From positions 868,001 through 932,000 of the forward strand of contig OX337233.1 of assembly GCA_946965045.2 (NCBI GenBank): 64,000 nucleotides of DNA. The letters are read 5' to 3'. The notes beneath the pieces were generated by a model that was not told where the DNA came from, did not search any database, and saw nothing but the letters and a program-made list of their open reading frames with translations. Both the position numbers and the translations under genes were made by a program. The stretch is from Epithemia pelagica (Eukaryota; Protista; Bacillariophyta). Positions 1 through 64,000 of this stretch are shown here, piece after piece; position 1 is the first letter of the stretch; each line of letters begins with the position of its first letter.

Positions 1-3
1 AGC

Positions 4-1008
4 ATGAATAGTATCGGGGATTTCTTTGTGGTGGAGCCACAAAGTGCTGTACCAGCACCAGCATCATCATTACCGCATGTTCCAGCCACAGCCGCTACTG
101 CCGAGCAATCCCGTCGGGCCAGTATGAACAGCAGCATGGACAGTATTGGTCAAATCTTTGTCCAGGACACCAAAACACAAGACTTTGTCTCCCCCGTCCG
201 ACGACTGCAAGGTCGACGAGCTTCGGCGTCGTACAACATAGCACAGCCACAGAAACCCATGAATTTGCATGGAAGCATGAACGGGAGCTTTTCCTTTTAC
301 CCAGAGACAAGCCGCAGCCGAAGTAGTAGCATTGGATGGAATCCTCCTGCGCCATGTCATGGATCTACCAATCACCACCCCCACCACAGTTCCAGTAGCT
401 TCGGATATTCTGAAGGTGATGGTGGAGGATTCGAGGATCCTTCCCATCCACGTCCACAACGACGACGTTCCTCCGCGGCATATAGCATGAGTCGACCTCA
501 AAAACCCATGAATTTGCATGGTAGCATGACCAGCTTGGAGGGAGGATATCAAGCATACCACCCCCCGTCTCCGACACATTGCCCACCACAGCCACCAGCA
601 CCAGCACCGCAACAACAACAGCAACGACGGCGATCGTCTGGTTTCTTTTCCAATTGGTTTGCTTCGTCACCTTCACCATCGTCTCCAGTCAAGCAAGGTG
701 GCTTGCGACGTGGATCCATGAAGCAGGCTCTCCGTCCTCCATCAACATCCGGCCCACAACAACCAACAACAAGAATCTTCCCGACGGTAACACCAGTTTC
801 CTATACCTTGTCCTCTTTGCGACGCATGACGACCGCACAACTAAAGCAGTGTCTTGAAGCCGCAGGAGTTGACTTTGATCCTCGTTATATTGTCGAAAAG
901 GACGACCTGATTCGAGTCTTTTATGCCAGTGGCAAAATAGACATTCTCCCCGAAAACACGAGGAAGAGCAGCAACAACAACAAGAACAACAACAACATCC
1001 CGTTGTGA
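4..1008 (+). CDS. Hypothetical S/P/Q-rich disordered protein with a duplicated QKPMNLHGSM motif and a C-terminal SAP/LEM-like helical motif
   Basis: 334-aa ATG-initiated ORF. RRxSAxY...QKPMNLHGSM occurs twice. The C-terminal LKQCLEAAGVDFDPRYIVEKDDL resembles SAP-like LKxxLxxxGVD...EKxDL motifs (by eye). Confidence 0.55.
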   Translation: MNSIGDFFVVEPQSAVPAPASSLPHVPATAATAEQSRRASMNSSMDSIGQIFVQDTKTQDFVSPVRRLQGRRASASYNIAQPQKPMNLHGSMNGSFSFYPETSRSRSSSIGWNPPAPCHGSTNHHPHHSSSSFGYSEGDGGGFEDPSHPRPQRRRSSAAYSMSRPQKPMNLHGSMTSLEGGYQAYHPPSPTHCPPQPPAPAPQQQQQRRRSSGFFSNWFASSPSPSSPVKQGGLRRGSMKQALRPPSTSGPQQPTTRIFPTVTPVSYTLSSLRRMTTAQLKQCLEAAGVDFDPRYIVEKDDLIRVFYASGKIDILPENTRKSSNNNKNNNNIPL

Positions 1009-1539
1009 CAGAGACACAAACCTGAGAGACTCCCCAATCCACATATATTTCATTCCTAATAGCATGCAGCATGTATCAGAACTAATGTTCAACGTGTTGT
1101 TCCTTCCTTCTTGTTGTTGTCAGTGGGGGAGTAGAGCCGACAATCTTTGTCGAAGCAGCAGGATGCTGTTGTTGTTGGTTTTGTTTGTCATGACTTGCAA
1201 TCCATCGACCAAACTCCAATCCACATTTCGTCCGCATGATTACTCTCATTTCATAGAATAATGACCCAAAGCAATGTGAATGCGTCTTGATTTAGTATAG
1301 TTTCAGCATTATGCATGAGTGCGGATACTCTCTGAAAACTCTTCGTGTTGTTGTTTGTTTGAATACAGTGTTGGTTGGTACCAACGGCTCCTTGTCCTCG
1401 GCGTGTACAACAAAAGAATCTCGTGTGGAAACTGTTCATCTTCTCTTTCTCTTCTTTTCGTTGTCAATGTTGTTGTCGAGAGTTGGTCGAGCACCCAATT
1501 AATGAACTGACTTTACTAGCTAGTATAGTGTCTGTTGCA

Positions 1540-1875
1540 ATGTATGTGGAATGGGACAATGAATCGTTCATACATATGCCATTCCGGTGTATGGGAAATG
1601 GCTGTGGTAACGTCTGGAATGGCCTTAGCGTCAATGGCAACAATCGTTCCGCTCCCCGACAAGGTCGAGAGTCGTGCCCTTATTGGAAACACAGAATAGC
1701 TTAAAACCAATGGCAACACGCGTGTCAGTAGCATCCCCATATTTTATTGTTTGTTTGTGGTTCTTGCCGCCTTGAGTATCGATAATCATGAGCGTAGGGG
1801 TGCACCGTCGCAAGGGCAACGAGTGAGGACTTGGCAATAAGTGGGAAGATCATAATATTGTAAGCAGCAGCGTCG
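1540..1875. pseudogene. Relic fragments homologous to the flanks and leader of the 2OG-oxygenase cassette
   Basis: 1540-1630 encodes YVEWDNESF..FRCMGNGCGNVWNGL, matching the minus-strand YVEWDNGSF..FRCKGNGRGNIWNGL near 50.7 kb and a similar stretch near 37.6 kb. 1795-1875 on the minus strand encodes MIFPLIAKSSLVALATVH, matching the 2OG leader MIFPLARSSLVALATVH. Confidence 0.65.
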
Positions 1876-1903
1876 CAGCAACTTCCGGTAATGGACTCAA
1901 AAC

Positions 1904-2634
1904 TCCCCCTAGCGGGGGTGGTTTTGAGGTTGTAGTTTCTGTGAACCACCCCCATACCTTTTTCCTGGCTCCAGTCGGCCGGCATATCTCATTCCTTCCA
2001 CCGCGATAACAACACGACAATCAAACTTTGTCGTTGCTGGTGACCTCCGACGGCCACCCGACCATCACATGCTTCATATCGGTACCATGTCAGTGCATTG
2101 TGAGGGGCACAGTGCATGCGGGCCATTCTAGGAAATGACCAATACAGTGACGCTGTAATACGGCTCAATAGGAGACCATGATGGCGTGAAAATACATGAG
2201 AGTTGCCGTTTTGCTATCAATACACTGTGTAACTACTACTGTGATGTGTATTGTGTACCAATAGGTGTCCAAACAATGCATGATAAGAGCCATATAGTCC
2301 CTTTGAGTTGCTTCGTTAGAAATGGCAATACGTCGCTTCCGTACCTGTGCCACGAGGCATGGCGCCTATGAGTCTGATGCATAACAGCCTTAACCTTTAA
2401 ATTTTGGTGATGCCGATGCATTCTACACTATTGGTTTGAGGTCTATGACTAGGAAGACAGGTTTCACGAGTCCAAATAGGTGCACAACAACCTGTGCAAC
2501 ACCATGGCCCGTGTTGTTATCGTGGTGGAGGAAATGAGATATGCCGGCCGACTGGAAACAGGTTATTTTTGGCAAATAGGTATGGGGGTGGCTCAGAGAA
2601 ATTACACCCTATAAGCCACCCCCGCTAGGGGGTA
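1904..2634. mobile_element. Non-autonomous TIR DNA transposon (MULE-like), copy 1
   Basis: Imperfect TIRs of about 110 bp (CCCCCTAGCGGGGGTG... / ...CACCCCCGCTAGGGGGTA). ACTCAAAAC at 1895-1903 and 2635-2643 is a 9-bp TSD. No coding capacity. Confidence 0.85.
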
Positions 2635-2905
2635 ACTCAAAACGTGGGTAATCTTTCTACTACTCAGAGTATCGTCACGATATAACTTCTTCATTTTCAT
2701 ACAGTAGAAGCAACCTGACGGTTTGGCGCACGAGTCACGCCAGAAATTCTGAGTCAAGACCATGTTGACTTTTTTCAATTTTAAGCAGCGGAATCGACAG
2801 AGCTCGACGAGCTCTATCTGCTGATAATCTTTGTTTTGAAAAAGTTCAGGATTTTCTGGATTTCTGGATTGTGGCAAATATCTGGTCTACCTGACACTTT
2901 GGCAC

Positions 2906-2956
2906 CGCGATAGCCCGTACTAATTTGGACCAAAATGTTTTTTACGGGCTATCACG
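2906..2956. repeat. Short inverted repeat (14-bp stem, 1 mismatch)
   Basis: CGCGATAGCCCGTA at 2906-2919 and TACGGGCTATCACG at 2943-2956. Confidence 0.6.
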
Positions 2957-3655
2957 TGAATTGACACGTAACTTCTCCCTATAACACTAATTAATCGGAT
3001 TTCTCCCCTATTCATTGTCTTTCATGTCCTTCATGGCTTTCTCAATAGACAGGATCAAGTTCTTCTTGTTCATACTGCTGGTTCCCTTGGAGTCGAGATA
3101 GATGCCAGTCCTTCTGGACAAGACACAGCGAGAATGTCAACAGTGGTTCCTGCGTGTATCATCAGGTCTGTGTGATGATAATGATACTATTGGAGCTGAA
3201 GGTAGCATGTTGACAACAATGAAGTTGTTGGGTACACACTATGCATTCATGTTACCTTGATGGATGCTGACTTTGTCATTGTCGTTTCTTGCTAGACTGC
3301 ACCAAATCTGATCGAGACTGTGTGTGGGCAGGTAGCTGAGTTAGAATACCAATTTAAACTTTCCTTCATCCATTTGGCGCCAAAAACACATTTTGAAGTG
3401 CCCAATCGACAGATCTCGTTCTGGGCTTTTGAATGACACCTCAAATTCCAAAATTGGTTAAGTAGAAGTTAAGTTATAAATTGTCAAAGTTTTCTACGGT
3501 GGCATCGCGGTGACCCCAGAATTCCGCCCACCAAATTTAGTCAGGCTGCCAAATTAGTCAGGTTGCTTCTAGTACCTCTGATATGATCATACTAGATTCA
3601 GATTCTTTAGATATGAGGTAAACATACTGAGTCACGGATGTCGGAGGATTTGGGA

Positions 3656-3715
3656 GATGTCGGATGATGTCGGATGATGTCGGATGATGTCGGATGATGT
3701 CGGAAGATGTCGGAT
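3656..3715 (+). repeat. Tandem repeat (GATGTCGGAT)x6
   Basis: Six 10-bp units read directly; one unit has a substitution. Confidence 0.95.
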
Positions 3716-3857
3716 GTTTTTATCGCCAAAAGAATCTTTACTCTCCAGCAGATGGAATTCGTCAAGAGAAATCACACGGTGACAACTCAATGATTGACAG
3801 TGGGCCCATCTAAGCACCGCTGGATTTTGAAACAAACCATGTTTCCGCGCGAGCCCG

Positions 3858-3923
3858 AAACGACATCAAACGACATCAAACGACATACCAAACGACATAC
3901 CAAACGACATACCAAACGACATT
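3858..3923 (+). repeat. Tandem repeat AAACGACAT(C/ACC)x6
   Basis: Six units of 10-12 bp. The core CGACAT is the reverse complement of the ATGTCG core in the 3656-3715 array. Confidence 0.95.
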
Positions 3924-4098
3924 CCCGTTTGTTCCATACTAGAGAATGGGAAACCATATTCTATGGCAACACAATACGTGCTTTGTAATAATATCGATCT
4001 TAGTTTTTGGATTCGCCCGTTGGGTATTGGTACAGAATATGCGACTCACGTGTATTTACCGGAAGTTGCAGGGATCTTTGCTCAATTCGCTGCTCCGT

Positions 4099-6238
4099 TA
4101 CCCCTAGCGGAAGGGTGAGTCCTGGTCGTGAATGAGAGTTTGTGCATTCTGATACTCACCCCCAAGGCGCCATCGCGCTCACTCGACTTTGACACAAACC
4201 CAAAATTTCATTTCACACATTCACTGCATCCACCACGGTGGGTGGAGGTGCAACCCTCTACCATGCCATCGTCGAAGTCTTCTTCATCGCACAAGCGCAA
4301 CCGTCGGTCCCAACACCAGGTTAGAGAGCATTTCGGTGGCCCCATGCCAAAGGACACGTCCATTCCAAGCAGTATTGAAGCCACCAACAAACACCCAGCA
4401 ATCGCCAAAACTCAGCAAGCTTATTCCTCTCGTCAACCCAGCCCTGCTCCTCCTCCTAATGCTCCCCCATGTGGTCCTTCCCCTCCCTCCATTCCACCCA
4501 TGGCTTCGAGAAGTGACTGTGACTTCAGCGATCATGCTCCCCCCCATTCCCGAGGAATTTGAATCGACTGACTCGGACAACGAAGATGGATCCTCCCACA
4601 CCACCCACACAACCAACATCATTCTCCACCGCATTCTCATTGTCCAATATCGCTTCTCCGTCGAATCCTTCGTCCAGTAACTCCACCCTTCCTTCGAATG
4701 AAACAAACAACAACCCGTCAGTGCACACGAAGGTTTCCTCCTTCTCCTTCAGTGGGTGGCACCGTCAACATTCCTTCGGTTTCTTGGTCGGCAGATTGGT
4801 CTTGTCGCAACGTATGGCAGTATTTGTGGCATGGAGTGGACGCTAAAGTCGAGGAGGAACTGCGTCAGGAGTATAAGGATGCGATTGAGGTCCGCCTTCT
4901 CGATGCTGTCTCGAAAATGACATCGATTCTTCCCCGACAAACGGAGGATACGTTGGTCCATTTTGTTGGGGAGAGTGCGTTGGAAGACTTTGTGTTCCTC
5001 CATGTCGAATGGAGAGATTTGGCAGAAGACAAGACAGGACCAGAAGCGGTGAATGCAACATTGGACTTGGATCGCTTTGTCTTTTTTTAACAACCACAGT
5101 ACTTGGCACGATTCGACAGCGAAACGTCGAGACCAGAACAACAGAAAGGATTGTGATTCATTGGACCAGTGCTTTGAAACGTTTTGGACGAACGAAACAT
5201 GTGGTATTGTTCTAAATGTAAAGAACATGTACGAAAACCATGGAATTTAGGCTCTTTCCCAATATTCTGGTTGTCCGTTTGAAGTGGTCTGAGTTTAAGA
5301 ATGCCATGCGCTGCGACAAGTTGGAGACCTTGGTGAACTTTCCCTTAGACGGCTTGGACATGGGTACCCATTGTGCTCGACATGGAAATGGTCAAGAGTC
5401 TTTTGTGGAGGATTCGGTTCCGGCCATGTACGATTTATTGGCGGTGGCGAATCATTATGGCCGAATGGGATTTGGTCACTACACCACGTTTGCTGCGAAC
5501 TGGAATGAAAATGAAACACCCAATGAATGGCAACTCTTTGATGATTCAACTATCAGAGTGTGGGAGGATCAGGTGATTCCGTCGTGTCTTCGGCCGCCTA
5601 CGTGCTCTTTTATCGACGTCGGATGTGGAACTAGGAAAATTCCTTTCACAGCTTTTCCCTTTCTGGTTATATCAGCGTTGGTAGGAATGTTCCTTTAACT
5701 GGTTTTACTCGGTTCTAGCGCGAGAAGTAGGGAACTGTTCCAGGGATTACCCAACATAGCGTAAAGATAGGCAAAGGAAAGGAGTTGTCTTTGTAATGTT
5801 GACGGGTTGGAGGTGTTGGTTTGCAGGCCAGGACAGTCCATGATGTGGGTTGGGATAGGGTCGACAACTCGGGTTGGATTGGGCGGGTGCATAATGGTGT
5901 CGGATGGATGGTCTTCATTTGGGTTGTTGTTGCTTCCAATTGCACTGTGTAGGTACTGAGATCTAAATGGAAGCAGCGGGTCGGAACGGTTGGTTTCCAC
6001 GCCAGGATGGTCCCTTAGGTTGGTAGAGACAGGGCGAACAACTCGGGTCGGATGGGGAGGGGCCATGAGTGTTGTGACAACCACAACAAGATGGGTCTCG
6101 TAGTGATTGCGTTGTGGTGGTTGTGAGTTTGTGACAAAGTCGAAAAATCGCCGATTTTGAGAATCGCGCCTTGGGGGTGAGTATCAGAATGCTCTTGGTC
6201 TGTTTGTCGACCTGGACTCACCCTTCTGCTAGGGGGTA
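4099..6238. mobile_element. Pack-MULE-like element carrying host gene fragments
   Basis: Left end TACCCCTAGCGGAAGGGTGAGTCC, right end GGACTCACCCTTCTGCTAGGGGGTA. Imperfect inverted similarity extends about 100 bp. Exact 10-bp TSD GCTGCTCCGT at 4089-4098 and 6239-6248. No transposase inside. Confidence 0.85.
5150..5620 (+). pseudogene. Ubiquitin-specific protease (peptidase C19/UCH) C-terminal fragment, frameshifted
   Basis: SLDQCFETF, then WYCSKCKEHV in another frame, then PNILVVRLK, FPLDGLDM, YDLLAVANHYGRMGFGHYT (His box) and WQLFDDS. No N-terminal Cys box is visible. Confidence 0.85.
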
Positions 6239-6272
6239 GCTGCTCCGTTGATACGATTCTATGGATATTGGA

Positions 6273-7020
6273 CACCCCCTAGCGGGGGTGTTTTTGAGGT
6301 TGTAATTTCGTTGAAACACCCCCATCTCTCTGGTAGAAAAATAACCTGTTTCTAGTCGGCAGGCATATCTCATTCCATCCATCGCGATAACAACACGGAC
6401 CTCGGTGTTGCACCTGTTGTTGTGCACCTATTTTGACACTTGGTACCTGTCGGGTGAGTCATAGACCTCTAACCAATAGCGTAGGATACATCTGCATGGC
6501 CAAAATATGAAGGTTGAGTCTATTGTGGAGCTGGTTCACAGGCACCATGCCTCGTGGCACTGTCATACGGAAGCAACGCCTCACCATTTCGAACGAAGCA
6601 TCTCAGAGGGAAGTATGGCTCTTATCATTCATTGTTTCGACACCTAATGGTTCACAATATACATAACAGTAGTAACGGAGTGTATCGACAGCAGGACCTC
6701 TATTCCCATGTGTTTTTGGGGCCAGCATGGTCTCGTGTCGTGCCATAATGCTGGGCCACTATTTTCATCCTTGCCTAGAGTGACCCTCATGCACTGTGCT
6801 GCTCACAATGCACTACCATGGTACTAATATGAATCACACGATGGTCGGATCATGATGGGGTGATCATAGGAGGTCACCAGCAACAACAAAGTTTGATTGT
6901 CGTGTTGTTATCGTGGTTGTAAAAATGAGATATGCCTGCCAACTATTGTAGACCGGACACCAGAGAGATGGGGGTGGCTACACGAAATTAAACCCTCTTA
7001 GCCACCCCCACTAGGGGGTG
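6273..7020. mobile_element. Non-autonomous MULE-like element, copy 2 (inverted relative to 1904-2634)
   Basis: Ends CACCCCCTAG...CTAGGGGGTG with TIRs of about 110 bp. 10-bp TSD GGATATTGGA at 6263-6272 and 7021-7030. The internal sequence is the reverse-complement homologue of copy 1. Confidence 0.88.
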
Positions 7021-7046
7021 GGATATTGGATAGATCTTTTTTCGGA

Positions 7047-7084
7047 CGAAATTACTCCCTCCGAAACACCCCCGCTGGGGGGTA
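7047..7084. mobile_element. Orphan right TIR of the same family
   Basis: ACGAAATTACTCCCTCCGAAACACCCCCGCTGGGGGGTA resembles the right ends at 2634 and 7020. No matching left end found in the window. Confidence 0.7.
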
Positions 7085-7123
7085 GAAGACGAATGCACGA
7101 AGTGCATTCAGTCACGCGTGACT

Positions 7124-7147
7124 GGACTCACCCCATGCTTGGGGGTA
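7124..7147. mobile_element. Orphan right TIR of the 4099-6238 subtype
   Basis: GGACTCACCCCATGCTTGGGGGTA resembles GGACTCACCCTTCTGCTAGGGGGTA at 6214-6238. Confidence 0.65.
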
Positions 7148-7213
7148 ATCATCGGACAAAGTTTGGTCAATCGACCAATAAGACATAAGACCTTCATTTT
7201 CCGGGGTGAGAAA
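7148..7213 (+). repeat. Dispersed repeat, also at 8482-8537 and, more diverged, at 18586-18600 plus 20083-20140
   Basis: ATCATCGGACAAAGTTTGGTCAAT(C/T)GACC...ACCTTCATTTT(T)CCGGGGTGAG is present at both 7148 and 8482. Confidence 0.75.
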
Positions 7214-9624
7214 TTATATCCGCGACTGAAAAATGAGGGAGATCTTGAAAAGATCCTAAGATCTGTCACACCAAATCTTGACCATGTCAGCATGGAGATG
7301 CACACTCCGGATCCAAACTTGCATCACTCTTGATCTTCCTAGCCTTTCAAACCCTCCAATGTGACTTGTCCTGCAATGCCTTGCAACACTTGGCCTTGCA
7401 ACGTGCCCTGGGCAAGTTGCAACAACAACAACCATTCAACAGCAACAACGACAACCACAACAGCAACCGCAACAATACCACAATCACAAATAGACCGGGA
7501 CGAGGAAGCACGAGGGGCCCACTTGTCCTCCCCGACGACGACAATGGCCAAGAAGAAAAAGAAACCATCGTTCCAAGCTTCCACGGGTTGGTTGTTGGAT
7601 GCCTTGCGTCAATATGGGCAACTGTATGCGGCCACGACCGCCGTACCAATGACGGCTGCTGCCGCCACCACAATCACTGCGACGTATACACCTGCCTCAA
7701 TGGACCCCCAACTGTTTACTCCAGTCCAAGTGGAGGCGCAAGTCCAAGAGGTGATTCGACAAGACTGGTGTGTACGGAACGAGCCATTCGACAATGGGTT
7801 CCATTCTTATTATTGGTGAACACCCATTCTCATGCATTCCACAAGGGAACGACCAAACTGACAATGGAAGATGGTACTCTGATCCAGTGGAATCTCCTTG
7901 GCCTACCATAAGACGCATCGGCCCCAAGTCTTCTACCTACCTAGTTGGCACGTAAGCCGAGGGCACACGGCCTCGGAAAAACCGGATGCTTTCTTGAGTG
8001 TGTGGAAGGATCTATACAGCCTTGCTCGAATGAATGGTTCCTTCTCTACACTCTACACCTAGAATCATGCACTGGAAGTAGAAGAAGATGAGCTCGTATC
8101 TCGCATTGTAGTAAGGATATACGTGGTCCTCCCTGGAAATCATATAATATTCCATAGTAGTGAAAAACAAAACCCCTGTTTGACTCCTCTAACGAAGAGC
8201 CAACCAACTAATCAATCTCAGCGGCCGCCCACTTGCCAATTCGTCCACGACGACGATCGTCGTCGTCCATCTTGTAGTGTCGTGATTCGTCCTTATCGCA
8301 AAGTTACGTGGGAGTGAGAAAATAATGAGTCACGCATAAAGCGTCAGCAAAACTGATTGAGAGACGACTCGACACCGGGAATTATTAATACTACTAGACC
8401 AAAATTATGCTAGTAGAGGTAGGTGCGTATGTGCGACCATATGTATGGCGGGACTGACCCTCGTCACCTATCTGGTCATCGATCATCGGACAAAGTTTGG
8501 TCAATTGACCGATAACCTTCATTTTTCCGGGGTGAGAGCTGTTTGCTGCTTGCTGCGTGCTCCATCTCAATTGGTATCACGTCAGTAGGGTCAGGGTTTG
8601 GGACGCTCACGGAATGGCCTTAGCGGCCCCTGGCCCCTGGTGGAGATAGCCTCACAGCATGACCCAAAAGCTTGTTTATTATTTGGGATCTACCATCTAC
8701 CTAGCTTCTAGATTACATAACGAAAATAGAACCTTCCTTGTTTCCGGCATATACAATGCTAATGCTGACCGCTTCGAAATCCGTGTATCTGTATCGTTAT
8801 GAGTAATCCAAAAGTGCAAAGCGATTCTATCTGGCATAGGAACCCTGAAAAAAGGGTAATCGCAATGTGCGACCAAATGACGGGACTGGCCGTCACCTAC
8901 AAAAAATGTTCAGCTATCGACCTAGCAAAGTAGCTAGTCTAGTTGATACACTCAGCTATGTCTAGAGGACAGATCCAGAGGATAGACTTTGGCGATTAGA
9001 AGAAGTATAAAGCAACAAAGGCTCAGTGTTTTTGAAACTTCGCAACGTTCAAGACGCTGTTGCTTTCTTTGCTGTTGCTTGTCTTCCTGTCTTCTTCCTG
9101 AGAACCATGTCTTCGCTTTCAGTGTCTTCCTCTGCGCTGGATGCCCTCATCAAACCGTCCCAGCTTCCTGGATCCTTTAGCTTGAATCCTTCTGGTCTTT
9201 ATCCATCATCTGAGAATCCTCATCGCACTACCTTTCCGAACCAGTTCTCTTCTACATCCTTTTTGCACTGTACCTCACCTCCGAACTCCAACCCTCCTTC
9301 CAAAGAGGTGCTTCTACGTTCTTTACAAGACATTTTACACCAGTTGCACTTTGAAGACAAAGCCCCCACCAGTTCAACCCCGTTGGTTCCCTGTACTACC
9401 AAATACGCCAATGCGTCCTCCTTGCCCATCTCCGGTTACCTTGCTGTTGTGCATTTAGACACAACCACTCCCGGTCAGCTTCCTACTTCTTCCCTTCAAG
9501 GCCCCTTTCTGGTGGTACTAGGCCCACGGCCTTTTCCTTCAACAGCACACCTATTTCCTCCAACGTTTTTGGAAACGCCCCTACCACTTACAGTCAAGGC
9601 CAATTTCCTTTCCCCACATCGACG

Positions 9625-11025
9625 TTGGCCCCAGCCTTTGCCTTCCTTAGTGGACATCCCTCCTCCACGCTCCCGAATCTCAACTCTCTGGAGTGGATTC
9701 AAGGCAACCCATCCTCTCTGATGGTTTCTCTTCGAGCCCATTGCGCTCTTTTTTCCACCGTCATTTCTCATTCTATGGATAACCCTCTCCCCATAGACCA
9801 AGGCTGGGCATCTCTTCAGATCCCTACTGTCCCGTCGACTACGACGGACTCCACCCCGCCCTCTGGGCACACAGACTTCAATACGGCTCTTGCCGCTCGA
9901 GTTGAGGCCCTTAAGGCCAAACTCAATGAAGCCAATGAAAGCGTCCTTACGCTTTCCCCACCACTGGTGGACAACTCATCGGCCCCGGCCACGTCTTCAA
10001 CCTGGCTCCTCCTGGCCGCCCATCCCCTTCCGGAACACCATTCTTTGCCTATTGGTTTATTTATTGACCCCAGCAAAGTCCCTACTCCCGATGATCTTAT
10101 CTCGGTAGTTATCTCTTGGTTTAATCAACTGGGCCATCCCCCAACCAGATTGGTTTCCGAAGATCACCTCCGAACCTCTCTCGCGCGGTTATCTAATCCC
10201 TACACAGGTGCATGGCTCTCTGCAATTGCCGCCAACGCCGATCAATTCGCCTGCACATGGCATTCCGATTCTCAGTTGACTGGGGATTACCCCATCCTTT
10301 ATTCTTCCCCGTCCCGCGGTCGTCCCCCACCTTTATCTTCCACCATTCATCCAGCCGATGCGTTATTCACGCATCCCAAGTTTGCCCTCGCGGCAGCCAT
10401 CTTCTTCGATCAACTCTTCAGGGCCAATCTTTCCCTGACCATGGTGAACAAGTTTCATCTTTCTTCCTTCGAGAATTTTCGAAATACAACGAGAAACACC
10501 CAGAATTATTCTTACACAAACCTGGCAATCTCCTCCCATACCTACCATACCTATGCGAACCGGCAGCACAGTCATGGAACACTCAGTACGGCTTTAAAGC
10601 CTTTTCCCCTCGCGCTTCCGGGAACCATCCTCTCCCTTCCTTTGCCCTGGCAATTTTCCCTGGGCTCCCCGAATCCAACGTACCTCCGGCCGACGACCCT
10701 TCCACCCCTCGTCGACCTTCATCCACGGTCGTTGCCGCTCTTCCAAATTTTGGTTTTCGCAATGCCTCCACCCTCAACTGTGGATCCCCCCCCCTCCAAT
10801 ATCTCGTCCTTCACCTTGCGAGCAACCTGTGGTCCGCCCACCCCAACCAACGGCTCCGGCTCCATTCCAACCAACGACACAAGGGTACCCTCCCGCGGAC
10901 ATCAGGCCTACGCCCCCGCCCGTCATAGACCTTACCCATTCGGAAGCTCCGCTTCCTCCTTCCACTGTTCCCTACAATCCCTTGGTAGCCCAACGCCAAC
11001 CTTGGGACTCACATGTCACCAATGA
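9625..11025 (+). CDS. Gag-like ORF1, N-terminal part
   Basis: 466-aa P/S/L-rich ORF with a short coiled-coil (LAARVEALKAKLNEANE) upstream of RT. Assignment is positional. Confidence 0.5.
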   Translation: MAPAFAFLSGHPSSTLPNLNSLEWIQGNPSSLMVSLRAHCALFSTVISHSMDNPLPIDQGWASLQIPTVPSTTTDSTPPSGHTDFNTALAARVEALKAKLNEANESVLTLSPPLVDNSSAPATSSTWLLLAAHPLPEHHSLPIGLFIDPSKVPTPDDLISVVISWFNQLGHPPTRLVSEDHLRTSLARLSNPYTGAWLSAIAANADQFACTWHSDSQLTGDYPILYSSPSRGRPPPLSSTIHPADALFTHPKFALAAAIFFDQLFRANLSLTMVNKFHLSSFENFRNTTRNTQNYSYTNLAISSHTYHTYANRQHSHGTLSTALKPFPLALPGTILSLPLPWQFSLGSPNPTYLRPTTLPPLVDLHPRSLPLFQILVFAMPPPSTVDPPPSNISSFTLRATCGPPTPTNGSGSIPTNDTRVPSRGHQAYAPARHRPYPFGSSASSFHCSLQSLGSPTPTLGLTCHQ

Positions 11026-12316
11026 AGTGGTCTCCCCGTGGTGCCTCCCCATAGAGAACCCCTCGTGGTTCTCAAGCACTCGAATGAGCCACGTTCATTC
11101 ATCCATTTCCTCAACGGCCTACATTCCCACCGTCCACCCGCATCTTGCGCTTGAGCGCGGCCAATTTAGCTTTGAACGCTTTATGCAACAGGACACGGAG
11201 AATCTACCTCCACACATCGTCCAATGGTCCTTTCTCGGCATGATTGTTCTTCATCCCTCCCTTGTCTTGTTTGAACCTGGTCCTCCTACGGCGCTACCGC
11301 AAGCACCCTACGATCGAGACCTATTTCAAACGCCCAGTCTATTAAATAACAACTGGCTCAGGCAAGTGTTGCCGTTCACATCCGCTGAGACTCGAGCGTC
11401 CCATGCAGAACACGCTGCCATTGATCTCCTTGATACGGCGACAGAGGCGTCCCTCCACCCTACGGCCCCCTTTCCCGCCCGCTTCTCTGGATCATTCTAC
11501 CATGCGGAACCAGTACGGAAAGCCCTCCGCACGTTTCGCTTCAGCTCCGGTCTAAACTTACATCACGACGATATCAGATCCCTGCATACTGCCCTTACTC
11601 CGTGGCATTTTTTGTGGTCCATCCCTCTCCCAGTAGAAGGACGAATTTCCGCGGCGGGTATTCCGTCCCCAACCTTAGCCACCCTCTGCCGAAACTTGGT
11701 ATTTTTTCTCAACTGTATGTTTACGAACGACGACTTCTTCCCTGCCTTTCCCCCGGGTTTCTCGCCCTTTCTGCTCCGGAGCCCTCTGGCAGGCAACCTC
11801 CTTTGGGCGGCATCAACACTTGAACACCCTCTCACTCGAGACACGTGGGCTTCCATCGCGTCATCAGATCCTGCCTTTGCCCTCTCCCTCACGGCTGGCG
11901 TCCTGTTTCACATCGGTGAACTCATCCAACAGTTTCTCCGTTGGAGCACCCAAAGCCGGGTCCAGTTGTCTTGCCCTGCCACCGATGACTCTGTCGGCTA
12001 TCTTCCCAAGTGTGCCCTTGTAGCAGATACTACTCCGTTCGGCATTTCCTCCAACAAGCAGTATTGCATTAATTGGAGGTCCACTTTCACTTCAATCTTC
12101 TCCCATCCGACAGTCCTGTCCCATCGCACCACCAATGCCATGGCACCGGTCTTAAAACACTCTCTCCCAACGTATTTCTCGGTCGCCGCTTCTGCCGATC
12201 GCACTAGTGATCGCTCTCGGCGCCGTCCGGCGGAAAACCCCTCTCCTCCGTCGGCCAACGAACGTCCCTCCCGTCGTCAATGCCAAAATCCCTCTGGGTC
12301 TACCCCTCCAGCCTGA
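10829..12316 (+). CDS. Gag-like ORF1, C-terminal part (probable frameshifted continuation)
   Basis: 495-aa ORF overlapping the previous one, starting just after a C homopolymer near 10786-10794. Confidence 0.5.
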   Translation: MVRPPQPTAPAPFQPTTQGYPPADIRPTPPPVIDLTHSEAPLPPSTVPYNPLVAQRQPWDSHVTNEVVSPWCLPIENPSWFSSTRMSHVHSSISSTAYIPTVHPHLALERGQFSFERFMQQDTENLPPHIVQWSFLGMIVLHPSLVLFEPGPPTALPQAPYDRDLFQTPSLLNNNWLRQVLPFTSAETRASHAEHAAIDLLDTATEASLHPTAPFPARFSGSFYHAEPVRKALRTFRFSSGLNLHHDDIRSLHTALTPWHFLWSIPLPVEGRISAAGIPSPTLATLCRNLVFFLNCMFTNDDFFPAFPPGFSPFLLRSPLAGNLLWAASTLEHPLTRDTWASIASSDPAFALSLTAGVLFHIGELIQQFLRWSTQSRVQLSCPATDDSVGYLPKCALVADTTPFGISSNKQYCINWRSTFTSIFSHPTVLSHRTTNAMAPVLKHSLPTYFSVAASADRTSDRSRRRPAENPSPPSANERPSRRQCQNPSGSTPPA

Positions 12317-12813
12317 GCTGCAGAGTGTCGCAAAGCGCAGGTCCCTCTCCTTCATCTCAATGAGACGGGACGGCAACAATACACACATCCAGGTAAGCTT
12401 TTTGCCGCCCATACGGCCGATGTTCCCATCCCGAAATGGGATGGCAAACAATTTTGTTTCATGTTCTGCGACAGGTTGTCCGCCGGAGGTTGTAACCGCT
12501 CGCGTCGCTGCCCTCGCCATCATGTCTGCCTATCTTCTGAAGAGCGCTCCAAGTGGTCACAAACGGCGTTGCGCCCTTTGTGCCTTTGTGGGAGTTTTGT
12601 ACCCACCCACGCTTCCGTTCTTGTCTGGCTGTTACATCTGCATTCCGCGCCTTCATGGCCGATCCACCCTCGAGCACTCCTCCACCCGTTGCTGCCCCCG
12701 CCCCGCCGCCCCCTTCGTGACTACCACTTCCACTGGAGTCCTCCTCACCTTCCGCTCCGACAACCACTCCAATGGTGCCCGACTCCTCCTTCTACCCCAA
12801 CACAGTCCAGTAG

Positions 12814-15162
12814 TTGTCCTTGCCTGTCCTATCCATCAGTCCCGACCTGCCATCGACGATCCCACCGGCTCACCCCTCTCGGCGTCCCACCTTTTCCTCT
12901 CGGGATGTCCTACCCAACGTCTACAATTGTTCAGACCATGCCAAACCACGCCTAAATTGCGTGCTGGCGATCATCCTGCCTTTCCTCACGGACACGGATC
13001 AACGCGTCCTCCATTCTGTGGGGCTGTCCCCGCGTTGGGGCCCTTTGCTCAATTGGCCTCTCTGGCCCCTCACCTTGCATCGGCGACGTTTCGGCTTTGG
13101 AGCCGACAATCCCATGGTCTCCGCATCGTATGCTCCCAATCCCAACAAACCTGGCAGTGCCGATACACCTCTGGATGTGGTTAGTCCGGAACTTCTCGGG
13201 CACTTCTGCTGGGATTTTCTTTCGGTGGTGGACAGGATTAACCTAGTTCGCTCTTCTCCTGTTTTTGTTTTCTACCATCGTCTGCGCCTCTCGGCCGCCC
13301 AGGGTGTCTCTTTGGCGTCTTGTAGATCTCCTCCACGCCTCGATCCGGATGCCCCCCTTCCTTTCCGCAAAGCCTATCTTCTTTCGGTGGCTCTCTGCAA
13401 GCAAAATTTCGTTTACGCTGATATGTTCCGCTGGTTAGGCGGAACATATAACAACAAGCACCGCTCTTTGCAACCGACGTTCGACGTGATCGACCGAGTC
13501 AAAGCCTTTGACCCCCATGACCGAACCTGGAGACTATTTCACCAGGGCGCCCCCCTCACCGGACATTTCTCTTTCGGCCGTACTTCAGTCGCCGCCCGCA
13601 ATCTCTTCGACAACTACAGTGGAGTCTACGAGAATTTTGACACCATCCTTGCCAAGTATAAAAAAGAAGAACAACTGCAGTATCACCTTTTCCTACCGTG
13701 CATTATGTGGCGTTTCTTACCGGGCCTTTTCATCGCCCTGATCAATTGGGTCGCTCCAAAACCACACCAACTTGGCGACACGGGTCGGTTATGTATCGAC
13801 CCCTCTTCCAAGATCAGTGTGTCTGACGACGGCAACCCAAACAGTCCAATTCCGGACGCAGGTCTCGACCCTGATGCAAACCCAAGCGTTGCCTATGGAA
13901 CGGCGTTTGAACGTTTTCTCCGATACGTTTATAATTTGAGATTGGACCACCCGGACGAAGATATCCTTCTGTCCGCCGACGATATCTCGGCGGCCTTTCG
14001 CCGTGTGAATTATAATCCGCAAGTCGCCGTGGTGTTTTCGTGTGTCCTTGATTGCTTCCTCATCATTCCGGTCGGAATGATATTTGGCGCAAAAAATTCT
14101 CCGTCATACTATATGACCCCTGGAGAACTGCGTGCTCACCTAGCACGACACCTTCCTTCCCTCAACGATGCCCGTACTCGCCTTGGCGATTCCATCGTTC
14201 TTCCCCCGCCTCCCACCCCAACCGACGTTGCAACTTTCGTGCGTGTGGAACAAGACGATCTTAACACCGGAGTCAGTGCCCTCCTTGCGTCCTCAAGTCG
14301 GAAACCCGCTTATGCTCCGTTCGTCGATGACACGGGTGGCGCTGCCATTCGAGCAAACATTCACGCCCTCGTGCACAACAGCATCTTGGCGGCCTACATC
14401 ACCTTTGGCGTCCCCGAGGAAGACCCCGGTCGTCCTGAGCCTATAAATCCCGTCAAGTTTGTTCGTCAGCTTTCCCATCAATTAAAGTTTCTTGGGTTTT
14501 TCATTGACACCCGCACGATGTCTATCACGTGGCCTCAACACACACGAGACCAGCTACGACTCTACTTAACCAATCTACTGGACACCGATGAAACCCCTTC
14601 CGGTGGACGACGGCTCTCCCCCCAATCTGCAGCTACCATTCTCGGTCTTGTCCGCCACAGTGCGACAGCCACTCTATTGGGAACATATTACACGCTCAGC
14701 CTGCAGTTCTCGCTCAATGATAATATTCGGTCGTCCGTGGCACAGGGACTGAACCCAGCCTCCACGCGATTTTGGCAGAGGACTCACTTTTCATTAAGCC
14801 GAGAAACCATTCTGGATCTTCGGGCCCTTCTCCATTTCCTTCCGGTATCAGATTCCGATCACTTCTGGTCCCGGCCCATTGGCCTGGTAATTCCTCGCGA
14901 GTCGCAATTCACTGTCCTTGGAGATGCGTCTATTGAGGGTCTTGGGGGCTGGCTCAACGAACGGTTTCCTTTTATGTGGCGGTTGACGAAATCCGACTTA
15001 GAAGCCATCGGTTTCATAATCCCAAAGGATATGCAAGCCATCAAAATCACGGCTGAAACTACCTCCGACACCACCTCCGAACCGTGGCACATCAACTTGT
15101 TAGAGTTCATCGTGCTTATCATTGATTTCTGGTTCATTCAAGTACTGGCACCCCAGCGGTGA
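12814..15162 (+). CDS. Reverse transcriptase plus the N-terminal half of RNase H (DIRS/Ngaro type)
   Basis: Motifs GRLCIDPS, ILLSADDISAAFRR, GMIFGAKNSPSYY, APFVDD, KFLGFFIDT; RNase H motifs GDASIEGLGG and HINLLEF. Confidence 0.92.
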   Translation: MSLPVLSISPDLPSTIPPAHPSRRPTFSSRDVLPNVYNCSDHAKPRLNCVLAIILPFLTDTDQRVLHSVGLSPRWGPLLNWPLWPLTLHRRRFGFGADNPMVSASYAPNPNKPGSADTPLDVVSPELLGHFCWDFLSVVDRINLVRSSPVFVFYHRLRLSAAQGVSLASCRSPPRLDPDAPLPFRKAYLLSVALCKQNFVYADMFRWLGGTYNNKHRSLQPTFDVIDRVKAFDPHDRTWRLFHQGAPLTGHFSFGRTSVAARNLFDNYSGVYENFDTILAKYKKEEQLQYHLFLPCIMWRFLPGLFIALINWVAPKPHQLGDTGRLCIDPSSKISVSDDGNPNSPIPDAGLDPDANPSVAYGTAFERFLRYVYNLRLDHPDEDILLSADDISAAFRRVNYNPQVAVVFSCVLDCFLIIPVGMIFGAKNSPSYYMTPGELRAHLARHLPSLNDARTRLGDSIVLPPPPTPTDVATFVRVEQDDLNTGVSALLASSSRKPAYAPFVDDTGGAAIRANIHALVHNSILAAYITFGVPEEDPGRPEPINPVKFVRQLSHQLKFLGFFIDTRTMSITWPQHTRDQLRLYLTNLLDTDETPSGGRRLSPQSAATILGLVRHSATATLLGTYYTLSLQFSLNDNIRSSVAQGLNPASTRFWQRTHFSLSRETILDLRALLHFLPVSDSDHFWSRPIGLVIPRESQFTVLGDASIEGLGGWLNERFPFMWRLTKSDLEAIGFIIPKDMQAIKITAETTSDTTSEPWHINLLEFIVLIIDFWFIQVLAPQR

Positions 15163-16645
15163 CCTCCCTGGTCTCTACCCTTCGGACGGACAACACCTCA
15201 GCCTTATCATGGCTCAAACATGCTGCCCGCACAAAGCGACCTACGGTACGGCGTCTCGCTCGTCTTTTCCAGTCCATGCTTTCTCATGCACCTGTTCCTG
15301 TAAAGCTTCTTTCTTTACACATAGCCGGGTCGGAAAACCACAACGCCGACCTTCTCTCCCGGCCATCCCTAGCGCCTTCGTGGGCATCCGTTATCGCGCA
15401 GTCGCGGCCTCCCTTGGATCACCGACTCGCCTACCAAGTCCCGCGCAAACTGCTCTCCGTGCTGTTGCTGACCTACAGGTTTCCTGCAACCGCGGATATA
15501 ATCGTCGAAAGAACGACGGCACTGTGGACACTCGCGCCCACCACTTTCATCGGTGGGCCGTCCGATATGGATACACAGTCCAACTACTGTCGTCCTTGAG
15601 CAACAACGAGTGCTTACAAACTCTCGCAATCTACGTTCATGACGTCGCCATTGGGGACAATGTTCACTACGATTCAAAAATGTCCTCGGATACCGTCTCC
15701 AACTACCTACACGCTGCTCGACTCTTCCTTCAGGTCTGTCGTCAGGCTCCGGTCAACACCATGGATCCATCTCGTCCTGGTGCCCTGCACCCTTTGCTGG
15801 CTGATCAACTCGCCTTTCGGTCTCGGTGGTCACGGTCAAATGATCGTCGAGAACCTATCACTGCTCCCACTCTCGCGAACTTATCTTCCCGTCAAGCCCT
15901 CTTGTCGACTGACTCCCCCCTGGGACACACCTATCTTCTTCCTGCCGTTTTTGATTGGTTGTGTCTCGCCTGTTTTACGGGCTCTCGCCCAGGCGAGTAC
16001 GCACAAATGAGTGGATCGAAAACAACCTTCTCCCCCGTTCCCAAGTGCCCCAACGACCCATTTTGGGAAGGCAAGCCTGTGGCGTTCGTCGCCTCGGAAT
16101 TCATGTTTTTGTCACCAACCAACCGTATTATCCCTCACGGTGATCTTCCTACTACGCCACTCGAAGCCGTGGCTTGCGTCCGCATTCGGTTTCGACACGA
16201 TAAGTCGTCCACCAACTTTTCCAAGCGTTCGTTTTACAAGGCAAATCATGCCTTCCTTTGCCCAGTCCGGGCCTCTCGTCGAATTTTCTGTCGGGCCCAC
16301 ACGCTCAAACTCTCGCCCTTCTGGCCACTAGGCTCTTATCGGGACAACAAAGCCGGCAAGACCTTTCTTCTTCGCTCGACAGACATCATTAAAACTCTTC
16401 GTGTTCCCTGTAAGCTGGCCCATCCGTGCCCGAATGACTACCCTCACAGGCACGTTCATCTTCTGGTAGCTCACTCTACCCGAATTACCGCCGCTGTCGC
16501 CCTTGCGAACGCTGGTGCTTCTCCGGATGTTATTGCCCATCGGCTTCGATGGCACCGAGATTCAGTCGAACATTATCTTCGCGACTGCTCTCGTGCTGTG
16601 GGTCTTCTCACCCAACAGGCCATTGCCGGCGTACTCCTAATCTAG
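15122..16645 (+). CDS. Tyrosine recombinase (true start probably downstream, near 15.5 kb)
   Basis: Catalytic-type motifs FTGSRPGEY (R), RHDKS (K), HSTRITAA (HxxR), HRLRW and VEHYLR (Y). Overlaps RNase H, as is typical of DIRS-like elements. Confidence 0.92.
   Translation: MISGSFKYWHPSGDLPGLYPSDGQHLSLIMAQTCCPHKATYGTASRSSFPVHAFSCTCSCKASFFTHSRVGKPQRRPSLPAIPSAFVGIRYRAVAASLGSPTRLPSPAQTALRAVADLQVSCNRGYNRRKNDGTVDTRAHHFHRWAVRYGYTVQLLSSLSNNECLQTLAIYVHDVAIGDNVHYDSKMSSDTVSNYLHAARLFLQVCRQAPVNTMDPSRPGALHPLLADQLAFRSRWSRSNDRREPITAPTLANLSSRQALLSTDSPLGHTYLLPAVFDWLCLACFTGSRPGEYAQMSGSKTTFSPVPKCPNDPFWEGKPVAFVASEFMFLSPTNRIIPHGDLPTTPLEAVACVRIRFRHDKSSTNFSKRSFYKANHAFLCPVRASRRIFCRAHTLKLSPFWPLGSYRDNKAGKTFLLRSTDIIKTLRVPCKLAHPCPNDYPHRHVHLLVAHSTRITAAVALANAGASPDVIAHRLRWHRDSVEHYLRDCSRAVGLLTQQAIAGVLLI
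15159..15599 (+). CDS. RNase H C-terminal half (out of frame with RT)
   Basis: Motifs LRTDNTSALSWL and HIAGSENHNADLLSR. Confidence 0.85.
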   Translation: MTSLVSTLRTDNTSALSWLKHAARTKRPTVRRLARLFQSMLSHAPVPVKLLSLHIAGSENHNADLLSRPSLAPSWASVIAQSRPPLDHRLAYQVPRKLLSVLLLTYRFPATADIIVERTTALWTLAPTTFIGGPSDMDTQSNYCRP

Positions 16646-16698
16646 AACTCCTATTTTTCCTTGTTCAACAGTAGTTCTCACTATTATTTCTACTTTCG

Positions 16699-17232
16699 TT
16701 ACATATGTTGGTGCCATCCACCCCGCCCAAATTGCATTCCGGCCGCACGCCGACGATCCCGGGCCCGTTCGATCACCTCTACGTTTCCGAATGCCCGTTG
16801 TACCGTTTGACCACTATCCGTTACAACATGCACTCGGGCCTTGGTCACCCGAGCCACGATGCCCACCTGGTCACTCTCGCTCCACTCCTGCTCCAGGCCA
16901 GGCAACACATAGTTCAAGATCTGAACACGGTCGCCTGTCCTTGCGCGTCCCACTGCCGCTCCCAACCCAAATCGACCTCCCCCACGAGCGCCGTTCCTTC
17001 CAGCCTGGCCCCGTTGTGTCTCGCCTTGATTTCTCGGCGTCCCTGCCCGACTCCTGGGAGTGCCCGCCTGACTACGCGGCGTCTCCGGCTCAACAACACC
17101 GACTCCCACCGCAGGCGCACCACCATCTCCCCGCAATTCCTGAATTCGATCGACTATCGCCCGTTCTCTTAAGTTCAACACAGCCAACTCCGCCACCAAC
17201 CGGTCCACCTCTTCTTCCCTTGCTCTCGTCAT
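16699..17232 (-). CDS. Hypothetical protein: N-terminal coiled-coil plus KOW/SH3-like beta-barrel motif
   Basis: ATG-initiated 177 aa. TGDRVQILN...GIVARVTKARVHVVTDSGQTVQRAFGNVEV has a KOW-like pattern (by eye). Converges on the YR stop across a 53-bp AT-rich gap. Confidence 0.6.
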   Translation of the reverse strand: MTRAREEEVDRLVAELAVLNLRERAIVDRIQELRGDGGAPAVGVGVVEPETPRSQAGTPRSRAGTPRNQGETQRGQAGRNGARGGGRFGLGAAVGRARTGDRVQILNYVLPGLEQEWSESDQVGIVARVTKARVHVVTDSGQTVQRAFGNVEVIERARDRRRAAGMQFGRGGWHQHM

Positions 17233-17244
17233 TACGCTCCCCCG

Positions 17245-18501
17245 CTACTCCTCTCCTTCACACCAATCCTGGTCAATCTCCTTGAAGGAGGACGGAGACG
17301 ATGGCAATTCCTCCAAATCCGTCGTAGCCCGAGCGTTGCTCGTGGCAGCCGCAGCCCTCTGTGCACTTTCCGGAACCGCGGATGTTCCCTGTGCAGTATT
17401 CCCCTTTTTGTCGGTCTTTCCGGCTTCTTTGGTATAGCGCCTCTGCCTAGCGGTCGGTGTAGCCGCTGCCTTATCGCTTGCCTCCTTGCTCTCGTCGACT
17501 CCTGAGCTCGCGGAATGCACCGTCACCTCCTGTGGTGGCGTCTTGGGCGCCCACCGTCGTGTCGCTCGTTTCACAGGTCTCGAACCCGACGAAACACTAT
17601 CCTTGTCCCACGCAACGCCAGTCGGTTGCTTCTTCGTATTAGGAGACGCCATCGCTAACCAGGAACGCAATGCTTCTTGCTCGCCCTGGTCAAATCGAGT
17701 TTCGTCCACCTCCACTCGATGCTTACTCTTCTTGTCCCCCCCCCCCCTCGTTCGTTTACAGGAACAGGAACGGGTAATGCGCGACGTTCCACGTTCTTGA
17801 TCAGCACTGCTCGAAAGGCCTCAACTTGCTCCTCCAACTGCTGGTCTGGAGTTTGCACGTTCAAACCAAGTCCGCACAACTCGGAAAACAACGAACGACG
17901 GTCCTCGGGGTGTGGAAACAAACGTTCCAACGCCCCCACCAAGCTCAAGGTTTGCCTTGACAATCGCCCTTTTGCGCTCTTGACGTTCCTTCCGGCGAAT
18001 CTCCGTCACCAAGGATTCAAACTTCTCCTCGTGGAGCTGGTACAGGCGCCACACCTGGCGACTTTCCAAATTGCACGCCTGCTGTCATTCCAACAGCTTC
18101 AACTCCTGGGCCTCTTCCAACTGACGCAGCTCTCTCGCCTGACTGACACGCAATCGCTCGCACTCAGCGGCACGAGCGTCGGATCTCCGCAATTAAGCAA
18201 TGAACTCGGCCGTCTGTTCTCTTTGAACCGTGCCCGCCTCGGCAATCAGTTCATTCAGACGCTTAGTCTCTTTTTTAGCTCCTCCTTTGGCTGGGGAACT
18301 CATTGCGCTGCAAGATCTTTGACTGCACCTCGAGTCCCCACCCCACCGGTCTATCCAGCTTACAACCTTGACACATTTGCCATGTTTCGCGGGTGGTTGG
18401 TCAGGTAAGAAGACAGGTGGTCTAGACGCCAGAGTGTTGTTCCACACCCTAGCGTTCTCCTCTGGTTTGGCCTCCGGTAACTTCGTTACCGCAAGCCACA
18501 A
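17245..18501 (-). pseudogene. Decayed coiled-coil/low-complexity ORF, in frame with 16699-17232
   Basis: ORF pieces 18193-18501, 17821-18069 and 17245-17715 share one frame. Stops at 18193 (TAA), 18085 (TGA), 17821 (TGA) and 17245 (TAG). E/R/K/Q-rich heptads. Confidence 0.55.
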
Positions 18502-18607
18502 TCAACCAGAGAGATAGTCTTCCTCACTCCAACCAACACACGCTACCAAGCAGGGCGACAGCAGGCAATTGTACCAGACGATTGGGTCAATTGACCGATG
18601 CCCATCA

Positions 18608-18846
18608 GAAAAGGGGAAGGGTTATAGGGATAAGCACGACCACTCGACCAATAGCGCTATTGGTCGAGTGGTTGGGCTTATCCCTATAACCCTTCCCCTT
18701 TTCAAAAGATAACACTGGGGGGCCACATTGGTGGACACTGCCCCAGGAAATCTAACACTGGGGGGCCACATTGGTGGACACTGCCCCAGGAAATCTCCGC
18801 CCCTCCTGGAAGGGACTCGCACTAATTGGTTACCGATGTGGCCCCC
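18608..18846 (+). repeat. Foldback element, copy L: 96-bp palindrome, TIR extension and core (right end missing)
   Basis: GAAAAGGGGAAGGGTTATAGGGATAAGC..ACCACTCGACCAATAGC|GCTATTGGTCGAGTGGT..GCTTATCCCTATAACCCTTCCCCTTTTC at 18608-18703. A 43-bp tandem duplication lies at 18711-18753 and 18754-18796. Confidence 0.95.
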
Positions 18847-18939
18847 TTAACGTGGTAGGTTGGCGCCGAATCTGCGATACCTCATGCTCTACTGGCTTAC
18901 TCTTAGGCTTTACAACGTCAGTCGCTACCAAACTCTACA

Positions 18940-19182
18940 CACTCGCTACAAATTTGCTTTTCCACAGGGACAGGATGCTTGACTTTGGCCAACCTAGAAC
19001 CTGGACGGATCACACCTCGGTCGAAATACTACGCAGTGAAGATGCACTGGTTTCGACAACATATAAGCGATCGGCTGCGAGTCGTCAAAGTTGATACGAC
19101 ACAACAGCGCGCCAACATTCTGACCAAAGGTCTTACCCAATCCACGTTTGAGCACATTCGGAAGCTCCTCTGTGGATGGTGA
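18940..19182 (+). pseudogene. Ty1/copia (CoDi-like) RNase H C-terminal fragment
   Basis: EPGRITPRSKYYAVKMHWFR...DTTQQRANILTKGL...IRKLLCGW*. Confidence 0.9.
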
Positions 19183-19243
19183 CCACCAAATCTATTCTCA
19201 CAATTTACATCTTTAAAGTCCATTATCTCATCCGTGTTCGGCT

Positions 19244-19410
19244 GAGAGGGAGTGAAAAGGGTGCGACCTAATGGAGACTAGCCTAGAGCTGACTCACAAG
19301 GCCATACGTCAACTTGCCCAACCAGCCTCACACTTGGACTTACGCACTACTTGCATATCTTTTAGGAACGTACGAACTAGTTAATCTTCTATCATAATTT
19401 TCCCAATTCA
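19244..19410 (+). mobile_element. Copia polypurine tract and probable 3' LTR
   Basis: GAGAGGGAG at 19244-19252 is followed by TG at 19253. The end at CA 19410 is tentative because no 5' LTR is present for comparison. Confidence 0.55.
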
Positions 19411-19759
19411 TCCCCTTTTCAGGTTATGAGCCCAAGCATCACGCGATAAAGCCTGTTGCGAAAAGACCATAACGATTTCGGTGGACAAGTTCAAGCGTTC
19501 GACGTTGAGGAAATCCGTCTGAACTCTGAACGGCCGTTGAAGTCCAAGACCTACCAGTTTCGATAGCCAGTGTTGCATCGAACCAGGTGGTTTCGTTGCG
19601 ATTTTCCAGTGAATGGAAACCATAGCTGACTTCCTCAGACTCGGAGCAGCTGCTAACAGTGAAGACTCTGACTCTTCAAGAATTCCAGGCTGGTCCTCTG
19701 ACGAATCAAGCTTAAGTAGTATTGAAACAATGAGTACTAAGGTCGTTATAAACGGAGAG

Positions 19760-20080
19760 TAAGCCCGACCACTCGACCAATAGCGCTATTGGTCGAGTGG
19801 TCGGACTTATCCCTATAACCCTTCCCCTTTTCAAAAGATAACACTGGGGGGCCACATTGGTAACCAATTAGCGCGAGTCCCTTCTAGGAGGGGCGGAGAT
19901 TTCCTGGGGCAGTGTCCACCAATGTGGCCCCCCAGTGTTATCTTTTGAAAAGGGGAAAGATTGTAGGGATAAGCCCGACCAATCGACCAATAGCGCTATT
20001 GGTCGAGTGGTCGGGCTTATCCCTACAATCTTTCCCCTTTTCTAGTGGTCGGGCTTATCCCTACAATCTTTCCCCTTTTC
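19760..20080 (-). repeat. Foldback element, copy R (inverted core, outer left arm truncated, extra half-arm)
   Basis: Partial palindrome from 19760, core inverted relative to copy L, full 96-bp palindrome at 19947-20042, duplicated half-arm at 20043-20080. Confidence 0.95.
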
Positions 20081-20763
20081 ACCAACCTTCATTTTTGTTT
20101 TTTGTTCGCGGTTGCATTTTGCTGCTTGCTGCATCTCAATGTCCACTTTTCTCTGTTTGGACACTTTTACCGATGATTATTGTTGCATCTTTTTACACTG
20201 GTACCGAGGGTCATCATCAAAGTCACAAGGAGCCATGTTCTGCAGTGATAAGAGTGCAGAGTGCACCATGTACCACGAGAACCATCAACTGGGTCACAAG
20301 TCACGACGAGAAAGCAACTTTGCTCCATCAGCTCTCTGATTTTTACATTCGGAATTCGCATTTTCATTGTGCATTCCCAGATTTTCAGATGCCGGTTGGC
20401 ATCAATCTTCACTTCTGAGAACTGCCGCATTCGGAGCTCCGCAATTCGGTGCATATCATGAATCATACAACTCTCTATCTGCAAGTCGATGATGGTTTTA
20501 TGCTGGTCATATCACTCGGTACTGGAACATCATGGTGCCTCCTACTATACTTGTTCCGAAACATGTCAACGATGTCGGTTTCTCCCGTGGCTTACTGCCG
20601 TCTGTCATGAACTTGGATCAACTCTCCAAACACAAACTTCGATGGTTGATCCTCTCATAAAATCTGATTCCACAAGTTTGCCGAGCTAACTGCATCGAGA
20701 AACCTTATCAGATTTTGAGTGAGATACCGGCCGAGTAATCAAGAAACCACTGTTTGAAGTACC

Positions 20764-23700
20764 ATGAAGTTGTCAGCTGCCGTCGTTTTTCTTGCTGCGA
20801 CTATCCACAAGAATGCCGCCGTGGAAGATAGTACGCATTTGGTGTTTCCCGCTCCAGAACCGGATCCAAGCTACCAGGTAAGTACAGTCAGCAAACGTTG
20901 TTTCACCACTCGAACAGGTCACACTAATCATGAAGTGCACAGAAATGTGGTCTCGACTATCCAGCCGACCACCATATCGCCTGCCAAAATCCCGACTATC
21001 CGAATTGCGAAGGTTCGAAACACGGAGTTTCGTGGGGAAGGTGCTTTGCGCGGCCTTCTCTCGAGACACTTGCGGTCGATCCTAGGTACCAAAGATGCGG
21101 ACGGGACTTTGGGAACGCTAACTTTGGCAATGAATGTCAGGATCCTGACTACCCTGACTGCATTCGGGGCTTTTGCTATGCAAGGTCAACGAATCCCATG
21201 CCTCTAGATCCTGAAGCTGCCCAACCTGACCCCAGTGGACAGAACTGTCATACGGACTACACCGGTCGGGGCAACATTCATCACTGCCAAGACCCCATCT
21301 ATCCTATTTGCGAAGGTCACATCGTTGGGAAGCAGTGGGGCAAGTGCTTGTCGAATTCCACTGATGGAATTAAACTCTTGGATGACCCCGCAGTGAAAGC
21401 AGGTGTTGTGTACGAGCAAGAAATGATCATTTCCCATAATGAAAGCGATCCAAAACTTACGGTCCATGAAGGTCCTGAAATCGCTGGCGTGGAGACTTGG
21501 AGTGATGCCTTTCACTTTTGTTTGGCAAAGGGCCGAAGGCTCCCATATCGCACCGAGTGGTGCAATGGAAAATGGAATCACTATGTTGGAAGTGATGTTT
21601 GGGGAGGGCGTGTGCCAGGACCCCAGCACAAGTGGACTGCCGTTGTGGACAACTACAATCTAGGCACGCTGCTTCAGCTTGCAGACACTGTTTCTGCGAG
21701 CGGCGTTAGCGAAGTCTGCAAGACGTACCTTCCCGGTCCGATTGTATACCCTGAGAAAAAGATCTTCGATCCGTTCTGCAAGAAACCGGATAGCTGCGAG
21801 GACAAGGACTGTTCGTTCGAATGTCCAGCCGATGCGAAGATGGGCTTCTACCCTGATCCCAATGACTGCCAAGCCGTTTGCTACTGTTCTGGATCTGAGA
21901 TTGGTTCGTTTTGGGAAAAGGTAACAGAAGATGAGACAGAAGTTTGGGATCCATGGTGTCAAGATTCGAGGCCTCTTGACAGAGACAACGTGCCTTTGGG
22001 GTAGGTATCTCACCAGCTGTGAGAGTATACTGTGGTGGTCGTTTTGTGAACGTTCTTCTAACTCATTTTTTTAATTTTGTACACTGCCAGAGGTATGGAC
22101 GGAGGCTGTAAGGCCAAAGATTTATATGTGGATGATAAGAGCTACTGCAATGGCAATTCCAACGAGCAGAGGAAACTTTGGTTGCGTGATGAAGTTCTCA
22201 TTGACCCAGGCTATCAGCCATCCATTGATACCGTCATGTGTGTGAAATCCGCAAAATTTGATCGGTCCGAACTGAACCCCACCTGCGCTGCTGCTTGGGG
22301 TGATCCCCGTAAGTTCACTGTGTTGGCTTGAAGTGCAGCAGTCAAAAACACGACAGTAGAAGGATATTTTTGGTCATCTTACCTACTCGTTTTGTGTCAG
22401 ATATTGTCACCTACGATGGGCTTCGTTACAGCTGCCAAGGACAAGGCGATCATATCCTTGCAAAATCTCTTAACTCGACCTTTGAATTGCAAGGAAAGTT
22501 CAAGAAGCCTTTCGACAATTCGATCAAAGGCGTGACGGTTATGACTGGATTCCATTTGAGAACTGGAAATCTCAATGAACCCGATGTTGAGTTTGATATC
22601 AGTACCTTGCACCGTAAATGGTGGATTGGCGGAAACCCGGTAAGTCACCTCTAAGTGAAGCATGTGTGTCAATAAACAAATCAAGGCAGTGCTCCTAACT
22701 TTTTTGTTCCATTCTTTTCCATCGAAGAACGACGGGATTGATCGGAACTATGGTCAACTTGGCACCCTAACTACTGGTACACCACACCTCCAGTACTTTC
22801 GCTCTCGCGGTGTTCGCATGTTCTACTATCCAAAGTCCCGGATTCAGCTGATGATTACCTACAATTTCCATAGCCGCGATAGACTTGGACACTACATTAA
22901 CATTGAATTGTGTCTTCCCGATGAACTCAAGGAAGAGCGTATAATTGGGTTATTTGGTTCTCCGGATGCCACCAGTGAGAATGATTGGATGGACGAGGCC
23001 GCAGCTGCACTTAACATCACCGATACAAAGTGGGAGGAGGCATTCAACTACTGTAAGGAAAATTGGTGTATCAAAGATGAAAGCAATAACAGATTCCATA
23101 ACAAGTTCACCTGCGACGATGAGTATGACCCTACTCTTGAGAACTTAGTCAAGAATTTGGACCCAACCTCTCCATTGCATGGCATTTGTGGAAGTGATCC
23201 AGAATGTCTCACGGACGGACTGGCAGGCGGTGTGGAAGTTGCAGCGCACACCAAGCGACAGCAGAGTGCCTTGAACATACCTGAAACGCCGGTGGAGCCA
23301 CCGGAGGAACCAGAAGAGGAGAGGATGGAGGAGGAGGAACAGAAAAGGTGTCTGGAGGAGGAAGAACACAAGCCAGAACCTACGAGCAACAAAGGAAGTG
23401 GCAGTGGTGATCCTCATTTCAAGACGGTAAGCTGAAATTTGTTTACTCATTGCATATCTGCTGGCTTTGACACAGCCCTGACAAACTTTCTTTTCTTGTA
23501 CTGTAACGCGTCCAGTGGACTGGTGACAAATTTGACTATCACGGGGAGTGTGATCTTGTATTAGTCGATAACCCCTCTTTCAACAATGGACAAGGAATGA
23601 AGCTTCACATCCGCACAACGCGTGTTCGATATTTTTCTTTTATCGAGAAGATTGCTCTTCAGATTGGCACTGATGTATTGGAGTTTGCCAACGATGCGGA

Positions 23701-24280
23701 GAAATTTTTGATCAACGGGGAAATGGCTGAATCCAACAAGAAATACCACAAAACCATGCTTGGTGGTTTTGTGGTACGCCGTGATCCTAAAGCTCTTTCG
23801 GTTCGCCTCCGGGACGGAAGTGGCCCGCACAAACGTATTGGCGCCGCCAAGATCGACTTTCATACTCGCAAAAATGGTTTCCCTGCTGTAGTTGTAGATG
23901 GAGGAAGCAGTGACATATTCCAGGGTAGCTTGGGTCTTTTGGGTGAATGGAGTACAGGGAAAAAGGTTGGGCGAGACGGCAAGACAGAGTTCATTGTCAG
24001 CGGCCCCACAGACGAAGATGGTGCCACTGCATTTGCCTTGGAATGGCAGGTTCGTGAGAGCGAGCCCATGTTGTTCAACGATTCGCGCTTTCCTCAGTTC
24101 CCACACACTTGCACTCCCCCTGCGAAGCGATCAGGACGATTGGGAGACTCTGCGCTCCGCAAGGAAGCCGAGGAAGCCTGCTCGCACTGGAAGGCGGATA
24201 AGGATGATTGCATCTTCGACGTGATTGCAACCCGAGATGTGTTGGTTGCGGAAGAAGGGCATATTGTGCATGTGGAATGA
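20764..24280 (+). CDS. Multi-exon secreted protein with Cys-rich region and two von Willebrand factor D (VWD) domains
   Basis: Signal-peptide-like MKLSAAVVFLAA. Splicing intron 22309-22400 gives WGDPHIVTYDGLRYSCQGQG; splicing intron 23427-23515 gives GSGDPHFKTWTGDKFDYHGECDLVL. The 5' exon structure is uncertain. Confidence 0.8.
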
Positions 24281-25239
24281 GGGAATGAGGCGATGTGAGA
24301 TATGAATGGATGAAAGGATGAGATCACCTTTGAGTTGATCTTCTTTCTGCATTATAGAACCCAAGTACATGTTAACTCTTGAATTTGTTTGAATTTAGCT
24401 CGAGTTTCTTTTTGTAGCTTAGTATTCAACGACATGTTCACTCACAATGCGAAACGAGCATTGTCCGGCCAGTTTGGTTGGGCCAATGACTGAGCCTCCT
24501 TGAATTTGGTCAGGTGTGTTTATGAAGGAGTTTCAAATTTGGCTGTGGTGGTTCTCGGGGTTGTCGTGTCACCATTAGAATTTTGGCTGTGCTGGTCTTT
24601 GTTTCATTTCTCCGTGGTCTTTCGGAGAAGCACAATGCCATCAACTACCATGCAGTGCGTGAAGCGGCGGTGGCTTCAAGTCTTCGTGTTGGAAAGGAGG
24701 ATACCGAAACCGACCTCTGGTAGATTTATATTCAGCAAGATTCTACCGCGTGAAACTCACAATGCCCTGATTTCTGAGTTGTACAAAAGAACATAAATTG
24801 TGGCAAAAGCGTCAACCGTGGTTCGTTCACGACAGTAAAAGGTAACATGGAAAGTCGTCACTGCCTCTTTCGCAGAAGAACGGAGGACACAAACCTTTAT
24901 TGGGGTAGATTTGCTTTGTGATCCGGATGAGACCACTCTGTGTCATGTTTTGCTGATCTTTGCATGCACGTGGGCATGTCGGGGAATCCAGATTCTAGAT
25001 CGTCGCTTGTTCTCGTCGTTGAAACCAACGCAGCAAAATCACGGTCGTTCGTCATGGCAAACCGGTAACAGTTTACGGTCCGTGGTGGGTGTTCTGGCTG
25101 GGATGATGCCAATGAATCCCGTCTTCCATGGAAATAAGCCCCAGACGCTATAGCCCCAGACGCTATAACCATCCCCTCAAGGTCGGAAATCGAGGAACGT
25201 CTTTACTTGGACCACATTCGTCTTGCTCGTGCATTTGCC

Positions 25240-25570
25240 TTTGCGCCCATCAAGCCTGCGTAATCACGATAAAAGCGAAGAAGAACCTGGCGGAGTATCC
25301 CGAAAGTGCATGTGTGAAAGATTTAGTTAACGTAGCGAGAAACCATCATCATTCATCTCGTGTTGCACACCTCACAGCAAAGCTCTATCCTGCATCTGTA
25401 CGTGTTGTATATATCTCAGACCTTGTGGTAACAGCCATTCGAAGGGAGTTTTCGTGTTGCATACCTCACAGCCAAGCTACTACTGCATCTGCGTGTGTTG
25501 TATATATCTCAGTCCTTGCTAGAAGCCATCCGAAGGGAGTTTTCGTGTTGCACACCTCACCGCCAAGCTA
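25240..25570. repeat. Dispersed repeat X with an internal ~80-bp tandem unit; inverted copy at ~42720-43000
   Basis: The unit ...GTTGTATATATCTCAG...GAAGGGAGTTTTCGTGTTGCA(T/C)ACCTCAC recurs. GTTAACGTAGCGAGAAACCATCATCATTC is found reverse-complemented near 42900-42930. Confidence 0.75.
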
Positions 25571-25969
25571 GACTACTGAATCTGTTTGCGTTGTGTGGAA
25601 GCGAGGTATGGATTGGACAAGAAGATATATCTGTTCTGCTGGACGATAACTCATCACGCCACAGAATTTTGTTACGAATACGAGACGCCATGAAGAAAAA
25701 AATTGTGGACTCGTACGATTCCCGTGTCCGTCCCAAGCAGCAGCAGCAGCAGCTGTCCAACTCGAATTTCTACCTGGAATCCATGGTTCTACCATTCCAA
25801 CGGTGTGCCACGAAATCTTGGTGGTGGTGCCATGTCACAAAACGAAGCGAGGTCCATGTGTGGAGGTTTTCCCAAGCACACTGTGCCAGAATCCAATTTG
25901 CAAAACGAAACACACCAAGGACTCCAACTGCATCGCCAAGAAGTACTATATAGACTACTACGTTGTACC

Positions 25970-26601
25970 GGCAAGTACACAATGTCGGATGGTTCCGTAG
26001 AGGATGACGATGATGCTTGTGGAGGACCTGTGGTGGCCGTGGGAGACGAGGATTGTTGTGGTTGCTGTAAGGACGAGACTTCAACCGTGTTGTTGTGATC
26101 GTGCAATTGCAAGGCTCCCCCATATAACCGCCGACCATCCGAACAGGTTAGAACGAGGCTAAAAAAGGTGGGCGACAAGGCGGTCCGACTGGGACGACAG
26201 CCTTCGGGGAAACAAAAGTAGCCGACATGTTCGGGGAATTCCATATCGGTATATGTGGTTGGTGCGGGATAACAATTGGTCACTTTGGGAACCAACAACA
26301 CGTCTTCTGGAACAGCGGTGTGGTTGGCGTTGGTGTTTCCACCCACAGGTGTTGTAGTGGTGGTAGTATTCCAGGGAGCGGCCGCATGTTGTTTGGGATC
26401 CACCGCCGTGCCCGCAGACACGACACAAAAGAAATCCACCAATCGATTGGGCAAGATGGCACCTCCCGTTGTGGTGGTGGTGGCCTCGGACGTGAATCCA
26501 TGAGGATGAGACGACGAGGAGACGATACTACTCCGTGTATCATCCACCGGTAGTGGCAAGGATCGTTCTCGATGAGGATCGTACAAGGTCAAATCCGTCA
26601 A
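25970..26601 (-). pseudogene. DENN-domain gene 5' fragment (uDENN), truncated
   Basis: RLVDFFCVV, PKVTNCYP, FPEHVGYFCFPEG, FFSLVLTCSDGRRLYGGAL. Similarity ends after IVYLP. Confidence 0.8.
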
Positions 26602-26879
26602 GGTATAATAACGGAAGACGTCCTGTTATTACCCCAGGGCATTCTGATTATAAGAAAGACAGAGCAGAGGGCAACACTTCAAACAGTTCACTTCTGTTTT
26701 CTCCCTCTGAAGAGACGGAATCGAATTCAGACGCTGTTTGTCGTTCTTTGTTCACCACTGGAGATGCGCCAAAACCGCAGCTTGTCACCCCTGCGAGAGC
26801 TCAATCGACAGCACATCAATCACCAGCTAAACGTAGGCTCCTATTTGGTCGACTGACCTCGACGAACGCTTTGAAAACG

Positions 26880-27068
26880 ACCCGAATCGATGTACGAAAT
26901 TGTCGGCCGCGGGGTTGATTTATCGACATTATGGCAAGGCGGTCATTGCTCAGTATTATCCCCACTTGACGCCCGAGTTGGTGAATGTGACCTATGTCCA
27001 ATTGTACGATACCCTCTTGCAAGCCTTGGATGCCGTCGATACCGGTGTCGAACTGGTGCCACCCGGGA
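26880..27068 (+). pseudogene. MYG1 (UPF0160) family internal fragment
   Basis: TKLSAAGLIYRHYG...QLYDTLLQALDAVDTG matches the MYG1 pattern KLSSAGLVYKHFG...IDAxDNG (recalled, not searched). Confidence 0.7.
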
Positions 27069-27859
27069 CCCTTCTCCACCATGTTGGTATATTATCCTCC
27101 TTGTGGCTTGTTTAGCCCCGGCCAATCATGGGAAGAAGGATCCGAACGTAGCGACGACAAATGCCTCCTCGGTTTGCCGTAGGGTCGGTTTTCTGGTCGT
27201 GGTGGAACACAGTACGAGGACGACGCCAGGTACTCTAGTACACACACACACACACACACAAGACGACGACGAGTCACATCACCAACAAGCCGTCCAAGTT
27301 CCATTCTTGTGTGTCTCTGCGCGCCATTCGACAATCTGTATACCCATAAATATATTCTCCATCACCACTCTCCATGGTCCCATGACAAGGAACTCCAGGC
27401 ACAACCACACAACACGGGGAGATGGTGGCAAGACCGACCGATCCTTGTGTCCTTTGGTTGATACGTATCGTCGTTGTCGTCGGTCGTCGCCATGATCCAA
27501 AAAGAGAGGACGATCCTGATGAGAAGGACGGTCGGTACGACGAGAAACTGCCAGTCTACCAACCAAACCACACGGCGAGATTGGGGACACGATCGTTCGA
27601 CGGGTGTGTGGTCGTCATGGTCGTCTGTCGTGATGTACTCTCGTAGAATGGAGGACGTTCCGCGTTGCGGAGAGAGAATGTTGCCGCTCGTTCCTTCTTG
27701 AGGGCCCGGCTCCCTACACACAAACTGAGGTCTCACCGACCGGGACACCACACAAGGTCGAAAGAAGAAGTATGGGGGGAGGCGATCCTTACGAGTACGA
27801 GGGCGGAGACTATATGTTGCGATCTTTGTGTTGGGCGCGTCGTTGGGCGTGACAATTGA

Positions 27860-28420
27860 TGCTGGCTACGAAGTGGGTGCCCGAGACGGAATGGGCGCCT
27901 TGGCGAGTCGCGTCGAGTGACCGAAGGGCGTTTCAAAAGAGCGACCAGCGAGCTTCCATAGACCACAGAACGTAGCCAACAGAACAACAACAACAAAACA
28001 ACAGAACAAAAGCAAAGAAGAGAGGAGCGAGAACCTAATATTATTGGGAGTCGAACGACTGGTCTCTCTCTATAAAAAACAGAAAGAGACACCCCGTTGT
28101 GGATCGAGAGGCACCGACACCGACCAGTTCCAAAAACAACGTAAAAGAGAGAGTGGTGGGAGACAGAAGGACGAGAGAACCACTTCAAACCACTCTCTTT
28201 AAACAGTGTGCCATTTGTTCCTCCCCCTCCTCACTATCATGTCGTCGTCATCAGCATCCACCGACCTTCCGAGGAATCCTCCTTCTTCGCATCGTCACAT
28301 GTCCTTGTTGGATTTGATTGCCTTGGGTGTGGGTGGAACCGTCGGTTCGGGCATTTTTGTCTTGAGCGGTCAAATTGCGAACTGGTATGCCAGCACGTAC
28401 AAATTGGCCAGTACCATTAA
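27860..28420 (+). pseudogene. Duplicated 5' flank and N-terminal fragment of the amino-acid permease
   Basis: ATG at 28239 gives MSSSSASTDL...MSLLDLIALGVGGTVGSGIFVLSGQIA. The upstream DNA is the reverse-complement homologue of 33592-34030. Confidence 0.85.
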
Positions 28421-28592
28421 TTCTAAGTTCCCCGAGCTATACTTAAAGAAAGATGTACGAGTAGTAAAAACGGACGATGTGTTTATAGGGCTTCAGGAGA
28501 ATGGACCGGTCAAGGACTCTCTTTGTTCTCATACGAGATTCGGAATTCGGATTCAACTTGGTTGGAGTCACATTGTGAGGACTACGAATAGA

Positions 28593-30122
28593 TTAACTCT
28601 CATCACTCTTTTGGCAGGCAGGTTGAAGGACCAGAACCGCCGAACGATACCACGTCGTGCGTCCACCTCCCTCGTTTCCCGCATCATGGTGCTCCACCTC
28701 CGCTACTTTGGCGTTCCCAATCTCTTTTTCATAACGATTATCATCATCTTCAATCTCGGCCCTTTCCTCCTCGGTAAGATCCTTCATTTCCTTGACAAAT
28801 CCATCCTTATGGGAATTATACATTACCTTATCACACCAGATATTAATCGCCTTCATATCTGCGGGGGGCTTAGTCTTTGGTTTAGTCACACTACTCCCAT
28901 CCTCCAAGATAATCTTTTCCACACCATACTCATTGTAGTAATCGTCCTCGGAGTCATAAACCTTCTGAGAAAAAAAGACAAGACACAGATCAAACATGCG
29001 GTTACCAGTGTCATCTTTGGCATGGCGCAATGCACTCAAGACGACAGCATCGCGCCCCTTCAACTTTCCAAAATCAAGGCTATCCAGCGTGTATTCGTGA
29101 TCCAAACAATATCCCAACTTTCCTGTCGGGCTTGCTTTCCATTTGGCAGCCTCAACCTCAAGCTTCTTCACCATTGACTCCAGCTGACTCGTATCCGGAA
29201 CAACACCCGTTGGATGGGGCTTGGTGACGACCAAATTGTAAACCAAACAGAACCGCCAGCCCTCAGTCACCGGCATGATTTCATGTTCACAGTCTCCATA
29301 AAATGCCATGTACCGAGACGTAGTCTCACAGTCCTCGGATATCTTGAACCGCTTGGTCTCGCCACGGTGAGACACAACACTGTCGCTGCCCTGAAAGACA
29401 CTGGGTAGCTGGAGGACCAATGTCCCAAACATGCCTTCTTGCTTAACCGTGTCCTTGTGTGCCTTGAAATGACCACCCTTTTCGTACAAAAGAACCTTGT
29501 AGAGATGGGCTTCAATGCCAAGGTTTTGGACATTTTCGTTGGAAATACCAAGCTCATAGCATGCCTGTTTGACCACGTTGGAAATCGTGTCCTTCCATCC
29601 TGTCATAGATACTTGGCTTGGATCAATCTGCCATGCCTTGCGAACCGACTCGTCCAGTAACGTTTCGGGTCCTCGTCCAAACGGGGCCTTCTCCGCCACA
29701 GTGTCTTTCACATACTTGGCCATGACCGGGTGGAGAGGCAGTGCAATCGTTCCAACACTGGCAATTTCAATCTTGGAGGTCAGTCCGGGGAGTGCAAAGG
29801 TTCCCGAAGTTGCAAAGGAGCCGGCCGGGTCAATGACATCCAAGAGTTGCTTCAAATCCGATGCGTCGTACGGTTCTGCATCCGAGTCCATGATGGCTGC
29901 CTCGTCTTGATGATCGTTGGACCTACTAGTTTGACTCAGGGCGGTGAAATCCTTGGAAGAATGAGATCGCCGAGAAAGAAGGCCCTCGTCCATCCGCCAC
30001 CTGGTTTCAGGTTTTCCCCGGCGAGGATCCAATGGTGGCAATACGGTGCTGGACCACGCTGCGAAATACCCACGGTGGACGGTGGCAAGGGCGACAAGTG
30101 AGGACCTGGCAAATGGGATCAT
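28593..30122 (-). CDS. 2OG-Fe(II) oxygenase (prolyl-hydroxylase-like), copy 1
   Basis: LYKVLLYEKGGHFKAHKDT (HxD), GTLVLQLPS, FYGDCEHEIMPVTEGWRFCLVYNL (distal H and R). Confidence 0.88.
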   Translation of the reverse strand: MIPFARSSLVALATVHRGYFAAWSSTVLPPLDPRRGKPETRWRMDEGLLSRRSHSSKDFTALSQTSRSNDHQDEAAIMDSDAEPYDASDLKQLLDVIDPAGSFATSGTFALPGLTSKIEIASVGTIALPLHPVMAKYVKDTVAEKAPFGRGPETLLDESVRKAWQIDPSQVSMTGWKDTISNVVKQACYELGISNENVQNLGIEAHLYKVLLYEKGGHFKAHKDTVKQEGMFGTLVLQLPSVFQGSDSVVSHRGETKRFKISEDCETTSRYMAFYGDCEHEIMPVTEGWRFCLVYNLVVTKPHPTGVVPDTSQLESMVKKLEVEAAKWKASPTGKLGYCLDHEYTLDSLDFGKLKGRDAVVLSALRHAKDDTGNRMFDLCLVFFSQKVYDSEDDYYNEYGVEKIILEDGSSVTKPKTKPPADMKAINIWCDKVMYNSHKDGFVKEMKDLTEEERAEIEDDDNRYEKEIGNAKVAEVEHHDAGNEGGGRTTWYRSAVLVLQPACQKSDES

Positions 30123-30984
30123 GATGGTTTGTGGATTGCTTTCTTAATTCGATGGGTCTTCTGAAAATTTGCGGTTTTCCTGAACCCCAAGTTCAGATTT
30201 GATTCGCAAAGTACACTTTACTTGATAGCAGAGGTTCCACGCTGCGAATTACGCACGGTGGACAACACGAGCGTGGGGTGATTAAGGGCGACGAGTGAGG
30301 ACCTTACACGTGGGAAGATCATGTGGATTGCAACAAGAAGCAGCAGTTGTTCCCTCTCAGGTTTTGCGGTGAGCACTGAAACTCTAGTATCGTGAATGAA
30401 GGTTACCGCCATTGATCTTCAGTCCGTTATAACACTGGAATGCCTCCATGGGTAGGCTATATACGCATGATATCCAATCCAATCCTTTCTTAAATGTCTC
30501 TGAGGAAAATCGTTTCCTTGTCCAACTCAAATCGAATCAGCACGAAAGAGCAATGATTCACACATTCCAATGGAGAAACAAGCGTGGACCGACCGCCTCT
30601 AGAGAGCATTTCGCAACAGGAGACTTGGTGGAAGGACGATATCCAATCAAGTCGTCAATATTAGAATGTCTTTGGTCATCCAAGCCAAACACGTCCACAT
30701 TGATTCTCGGAATCACTGCTTTTGATACTGCGCGTATTTAGGAGGGATGATGTGAAGCGCAAATTGTGCTCCCCCATCCAAGCTTTATTTATGGGGTGGA
30801 ACGGCTGACTACTGGATCCAAATCCTTCCACCTCGGTCATCCAAAAATGGTCTCACACTTTCCTTTTCGCCCATGGAACCAAAAAATCGCAATAAAATGA
30901 CAATTTTGGACGACTGGCACACCACACTGTGGAGTTACTGCTCCGTTTCGGTGTGTTCCTCTGTCTCACTCCCGCTCTCTTGTC

Positions 30985-33591
30985 TCACGACGACCGTGTC
31001 CTGGGTGGTGGTGGTTCCTCCCCGTGATGTTGATGAGGATAATGACTAGTATTGCTGCTGCTGCTTCGGACGGGTAAGGAATATTGTCGTGTCAACAATT
31101 TTCCATGACTATCGTACAACGTGTCGTGATCGTCGAGAATGGATTCATTGTAGGGACCATGTTGCTGCACCGTAGGAGTGCCATCCGGCGGCACAGGGGC
31201 TGCCAAAGAACCACCACCACCGTGGTGATCGGAATAGGAATACTGCAGGGGTGGATGCTGCGGCTCTGGTTGTAGTGGTGGTCGTACGGTTGTCGTTCTT
31301 GCGTGCTGTGGTACCAAGAATCGAAAGAGCGCGACGGTTCCGGCCAAGTACAAGACGAGCAAGAGCAAGCCTTGAATTTCCAATTGTGCAATGAGATACC
31401 AATTAATCACCATGGCCAAACAGGGAATCCAGGGAACACAGGGAGTACGAAAATAGGACGATGGATCCGTGTCGTCGTCATTGTCGTCAGCGTCATGATC
31501 CATGGAGAGGTGGTGGTGGTGATGGTCGTCGTGGTGATTCCAAGGAGACCTGTCGTCGTCGTCGTTGGGAGAAACGTGTGGTTCCAGTGGTGTCGTGCGG
31601 GGTCCTCCTCCTCCTCGATGGTGATGTGGATCTGTACTACTAGTAGCATGCGGATTGGGATGCTGGTCCACAAAAGGAGCTTGGACCGCCATTCGGTTCG
31701 TCGTCGTCGTTGTTGGGATGGAAGGCTGTACCGCCGTGTACGAATGACGTCGCACTGTGGTCCTTGTCTTGGCAGGGTGGTACGTGGTTCCATTCGCCCC
31801 CCACAGAAGAGGGTTCCAGCAATAGGTCCACCATTGCCACCACTGCGGAGACGGAGGAGGAAAGGGGGGTTGTCGAGTGGTGGTTGTAATGGTGGTACGA
31901 CTGGGTGGTGGTTTGTTGTTGGTCGTAAAATAGGGAACAATGCCCCATCCATAACAGACCACGGTGGCCAGCGTCAAGAGGAGTACGAGTCCTTGGTTCC
32001 ACCATGGTGTCGTTGTTGTTGTTGTCGTCGTGTCAGGATTCTTCATGTCGTTCGTTGGGTCATGGTGGGAGGAGGACGATCGACTCAACAAGAGACTGGT
32101 ACTGGCACAAAGTAGATTGAAGCACAAAATGTTGCGTTGCAACGACATGGTATGGGTGTTGTTGTGGTTGTGTTTGGGGTGGGAAGGAGGAGCATATCCA
32201 TCTTGTTCTTGTGGTGGTTGTTCTTGTGGTGGTTCATGGGCCTCGAGTTCTTCTTGTGGTTGTACTTGTTGTCGTTGTTGCTGTTGCTGTTGTTGGTCCT
32301 GTCTCAATACCAAGAGACTGGCATTGGCCAAACAAAAGGCTACCAAAATGCCACAACTAATCAAATCGTCCAAATACGTAAAGGGCACGGCCGTGGCAAT
32401 GCTCGTCATGACGAGTCCCCAAATCCACGTGGCGCGGCGCAACGGATTGGCAGTGGCCGTACGGCCCGTACGGCCAAACCAAGCGGCCGGCAACAAGCCA
32501 TCGTCGGCCATGCGTTGCGACAAGCGGGGTTGGGCGAGTAACGAGACCAACACAACGACGGGCAGCGTCCCCAATTCTCCGAGGGCCGCCAGTTGCGACC
32601 AGACGGGACGATTCCGCAGGGCAAAGGCGGCGGGAAATCCAGCCGTCGGCGACACGTCCGCGGGATGGGGTACCATGCCCGTCAAGGCCATCGAAGCGCC
32701 GACGGAACACAAGGTGACAATGGCCAGTGTCGCCAAAATGGCGCGTGGCACGTTGCGACGAGGATTCACGGCTTCGCCGGCCACGACACAGACTTCGTCA
32801 TAACCCAAATAGCCAAAAAAGGCCGACGTGGTGCCCCGGACAATGCCCGTCACGCCGTGCGGCGGCGGGGTCGATCGCCAGGCCGCGCCTTGAAACAAGG
32901 TGAATCCACCCACGACCAATCCGGCAATCAAGAGCAGTTTGAGGCCGGTAATGAGATTGGTGACTTGTTTCGATTCTTGCACGCCCCAGACCAACAGGGC
33001 CATGGCCCAGAGCGAAATCAATCCAGCGGGGATATTGATCCAGCCGTCCCCCGGCAACAACCAATCGGACCAAACCGTCGAATGCGTTTGGATGCCGTCG
33101 TCGTCCTGGTTATTGGTGGTGTTCCATTCCTCCTCTTGGTCCTCTTGTCGACTCGCATCACTCATTTGTACCGTCGACGACAGATACCAGACCAGCTTGT
33201 CGCCCCACGTCCGAGCCACCGCCGCACCGGACACGGCATATTCCAAGGTCAAGCAGGCGGCGGCCAAGAGCGCCACCGTCGTGGTATACTGAGAGCCACC
33301 CAAGTGCACGGCGCGACAATAGGCATAGGTCGATCCGGTATCGGGAATGGCACTGGCCAATTCGCACAAACTCAACGCCGACGTGGTGGCGGCGACACCG
33401 GCGCCTATCCACGATAGGTAGGTATACGTTCCCGCATAGCCGTGGGCAATTTGACCGCACAGCACAAAAATGCCCGAACCGACGGTTCCCCCCACACCCA
33501 AGGCAATCAAATCCATCAAGGACATGTGACGATGCGAAGAAGGAGATGGAAGAGGCCTCGAAACATCGGTGGATGACGACGACGACGACAT
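30985..33591 (-). CDS. APC-superfamily (cationic) amino-acid permease with low-complexity insertions
   Basis: GVGGTVGSGIF, GSTYAY, FFGYLGYDEV, GEAVNPRRNVPRAI, and C-terminal FRTPCVPWIP. Intact 868-aa ORF. Confidence 0.92.
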   Translation of the reverse strand: MSSSSSSTDVSRPLPSPSSHRHMSLMDLIALGVGGTVGSGIFVLCGQIAHGYAGTYTYLSWIGAGVAATTSALSLCELASAIPDTGSTYAYCRAVHLGGSQYTTTVALLAAACLTLEYAVSGAAVARTWGDKLVWYLSSTVQMSDASRQEDQEEEWNTTNNQDDDGIQTHSTVWSDWLLPGDGWINIPAGLISLWAMALLVWGVQESKQVTNLITGLKLLLIAGLVVGGFTLFQGAAWRSTPPPHGVTGIVRGTTSAFFGYLGYDEVCVVAGEAVNPRRNVPRAILATLAIVTLCSVGASMALTGMVPHPADVSPTAGFPAAFALRNRPVWSQLAALGELGTLPVVVLVSLLAQPRLSQRMADDGLLPAAWFGRTGRTATANPLRRATWIWGLVMTSIATAVPFTYLDDLISCGILVAFCLANASLLVLRQDQQQQQQQRQQVQPQEELEAHEPPQEQPPQEQDGYAPPSHPKHNHNNTHTMSLQRNILCFNLLCASTSLLLSRSSSSHHDPTNDMKNPDTTTTTTTTPWWNQGLVLLLTLATVVCYGWGIVPYFTTNNKPPPSRTTITTTTRQPPFPPPSPQWWQWWTYCWNPLLWGANGTTYHPAKTRTTVRRHSYTAVQPSIPTTTTTNRMAVQAPFVDQHPNPHATSSTDPHHHRGGGGPRTTPLEPHVSPNDDDDRSPWNHHDDHHHHHLSMDHDADDNDDDTDPSSYFRTPCVPWIPCLAMVINWYLIAQLEIQGLLLLVLYLAGTVALFRFLVPQHARTTTVRPPLQPEPQHPPLQYSYSDHHGGGGSLAAPVPPDGTPTVQQHGPYNESILDDHDTLYDSHGKLLTRQYSLPVRSSSSNTSHYPHQHHGEEPPPPRTRSS

Positions 33592-34244
33592 GATACTGAA
33601 GAGGAGGAACGACTGTGGCTCACCGTATAGACAGTGGTTGGAGTGTGGTTCTCGTCCTTCTGTCTCCTACCACTCTCTCTTTTCCTTTGTTTTTGGAACT
33701 GGTTGGTGTCGGTGCGTCTCGATCCACGACGGAGTGTCTCTTTCTGTTTTTTATAGAGAGAGATCAGTCGTTCGAATCCCAATAATATTATGTTCTCGCT
33801 CCTCTCTCTTCTTTGCTTTTGTTCTGTTGTTGTTTGTTGTGGTTGTTCTGTTCCAAAAGTGTCTTTGGCCACATGTGCAATGGCCACGTTCTCTCGCGGA
33901 ACTTTGGAAGCTCCGGGGTCGCGCTTTCGAAACGCCCTTCGGTCACTAGACGCGACTCGTCAAGGCGCCCATTCCGTCTCGGGCACCCACTCCGTAGCCA
34001 GCATCAATCGAGTTCGTTTGTGACGCGCGCCCAACACACCCATACTTTTTGACTCGATCTCGGACACCATCCTAGAATGGTGAATGGTACCATGTCCGGA
34101 ACAGAGCAGCAAGTTTGTGTGTGTGTTTGGGGGGGGTGTGACCACACACTGCCATCGCCAAGGACTACTACTAGTACTACGACGTGGCACCCGGGCCCGA
34201 TCACCACGGCGGTGGTGGTTCGACAGCCACTGCTGTGCCGCTCG

Positions 34245-34433
34245 ACGGCCACACGACTACCATCGTGCAAGATCCCTACAATGAACCCATTCTCGACCAT
34301 CACGACACTTTGTACGAGAGTCATGGAAAGTTGCTGGCACCACACTATTCCTCACCCGTCCGTACTACGTAGTCATCATCAGCAGCATCCTGCCGTGGAG
34401 GAACCACCACCACCCAGGACACGGTCGTCGTGA
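34245..34433 (+). pseudogene. Permease 3'-end fragment (inverted duplicate)
   Basis: DNA and peptide (PYNEPILDHHDTLYESHGKLL; EEPPPPRTRSS*) match the permease C-terminus at 30985-31170. Confidence 0.85.
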
Positions 34434-35318
34434 GAGGAGAGGGAGATGCCGATACGGAGAAACACACCAAAAACGAGCAGCAACTCCACTCGGTGTGGTG
34501 TGCCAGTCGTCCAAAATTGTCATGACTTCGATTTTTGTTGGTTCCATGGGCAACGGAGTGAGACCAATTGGGGTGACCGACTTTTGGAAGGATTTGGATC
34601 CAGTCCACCACGAAACGAATGTTTGGATGGGGAAGCACAGGATTTGGAGTATCGAAAGGAAGGTCGTTAGCAACATTACAATTCCCACTTGATGTTTGCC
34701 AGTGATTCCAAGAATCGGTGTCGACGTGTTTGGTTTGGATGACCACTCTACCTCAAAGACATTCTATGAGTGACGACTTGATTGGATATCGTCCTTCCAC
34801 CAAGTCTCCCGTTACGAAATGCTCTGTAGAGGTGATCGGTCCAAGCTTGTTTTCTCCGTGTGCATATGTGAATCATTGCTCTTTCGCGCTGATTCGATTT
34901 GAGTTGGACAAGGAAACGATTTTCCTCAAAGACATTTAAGAAAGGATTGGATTGGATATCATGCGTATATAGCCTATCCATGGAGGCATTCCAGTGTTAT
35001 AACGGACTGAAGATCAATCGCGTTTCTCATGCAATGAACCTTCATTCACGTTACTTGAGTTTCAGTGCTCACCGCAAAACCTGAGAGGGAACAACTGCTG
35101 CTTCTTGTTGCAATCCACATGATCTTCCCACGTGCAAGGTCCTCACTCGTCGCCCTTAATCACCCCACGCTCGTGTGGTCCACCGTGCGTAATTCGCAGC
35201 GTGGAACCTCTGCTATCAAGTAAAGTGTACTTTGCGAATCAAATCTGAACTTGGGGTTCAGGAAAACCGCAAATTTTCAGAAGACCCATCGAATTAAGAA
35301 AGCAATCCACAAATCATC

Positions 35319-36850
35319 ATGATCTCCCCACTTGCCAGGTCCTCACTTGTCGCCCTTGCCACCGTCCACCGTGGGTATTTCGCAGCGTGGTCCAGCACCG
35401 TATTGCCACCATTGGATCCTCGCCGGGGGAAACCTGAAACCAGGTGGCGAATGGACGAGGGCCTTCTTTCTCGGCGATCTCATACTTCCAAGGATATCAC
35501 CACCCTGAGTCAAACTAGTTCCAACGATCATCAAGACGAGGCAGCCATCATGGGGACTCGGATGAAGAACCGTACGACGCATCGGAATTGAAGAAACTCT
35601 TGGATGTTATTGACCCGACCGGCTCCTTTGCAACGTGCGGAACCTTTGCATTCCCCGGACCGAACGCCAAGATTGAAATTGCCCGTGTTGGAACGATTGG
35701 ATTGCCTCTCCACCCGGTCCTCGCCAAATATATGAAAGACACTGTGGCGGAGAAGGCCCCGTTTGGACGAGGACCCGAAACATTACTGGACGAGTCGGTT
35801 CGCAAGGCATGGCAAATTGATCCTTGCCAAGTAACTATGACAGGATGGAAGGACACGGTTTCCAACGTGGTCAAACAGGCATGTTACGAGCTTGGTATTT
35901 CCAACGAAAATGTCCAAAACCTTGGCATTGAAGCTCATCTCTACAAGGTTCTCTTGTACGAAAAGGGCGGTCATTTCAAAACACATAAGGACACGGTTAA
36001 GCAAGAAGGCATGTTTGGGACATTGGTCCTCCAGCTACCCAGTGTCTTTGAGGGCAGCGACAGTGTTGTGTCTCACCGTGGTGAGACGAAGCGGTTCAAG
36101 ATATCCGAGGACTGTGAGACAACGTATCAGTACATGGCATTCTATGGAGACTGTGAACATGAAATCATGCCGGTGACCGAGGGTTGGCGGTTCTGTTTGG
36201 TGTACAATTTGGTCGTCACCAAGCCTCATCCCATGGGAGTTGTTCCGGATGGCAGTCAGCTGGAGTCAATGGTGAAGAAGCTTGAGATTGAGGCTGTCAA
36301 ATGGAAAGCAAGCTCTACAGGAAAGTTGGGCTACTGTTTGGATCATGAATACACGCTGGATAGCCTTGACTTTGGAAAGTTGAAGGGGCGCGATGCTGTC
36401 GTCTCGAGTGCATTGCGCCATGCGAAAGATGACGCTGGTAACCGCATGTTTGACCTGTGTCTTGTCTTTTTTTATCAGATGTATGAAGAATTGCCTTGTG
36501 AATACAACAATGAGTATGGAGTCGAAATGATTATCTTTGAGGATGGGAGTAGTGTGACTCGACCGAAGAGTAAGCCCCCCGCAGGTATGAAGGGGATCAA
36601 CATATGGTGTGATAAGGCAATGCATACTTCTCAGAATGATGGATTTGTCAAAGAAATGAAGGATCTTACCGAGGAGGAAAGGGCCGAGTTCGAAGCGAAT
36701 AGTCTTGATGAGGAAATACAGATTGGGAACCGTAAAGAAGTGGAGGTAGAGCACCATGAAGCGGGAAACCAGGGAGGTGGACACACGACGTGGTATCGCT
36801 CGGCAGTCCTGGTCCTTCAACCTGCATGCCACAAGAGTGATGAGAGTTAA
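35319..36850 (+). CDS. 2OG-Fe(II) oxygenase, copy 2; +2 G frameshift right after the internal ATG; catalytic domain open
   Basis: ATGGGGACTCG here versus ATGGACTCG in copies 1 and 3. The HKD/H/R motifs are intact in ORF 35588-36850. Confidence 0.8.
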
Positions 36851-37846
36851 TCTATTCGCAGTCCTCAACTGTGACTCCAACCTAGTAAAATTTTTAGTCC
36901 GAATTGCCTATGAGAACAAAGAGAGTTCTTGGCCGGTCCATTGTTTTACTACTCGTAGTCGGATCTAAATAAGTATGGAGGGGGGAACCTGGAATTACAA
37001 CAAACCTCGACCCCCCTGGACACGAGTCCAGTCCACTACGAGTGGAACCACGGTTGGTCACCAATTCCCTCTCCTTCTTTGTCGACCCCATCCCGAAAAT
37101 GACCTTGAGGAGTTGGAGCAGTTTGACAATGGGAAGCGGATGCGCACCAAGACTTGTGTGGCCTGTGATGGTCTTGGTTTGGTCGTGGACCGACACATTC
37201 ATGCACCCTACAATGCCCATGACGAACGCCTTGGATAATAGTAGCAACGCAACAATGACAATGCTTGCAATGCGGTGGATCACAAATCTGCAGCTTTACA
37301 GGAGGATAGTCCCAGATTCTTACTCAATTGGGGAACCGTTCTTCCGTCCTACAACTTCCAACAGGGTTGCATGGCGCCTGGAACTCCGATATCTCTAACC
37401 AGAGGTAGACCCCACCGAAATGCATGTTCAGGATTATCGATGGTTGTAGTGGTAGCAAGAACCAAACATACAATAAAGATGATGAGGATGATATTGACAC
37501 ACCTGTAGCCATTGCCTTTCGGCAATTCCGTGTGGCCAATCGGAGCAAGGGTCGCAGTGTTATTGGCCTGCCATGTGTCAAGAAAGGATTGTTGCCATTG
37601 GCGCAACCCATTCCAGATGTTGCCACGGCCATTTCCCATACACTGGAACCTCAAATCTTCGAACGGTCCATTGGTTGTCGTTTGGCTTTGCTCGCCCATC
37701 CGAAACACGAGGTAATTTACGAATGATCGTAGAGTTACTTCTGCCATTACGGAGGCACAAAAGCCACTTTTATCACCTCGGTGGAGGCAAACCAAAACCG
37801 TGTCTTTGACTTACTAATCCAATGCTAATATCGTTATTCAAAAAGA

Positions 37847-40800
37847 CTACGCGTCAGAACGATTCGTTCGAATGGTGGTTGCCATGGCTTGGTCTTTGCC
37901 ACCATCCGACTCGGACGACGATGACGACAAGGATACTGCAGCAGCATTCTCCGGACCCACCAGGGACAAGACAACAGGTAACAGAATCAAACCATGACCC
38001 ACACCCAAGGTCACCAAGCCCACAAAGGCAATGAAAATCGTATAAAAGATGGTACTTGTCGAAAAGGCCAATGGCAAGGTTCCCATAAAGGTCGAAATAC
38101 CACCAATCAACACCGATGCACCCATGGTCCTCAACATTTCCGCAACCTTTTCTTCACGGTTGCCCGATGACTCATAGTATCGCAACAAGACGTGCAAAAT
38201 AAAGTCAACCAACAAACCAATCGACATGACCAAGGCAATGTAACTCACGGCATTCACGTGAACACCCGCCCATTGCATCACACCCAACAAATCAATATAC
38301 AACAAACAAATCATGGGAAGGACAAACAAGGCTCCCGTCCAATGGGGAACAAACACCAGAGCGACAGCTGTCACGGCAACCACTCCCAAGACAGTCGTCA
38401 AAATGAGCTCGTCCACTGACACGGCATAAAACTCCCAAATATCATAAATACCATCATAGGAAAAGAACCTCCAGTCGGACTGACCGGCATTGATGGGTTG
38501 ACGGGATGTCACGGATCGCTGATCTTTCAATGTGTCAATTTGATCGTTCACATCTTCAATGTCCACATTGTCCATTTGAAGTTCCACACGAGACGCAATA
38601 ATGTGACCACTTGTCTCATTTCGAACAATGTGATCGGCGTACAAGTCAAAGAACACCAGATCGGACAAAAATGCATCCAGTTGTTGCGGAAAGTCGAGTG
38701 TCGACAAGGTACCACTTTCATCTTGTGCCACAAAAGCTTTAAAGTCACGGAGCCAAAAAAATTCTGGTTGCTCCTCAATCGCATCAATCGTCACAAGATC
38801 ATTCACATAGTCTTCCATTTGTTGTTGAATATCCTCTCGGGACTGATCCACAAACCGAAAGTACGCATAAGGCGCAACTGTACTTCGAGCGGTATACTCG
38901 TCCAAGGAATCCAAAAAGTCAGTCACATAGGAATCATCTGGCATCACGTCCGAGAACTCAAACTCTTGCGTCAAATTGGATGCACTGAACGAGCACACAA
39001 TGGCCAATGCAACAAACGAGACAAGGACCACAACCTTGACGATAGGGTTCATCAAAAACTTGGCATACCGGACCATAAATGCGTCCACAAAAGTGCCAGT
39101 GTGTTTGGATGAACTTGTTGTTGTTGTTGTTGCCTGTTTTGGTGCAGTACTGGTCTCTTCGTCTTGTTGCTGTTGTTCTTCGTCATCATTATCGTTTCCT
39201 GGCTTGGCCGTGATGCAAGTGCAGCAATCACGACGTCCCTCTTGGATGCGACGAGCATCCAGCACGAGGCAACCCACGAAAAAGGTCAATTGGTAAATAT
39301 AGATAAAGATAATTGTGGGAAAGGCATACAAACACAACCAATACACGGCCGGAATGCTCGACAAACAACCGAGGCCAAAGGCCAACACCGAGGTCAAGGT
39401 TGTCAAGGTAATGGAAAGACCGGCTTCTTCCATGGTCTCCTCAATCCGTTCCGTAATTTCCTTGTCTTCACTGGTTCGGGAAAAGGCCCCATACACAATA
39501 AAGGCATCATCCAAACCAATACCAAAAATGACAAAGGGAAGAATCTGAGTCATGGAGGTGAAGCTCACGCCGATTATGAACAAGAGACCAAATCCAGAAA
39601 AGAGACTGAGCAAGACCGAAATGACTGCGGAAAAGCCCAACAAACTTTGCGACCGAACCTTGTCCCTTTTCCAAAACACCAAGGCTGTGAAAATCGACAT
39701 GACCACAAAGACAATGGGAATCAAGGGAATATCTCGCACAATGGCACGTTCAAATCTGTTGTAAAAGCACAAAGAGAAACATCATGAGCATCAGAGAACC
39801 AGATAACATGTTTTATAACTTGCAGCATTGATATAAAACATCGCACGTACTCATCGCCAAAAGACCGTTCGGCCAACACTTCAAGATGCAAATTGTTGCC
39901 CTGGATTGCCTCGAGAGCATCACTCAAGTCATGAATGGCATCCAAGGCATCCTCTTCAAAGTCTTCCACCTCTTCCTCATCGGTACCCGGCAAGGCAAAC
40001 GTGATGGAATACGACTGGGCCGACACCAAGGTACCATCAGAACTACGCTCTGGTTTGCCAAAGACTCCATTTTCCGAAACTGGACTGCCATCGGGAAAGG
40101 TCAGGGCCGACATGGCTTCAATGGCTTCTTGATCCGAACCAATCTGGTCTTCAAAAATGGCGGTCGTCAAGTTCCAAAAGTTGACCACACCATCAATTTC
40201 ACACGTTGTCTCACCAGTAGTGGGATTGATGTAGGTGCTCTTGGCACAAATACGATCGTACCCCCGAACACCTCGCACGGTATCCAAGGCTTCAAAGACA
40301 TGATTCAACTGAGATTGACCCAAGACATTGGCACCATTGGCATGAAAAAAGAGAATAAAATCACGCGATTCCACTGGAAAGCCTGGTTTGGACTCTTCAA
40401 TCCAATCACTATGCTTGACCGGTTTCGAGTTGGCGGGTGTCCACAACTTGTCTTCGTCCACATCCAAGGTGAAATTGGTAAACAAACCCACGACCAAGAG
40501 CATCAAGGATAAACACGTGACGGCGAGAATGGTGCGTTTGGGGTTGCGAGCAGCAATTTGCGTCACACGCTGCAAGGAGGCCACAATGGGAGCATGGAGG
40601 AACAAGACGCCACGCGTCCACTTGTCGGACAAAGTGTCAGACTGGAGCGTGTCGTTCTCGCGAGAGTCTGCAGTACGACGAGAATGGTCGTTAGTATATT
40701 ACAGTTTCAGTGTTGAACCTTGCAATACATCGCCATGTTTCATCGTACCTTGCTCATTGGAGGTGTGGCTGTCATCAGACGGCGTAATATTATCGTCCAA

Positions 40801-40869
40801 GACAACCGATTCCATCTTGGAAGGCGCCATGTTGGCAGTTTCGTTTTCCTTTTCAAATTCAAGGCTCAT
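37847..40869 (-). CDS. Patched/NPC1-like sterol-sensing-domain membrane protein, copy 1 (exons 40869-39851 and 39755-37847)
   Basis: GT-AG intron 39756-39850 joins FGDE to FERAIVRD. SSD-like GIGLDDAFIV, EEAGLSITLTTLTS, SIGLLVDF, HGLILLPV. About 975 aa. Confidence 0.9.
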
Positions 40870-41764
40870 CTTGGTTGAGTTCTTTGTTTGCTGAATCGTT
40901 TTTGATTCGAGTGGAAGCTTGTTTTATGAGCTTTGGTTGGATCCTTGACACGATACATAACTTTTTCGTTGGCGATATTGGAGAGGAAGATGACGAGGAT
41001 GATGTAAGATATAGAATCTAGTTGGGGAATGATCCTGTTCCTTCCCGATTCGTTGGTGGGAATCAATTTCAAAGTCCATGGAGTGTTCTCGTGTGATCAT
41101 CCTGTAGACACATGATGATGGGTCTTCCTTGCTGTCTGCACGATGGTTGTCTCTTGTCACAACGAGAGAAACGGATGCTCTCGGTTTGTTCCTAGGAATC
41201 CACAGGATGCAAGTCATGAGAGGTTGCCTCTCAGCCAAGAAGCACCGCGATGCAAGGACGATCACTTGTCGAAGGATCCGGAATGTTCTTGCTATTGACG
41301 TAGGCTGTGACCCTACGGTGTATTGGTAGAGGCTGAGGACGATGGTGGTATGCTTACAGCTTACACACTCCACCAACATTGGAACAATGAGGAAGCACCA
41401 CAAAATGAGAGATGTCGAACAACGTAATCGGTTGTCCGGACGAGCATACGTGCCGGCGCGCGCCTTGCCTTTTGAACTATGAATGAAAGTGTACTGATCA
41501 GATCTCAAACTCTCTCCTCTATTGGATACAGGTAGCAGCAACAGCAGTAAAAGGTTAGCAGCAGCAGCAACATAGCTACTCCTACAATCACGAGTAGGCA
41601 CAAACGAGAGCATAGCGGAGATGTCAAAGCGAGAGGAAGAATGGGCCAAGGAGCTCAAGGCGGTGGAGGAAGATATCGCCAAGAAGTGGGAATGCGTTGA
41701 TGTGGTGAAAAAGGAGGCGACCGAGTGTTCAGACCCCGAATGGCGTACAGCTACAGGACGGCAG

Positions 41765-42040
41765 ATCCACTGCAAAACCTGAAAAGGCGGAATGCTTCTC
41801 GACAACTCCCATGTTACCCTGCGTTTTCCCACGTCCAAGGTTGCGACCGTATACACCCTTACGCTCGTACTTTACAGCATGGTCCACCGTGTATAATTTG
41901 CAGCGTATCGCAGTCCATCACCGTGCACCCGTACGTTCGCATTGCCACACACTCAACTCCATCAACCCGTTGGCGGATCCTCCACAAGGTGCTTTCTCGA
42001 CAATCGCTCATTCTTTCAAGGATATCATCACCGCAGGTCA
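41765..42040 (+). pseudogene. Diverged relic of the 2OG upstream/leader region
   Basis: GCAAAACCTGA, TTCCCACGT.CAAGG and CCACCGTG.TAATT.GCAGCGT occur collinearly with 35075-35200. Peptides RSYFTAWSTV and HSFKDIITA echo the 2OG leader. Confidence 0.55.
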
Positions 42041-43192
42041 ACCTAGAATGCGCAACGCATGGTTCCCAAAACGGCGCGTTCGCGTTGCGGAAGCCCAGCG
42101 GCGCGCAAAAGAGCGTCACATGCCAACAAAAAAGAGGTAGTTGTTGTTGTGGACTTGGTGTTGGTGTGGCTCCTCTTCTTGTCTATTACTAGGACTCTAA
42201 CGGCTTCGCCAAGAACTACTACTACAATGTGGCACGTTGGTAACGTGCCTCCTTGTGGTTCCTATTGTTGAAAGGAAGGTTTGTGCCAGAAGGAAATCGC
42301 GGTTGACGGCAACAGTCCATTGTGTGTGTCTCTGGAGTTTAGGGGGCGGGGGGCGAGCGGAATTCTTGGAACTAAAGAGGAGGAATTGTTCCAATGCATT
42401 TGTGGAGAGGTCGTGCTATTATTTGATGTAGTCAGTTCCCGTCCAAACGACGGAGATTAAGTTTATATGGGATCGGTTCGCCTTCAGGAGCAACCACACT
42501 TTTGTTGTGCGGAGGAGGAGGGATTCGATGGACACGTTCCGCGTGTGAGTTCTTTGTGAAGAACGGTCCTCCCATGGCTTCTAATTTGTTGCTGTTATCA
42601 TTGAGTGGAAAGAACACACCCGTGTGAGGTTGTTGTGTGGAGGGCAGCCTCAAAATCTCCATGTTGCGGCATTCTCCACAGTCACTCTTGACATTGTCAC
42701 CATTGCAAACGCGCTTCGAATGGCTACTACCGAGGACTGGGATATACGAAACAGGAACATATGCAGTAGCAGTTTTGCTGTGATGTATGCAACACGAAAA
42801 CTCGTTTCGAATAACTACTGCCTAGGACTGAGATATATACAACACGAACAGATGAAGTAATAGCTTGGCTGTGAGGTATGCAACATGCAACACGAAACGA
42901 ATGATGATGGTTTCTCGCTACGTTAACTCAATCTGTCATACATACACTTTCGCGATACTCCGCCACAGGTTCTTCTTTGCGCATTTGCTCACGCAACGAT
43001 ACAAGCAACGCCTGGATTCTTTCACTTTGCCTGTAACTGCCTAGGTCTTCGTCAGAGCACCAGCATCACCGCAAAAACTGGAAAGGGAATGAGCAATAAG
43101 TACAATTCAAGCTAATAAGGCGATAAGCGGTAATTGCAAGTGCCATAACCTCTGCTATCAAGTAAAGTGTACTTTGCGAATGAAATCTGAAC

Positions 43193-44842
43193 TTGGGGTT
43201 CAGGAAAACCGCAAATTTTCATAAGACCCAACGAATTGAGAAAAAGAGCTCTTGCTGCAATCGACGCATGATCTTCCCACTTGCCAGGTTCTCAATTATG
43301 ACCCTTGCCACCATGCTCCACCGTCGACCGTGCGTAATCCGCAGCTTGGTCCATCGCCGTGCACCCTTATTGCGTTCGAGTCGTCCTACTATTGCCTATT
43401 GCAACCATTGGATCCTCGCCGGAAAACATGAAACCGATTGGCGGATGCACGAGGGGCTTCTTTCTAGGCGATCTTATTCTTCCAAGGATATCACCGCCCT
43501 GAGTCAAACTAGTAGGTCCAACGATCTTCAAGACGAGGCAGGCATCATGGACTCGGATGCAGAACCGTACGACGCATCCGGGTTGAAAAAACTCTTGGAT
43601 GTCATTGACCCGGCCGGCTCCTTTGCAACGTCGGGAACCTTTGCACTCCCCGGACTAAGCGCCAAAATTGAAATTGCCAGTGTTGGAACGATTGGATTGC
43701 CTCTCCACCCAGTCTTGGCCAAGTATATGAAAGACACTGTGGCGGAGAAGGCCCCGTTTGGACGAGGACCCGAAACATTACTGGACGAGTCGGTTCGCAA
43801 AGCATGGCAGATTGACCCCAGCCAAGTAACTATGACAGGATGGAAGGACACGGTTTCCAACGTGGTGAAAGAGGCATGTTACGAGCTTGGTATTTCCAAC
43901 GAAAATGTCCAAAACCTTGGCATTGAAGCTCATCTCTACAAGGTTCTCCTGTACGAAAAGGGTGGTCATTTCAAGGCACACAAGGACACGGTTAAGCAAG
44001 AAGGCATGTTTGGGACATTGGTCTTCCAGCTACCCAGTGTCTTTGAGGGCAGCGACAGTGTTGTGTCTCACCGTGGCGAGACCAAGCGGTTCAAGATATC
44101 CGAAGACTGTGAGACAACGTCTCAGTACATGGCATTTTATGGAGACTGTGAACATGAGATCATGCCGGTGACAGAGGGTTGGCGGTTCTGTTTGGTTTAC
44201 AATTTGGTCGTCACCAAGCCCCATCCAACGGGAGTTGTTCCGGATGGCAGTCAGCTGGAGTCAATGGTGAAGAAGCTTGAGATTGAGGCTGCCAAATGGA
44301 AAGCAAGCCCGACAGGAAAGTTGGGATACTGCTTGGATCATGAATACACGCTGGATAGCCTTGACTTTGGAAAGTTGAAGGGGCGCGATGCTGTCGTCAT
44401 GAGTGCATTGCGCCATGCGAAAGATGATGCTGGTAACCGCATGTTTGACCTCTGTCTTGTCTTTTTTTCTCAGATGGTTCAACTCACCCCTCATGAATAC
44501 GACAATCAGTATGATGTAGAAAAGATTATTTTTGAGGATGGGAGTAGTGTAACTGAACCAAAAACTACGCCACCCGCAGATATGAAGGCGATCAACATAT
44601 GGTGTGATAAGGTAATGTATACTTCCCATAAGGATGGGTTTGTAAAGGAAATGAAGGATCTTACGGATAAGGAAAGGACCAAGATCGAAGAGAATGATTA
44701 TTATGAAATACAGATTGGGAACCGTAAAGAAGTGGAGGTGGTGCACCATGATGCTGGAAACGAGGGAGGTGGACACACGACGTGGTATCGTTCGGCGGTT
44801 CTGGTCCTTCAACCTGCCTGCCAAAAGAGTGATGAGAGTTAA
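43193..44842 (+). CDS. 2OG-Fe(II) oxygenase, copy 3 (start codon uncertain)
   Basis: Intact ORF with HKD, HEI and GWR motifs. Confidence 0.88.
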   Translation: MGFRKTANFHKTQRIEKKSSCCNRRMIFPLARFSIMTLATMLHRRPCVIRSLVHRRAPLLRSSRPTIAYCNHWILAGKHETDWRMHEGLLSRRSYSSKDITALSQTSRSNDLQDEAGIMDSDAEPYDASGLKKLLDVIDPAGSFATSGTFALPGLSAKIEIASVGTIGLPLHPVLAKYMKDTVAEKAPFGRGPETLLDESVRKAWQIDPSQVTMTGWKDTVSNVVKEACYELGISNENVQNLGIEAHLYKVLLYEKGGHFKAHKDTVKQEGMFGTLVFQLPSVFEGSDSVVSHRGETKRFKISEDCETTSQYMAFYGDCEHEIMPVTEGWRFCLVYNLVVTKPHPTGVVPDGSQLESMVKKLEIEAAKWKASPTGKLGYCLDHEYTLDSLDFGKLKGRDAVVMSALRHAKDDAGNRMFDLCLVFFSQMVQLTPHEYDNQYDVEKIIFEDGSSVTEPKTTPPADMKAINIWCDKVMYTSHKDGFVKEMKDLTDKERTKIEENDYYEIQIGNRKEVEVVHHDAGNEGGGHTTWYRSAVLVLQPACQKSDES

Positions 44843-45754
44843 TCTATCCGCAGTCCTCAAAATGTGACTCCAACCAAGTAGTATTTGTAGTCTGAATCGC
44901 CTATGAGAACAAATAGAGATCTTGGCCGGTCCATTCTCCTTAAGCCCTATAAACACATCGTTTTACTACTCGTACTTCTTTCTATAAGTAGGGCGCGGGA
45001 ATCTTAGAAATACAAAATACAACCAACTTCGACCTCGCTGACAAGCCAATACAACGGCGCAAGTCCACTGCGCGTCGATCCACGGTTGTTCACCAAATGT
45101 TCCCTGTGCTTCTTTGTCGATCATTGCGAAAATGATCATGAAGAGTTGGAGCAGATTGACGATGGAAAGCGGGTGCGCACCAAGACTGGTGTGGTCTGTG
45201 ATGGTAGGCCGACACATTGATGGACCCTACAGTGCCCACGACGAGTTGGTAAAGGGGGAGGCTCCCAAGAGCGCCTTGGATAAGAGTAGCAACAATGACA
45301 ATGCTCGCAATGCGGGGGAACAAAAATCTACAGCTTTCGGGAGGATAATCCTAGATTCTTTGGACAACTCCATTGGGGAACCATTCTTCCGTCCTACTAC
45401 TTCCACCGGGGTTCTATGGTCCCCTGGAACTCCGATATCTCCAACACGAGCGAAATGCAAGTCCAGCAGGATTATCGCCACTACCTTTTGGCAATTCCGT
45501 ATGGCCATTCCGGACGTAGGTTCTCCAATGTCCTTGAGGAAAAGATGGTTCCAAACCGAAACACATACATAGGCAAGAGAGCAATCATTCAGACCTGGTG
45601 TGGCACGACCCTGATATGCAATCAAGTCGTCAATCATAGAATGTCTTTACGGTATGCATTGGGTCATCCAAGCCAAACACGTCGACACCGATTCTCGGAC
45701 TCACAAGCACACAGACAGATGTGAGAGTTTTTTAGTGTTGCTAGAGGACGTTGG

Positions 45755-46400
45755 CACTGGCCAATTCACACAGTCTCAGTGCCGAGGGCGTGGCCGCCAC
45801 ACCGGATCCCATCCTAGGAAATGTAGGTATAAGTGCCGGCATTTGCGTGGGCAATTTGACCGCACAGCACCAAAATGCCCGAACCGACCGTCCTGCCCAC
45901 ACCCAAGGCACTCAAATCCAGCAAGGACATGTGACAACGAGAAGAAGAAGAAGAAGAAGATAAAGGAGGAACAGTCCTCGAAGCATCGGTTGATGATGAT
46001 GATGACGGCGACATGAGAATGAGGAGGTGGAACGAATGGCACACCGTACCACTCTCTCTCTCTTTCGCTTTGTTTTTGGAACTGGTCGGTGTCGGTGCCT
46101 CGATCCACGACGGGGTGTTTTTATAGAGAGAGAGACCACAGTCACAGTCGTTCGAATCCCAATAATATTATATATGTTCTCGCTCCTCTTGTCTTTGCTG
46201 GTTCTGTTGTTGTTGATCTGTTCCAAGTGTCTTTGGCAATGGCCGTCGCGGTAGGAACTTTGGAAGCTCGCGTTTCAAACGCCCTTCGGTCACTCTTAAC
46301 GCGACTCTCCAAGGCGCCCATTCCGTCTCGGGCACCCACTTCGTAGCCAGCATCAAACGAGTTCGTGTTGGTGACAAAGATCGCAACTCGCAACATACTC
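45755..46400 (-). pseudogene. Second duplicated 5' flank and N-terminal fragment of the permease
   Basis: ATG at 46014 gives MSPSSSSSTDAS...MSLLDLSALGVGRTVGSGILVLCGQIAHANAGTYTYIS*. Confidence 0.85.
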
Positions 46401-47038
46401 TCCGCCCTCGTACTCGTAAGGATCGCCTCCCCCCATACTTCTTCTTTCGACCTTGTGGTGAACCGTTCGGTGAGACCTCAGTTTGTTGGTGTGGAGCCGG
46501 GCCCTCTCAAGGAACGAGCGGCAACGTCTCTCTCAGAGCGGCGGAACATCCCCCATTCTACGAGAGTACACATCACGACAGACGACCATGACGACCACCA
46601 CACACCCGTCGAACGATCGTGTCCCCATTCTCGCCGTGGTTGGTTGGTAGATTTGTAGTTTCTTGTCGTACCGACCATCCTTCTCCTCAGGATCGTCCTT
46701 TCGTTTTGGATCATGGCGACGACGACGACGATACGTACCAACCCCAAAGGATAAGGATCCGTCGGTCTTGCAACCATCTCCCCGTGTTGTGTTTGTGTTT
46801 GTGTTTGTGCCTGGAGTTCCTTTTCATTGGACCATTGAGAGTGGTGATATAGAATAGATTCATGGGTATACAGATTCTCGAATGGCGCGCAGACACGCGC
46901 ATAAAAAATGGAACTTGGATTCTTGGTGGTGGTATGACTCGTCGTTGTCCCTCTGTGTTTGTGTACTAGAGTGCGTGGCGTCGTCCTCGTGGTGGTTTCA
47001 CCACAGAGAACCGACCCTACGGAAGAAAGAGGAGGTAT

Positions 47039-47413
47039 TTGTCGTCGCTGGAATGCATCTATGTTCGGATCCTTCCTTCTCCCCATGGTTGGCCGGGACC
47101 AAACAAGCCACAAGGAGGATATCAGAACATGGTGGAGGAGGGTCCCGGTATGGATTGGACAAGAAGATATATCTGTTCTGGACGACCAATCACACCGCAG
47201 AGTTTGGATGGCCACACGACTACCATGGTGCAGCAGCAAGGTCCCTACAAGGAATCCATTCTCGACCATCACGACACTTTGTACGATATTCATGGAAAGT
47301 TGTTGACACGACACTATTCCTTACCCGTCCGAAGCAGCAACAGCAAAACTAGTCATTATCATCATCCTACCGTGGAGGAACCACCACCACCAACCAGAAC
47401 ACGGTCGTCATGA
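47039..47413 (+). pseudogene. Permease-paralogue 3'-end fragment
   Basis: VQQQGPYKESILDHHDTLYDIHGKLLTRHYSLPVRSS...RTRSS* matches the permease C-terminus. Confidence 0.8.
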
Positions 47414-48311
47414 GAGGAGAGAGCGGGTGTGACACGGAGGAACAGAGTAGCAACGCCACTCGGTGTAGAGTGGTGTACCAGTCGTCCATATTGTCATGAG
47501 TGCGATTTTTTGTTGGTTCCATGGGCCGAGAAGTGAGGCCATTTGGGGTGGCCGACTGATGGAACGAATTGGATCCAGTCAGCTGTTCCACCCCCATAAA
47601 CAATGCTTGGATGGGGAAGCACAGGCGCTTGATATCAACTGCCTCCGAAATACACGTAGCATCAAGAAGAAGGTCTCTAGCAACATTACAAACTGTCACA
47701 TTATGTTTGCCAATGATTCCGAGAATCGGTGTCGACGTGTTTGGTTTGGATGACCACTCTACCTCAAAGACATTCTATGATTGACGACTTGATTGGATAT
47801 CGTCCTTCCATCAGTCTCCTGTTGCGAAATGCTCTGTAGAGGCGGTCCAAGCTTGTTTCTCCATTGGAATGTGTGAATCATTGCTCTTTCGCGCTGATTC
47901 GATTTGAGTTGGACAAGGAAACGATTTTCCTCAGAGACATTTAAGAAAGGATTGGATTGGATATCATGCGTATATAGCCTACCCATGGAGGCATTCCAGT
48001 GTTATAACGGACTGAAGATCAATGGCGGTAACCTTCATTCACGTTACTAGAGTTTCAGTGCTCACCGCAAAACCTGAGAGGGAACAACTGCTGCTTCTTG
48101 TTGCAATCCACATGATCTTCCCACGTGTAAGGTCCTCACTCGTCGCCCTTAATCACCCCACGCTCGTGTGGTCCACCGTGCGTAATTCGCAGCGTGGAAC
48201 CTCTGCTATCAAGTAAAGTGTACTTTGCGAATCAAATCTGAACTTGGGGTTCAGGAAAACCGCAAATTTTCAGAAGACCCATCGAATTAAGAAAGCAATC
48301 CACAAATCATC

Positions 48312-49843
48312 ATGATCTTCCCACTTGCCAGGTCCTCACTTGTCGCCCTTGCCACCGTCCACCGTGCGTATTTCGCAGCGTGGTCCAGCACCGTATTGCC
48401 ACCATTGGATCCTCGCCGGGGGAAACCTGAAACCAGGTGGCGGATGGACGAGGGCCTTCTTTCTCGGCGATCTCATACTTCCAAGGATATCACCACCCTG
48501 AGTCAAACTAGTTCCAACGATCATCAAGACGAGGCAGCCATCATGGGGACTCGGATGAAGAACCGTACGACGCATCAGAATTGGAGAAACTCTTGGATGT
48601 TATCGACCCTGCCGGCTCCTTTGCAACGTCGGGAAACTTTGCATTCCCCGGATTAAACACCAAGATTGAAATTGCCCGTGTTGGAACAATTGCATTGCCT
48701 CTCCACCCGGTCTTGGCCAAATATATGAAAGACACTGTGGCGGAGAAGGCTCCGTTTGGAAGAGGACCCGAAACGTTACTGGACGAGTCGGTTCGCAAGG
48801 CATGGCAGATTGATCCAAGCCAAGTATCTATGACAGGATGGAAGGACACGGTTTCCAACGTGGTCAAACAGGCATGCTATGAGCTTGGTATTTCCAACGA
48901 AAATGTCCAAAACCTTGGCATTGAAGCTCATCTCTACAAGGTTCTCTTGTACGAAAAGGGCGGTCATTTCAAAACACATAAGGACACGGTTAAGCAAGAA
49001 GGCATGTTTGGGACATTGGTCCTCCAGCTACCCAGTGTCTTTGAGGGCAGCGACAGTGTTGTGTCTCACCGTGGCGAGACCAAGCGATTCAAGTTATCCA
49101 AGGACTGTGAGACAACGCCTCAGTACATGGCATTTTACGGAGACTGTGAACATGAAATCATGCCGGTGACAGAGGGTTGGCGGTTCTGTTTGGTGTACAA
49201 TATGGTTGTCACCAAGCCCCATCCGATGGGTGTTGTTCCGGATGGCAGTCAGCTGGAGCCAATGGTGAAGAAGCTTGAGATTGAGGCTGCCAAATGGAAA
49301 GCAAGCCCGACAGGAAAGTTGGGATACTGCTTGGATCACGAATACACGCTGGATAGCCTTGATTTTGGAAAGTTGAAGGGGCGCGATGCTGTGGTCATGA
49401 GTGCATTGCGCCATGCCAAAGATGACGCTGGTAACCGCATGTTTGACCTGTGTCTTGTCTTTTTCTCTCAGGAGGTTCTTGACTCCCCTGACGAATGCTA
49501 CAGTTTGTATGGAGTGCAAAAGATTATCTTTGAGGATGGGAGTAGTGTGACTGAACCGAAGAGTAAGCCTCCCGCAGGTATGAAGGGGATCAACATATGG
49601 TGTGATAAGGTAATGTATACTTCCCATAAGGATGGATTTATCAGGGAAATGAAGGATCTTACCGAGGAGGAAAGGGCCGACATCGAAGATGACGATATGC
49701 CTTATGAAATAGAGATTGGGAACCGTAAAGAAGTGGAGGTAGAGCACCATGATGCAGGAAACGAGGGAGGTGGACACACGACATGGTATCGTTCGGCGGT
49801 TTTGGTCCTTCAACCTGCCTGCCAAAAGAGTGATGAAAGTTAA
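48312..49843 (+). CDS. 2OG-Fe(II) oxygenase, copy 4; same +2 G frameshift as copy 2
   Basis: ATGGGGACTCG near 48543. Catalytic ORF 48581-49843 is intact. Confidence 0.8.
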
Positions 49844-51578
49844 AACTATATCCGCGGTCATCAAAATGTGACGCCAACCAAGTAGTATTTGTAATCCGAA
49901 TCGCCTATGAGAACAAAGAGAGTCCTTGGCCGGTCCATTCTCCTTAAGCCTTATAAACACATCGTTTTACCACTCGTACTTCTTTCTTTAAGTATAGCGC
50001 GGGGAACTTAGAACTACAACAAACCTCGACCTCGCTGAAAAGTCAATACAATGGCGCAAGTCCACTACAAGTGGAACCACGGTTGGTTACCAAATGTTCT
50101 TTGTCGACCATCCCGAAAATGACCATGAGGAGTTGGAGCAGATTGACGATGGAAAGCGGGTGCGCACCAAGACTGGTGTGGTCTGTGATGGTCTTGTTTT
50201 GGTCGTAGGCTGACACATTCATGCACCATACAATGCCCACGACGAGTTGGTAAAGGGGGAGGCCCTAATGAGCGCCTTGGATGAGGGAGTAGCAACAATG
50301 ACAATGCTTGCAATGAGGTCGAACAAATATCTACAGCTTTCAGGAAGATATTCCTACTCCTAAATTCTTTGGACAACTCCATTGGAAACCATTCTTCCGT
50401 CCTACAACTTCCACCGGGGTTGCATGGTCCCCTGGAACTCCGATATCTCCAACACGAGGGAGACCCGAAATGCATGTCCAGGATTATCGATGGTGGTGGT
50501 GGCAAGAACCAAGTATATAATAAAGATGATAAGGATGATAATGACAGGCCCGTAGCCATTACCTTTTGGCAATTTCGTATGGCCAATCCGGACGTGGTTC
50601 TCACATTGTATAGGGGAGCAAGTGGCGCGGGGTTCTTGGAAGGCCAGGTGTCAATGAACCATTGTTGCCATTCGGACAAGCCATTCCAGATGTTGCCACG
50701 GCCATTTCCTTTACACCGGAACCTTCTATGTTTGAACGATCCATTGTCCCATTCCACGTACATCCCAATAGACTCCATTGGTTGTCGTTCGTTTTTGCTC
50801 ACTAGGCCATCGTCCGGCGGTGCAAGATCTGTAGTGGTATTAGACGCGGCAAATGGACAACATCCAAACAAATGGTCAAGCTGTCAATTCGGCCTTTGAA
50901 AGTGTTGCGGCACTTGTCGATGCCATTCGAACCAAACTGAACAAGACAGATAGTTATGGCCGTTCGAAGGATACTGTACATGAGGACTCATAGGATTGGA
51001 ATGGCATCTTGGCGACCGTTGAACCAGCGCGCAAACCACCACATGCAGAACTGGTTCAGTGATTTGCCACAACATTGATGGCAAATCTTCTACTGGATAA
51101 GGCGGATGTAAAGGGCGCCTTCCTCAATTGGAGCAAAGGAGGAGGCGCGAAGATACCATGCAACTTGATACAATGCGACAGCCACCACGAGACCGACGAT
51201 GAATGTCCGAATGGAAAGCATTGGGGAGCGATTCTTATCAATCAATCCATCAAGACCGTCAAAGGGGGTCCCGGGAACGAGATCTTCTAGTAAGTTATCC
51301 AGTCGATGGACTCATTGGAATAACAGCGCCATTGTTGCGACGTAGACAAGATCCCATGTCATCAAAGATTTTCCCTCCAAGAAAAGATTCTCAAGAACGA
51401 TGGCACACCGACTGGACAAACGCACGGTTCTCGAGGCTATCCACCCTACCGGTGATTACACATCCAGCGAACCATTGGAATGGTGCAAAAAACGGACGAT
51501 TTACCCGTAAAACGAGCCTGCCCCCAACGAGCTTCATCCATCCATCAAATGAGAACTATAGGTCGGATTTTGATGAGC

Positions 51579-51832
51579 CCGCATCGTACCCCAAACAGGT
51601 CAAGAAGGGACCGACGGACGAACGCGGAAGAATGGATGACGCAAGACCTAGCATGAACTCAAGGTACACGTCATGGTTTGGCTGGAATGATTCTAGAGGA
51701 CACGTCAGAAGCATTGGGTCCTCCCCAGCCAACAACCGAACGAATGAATGATCACAAGTCAATGAAAAGCAGGAACACGATCGATATCAAGGATCTGATC
51801 ACCCATTGATCCGGTTGGAGTTTCTCTTTTTG
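51579..51832 (+). repeat. Split direct repeat A1
   Basis: Identical by eye to 53693-53946. Confidence 0.95.
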
Positions 51833-51926
51833 TGACCTCGATGATGCTCTGATCGATCCAAACGGGTTAGATGAGGTAGAGGACGACCCCTCTAGGTTTC
51901 AAGAAGCGCGAGATGGAGATCACTTT

Positions 51927-53168
51927 ATGTGCTCCTTTCAATGCGACGATTGTGTATTCTTCAATCTGAAGGGAAGATATCCAAAGAGCGAGTCGAAGCA
52001 GGATCAACTCTTGTGTATCTGCATCCGGCGAGCAATACTCGACTCCTTTTGGGCAAGAGAAAGATCCACCGTTGAAAAGAACTGTCGAGAACTGCGAAAT
52101 GTGCAAAAAATGGCGGAACTTATTGGTTTGAACGAACCCCTTCCAGAGCGAGGTCCGTTTCCGATTGGCGATCATCAAGGGATATCGATCGCTTGCATAC
52201 TCCTTATGAAAACACTGCAAGCCGGAAAAAATGCAAAGCACATTCAATTTGAGACCGCAAGAAAGGTGCGATCGGTGTTGTCCAACTTTATTCATACCAT
52301 ACCAGGAGGAACGGGAATGTCTACCATGGGAATGGGGGACAGAACATCTTTTACCTTCACCACCAGTCCAACAAACAGTCACTGGTTTAAAAGATTCATG
52401 GCCGGCTGCCACAGACGAATGGGTGATGTGTGGATTCCGGATCGAGCAGTTACGTTGGACGAAGTTCACTGTGGTTTGCGAATTCTTGAAAAGGAATGGG
52501 AAAGTTTCCCACAAGGTCAACGCCGATTGGAGGTGGCCTTGACTGGAGCCTTGATTGTAATCGGATTCTGCGCCGCGCTGAGAGGAGAAGAGATTCCTCA
52601 GGTTGACGTGGGTCTGATTCGCAAGTATTGGGAAGAGGGAATCCATTGCCCTGCTGTATCACATGTACCTCTTGCGCTCGGGGGACGATTCAAGCAAACA
52701 GATGGGACGTTTCGTTTATACGTGCAACCATTGGCTGAAAAGTCGAGCTCCGGTATTGAAATTCGAAAATGGATTGAGCGTAGTATCAGGGAACTGCATC
52801 TCCGGAAAGTAACTCATGGACCGCTCTTTCGGCGCGTATCCAAAACCAGAAAGGTTCAACGGGCACTCATTGGCGACCTTGATCAGTTGTTTCATGACTT
52901 GTGGAAGAGAATTCGGCATCAGAGGCCGGATATCATTCCAGAAACGGTAAAGGTCGAAGAGGAGTACAGTGCTCGCAGGTCGTTTAGGCGAGGCGCCACG
53001 ACAACCGCTCAAAACAGGAAAATAGACGGAGAGGTAATCGAAATGAATAACCGTTGGCGAAAACATTTGAAGAGCCGAGGAGTTCTCCCGGGAATGACGA
53101 TGATGGAACGATACACCGATGCCAAGGCATCAGTCGAGGCTCTTGTGCAGTTTTCGGAAGGTTTATAA
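51927..53168 (+). CDS. Tyrosine recombinase
   Basis: GDHFMCSFQCDDC N-terminal motif, FCAALRGEEI (R), RRSFRRGATT, NRWR and MERYTD (Y). Confidence 0.9.
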   Translation: MCSFQCDDCVFFNLKGRYPKSESKQDQLLCICIRRAILDSFWARERSTVEKNCRELRNVQKMAELIGLNEPLPERGPFPIGDHQGISIACILLMKTLQAGKNAKHIQFETARKVRSVLSNFIHTIPGGTGMSTMGMGDRTSFTFTTSPTNSHWFKRFMAGCHRRMGDVWIPDRAVTLDEVHCGLRILEKEWESFPQGQRRLEVALTGALIVIGFCAALRGEEIPQVDVGLIRKYWEEGIHCPAVSHVPLALGGRFKQTDGTFRLYVQPLAEKSSSGIEIRKWIERSIRELHLRKVTHGPLFRRVSKTRKVQRALIGDLDQLFHDLWKRIRHQRPDIIPETVKVEEEYSARRSFRRGATTTAQNRKIDGEVIEMNNRWRKHLKSRGVLPGMTMMERYTDAKASVEALVQFSEGL

Positions 53169-53257
53169 GGAGAGAAGACGGAGGAAGGAGGTGACAGGAC
53201 AGAGGTGCCAAATCAACCGGCACAGCGGAATTGAGAACGGAGTACTATACCAAAATG

Positions 53258-53694
53258 GGGGATTGGCTTGGCGTACCTCTTCGGAGTGACGCCTAGCTCG
53301 TTTGCTGTTGTCAGCTTGCCTGCGGACCTTCAAAAAACTATCCTGCAGACGTTGACCCTGGCATGGCTGCCATGGGAGATACGGCAAGACACTTGTGGAG
53401 CTATTTCAGGGTGTCTTGGCTCCGTTATGGGGTTTGCACAAGGGATGGCTACGAGGTGGGAAGCACACTCGCGCACAATGGACAGAAATCTGACGGGATT
53501 CCGAGTCCCGTCAATTCTGGAACGAAACACAATGCCCGCCCTCCTTGTAAAAGGAAGGGTGGGGGGCACCGCCCCCCCAGAGTACTGGTATACGTAACTG
53601 TATTGTAATATGAGAGTTAGTGAGAGAGGTCGTTATTCTTAAGTGGAGTGAATACGGCCAAGACAGGAAGGATGACAAGTAAGGAAGAAGTACC
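53258..53694 (+). repeat. Split direct repeat B1
   Basis: Matches B2 with two T/C differences seen. Confidence 0.95.
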
Positions 53695-53946
53695 GCATCG
53701 TACCCCAAACAGGTCAAGAAGGGACCGACGGACGAACGCGGAAGAATGGATGACGCAAGACCTAGCATGAACTCAAGGTACACGTCATGGTTTGGCTGGA
53801 ATGATTCTAGAGGACACGTCAGAAGCATTGGGTCCTCCCCAGCCAACAACCGAACGAATGAATGATCACAAGTCAATGAAAAGCAGGAACACGATCGATA
53901 TCAAGGATCTGATCACCCATTGATCCGGTTGGAGTTTCTCTTTTTG
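53693..53946 (+). repeat. Split direct repeat A2
   Basis: Directly abuts B1 at GTA-CCG-CAT. Confidence 0.95.
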
Positions 53947-54346
53947 CCCACCCACCCACCCGGGGATTGGCTCGGCGTACCTCTTCGGAGTGACGCCTAG
54001 CTCGTTTGCTGTTGTCAGCTTGCCTGCGGACCTTCAAAAAACTATCCTGCAGACGTTGACCCTGGCATGGCTGCCATGGGAGATACGGCAAGACACTTGT
54101 GGAGCTATTTCAGGGTGTCTTGGCTCCGTTATGGGGTTTGCACAAGGGATGGCTACGAGGTGGGAAGCACACTCGCGCACAATGGACAGAAATCTGACGG
54201 GATTCCGAGTCCCGTCAATTCTGGAACGAAACACAATGCCCGCCCTCCTTGTAAAAGGAAGGGTGGGGGGCACCGCCCCCCCAGAGTACTGGTATACGTA
54301 ACTGTATTGTAATATGAGAGTCAGTGAGAGAGGTCGTTATTCTTAA

Positions 54347-57300
54347 CGCCATTCGTAAAGAACGGGTTTTAAGCTTATCGGAATAGTATATAGCTGTCTC
54401 CCATAAATTTTATCGGAAACAGCCAGCTGCTCGCATAAGTTGTCTCCCTTAAGACCGCCTTAAAAGAGTGTGTTTTAACCTTAAAACACAGGTCTCATTT
54501 TTTCGGCAATCATCACAGCGAAGGTCATCTATCCATGTCTCGAATGGTACAAGCAACATATCATTGAATTGTCAAAGCAATCCCCACCATGTCGATGGTA
54601 AGTTTGTCTCTACTATGGTACTCATATAATGCTGCTTTTACAATTCATGGATTTCTGTTGTTTCATTGTTCTCACCACTGTTGTTATCACTCTCGTCTTC
54701 TTCTTCCATAGAGACTGATGATGCAACCTGTCGTCTCTTCCTTGTAAACTCCGGAGACAGGCCGTGTTTCTCTCGCAACTCCATCACAAGAGGGTGATTT
54801 TTCTTGGTTGTGTACTTGTATCTGGAGTTGATCCCCGCTTCCGCCGGACGGCACATGAATATCTCCTTACCGTGAACCGAATGCAAAATCTCAAAGCACG
54901 TATGGTCTGCAAATTGAGGCATCTTATGGATCTTCCATCCATTTTCTCGTTCATCCTTACAATTCACTAAATGCGCGACAATACCACATTTGGCACATTG
55001 GCCAATATTCGAGAAAAGTCCTTTCATTCCCAATTCCTTCCGTTTCCACCGAAACTCCAATGAACAAACGACACAAGGAACCTTTTTATTGCACTCCAAA
55101 GGGATGGGGTAGTGACCATCTTCACAAGTTGGTCGTGTGTTTTGTTGGGTCCGCCGTGCCAAAGCATCAATCTCCTCGGTATCCACATAACTACACATTG
55201 CTTGGGCTACACACGTGTAGAAAGCATGCCTCGTAAGTTTTGTACGCCTGGACCGAAGTCGTTCCCCGGCGGAGAGATTCCAAGCGATGAATGCATTCAA
55301 GAGCATAATGTCCATGATGCCCAGACCAGTTTTCTTGTACCACTTCTTAAAATGTCCATGAGTGGCAAAACCGCCCATCTGGCACCGCATTTGGTCACCA
55401 TGGTCAATCCCCCCCATGTTGTCTTGGTACCGTATCAAGGGCTGGGGGCACGGAAACTCTATCTTGATTGGACCGACCTGCCGTTTGATCTTCCCCGTCC
55501 CAACATTCTCATAGCTCGTGACAAAATTGACACATTTTGAGTCAACCCACTGTCCAATTACAATGCCATTCACTTCGTCATGTCCCAATTTCATGGTTCC
55601 ACGGTTTGTCTTTGTTTTCTTCAAATCCATGAGAACTTTGCTCCATCCCACACGGTTGACGCGCACAGTCCCAGTAGCTAGGACGTTGAGACGGTCTCGT
55701 AGAATTACCATTAGCTGCGGTGCAGCATACCTGTTATCCAACAATAAATGTCTGAATCCTCTTGTTTCCTTGTTGAGTTCAAGAGCATAGCAGGCGTTGA
55801 CGACTGCCTTCATTGTTGTTGGAAGTTGCTTAGCCTCCTCGCGAATGTACGAATTCGTAGCATTCTTACCCTGATAGACGTCCATGTGTAAAATAGCGTA
55901 GCTAGTGGACGACGCAAGAATGAAAAAGTCCACCCGAAACTTTGCCGGTTTGTCCTTGTTATACTGTCGGACCGGGCAGTACCTTGACCGGCAACCAATA
56001 CCACCTTCATCGAAAGCAAGATCCTGTGGGATCAGAAAGGATCTCTTTGAAGCTGCGTTTACAGCCTGGATAAGTTTTCGGAGTTGGAAGCACTTGTCAC
56101 CTCCTCGTCCCGCCTCTTTCGACTCTGGGTGGAAAGCTCCTCTGATTTGACGGAACCGAGCAAGACGCATGTACCTTGTCGCCCAACCAGCACTATCCAG
56201 GATCTCCACTGATGGAATGGCAGTTCCAAGACTGTACATTGTGTTGCTTGGCTGAAAGTACGCTGCATACCCGCCACTGTCGAGTGGTCGTAAAGACATC
56301 ATGAGAATGATCCCAAGAAAACGGGTCATTTCTTGTAATGTGACGTCCTGCCACTTCTGAGAGTGGAAATATCCTCGGCGACCCATAAGATTGGGTCGAA
56401 TCTTCTTGTGGAAATATTTGTTTGTAGCCGCTACCATGCCCGATATGATGGATTTGGACAATCCTCCAACGACACAGAGACAATCAAAGGGTGTTTGAAA
56501 CTCATCCGCAACCCCTACCTTCAGACCATCGCCACCGCGGAACATGGAGCGGTGATGGTTTTCTTGGCCGACCCACGAGAAAGGTCTGTCAGATGCCTCT
56601 ATGTTTTTGTAGTGGAAGTGTAAATTGTCGATCAAAACCTTCAAATTTGTTGAATTGTTGGGATCTTCATCAATGTTGGACGCTGTAGAAGTATCGTCCT
56701 CTTCGTTGTTGATGTCCCCATCCTCTTCTTCATTGTCCTCGTAGTCGTCGAGTGGATCGATATTACGGTGAACAGTGTCATTCACGTCCAGATCATAGCC
56801 ACCATTGTTATCTTCGTCCGAGGAATAGTCGTTGTCATCCTCAGATTCTTCGGCTGTACTGTTGTTTTGATGCTGCTGTCTTGTCGTGACCATCGAGGCA
56901 CCGGTACTTGTGCTTCCAAAAAGACGTGTTGCAACTTGGTTGATTGGAGTATCGTTGTTCTCTCCATTTTCAAGAGGGGACGGAGAGGGTCCTCCTTCTG
57001 GTGCAGTCATGAGAGTTGCACGTCCCTGTGCACGCTCTTGAGTTGATGGTGGATTGGACAATGAACTTGCATGGCGGCGGGGAGAACGTCGAAGACTGGC
57101 GTCCGCAATGTCCCTGATCGCTGCTCTTCTCTGTGCTCGTTCAGCGGTCGAAGGAGGAGGTTGCTCTGCTCCTCTACGTTGGCTTTGTGAACGTGATGCA
57201 GTATTGTTATTGTTGGTTGGATTGTTGTTGTTGGTCGGATTGTTGTTGTTGGTTGGATTGTCGTTGTTGGCCGTACTATTAGTCGGAATGTTATTGAAAG

Positions 57301-58290
57301 TTGGAGGGTCCAGGTGAGGAACGTACACTTCAATGAAGTGACGAAGCTTCTGCTTCACAGATTGTGTTGAGACAAACCGTGTCTTGATCCAGGTTTGTGG
57401 GATGTTTAGGTTGGAAATTTGAAGGTTGTCCCACACAATTGCATACACATTTCCATTCTTCTTTGACGGACATTCAACAATTCGGCCAAGAAGACGAAGG
57501 GGGCGGTCAGTAAGATTCGGTCGAAACCGACGGCGAAATTCTTCGTAGAAGTTGGGGTGAATCCAGAAATCATCGTGAGCCACAAAAGACCGTTTCGAGT
57601 AGCTGAATCGGGAACGCTGCTTGAGAGGATGTTGCAGTGGTAATTGCGTCTCGGTCTGTGTTTCCTGTGTTATTGGATCGATGGTTGGATTGGTTTCTGG
57701 TGGATTCACAGTAGCTTGTGCTACCGCTGTATGGTCGACAGCTTCTTGGTGTCCATCAGCACGAGGTTGCGGGAAATGTGGATCGGTATGTTGGTCAGAA
57801 TCTGGATAGGTATGGGCTTGAGGTGCGACAGGTTGATCAGCATCTTCATCGAGGAGTGACTGTGACGAATTCGGCTGTGAGGACTCGTGATCGTCGTTCT
57901 CCGTAGGTACAACTGCAGACGACATTGCCTTTCGTGGACGTCTTCTTCACTATGTTGATCGACAGAATGGAGAGTCTTGCAACGATCGGCTGAGAGGGTA
58001 TGAATATAGAAGGGTCCAAAGTTGGGCCTTGGGCGAAGGATGATCGAAATGAACAAAAATGAGGAAAATCGCCAATTTTTCAAAGCGAAATATCACGCTA
58101 ATGACTGTGTATTTACTGTAGACTATCATATATGAAGTTGTTCAGAATTTCAAGATCTTTCCAACGATGAAGTCAGATTTGACAGAATTTGGTTTTGGAC
58201 GAAGTTAATGAAAGTCAAAGTTAAGGGAGCAGTGCATAGCTGTCTCCCATATATGGGAGACAGCTATACACTGCTCGCTTACGATTGGCG
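54347..58290 (-). mobile_element. piggyBac-superfamily DNA transposon, apparently intact
   Basis: TTAA TSD at 54343-54346 and 58291-58294. TIRs CGCCATTCGTAA / TTACGATTGGCG. Subterminal TAGCTGTCTCCCATA at both ends. B1 serves as the empty site. Confidence 0.95.
54638..57925 (-). CDS. piggyBac transposase (DDD) with a long N-terminal extension and C-terminal Cys-rich domain
   Basis: LAFDEGGIG, RQYNKDKPAKF, LLLDNRY, YQDNMGGIDHGDQ; C-terminal CVVC...CAKC...H..C. Uninterrupted 1095 aa. Confidence 0.93.
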   Translation of the reverse strand: MSSAVVPTENDDHESSQPNSSQSLLDEDADQPVAPQAHTYPDSDQHTDPHFPQPRADGHQEAVDHTAVAQATVNPPETNPTIDPITQETQTETQLPLQHPLKQRSRFSYSKRSFVAHDDFWIHPNFYEEFRRRFRPNLTDRPLRLLGRIVECPSKKNGNVYAIVWDNLQISNLNIPQTWIKTRFVSTQSVKQKLRHFIEVYVPHLDPPTFNNIPTNSTANNDNPTNNNNPTNNNNPTNNNNTASRSQSQRRGAEQPPPSTAERAQRRAAIRDIADASLRRSPRRHASSLSNPPSTQERAQGRATLMTAPEGGPSPSPLENGENNDTPINQVATRLFGSTSTGASMVTTRQQHQNNSTAEESEDDNDYSSDEDNNGGYDLDVNDTVHRNIDPLDDYEDNEEEDGDINNEEDDTSTASNIDEDPNNSTNLKVLIDNLHFHYKNIEASDRPFSWVGQENHHRSMFRGGDGLKVGVADEFQTPFDCLCVVGGLSKSIISGMVAATNKYFHKKIRPNLMGRRGYFHSQKWQDVTLQEMTRFLGIILMMSLRPLDSGGYAAYFQPSNTMYSLGTAIPSVEILDSAGWATRYMRLARFRQIRGAFHPESKEAGRGGDKCFQLRKLIQAVNAASKRSFLIPQDLAFDEGGIGCRSRYCPVRQYNKDKPAKFRVDFFILASSTSYAILHMDVYQGKNATNSYIREEAKQLPTTMKAVVNACYALELNKETRGFRHLLLDNRYAAPQLMVILRDRLNVLATGTVRVNRVGWSKVLMDLKKTKTNRGTMKLGHDEVNGIVIGQWVDSKCVNFVTSYENVGTGKIKRQVGPIKIEFPCPQPLIRYQDNMGGIDHGDQMRCQMGGFATHGHFKKWYKKTGLGIMDIMLLNAFIAWNLSAGERLRSRRTKLTRHAFYTCVAQAMCSYVDTEEIDALARRTQQNTRPTCEDGHYPIPLECNKKVPCVVCSLEFRWKRKELGMKGLFSNIGQCAKCGIVAHLVNCKDERENGWKIHKMPQFADHTCFEILHSVHGKEIFMCRPAEAGINSRYKYTTKKNHPLVMELREKHGLSPEFTRKRRQVASSVSMEEEDESDNNSGENNETTEIHEL

Positions 58291-58967
58291 TTAAGTGGAG
58301 TGAATACGGCCAAGACAGGAAGGATGACAAGTAAGGAAGAAGTACCGGGTGGGATCGAATCCTCTTTTGAAGTAGATTCAAATGATAGTCATAAGACTGG
58401 TCAACTCAAAGTACTTCTAGAGTTACAGTTCCAAACAGGTCGCATTTCGGCTTTAAGACTTAACGGTAGATGCGTTGAGCACTACACATTGGTCCTATAT
58501 AAATTTGAGCGGAAAGATTCAGCGCATGGTTCGCTGGATGTGTAATCACCGGTACCTGTGTTCCACACCATGACAAATATCGGACTCATTTCCCATGTTG
58601 ACTCATTCTCATCGATGCTATGTGCTACCTCGTGTATCTACCCATGGTGTCGTTTTCAGTTAATACTCCAGGCAAAAGCTCTCCAAGTCTGATACTCATT
58701 CTCGTGTCAGCGTTCGATCACTTTACAACATCTCTCGTCACGAAAACCATCGGATCCAACTCTCTCTATGCTATATCGAGTCCAGATTTGGACTTCAATC
58801 AGAACTAATAGGTACCTCAATGCGCGACGCCACGCGAATGCGCAAAAACGGTACGGGGATTCCTATTTGAACTGAGGCACAAAAGCCACTTTATCACCTC
58901 GGTAGAGGCAAACCAAAACCGTGTCTTTGACTTACTAATCCAATGCTAATATCGTTATTCAAAAAGA

Positions 58968-61900
58968 CTACGCGTCAGAACGATTCGTTCGAATGGTGGT
59001 TGCCATGGCTTGGTCTTTGCCACCATCCGACTCGGACGACGATGACGACAAGGATACTGCAGCAGCATTCTCCGGACCCACCAGGGACAAGACAACAGGT
59101 AACAGAATCAAACCATGACCCACACCTAAGGTCACCAAGCCCACAAAGGCAATGAAAATCGTATAAAAGATGGTACTTGTCGAAAAGGCCAATGGTAAGG
59201 TTCCCATAAAGGTCGAAATACCACCAATCAACACCGATGCACCCATGGTCCTCAACATTTCCGCAACCTTTTCTTCACGGTTGCCCGATAACTCATAGTA
59301 TCGCAACAATACGTGCAAAATAAAGTCAACCAACAAACCAATCGACATGACCAAGGCAATGTAACTCACGGCATTCACGTGAACACCCGCCCATTGCATC
59401 ACACCCAACAAATCAATATACAACAAACAAATCATGGGAAGGACAAACAAGGCTCCCGTCCAATGGGGAACAAACACCAGAGCGACAGCTGTCACGGCAA
59501 CCACTCCCAAGACGGTCGTCAAAATGAGCTCGTCCACTGACACGGCATAAAACTCCCAAATATCATAAATACCATCATATGAAAAGAACCTCCAATCGGA
59601 CTGACCGGCATTGATGGGTTGACGGGATGTCACGGATCGCTGATCTTTCAATGTGTCAATTTGATCGTTCACATCTTCAATGTTCACATTGTCCATTTGA
59701 AGTTCCACACGAGACGCAATAATGTGACCACTTGTCTCATTTCGCACAATATGATCGGCGTACAAGTCAAAGTACACCAGATCGGACAAAAATGCATCCA
59801 GTTGTTGCGGAAAGTCAAGTGTCGACAAGGTACCACTTTCATCTTGTGCCACAAAGGTTTTAAAGTCACGGAGCCAAAAGAATTCTGGTTGCTCCTCAAT
59901 GGCATCAATCGTCACAAGATCATTCACATAGTCTTCCATTTGTTGTTGAATATCCTCTCGGGACTGATCCACAAAACGAAAGTACGCATAGGGGGCCACC
60001 GTACTTCGAGCGGTATATTCGTCCAAGGAATCCAAAAAATCAGTCACATAGGAATCATCTGGCATCACGTCCGAAAACTCAAACTCTTGCGTCAAATTGG
60101 ATGCACTGAACGAGCACACAATGGCTAATGCAACAAACGAGACAAGAACCACAACCTTGACGATAGGGTTCATCAAAAACTTGGCATACCGGACCATAAA
60201 TGCGTCCACAAAAGTGCCAGTGTGCTTGGATGAACTTGTTGTTGTTGTTGCCTGGTTTGGCGCAGTTCTGGTCTCTTCGTCTTGTTGCTGTTCTTCTTCG
60301 TCATGATTATCGTTTCCTGGTTTGGCCGTGATGCAAGTGCAGCAATCACGACGTCCCTCTTGGATGCGACGAGCATCCAGCACGAGGCAACCAACGAAAA
60401 AGGTCAATTGGTAAATATAGATAAAGATAATTGTGGGAAAGGCATACAAACACAACCAATACACGGCCGGAATGCTAGACAAACAACCGAGGCCAAAGGC
60501 CAACACCGAGGTCAAGGTTGTCAAGGTAATGGAAAGACCGGCTTCTTCCATGGTCTCCTCAATTCGTTCCGTAATCTCCTTGTCTTCACTGGTTCGGGAA
60601 AAGGCTCCATACACAATAAAGGCATCATCCAAACCAATACCAAAAATGACAAAGGGAAGAATCTGAGTCATGGAAGTAAAGCTCACGCCGATTATGAACA
60701 AGAGACCAAATCCAGAAAAGAGACTGAGCAAGACCGAAATGACTGCGGAAAAGCCCAACAAACTTTGCGACCGAACCTTGTCCCTTTTCCAAAACACCAA
60801 GGCTGTGAAAATCGACATGACCACAAAGACAATGGGAATCAAGGGAATATCTCGCACAATGGCACGTTCAAATCTGTTGTAAAAGCACAAAGAGAAACAT
60901 CATGAGCATCAGAGAACCAGATAACATGTTTTATAACTTGCAGCATTGATATAAAACATCGCACGTACTCATCGCCAAAAGACCGTTCGGCCAACACTTC
61001 AAGATGCAAATTGTTGCCCTGGATTGCCTCGAGAGCATCACTCAAGTCATGAATGGCATCCAAGGCATCCTCTTCAAAGTCTTCCACCTCTTCCTCATCG
61101 GTACCCGGCAAGGCAAACGTGATGGTATACGACTGGGCCGACACCAAGGTACCATCAGAACTACGCTCTGGTTTGCCAAAGACTCCATTTTCCGAAACTG
61201 GACTGCCATCGGGAAAGGTCAGGGCCGACATGGCTTCAATGGCTTCTTGATCCGAACCAATTTGGTCTTCAAAAATGGCGGTTGTCAAGTTCCAAAAGTT
61301 GACCACACCATCAATCTCACACGTTGTCTCACCGGTAGTAGGATTGATGTAGGTGCTCTGGGCACAAATACGATCGTACCCCCGAACACCTCGCACGGTA
61401 TCCAAGGCTTCAAAGACATGATTCAACTGAGATTGACCCAAGACATTGGCACCATTGGCATGAAAAAAGAGAATAAAATCACGCGATTCCACTGGAAAGC
61501 CTGGTTTGGACTCTTCAATCCAATCACTATGCTTGACCGGTTTCGAGTTGGCGGGTGTCCACAACTTGTCTTCGTCCACATCCAAGGTGAAATTGGTAAA
61601 CAAACCCACGACCAAGAGCATCAAGGATAAACACGTGACGGCGAGAATGGTGCGTTTGGGGTTGCGAGCAGCAATTTGCGTCACACGCTGCAAGGAGGCC
61701 ACAATGGGAGCATGGAGGAACAAGATGCCACGCGTCCACTTGTCGGACAGAGTGTCAGACTGGAGCGTGTCGTTCTCACGAGAGTCTGCAGTACAACGAG
61801 AATGGCCGTTAGTATATTCCAGGTTCAGTGTTGACCCTTGCAATACATCACCATGTTTCAACGTACCTTGTTCATTGGAGGTGTGGCTGTCATCAGCCGG

Positions 61901-61987
61901 CGTAACATTATCGTCCAAGACAACCGATTCCATCTTGGAAGGCGCCATGTTGGCAGTTTCGTTTTCCTTTTCAAATTCAAGGCTCAT
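58968..61987 (-). CDS. Patched/NPC1-like sterol-sensing-domain protein, copy 2 (exons 61987-60969 and 60873-58968)
   Basis: Near-identical to copy 1, with the same intron (60874-60968) and a 1-codon indel. Confidence 0.9.
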
Positions 61988-62765
61988 CTTGGTTGAGTTC
62001 TTTGTTTGCTGAATCGGTTTTGATTCGACTGGAAGCTTGTTTAATGAGCTCTGGTTGGATCCTTGACACGATACATAACTTTTTCGTTGGCGGCATTGGA
62101 GAGGAAGATGACGAGGATGATGTAAGATATAGAAACTAGTTGGGGAATGATCCTGTTGCTTCCCAATTCGTTGGTGGGAATCAATTTCAAAGTCCATGGA
62201 GTGTTCTCGTGTGATCATCCTGTGGACAGATGATGGGTCTGTCTTCTTGTCTGCATGATGGTTGTCTCTTGTCACAACGAGCGACAAGGATGCTCTCGGT
62301 TTATTCCTAGGAATCCATAGGATGCAAGTCATGAGAGGTTGCCTCTCTGCCAAGAAGAACCGCGATGCAAGGACGATCACTTGTCGAAGGATCCGGAATG
62401 TTCTTGCTATTGACGTAGGCTGTGACCCTACTTGTACGGTCGGTATTGGTAGAGGCAGAGGTGATGGTGGTATGCTTCCTTTCAATCCACACACTCCGCC
62501 AACATTGGAACAAGGAGGAAGCACACCACAAAATGAGAGATGTCGAACAACGTAATCGGTTGTCCCCCAAACTTCCGGACGAGCATGCGGGCTGGCGCGC
62601 CATGCCTTTTGAACTATAATTGAAAGTGTACTGATCAGAACTCAAACGTCGGCCAACCACACGGCTCCCTCTCCGCATTCTAACTCTCTCCTCTATTGTA
62701 TTAGTATTACCCCTCTATGTCTATGACGCATCGTCATACTCCTAACTCATAACCCCTTTTCGGGT

Positions 62766-63953
62766 TCATTTCTTGCCCTTCATCTCCTTTTCTCGTTTCT
62801 TCAACCAAGCCTTTTTTCGATTCATGAAGTTGCCTTGTTTGTGAAATCCCTTTGGCAACTGGAACGCAATGGCGAGAAGAGGGAAGATATCATGTGACGT
62901 GCAAACTTCCAAAGATCCGGCGGATGCTTTCTCTTCCAACATTGTTTGCATGGTTTGTTGAAGGGAGATCGTGTTGGGCATCATGAGCTTTCCCACAGTA
63001 TCGGCTTCATCCTTGGAAAAGTAATAAGGTGTCATGAAAGGCGTGACCCCATCTTCCCAGGGGATCGTGAGGCGCTCCTGGGCAGTTGCAAAGTCTAACA
63101 GATCCGAGGCCCAGAAAAGAATTTTCTCCCAAAGTGCGTTGTCTGCTTTCATGTCTTCTAGGCTCGCTTCCCGAAGAGTTGATGACAAGAGGTAGTCTCG
63201 AAATTGGGGTCGGAATTTTCCAGAATGCTGTAAAAACAATGCCGTCCAAACATGCTGTTTGAAAATAAAGCTGAGCTGTCGTCCACCTTTACATGTGACC
63301 CGCTTCAACTCCAGATTGAAAATATTTCTTCCTGCTTCCGTTTCGGTACGGACGAAATTTTCCAATGATTCCAAGCTCATGCAAAGAACATCACCTTCCC
63401 TGTGGCGCTTGGGGAAGAAAACCGCAATAGGATCTTCAATTTCCTGTACGTCTTGAAAGGTGAAAGGGTCCATGTCATTGATGCATGACTCGAAATCAAT
63501 TGTTGCCTCGCTTGTTCGAGAGATTGTGGAAAACGATTGGCTAAGACCGACATCTTGGTCCGTTCCGTTGCTGTCTTTTGAGGGAGAATTGTCCGGAGAA
63601 GTGTTTGGAGAAGACTGATCCGCCTTTCGGAATTCAACCTTGGTCACGCCGTAGCCTTCAAAGAGATCTTTCAAGCGATCGTAAAAGGTTGGGATAGTTA
63701 GGTGGACCTCGATCCAGGTTTCCGTGTCGGTGAAGAACAGCCAACAGCGCACACCTTCCATGGGAGGATGAGAACAAGCGGACATTTCCACCAAGCATTG
63801 GTACAGCTGCGCCGGGCTCTCTGCTTCAGTGGGCTCAAAGTGTTGGCCAAACAGCTTTCCCTCGAACGTCTTCATTTCTTTCCTTTTGTTGGGGGTCTTT
63901 TGTTGTGGTTGATGCTTTGTTTGTTTGCTTTTTTTGTTACTTGATGGTTTCAT
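62766..63953 (-). CDS. Hypothetical protein, 395 aa
   Basis: Long ATG-initiated ORF with K-rich ends. No family recognised. Confidence 0.55.
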   Translation of the reverse strand: MKPSSNKKSKQTKHQPQQKTPNKRKEMKTFEGKLFGQHFEPTEAESPAQLYQCLVEMSACSHPPMEGVRCWLFFTDTETWIEVHLTIPTFYDRLKDLFEGYGVTKVEFRKADQSSPNTSPDNSPSKDSNGTDQDVGLSQSFSTISRTSEATIDFESCINDMDPFTFQDVQEIEDPIAVFFPKRHREGDVLCMSLESLENFVRTETEAGRNIFNLELKRVTCKGGRQLSFIFKQHVWTALFLQHSGKFRPQFRDYLLSSTLREASLEDMKADNALWEKILFWASDLLDFATAQERLTIPWEDGVTPFMTPYYFSKDEADTVGKLMMPNTISLQQTMQTMLEEKASAGSLEVCTSHDIFPLLAIAFQLPKGFHKQGNFMNRKKAWLKKREKEMKGKK

Positions 63954-64000
63954 GCACGGTGATGGTGTAAAAAACTCTTCTCCACGTTTCGATGGTGTAA

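Follow-up and report, generated by a model that had tools for sequence, protein, structure and literature searches.

The locus described here lies in a 64,000-nucleotide stretch of the genome of the diatom Epithemia pelagica (assembly GCA_946965045.2, contig OX337233.1, positions 868,001 to 932,000 of the forward strand), which we call the window and whose numbering is used below unless a contig (C) or locus (L) label is given. It carries a composite of two near-perfect palindromes of 96–98 bp (P1 and P3, each with 49+49 nt around the centre AGCGCT, with two arm mismatches in P1 and one in P3), a third, truncated palindrome (P2), interior sequence of a repeat family that we term E, and a fragment of a Ty1/copia element. 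The features are listed below in order, with a and a' denoting the palindrome arms, K a 13-bp motif, S a stem and TSD a target-site duplication.

18602–18606, no strand: left TSD, CCATC, equal at four of five positions to CCAAC at 20082–20086 (other copies have perfect 5-bp TSDs)
18607–18704, plus strand: P1, 98 bp, arms a and a', left end of the array; first base A instead of the T seen in other copies
18705–18977, plus strand: E interior, positions 1 to about 232, 96% identical to the canonical interior at L033:8470–8720
18705–18747 and 18748–18790, plus strand: 43-bp tandem duplication within the E interior, from repeat comparison
18978–19182, plus strand: 3' end of copia pol, last 67 codons and stop, from translation, with at least 150 genomic relatives
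19183–19252, plus strand: copia 3' untranslated stretch with terminal polypurine tract GGCTGAGAGGGAG, directly upstream of the LTR
19253–19421, plus strand: complete copia LTR, 169 bp, TGAAAAGGGT...TCCCCTTTTCA, set by the match limits of 3'-end and 5'-LTR copies
19422–19759, plus strand: copia primer-binding site (PBS) position GGTTATGAGCCCAAGCATCACGC and 315 nt of 5' leader, matching only downstream of 5' LTRs
19760–19833, plus strand: truncated P2, arm a positions 25–49 followed by a complete a', from palindrome and arm mapping
19834–19945, minus strand: mini-interior (K+S 19834–19861, reversed core 19862–19917, S'K' 19918–19945), 98% identical to interior positions 1–99 on the minus strand
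19946–20043, plus strand: P3, 98 bp, with the same three private substitutions in both arms
20044–20081, plus strand: direct duplicate of a' positions 12–49, right end of the array (...CCCCTTTTCA), from arm mapping
20082–20086, no strand: right TSD, CCAAC, a four-of-five match to CCATC

The 22-mer AACACTGGGGGGCCACATTGGT occurs four times in the window, with none expected by chance and none in shuffled sequence, and the 58-nt palindrome core is matched twice (versus zero matches in 100 shuffles). Long inverted arms reach 152 nt at 93% complementarity, 102 nt at 95% and 99 nt at 95%. Folded as single-stranded DNA, the palindromes have predicted energies of −53 to −60 kcal/mol (z about −19 to −21), and the mini-interior has a predicted fold of −38.6 kcal/mol (z −9.3). 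The palindromes, inverted arms and core that a first-pass annotation had placed here are borne out, with none of 100 shuffles reproducing them. The interior next to P1 opens with K and the S stem; the mini-interior, which contains a 56-bp core, is made of the 85 leftmost nucleotides of the interior, capped by K+S in exact inverted form.

The block between the TSDs is 1,475 bp long and splits a sequence whose paralogue at 8499–8575 is continuous. As had been proposed, the flanks of the composite do resemble this uninterrupted motif (GGTCAATTGACCGAT / AACCTTCATTTTT...GCTGCTTGCTGC...ATCTCAAT). The foreign DNA that it encloses amounts to 782 bp (18978–19759) rather than the roughly 0.9 kb first estimated, and the TSD, initially thought not to be evident, is present in imperfect form. 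The right flank (20141–20860, 'X') is itself a repeat, with 98% identical copies at C9:2931814, 2973643 and 3015762, about 42 kb apart, a spacing that suggests a large tandem segmental duplication. Relatives of X form a tandem array with a 613-bp period at C6:1282466–1284718 (90–91% identity) and also occur on C18 (83%), and at one C9 copy an E arm abuts X 113 bp away from the position used in the window. Positions 9625–16645 hold a run of long overlapping plus-strand ORFs (325–782 aa) with no Pfam match at an E-value of 0.001 or below, and a Pfam search of ten neighbouring ORFs, including a recombinase-like ORF nested in a C9 copy of E, returned no family.

Searching the window's own genome (60.5 Mb, 23 contigs) located the E unit at about 17 loci, and a query with a diverged subfamily added one, giving about 18 loci with different flanking DNA at each. 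The unit is therefore not single-copy, and the earlier proposal of a mobile unit with hairpin-forming palindromic ends holds. Intact E is 448 bp long and consists of a 98-bp palindrome P, a 251-bp non-coding interior and a second P; its cleanest representative lies at C7:1247372–1247819 (L033:8372–8819), and a second intact copy, of 476 bp on C4, follows the same plan. The canonical P begins with TGAAAAGGGG and ends with CCCCTTTTCA, and stands as a terminal direct repeat at both ends of the 448-bp and 476-bp copies. The interior, in which no ORF was found, opens with K (AAAGATAACACTG) and closes with its reverse complement K', extending the inverted repeat to 111 bp, and just inside the left end of E a 15–16-nt stem S/S' closes a loop of about 55 nt. 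This P-interior-P arrangement is the basic unit; the unit of about 320 bp described earlier is a symmetric piece unique to the window locus. The flanks of the canonical C7 copy (L033:8300–8371 and 8820–8990) read like an open coding stretch, and this copy may interrupt a gene.

When arm and interior were mapped separately, E was found as intact copies, solo palindromes, palindromes missing most of one arm, three-palindrome arrays and copies split by foreign DNA. Solo palindromes with TSDs lie at C1:160967, C17:707079 and C16:686559, and three-palindrome arrays occur in the window and at C1:3950470–3952664, where the order is P-fragment-P-interior-P. All six intact or solo copies have a perfect 5-bp TSD and TG...CA ends, the duplications being CACAA (C7 copy), GAGTA (C4 copy), GTTAC (2,195-bp copy on C1), CCGTG (solo P on C1), GCCGA (solo P on C17) and CTTGG (62-bp deleted P on C16). 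An assembly artefact, which had been raised as a concern, is rejected by the multiple loci with distinct TSDs. E copies begin with TGAAA, TGACA or TGAAAGG, with TGACAAGG as a variant among the ends, and the commonest lineage ends in ...CCTTGTCA. A subfamily, E2, has an 88-bp perfect palindrome with the ends TGAAAGGAGG...CCTCCTTTCA (L041:7444–7531, L038:8129–8216). Small duplications beside the palindromes recur in other E copies, a pattern that fits hairpin-induced slippage.

Perfect 5-bp TSDs together with TG...CA ends imply that the enzyme responsible is a DDE integrase or transposase cutting with a 5-bp stagger; the combination is a signature of retroviral-type integrases. Longer copies encoding an HUH/Rep, YR or DDE enzyme were not found: genome DNA searches with E1, E2 and the interior recovered only short or nested copies, without a longer relative or a long copy bearing E ends, and the longer copies proved to contain unrelated nested elements. 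Exact-pattern scans for the palindrome in metagenome contigs (two) and viral contigs (one) gave no matches. An Rfam search of the canonical copy returned only sub-threshold generic miRNA-hairpin matches (no ribozyme, tRNA or snRNA), and a Pfam search for RAG1 found nothing. The integrase core (rve) matched 54 times among the 150 of 348 candidates that were scored, in no case near E or inside the 6.2-kb pairs of the T2 family described below.

The foreign DNA in the window belongs to a copia element. Homology to every full-length copia copy begins exactly at 18978; from there, 205 bp code for the C-terminal 67 residues of pol, including the motif usual at the copia C-terminus. Many of the genomic relatives of this peptide terminate open frames of about 1,400–1,630 aa, and in the closest family, whose copies are 97–100% identical to the window pol end, the frames span about 1,610–1,620 aa. 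The 3' ends of full-length copies match the fragment only up to 19421, and their 5' LTR regions match it from 19251/19253 to 19758; since the two matches overlap at 19253–19421, that interval is the whole LTR. The LTR end followed by the string GGTTATGAGCCC was found at 20 loci, a single time in each element and in every case at the 5' LTR, which identifies the remaining 338 bp as the PBS and 5' leader that normally lie downstream of a 5' LTR. The enclosed DNA is thus more than the RNase H end, polypurine tract and LTR reported earlier; the LTR accounts for only 169 bp of it. The fragment shares with Ty1/copia elements the pol C-terminus, the polypurine tract, an LTR bounded by TG...CA and a PBS position common to full-length copies. 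The assignment of the copia PBS to a tRNA is putative; ARAGORN detected no tRNA genes in the window and 24 loci, and an assumed pattern for the anticodon arm of the initiator tRNA matched nowhere in the genome. A third, distant copia at L040:433–1240 (minus strand) has 51% identity in the pol end, the polypurine tract CTGAGAGGGAG and an LTR starting TGTCAC, and this LTR runs directly into the 5' LTR of a copia-B element, so that the two are nested or abutting.

Compared with an integrated element, the order of the fragment (pol end, polypurine tract, LTR, PBS, leader) is circularly permuted. A 1-LTR circle, a tandem pair or minus-strand cDNA that has undergone the first strand transfer would have this layout. 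E and copia meet at two non-homologous junctions placed at arbitrary points, namely interior position ~232 and arm position 25, and the genome search found E joined to copia at no locus other than the window. We interpret the fragment as copia cDNA that was captured or recombined, and not as cargo.

A different relationship between E and copia emerged at their ends. E positions 1–11 and 88–98 correspond to the last 11 nt of the copia LTR inside the composite, and positions 1–9 to its first 9 nt. Between E and the 782-bp copia piece no exact match is longer than these, all others being 9 nt or shorter. A second copia lineage has an LTR of 167 bp (LTR-B, L040:266–432, minus strand, ends TGAAAGGACA...CCTCCTTTCA); it is the 5' LTR of its element, which shows 82% protein identity at the pol end. 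E2 ends match LTR-B ends as E ends match the window copia LTR, giving two helper/hitchhiker end pairs. Recognition by retroviral-type integrases involves about a dozen terminal base pairs, which end in CA, and copia elements typically make 5-bp TSDs. The first-pass statement that the unit fits no TIR superfamily was too strong, given its TG...CA ends, its TSDs and terminal 10–11 nt shared with a neighbouring copia LTR. Similarity to copia ends there: local alignments of the E interior with the copia leader and 3' end scored at or below shuffled means. No PBS follows the 5' repeat of E, which is followed instead by K, and the best match of E to the copia PBS string (11 of 16, inside the arm) is not significant. 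Likewise, no polypurine tract precedes the 3' repeat (the preceding 13 nt are CAGTGTTATCTTT, and the copia sequence directly before its LTR is GAGAGGGAG). No copia LTR with the ending CCTTGTCA and the same PBS occurs in the genome.

The symmetry of the palindromes was analysed by counting paired cells in 14 aligned palindromes. Pairing was retained in 97.6% of cells, and 14 of the 49 pairs (30 cells) were altered on both sides, a level of paired change reached in none of 500 shuffles; slid controls gave one to three such pairs. Lineage variants are common to the left and right palindromes of one element, as in the C4 copy, where the same G-to-A change occupies all four arms, and K and K' have changed together in E2. 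Private mutations in old copies are unpaired, which indicates that arms are not homogenised in place. Palindrome symmetry is restored or selected in the active lineage. An asymmetry at position 45/55 is common to two copies and argues against strict regeneration from one arm in every cycle, that is, the palindrome is not always rebuilt from one arm.

These data establish the feature as real and mobile, and E as a small family of non-coding mobile elements built like a miniature LTR element. We favour, with moderate confidence, the explanation that E is a non-autonomous, TRIM-like, palindrome-ended element using a copia integrase and that the window holds a rearranged three-palindrome array. 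The presumed helper is the co-resident Ty1/copia family, which keeps open pol frames and near-identical copies. Its integrase would bind the mimic ends of E and insert the element with a 5-bp staggered cut. E itself would most likely be copied from RNA by the copia reverse transcriptase because the integrase acts on cDNA inside virus-like particles; as E has neither PBS nor polypurine tract, its priming would have to be unconventional, and the terminal hairpins are obvious candidates. The same two missing sites also count against this explanation, as do the extension of the inverted repeat 13 bp (K) past the palindrome and the co-variation of K and K' in E2, which fit a DNA-type TIR element better. 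The commonest E lineage, with its unmatched ending, and the shared 45/55 asymmetry weigh on the same side.

A more specific proposal, which we consider quite unlikely, is that the terminal palindromes self-prime the copia reverse transcriptase on both strands in a reverse-transcription version of rolling-hairpin replication. In every cycle one arm would give rise to the whole palindrome anew, and this would account for its perfect symmetry, for the absence of primer sites and for double substitutions that agree across the four arms of an element. If true, self-priming would be an undescribed mode of replication for a retroelement parasite.

The copia-dependent explanation is consistent with the likeness of E to TRIMs, which are also shorter than 500 bp and non-coding, with terminal repeats of about 100 bp, TG...CA ends and 5-bp TSDs, and which depend on an autonomous LTR element as we propose for E. 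Further TRIM traits, all matched by E, are solo repeats, arrays of the repeat-interior-repeat-interior-repeat type, a hairpin in the interior and a propensity for nested insertions (PMC6934838). Unlike in TRIMs, compensatory changes keep each terminal repeat of E perfectly palindromic, the inverted repeat continues 13 bp beyond it, PBS and polypurine tract are absent and the likeness to the presumed helper is limited to the terminal 10–11 nt. E lacks two defining TRIM features (PBS and polypurine tract) and has the architectural ones. The searchable part of the literature contained no description of palindromic terminal repeats in TRIMs, nor of such elements in diatoms.

In an alternative explanation, E is a cut-and-paste MITE of an integrase-related DDE superfamily (Ginger2/TDD-like or undescribed), its resemblance to LTR ends reflecting shared ancestry or convergence. 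On this account, the 111-bp TIRs formed by the palindrome and the co-varying K/K', and the missing PBS and polypurine tract, would be expected. TDD-4/5 have been reported with TG...CA ends, long TIRs and 5-bp TSDs (PMC2836005), and Ginger1, Ginger2/TDD and GingerRoot similarly combine TG...CA ends, TIRs of 40–270 bp, short TSDs (5 bp in TDD-4/5) and a retroviral-type DDE enzyme (see PMC2836005, PMC6839031); with its 111-bp TIR and 5-bp TSD, E falls within the Ginger2/TDD pattern of TIRs and 4–5-bp TSDs. The same genome also hosts T2, an abundant TIR family with TG...CA ends and a 5-bp TSD, one copy of which is nested in E. However, the ends of E (TGAAAAGG) differ from those of T2 (TGCCTTCT), and E termini, with TGAAA or TGACA, depart from the TGTNR rule for Ginger termini (PMC2836005). 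No autonomous or otherwise long copy with E ends was found in DNA searches of the genome, Ginger transposases are Gypsy-like whereas the ends of E copy a copia LTR, and convergence fails to explain two separate 10–11-nt matches between an E subfamily and a copia lineage. We regard a MITE origin as unlikely.

The palindromes could also be seen as replicated hairpin telomeres of an integrated linear replicon, with parvovirus-like, rolling-hairpin or telomere-resolvase-type ends. Parvoviral ITRs and rolling-hairpin replicons share with E terminal self-complementary hairpins and an identical sequence at both ends, and the perfection of the E palindromes, the concerted evolution of their arms, the presence of K on the inner side of every palindrome (as expected of concatemer junctions) and the frequent slippage and duplications around them are all compatible with this origin. 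Such a replicon nevertheless seems highly improbable, since TG...CA lies precisely at the outer palindrome edge beside chromosomal 5-bp TSDs, the ends are those of a copia LTR, and the element is 0.45 kb long with no coding capacity and no longer relative in the genome, metagenome contigs or viral contigs. The parvoviral analogy drawn in the first-pass annotation is likewise unsupported, there being no Rep, HUH or other gene and the TSDs pointing to a DDE enzyme. Foldback (FB) elements and palindromic MITEs resemble E in their long snap-back inverted termini, small non-coding copies and local rearrangements. FB termini are arrays of short subrepeats, with 9-bp TSDs in Drosophila; each end of E, by contrast, is a single 49+49-nt palindrome without a subrepeat array and the TSD is 5 bp. 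We attach very little credence to the window being a composite transposon in which two foldback units mobilise copia cargo, even though the 1,475-bp block lies between four-of-five matching TSDs and interrupts a motif that is intact at 8499–8575. The copia piece adjoins E nowhere else and no second E-copia-E block was found, which also speaks against the earlier description of the copia DNA as a passenger; its junctions are non-homologous breakpoints that cut both partners at arbitrary internal points, other E copies carry unrelated nested elements, and the TSD is explained by the original E insertion.

Under the copia-dependent explanation, the history of the window locus may be reconstructed from the order of its parts. 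A single insertion with the TSD CCAWC would have become P1-interior-P2-[K S core S' K']-P3 plus the 38-nt a' duplicate, an array that resembles the one on C1 (P-fragment-P-interior-P). Next, a break at the fragile P2 or close to it would have been sealed with the 782-bp piece of permuted copia cDNA, the repair removing interior positions ~233 to 251 and P2 arm positions 1–24.

If this reading is true, E is a minimal LTR-retrotransposon parasite that keeps only the integrase recognition ends, which track two helper lineages, and in which the rest of the element has been replaced by a palindrome actively kept perfect by evolution. E would then offer a natural system for asking what minimum of sequence suffices for a copia integrase, by what route a retroelement could be copied without PBS and polypurine tract, and why a hairpin is selected. 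In practical terms, recognising such elements, which LTR and MITE finders both miss, should improve the annotation of diatom transposable elements. The window also illustrates how palindromes in a diatom genome act as sites of local fragility and attract insertions.

Foreign DNA is present in 5 of about 10 interior-bearing E copies. Within interior positions 139–159, three copies have received three unrelated insertions in 21 bp (L031:8872–8876, L037:4894–4897 and L032:8599–8605), namely a T2 element, a 4-kb element with 153-bp direct repeats and an insert of about 1.7 kb; two further copies are broken at positions 230–237. The 448-bp E thus contains an insertion hot spot. A C9 copy of E that retains only its inner arms hosts an element of about 9 kb with terminal direct repeats (C9:2922637–2931544; L035:7638–10000 and L007:1–1379), whose 525-aa ORF (L035:8381–9958, minus strand) has tyrosine-recombinase-like motifs by eye and no Pfam match; this element is probably DIRS/Ngaro-like. 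The T2 element nested in E on C1 (C1:3950876–3952470; L003/L020) is 1,595 bp long and non-coding, with a second copy at C1:3947202–3948452. T2 has TIRs of about 250 bp (74% identical), ends TGCC...GGCA, subterminal GGGCACA repeats and the 5-bp TSD CTTAG, and its TIR has at least 49 genomic matches, many at 98–100%. Four T2 TIR pairs, on C7, C6, C2 and C8, are spaced about 6.2 kb apart and may be autonomous copies.

Follow-up and report, generated by a model that had tools for sequence, protein, structure and literature searches.

Four paralogous genes for a predicted Fe(II)/2-oxoglutarate (2OG) oxygenase lie in the window, the 64,000-nucleotide stretch of Epithemia pelagica DNA analysed here, and the amino-acid replacements between them are concentrated in two short acidic patches. 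The patches evolve at the neutral rate or somewhat faster, and loss of constraint fits these rates at least as well as adaptation does. Relaxed constraint on exposed loops is the reading that we consider most likely, with a probability of about 0.5.

Four paralogues of a two-domain oxygenase

The c1 paralogue (28593..30122, minus strand) is an intact open reading frame (ORF) of 509 amino acids, in which an 89-residue N-terminal leader is followed by a prolyl-hydroxylase-like 2OG/Fe(II) domain (about 29214-29831, minus strand) and an uncharacterised C-terminal domain (about 28614-29126, minus strand). The ORF of c3 (43268..44842, plus strand) is also intact, with a longer, diverged leader and an upstream sequence of its own. 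In c2 (35319..36850, plus strand), the leader ORF (35319-35591) and the body ORF (35588-36850) are mutually out of frame because the G run at 35552-35555 holds four G, compared with two in c1 and c3. The same +2 frameshift is common to c4 (48312..49843, plus strand; body ORF 48581-49843; G run 48545-48548). P0004, a c2 allele from another assembly, and P0071, a c4 allele from another assembly, are both intact at 509 amino acids. An intron as the cause of the frameshift was rejected, since homologues, the transcript-derived P0008 among them, align colinearly with the ORF, and both P0004 and P0071 read straight through. The positions of all four ORFs agree with those of a first-pass annotation of this DNA. 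Its description of a near-identical scaffold holds for the proteins (85–89% identity among c1–c4), but not for the DNA, where synonymous divergence (dS) is about 0.2. Similarly, the Patched-like genes, reported there as nearly identical, are similar rather than identical (96.5% DNA identity, dS 0.077, omega 0.07) and number two rather than four.

The N-terminal domain is predicted to be a prolyl-hydroxylase-like Fe(II)/2OG oxygenase, and here the fold and the iron triad support the initial assignment despite a sub-threshold Pfam score: the four copies score 23.7–25.3 bits against PF13640 (2OG-FeII_Oxy_3), just under the gathering cut-off of 27 bits, and a precomputed match to PF13640 is present in many homologues. 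Residues about 20–227 of the AF2 model (pLDDT 86) superpose on 4iw3_A with Z 14.6 and an rmsd of 4.3 Å over 177 residues (VIA-align), and Z values of 12–13.5 are obtained for the N-terminal domain model with PHD2 and the Trichoplax PHD. The residues H144, D146, H202 and R212 (431-aa numbering) do not vary among 38 aligned homologues or among the four copies. By analogy, the HxD...H residues would form the iron-binding triad, and R212, an arginine ten residues past the distal histidine, would be the residue for the C5 carboxylate of 2OG.

The C-terminal domain is conserved, yet has no Pfam or PDB match. When it was folded alone (model m731ee22b613f, pLDDT 83), no solved structure matched, the best Z being 4.0 (secretin), and Foldseek with this model returned no match below E 0.04. 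A Pfam search with the domain gave none at E<=10, an NCBIfam search gave no match, a profile search of PDB sequences found nothing meaningful, and the protein atlas held only unnamed 'hypothetical protein' clusters. At least 15 members of the family occur in this diatom, and others in further stramenopiles, in fungi, in the amoebozoan Balamuthia and in certain bacteria. Pfam detected no SET domain in either of two relatives on the C1 contig that were checked for a SET-oxygenase fusion. A literature search found no description of this oxygenase family or of the patch pattern.

Two variable patches in the C-terminal domain

Patch 1 forms the distal part of a long β-hairpin of the C-terminal domain and spans 28914..28964 (minus strand) in c1 (KVYDSEDDYYNEYGVEK) and, on the plus strand, 36479..36529 in c2, 44474..44524 in c3 and 49472..49522 in c4. 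Patch 2 comprises a helix end and a low-confidence acidic loop, at 28722..28760 (minus strand) in c1 (AEIEDDDNRYEKE) and, on the plus strand, at 36683..36721 in c2, 44678..44713 in c3, where it is one codon shorter than in the other copies, and 49676..49714 in c4. The peptides quoted in the first-pass annotation are exact, and the clustering of replacements that it reported is far beyond chance: 26 of the 30 patch columns are variable, compared with 58 of the other 390 (Fisher's test, p=3e-16, odds ratio 37). Most changes are indeed non-synonymous, the per-pair nd:sd being about 14:3 for patch 1 and about 10:1 for patch 2, and in several patch codons two or three adjacent bases have changed on a single branch. 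The claim that indels are absent applies to patch 1, the length of which is kept exactly among c1–c4, but not to patch 2, given the missing codon of c3. Neither patch is a loop of the catalytic domain; both sit in the separate C-terminal domain of unclassified fold, where they are probably solvent-exposed. In the model, patch 1 is an ordered hairpin (strands 299–312 and 317–328, pLDDT 81–92), and confidence is low for patch 2 (pLDDT about 61).

Variability at these positions extends across the family. Among 33 homologues, column entropy is highest at the patches (2.95 and 3.15 bits versus 1.94), which are stretched by indels to 24 residues over 38 alignment columns and 21 over 63. Identity falls at the patch columns in every close eukaryotic pair, for example from 85% to 56% and from 77% to 21%. 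Other segments that are weakly conserved in the family, such as residues 221–260, barely vary among c1–c4.

Rates of change in the patches

By counting (NG86), patch 1 has a pN/pS of 1.00 and patch 2 one of 1.40, versus 0.19 in the N-terminal 289 codons, and local pS is raised in patch 1 (0.34 versus 0.16). Whole-gene omega is 0.21–0.37 in every pairwise comparison, c2 versus c4 included; outside the patches it is about 0.2, and in the catalytic domain about 0.19. A maximum-likelihood (ML) codon partition gives a patch omega of about 2.5 relative to the gene-wide synonymous rate (LRT 27–30, rate fixed). With the local rate left free, omega is 2.3–2.4, and omega>1 reaches only p=0.04–0.05 with windows picked post hoc. 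Relative to omega 2.3–2.4, a model with omega=1 and a rate raised 2.1–2.2-fold loses only about 2 lnL units, and the local rate with omega fixed at 1 is 2.1–2.6 times the gene-wide rate. M2a is preferred over M1a (LRT 8.7 and 6.8, p=0.013–0.033, omega2 3.3–4.2; four sequences, recombination present), with high-posterior sites inside the patches at codons 299–303, 308 and 372. An independent pair on another contig (the C16 pair), with its patches set in advance by homology, has a patch omega of 2.0 (p=0.064), and its patch 1 contains six indel codons.

The counting and ML tests disagree. The tests on c1–c4 rest on four DNA sequences, with windows chosen after the data had been seen, and gene conversion is known to produce false positives with site models. 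The proposal of diversifying selection in the first-pass annotation is borne out in so far as the patches are far faster than the rest of the gene and ML leans to omega>1, but most of the outcomes that it named as refuting the proposal were observed: counting dN/dS is only 1.0 and 1.4, pS is raised locally, and in homologues the patches are the least conserved positions and the richest in indels.

Gene conversion and stability of the patch types

The four copies are conversion mosaics. Conflicting informative sites among c1–c4 fall in runs (P=0.023), the c2 allele P0004 shows 17 differences from c2, 11 of which agree with other paralogues, and the tail of P0001, an allele of c1, is c3-like. 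The region upstream of c1 (30117..30718, minus strand), which we read as a gene-conversion tract, is 95% identical overall to that of c4 (47711-48317), rising to 99% over a 475-nt core, and 92% identical to that of c2 (34700-35324), with 98% over the core; taken together, the upstream regions share 92–95% identity over 602 nt and 98–100% over the cores. A transposon or genome-wide repeat was rejected: the region is present only at these loci, and gene conversion is therefore preferred to a transposon. Intergenic DNA between the copies is 18–30% diverged, close to the 29–34% of the patches.

Each patch type is stable over three assemblies, with 0–1 change per 30 residues in the protein alleles compared, and is kept in scaffolds that differ by up to 17 residues between assemblies. 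There is one further type, the partly chimeric P0068, and P0067, a c3-type copy from another assembly, has a frameshifted tail. No high allelic polymorphism was present at the patch sites in protein alleles from two other assemblies. In this constancy between three assemblies, the patch types are unlike classical host-pathogen or self/non-self loci, to which they had first been likened.

Origin of the patch divergence

Under relaxed constraint, c1–c4 would be four old tandem or inverted duplicates of a two-domain enzyme, with a neutral divergence of about 0.2. Both domain cores are held by purifying selection (omega about 0.2), and the copies would be shuffled and in part homogenised by gene conversion. 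Two acidic, indel-tolerant segments, the tip of the hairpin and the helix end plus loop, would be under little or no constraint and would have drifted apart at a roughly neutral rate, the patch residues themselves probably lacking a function. The diverged patches would be too different for conversion, and we propose that they therefore persist as stable copy-specific tags, resistant to conversion. Consistent with this scheme are the counting ratios of 1.00 and 1.40 together with the raised pS of patch 1, the cost of only about 2 lnL units for omega=1 with a faster local rate, the high entropy and indels across the 33 homologues and the drop in identity in every close eukaryotic pair, as well as the six indel codons that the C16 pair has in patch 1, the low pLDDT of patch 2, the similar divergence of intergenic DNA and the four lines of evidence for gene conversion (site runs, upstream identity, P0004 differences and the P0001 tail). 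It accounts less well for a patch non-synonymous divergence of 2.5 times the gene-wide synonymous rate, for the preference for M2a with sites within the patches, for the omega of 2.0 in the C16 pair and for the adjacent-base codon changes on one branch, which are unlikely under neutral point mutation. Moreover, patch 1 appears in the model as an ordered hairpin rather than disorder, and residues 221–260, although weakly conserved in the family, hardly vary among c1–c4.

An alternative is adaptive diversification, in which positive selection after duplication would act on the hairpin tip and acidic loop such that each copy docks a different partner or substrate and patch types are maintained per copy. 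In its favour, the patch omega of 2.5 stays at 2.3–2.4 with a free rate, M2a is preferred with omega2 of 3.3–4.2, the hot spots are replicated in the predefined patches of the C16 pair, the patch types are kept over three assemblies in scaffolds that themselves differ, and patch 1 is modelled as an ordered, protruding hairpin. We nevertheless regard this explanation as possible but doubtful, given four DNA sequences with post hoc windows, a counting omega of 1.0–1.4, the presence of recombination and multi-nucleotide changes, both of which inflate such tests, patch columns that are indel-rich and unconserved family-wide, and a C-terminal domain without a known binding role. Similarly tentative is the suggestion that hairpin and acidic loop together may be a specificity module, repeatedly diversified by positive selection after duplication in diatoms (independently in c1–c4, which make up the C6 quartet, and in the C16 pair) to give a panel of hydroxylases for different protein partners. 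The adjacent-base changes in many patch codons, the indels (one codon in patch 2 of c3, six codons in patch 1 for the C16 pair), the raised local pS and the local rate of 2.1–2.6 times the gene-wide one at omega=1 could also point to a local mutational hot spot, with slippage, indel-associated or multi-nucleotide mutation in acidic low-complexity DNA (GAx, TAY codons). Changes arising from such a hot spot would be tolerated only because the loops are unconstrained. The hot spot appears unlikely, as the length of patch 1 is exactly constant among c1–c4, and 0–1 change per 30 patch residues over three assemblies gives no sign of ongoing hypermutation. Lastly, the frameshift between leader and body in c2 and c4 and the frameshifted tail of P0067 raise the prospect that the patch variability reflects loss of function of some copies. 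Such pseudogene decay is highly improbable: omega is low in all pairs, c2 versus c4 included, with a value of about 0.19 for the catalytic domain; the body ORFs are all open, and c2 and c4 have intact alleles in P0004 and P0071; and decay would not be limited to two patches.

If the patches are merely unconstrained, as relaxed constraint implies, the copies constitute an ordinary tandem gene family, and their value lies mainly in annotation, namely of a widespread, unnamed two-domain oxygenase family whose C-terminal domain matches no known fold. Should the weak signal of positive selection prove genuine, the hairpin tip would mark a surface for substrate or partner docking, and patch swaps would offer a direct handle on function.

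Comparison with known systems

The N-terminal domain shares its fold with the PHD oxygenases (Pseudomonas PPHD 4iw3/4j25, human PHD2), with a sequence identity of only 12–17%. Unlike the PHDs, the diatom copies carry an additional N-terminal segment that is conserved (APFGRGxxTLxDExVR) and a C-terminal domain of roughly 180 residues, and whereas the mobile substrate loops of the PHDs are within the catalytic domain, the variable patches described here lie outside it. Like the ribosomal prolyl hydroxylases OGFOD1/Tpa1/Ofd1, the diatom copies have two domains, of which the N-terminal one is the PHD-like catalytic domain, and the Foldseek matches include 4nhy and 3kt1. The C-terminal domain of OGFOD1/Tpa1/Ofd1 is a second, inactive double-stranded β-helix; by structure and Pfam searches, this second helix (Ofd1_CTDD) was not found in the C-terminal domain of the diatom copies.

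In tandem multigene families under gene conversion, divergent segments can escape homogenisation. Compared with such families in general, rather than with any one named system, c1–c4 are alike in being mosaic copies with a near-identical promoter and leader, and in having short diverged segments that are copy-specific across haplotypes. They differ in that the scaffold is weakly homogenised, with a dS of about 0.2 that is similar to the intergenic divergence.

Two variable segments in the oxygenase cluster

The genome holding the window comprises 60.5 Mb in 23 contigs, and the closest homologues of its four 2OG-Fe(II) oxygenase paralogues (c1–c4) come from stramenopile transcriptomes and assemblies. 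The c1 open reading frame occupies 28593–30122 on the minus strand, the bodies of c2 and c4 span 35588–36850 and 48581–49843, and c3 extends from 43193 to 44842 with its first ATG at 43268. The four genes encode a leader of 89 aa, which neither the paralogues on contig C16 nor the homologues of other species possess and which might play a role in targeting. Replacements are clustered in two short patches: 26 of their 30 columns vary, whereas outside them the figure is 58 of 390 (odds ratio 37, p=3e-16). This bears out the two variable segments seen in the first-pass annotation, for which the peptide strings are exact and the patch coordinates correct to within one codon. The scaffold, described there as near-identical, is so in protein only (85–89% mutual identity), since pairwise dS reaches 0.19–0.24 with dN of 0.05–0.08 (omega 0.21–0.37). 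Likewise, the reported lack of indels applies to patch 1, but one codon is missing from patch 2 of c3.

Two domains are seen in the AlphaFold2 model (38 homologues as input; pLDDT 86, pTM 0.66). Residues ~20–225 form a predicted prolyl-hydroxylase-like double-stranded beta-helix (DSBH), and His144, Asp146, His202 and Arg212 are invariant family-wide in the aligned homologues; PF13640 matches in c1–c4 score 23.7–25.3 bits, just below the 27-bit cut-off. The second domain (residues ~255–431; in c1, ~28596–29126 on the minus strand) has conserved motifs of its own, LGYxLDHxYT, LKGRD, GNEGG and WY, and also folds when modelled alone (pLDDT 83). Both patches are placed by the model within this C-terminal domain, and not in loops of the catalytic domain. 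Patch 1 makes up the distal portion of a long beta-hairpin formed by strands 299–312 and 317–328 (pLDDT 81–92), and patch 2 a helix end and loop (pLDDT ~61).

Gene conversion among the copies

Downstream of c2, c3 and c4, the intergenic DNA retains ~70–85% identity, a divergence comparable to dS. The ~600 bp preceding c1 (30117–30718), c2 (34700–35324) and c4 (47711–48317), by contrast, are 92–95% identical over their full length (602 nt) and 98–100% identical over most of it, and are thus more alike than the coding (~92%) or downstream DNA (~80%). This upstream sequence has no further occurrence anywhere in the genome, and the region upstream of c3 is unrelated to it. Within the genes, informative sites conflict, 17 pairing c1 with c3 and c2 with c4 and 15 pairing c1 with c4 and c2 with c3, and along the gene they form 11 runs (permutation P=0.023). 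The alleles are also mosaic: c2 and its protein allele P0004 show 17 scaffold differences, 11 of which are residues of other paralogues, and the tail of P0001, an allele of c1, resembles that of c3.

A pair of Patched/sterol-sensing-domain genes (37749–41510 and 58871–62647) appears to share one segmental duplication with c2 and c4. The pair is 96.5% identical with a dS of 0.077 (omega 0.07), and is far less diverged than the adjacent c2 and c4 (dS 0.20). The second duplication unit is split at ~50746–58871 by an insert with a DDE_Tnp_1_7 transposase ORF (54638–57925). The upstream identity, the runs of conflicting sites, the mosaic alleles and the low dS of the Patched pair together show gene conversion among c1–c4.

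Patch types and turnover in the family

Protein clusters yielded 11 further gene models, from other assemblies except for three (P0064, P0069 and P0003) that sit on the 1,051,330-bp contig together with the copies of the window. Every patch type reappears among these models, with 0–1 change in 30 residues: the c1 type in P0001, P0063 and P0064, the c2 type in P0004 and P0069, the c3 type in P0066 and P0067, and the c4 type in P0071. The patches are therefore stable copy tags rather than hypervariable alleles. P0068, on a 525,664-bp contig of another assembly, represents a fifth type, with a c4-like patch 2 and a patch 1 of chimeric appearance, its head resembling c3 and its tail c2 around a novel middle. 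This assembly has more copies than the four of the window, so copy number differs between haplotypes or strains.

The paralogues L005 and L006 lie inverted and 28 kb apart on contig C16 (1.892 and 1.920 Mb), with 95% mutual identity and 61% identity to c1–c4. Their differences, which include six indel codons in patch 1, are concentrated in the same two segments; for patches pre-defined by homology, the estimate of omega is 2.0 (p=0.064), versus 0.31 elsewhere. In an alignment of 33 homologues, entropy peaks at the patch columns (2.95 and 3.15 bits versus a mean of 1.94), which are also the most indel-stretched. Identity falls at the patches in every close eukaryotic pair (for example, from 85% to 56% and from 77% to 21%), whereas actinobacterial members show a far smaller loss. 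Fast patch turnover is thus general to the eukaryotic branch of the family. At ~125–195 kb, contig C1 carries eight or more clustered genes encoding proteins of 930–1410 aa. The sole copy aligned there (L016:3636–6428) contains the same two-domain module (33% identity over 440 columns) followed by a ~480-residue extension without a Pfam domain, and in L017:3509–7735 the oxygenase domain starts from ~residue 420 of 1409 aa.

Evolution of the patches

By Nei-Gojobori counting, pN/pS is 0.19 over the first 289 codons, 1.00 in patch 1 and 1.40 in patch 2, with pS raised in patch 1 (0.34 versus 0.16) on ~8.5 synonymous sites. A purpose-written GY94/F3x4 likelihood model on the four-taxon tree leans towards omega above 1 in the patches: omega is 0.22 (kappa 2.0) outside the patches and 2.5 for the 30 patch codons with branch lengths fixed to the synonymous scale (LRT 27–30 against omega=1). 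With a floating local rate multiplier, patch omega is 2.3–2.4 (r ~1.0–1.1), and omega=1 with r=2.1–2.2 is rejected at only p=0.04–0.05 relative to the free-rate fit. Site models, in which sites are not pre-chosen, favour M2a over M1a on either topology (LRT 8.7, p=0.013, and LRT 6.8, p=0.033), placing ~4–7% of sites at omega 3.3–4.2, with high posteriors at codons 299–303, 308 and 372 (plus 272 and 324). The signal suggests positive selection modestly, from four sequences, and recombination and adjacent-base changes within codons (for example, GAG versus CCT on the c1 branch), both present here, are known sources of false positives in such tests. The diversifying selection proposed initially is supported in part: the patches change at the neutral rate at the least, and perhaps above it, but the outcomes that the first-pass annotation had named as refuting it have largely come about, in the counting ratios, the raised local dS and the unconstrained homologue columns.

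We give a probability of about 0.5 to relaxed constraint on putatively exposed loops that tolerate indels, the tandem family being old and prone to conversion. That a docking hairpin has truly diversified by adaptation, towards which the likelihood estimates lean, is possible but less likely. The little weight left is shared by a local mutational hot spot, with which the raised pS would fit but not the recurrence of patch types across protein models from few assemblies, where ongoing hypermutation shows no sign, and by pseudogene decay. The latter is suggested by a common +2 insertion in a G run of c2 (35552–35555) and c4 (48545–48548), GGGG instead of the GG of c1 and c3, which puts the leader ORF out of frame with the enzyme body. 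However, the c2 and c4 bodies remain under purifying selection (omega ~0.33), and their alleles in another assembly, P0004 and P0071, encode the full 509 aa. The frameshift is therefore of recent origin and haplotype- or assembly-specific, and reflects either the spread of a null allele through conversion or an assembly error in the homopolymer.

Comparison with known oxygenases

In model superpositions, the N-terminal domain resembles the Pseudomonas prolyl hydroxylase PPHD (4iw3; Z 14.6) as well as PHD2 and other PHDs (Z 12–13.5). The second domain alone has no match among solved structures in the PDB (top Z 4.0, top Foldseek E 0.04) or among Pfam families, and was therefore rejected as a second DSBH of the OGFOD1/Tpa1 type. 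This may be a domain not yet described, one that always trails the present PHD-like oxygenase domain.
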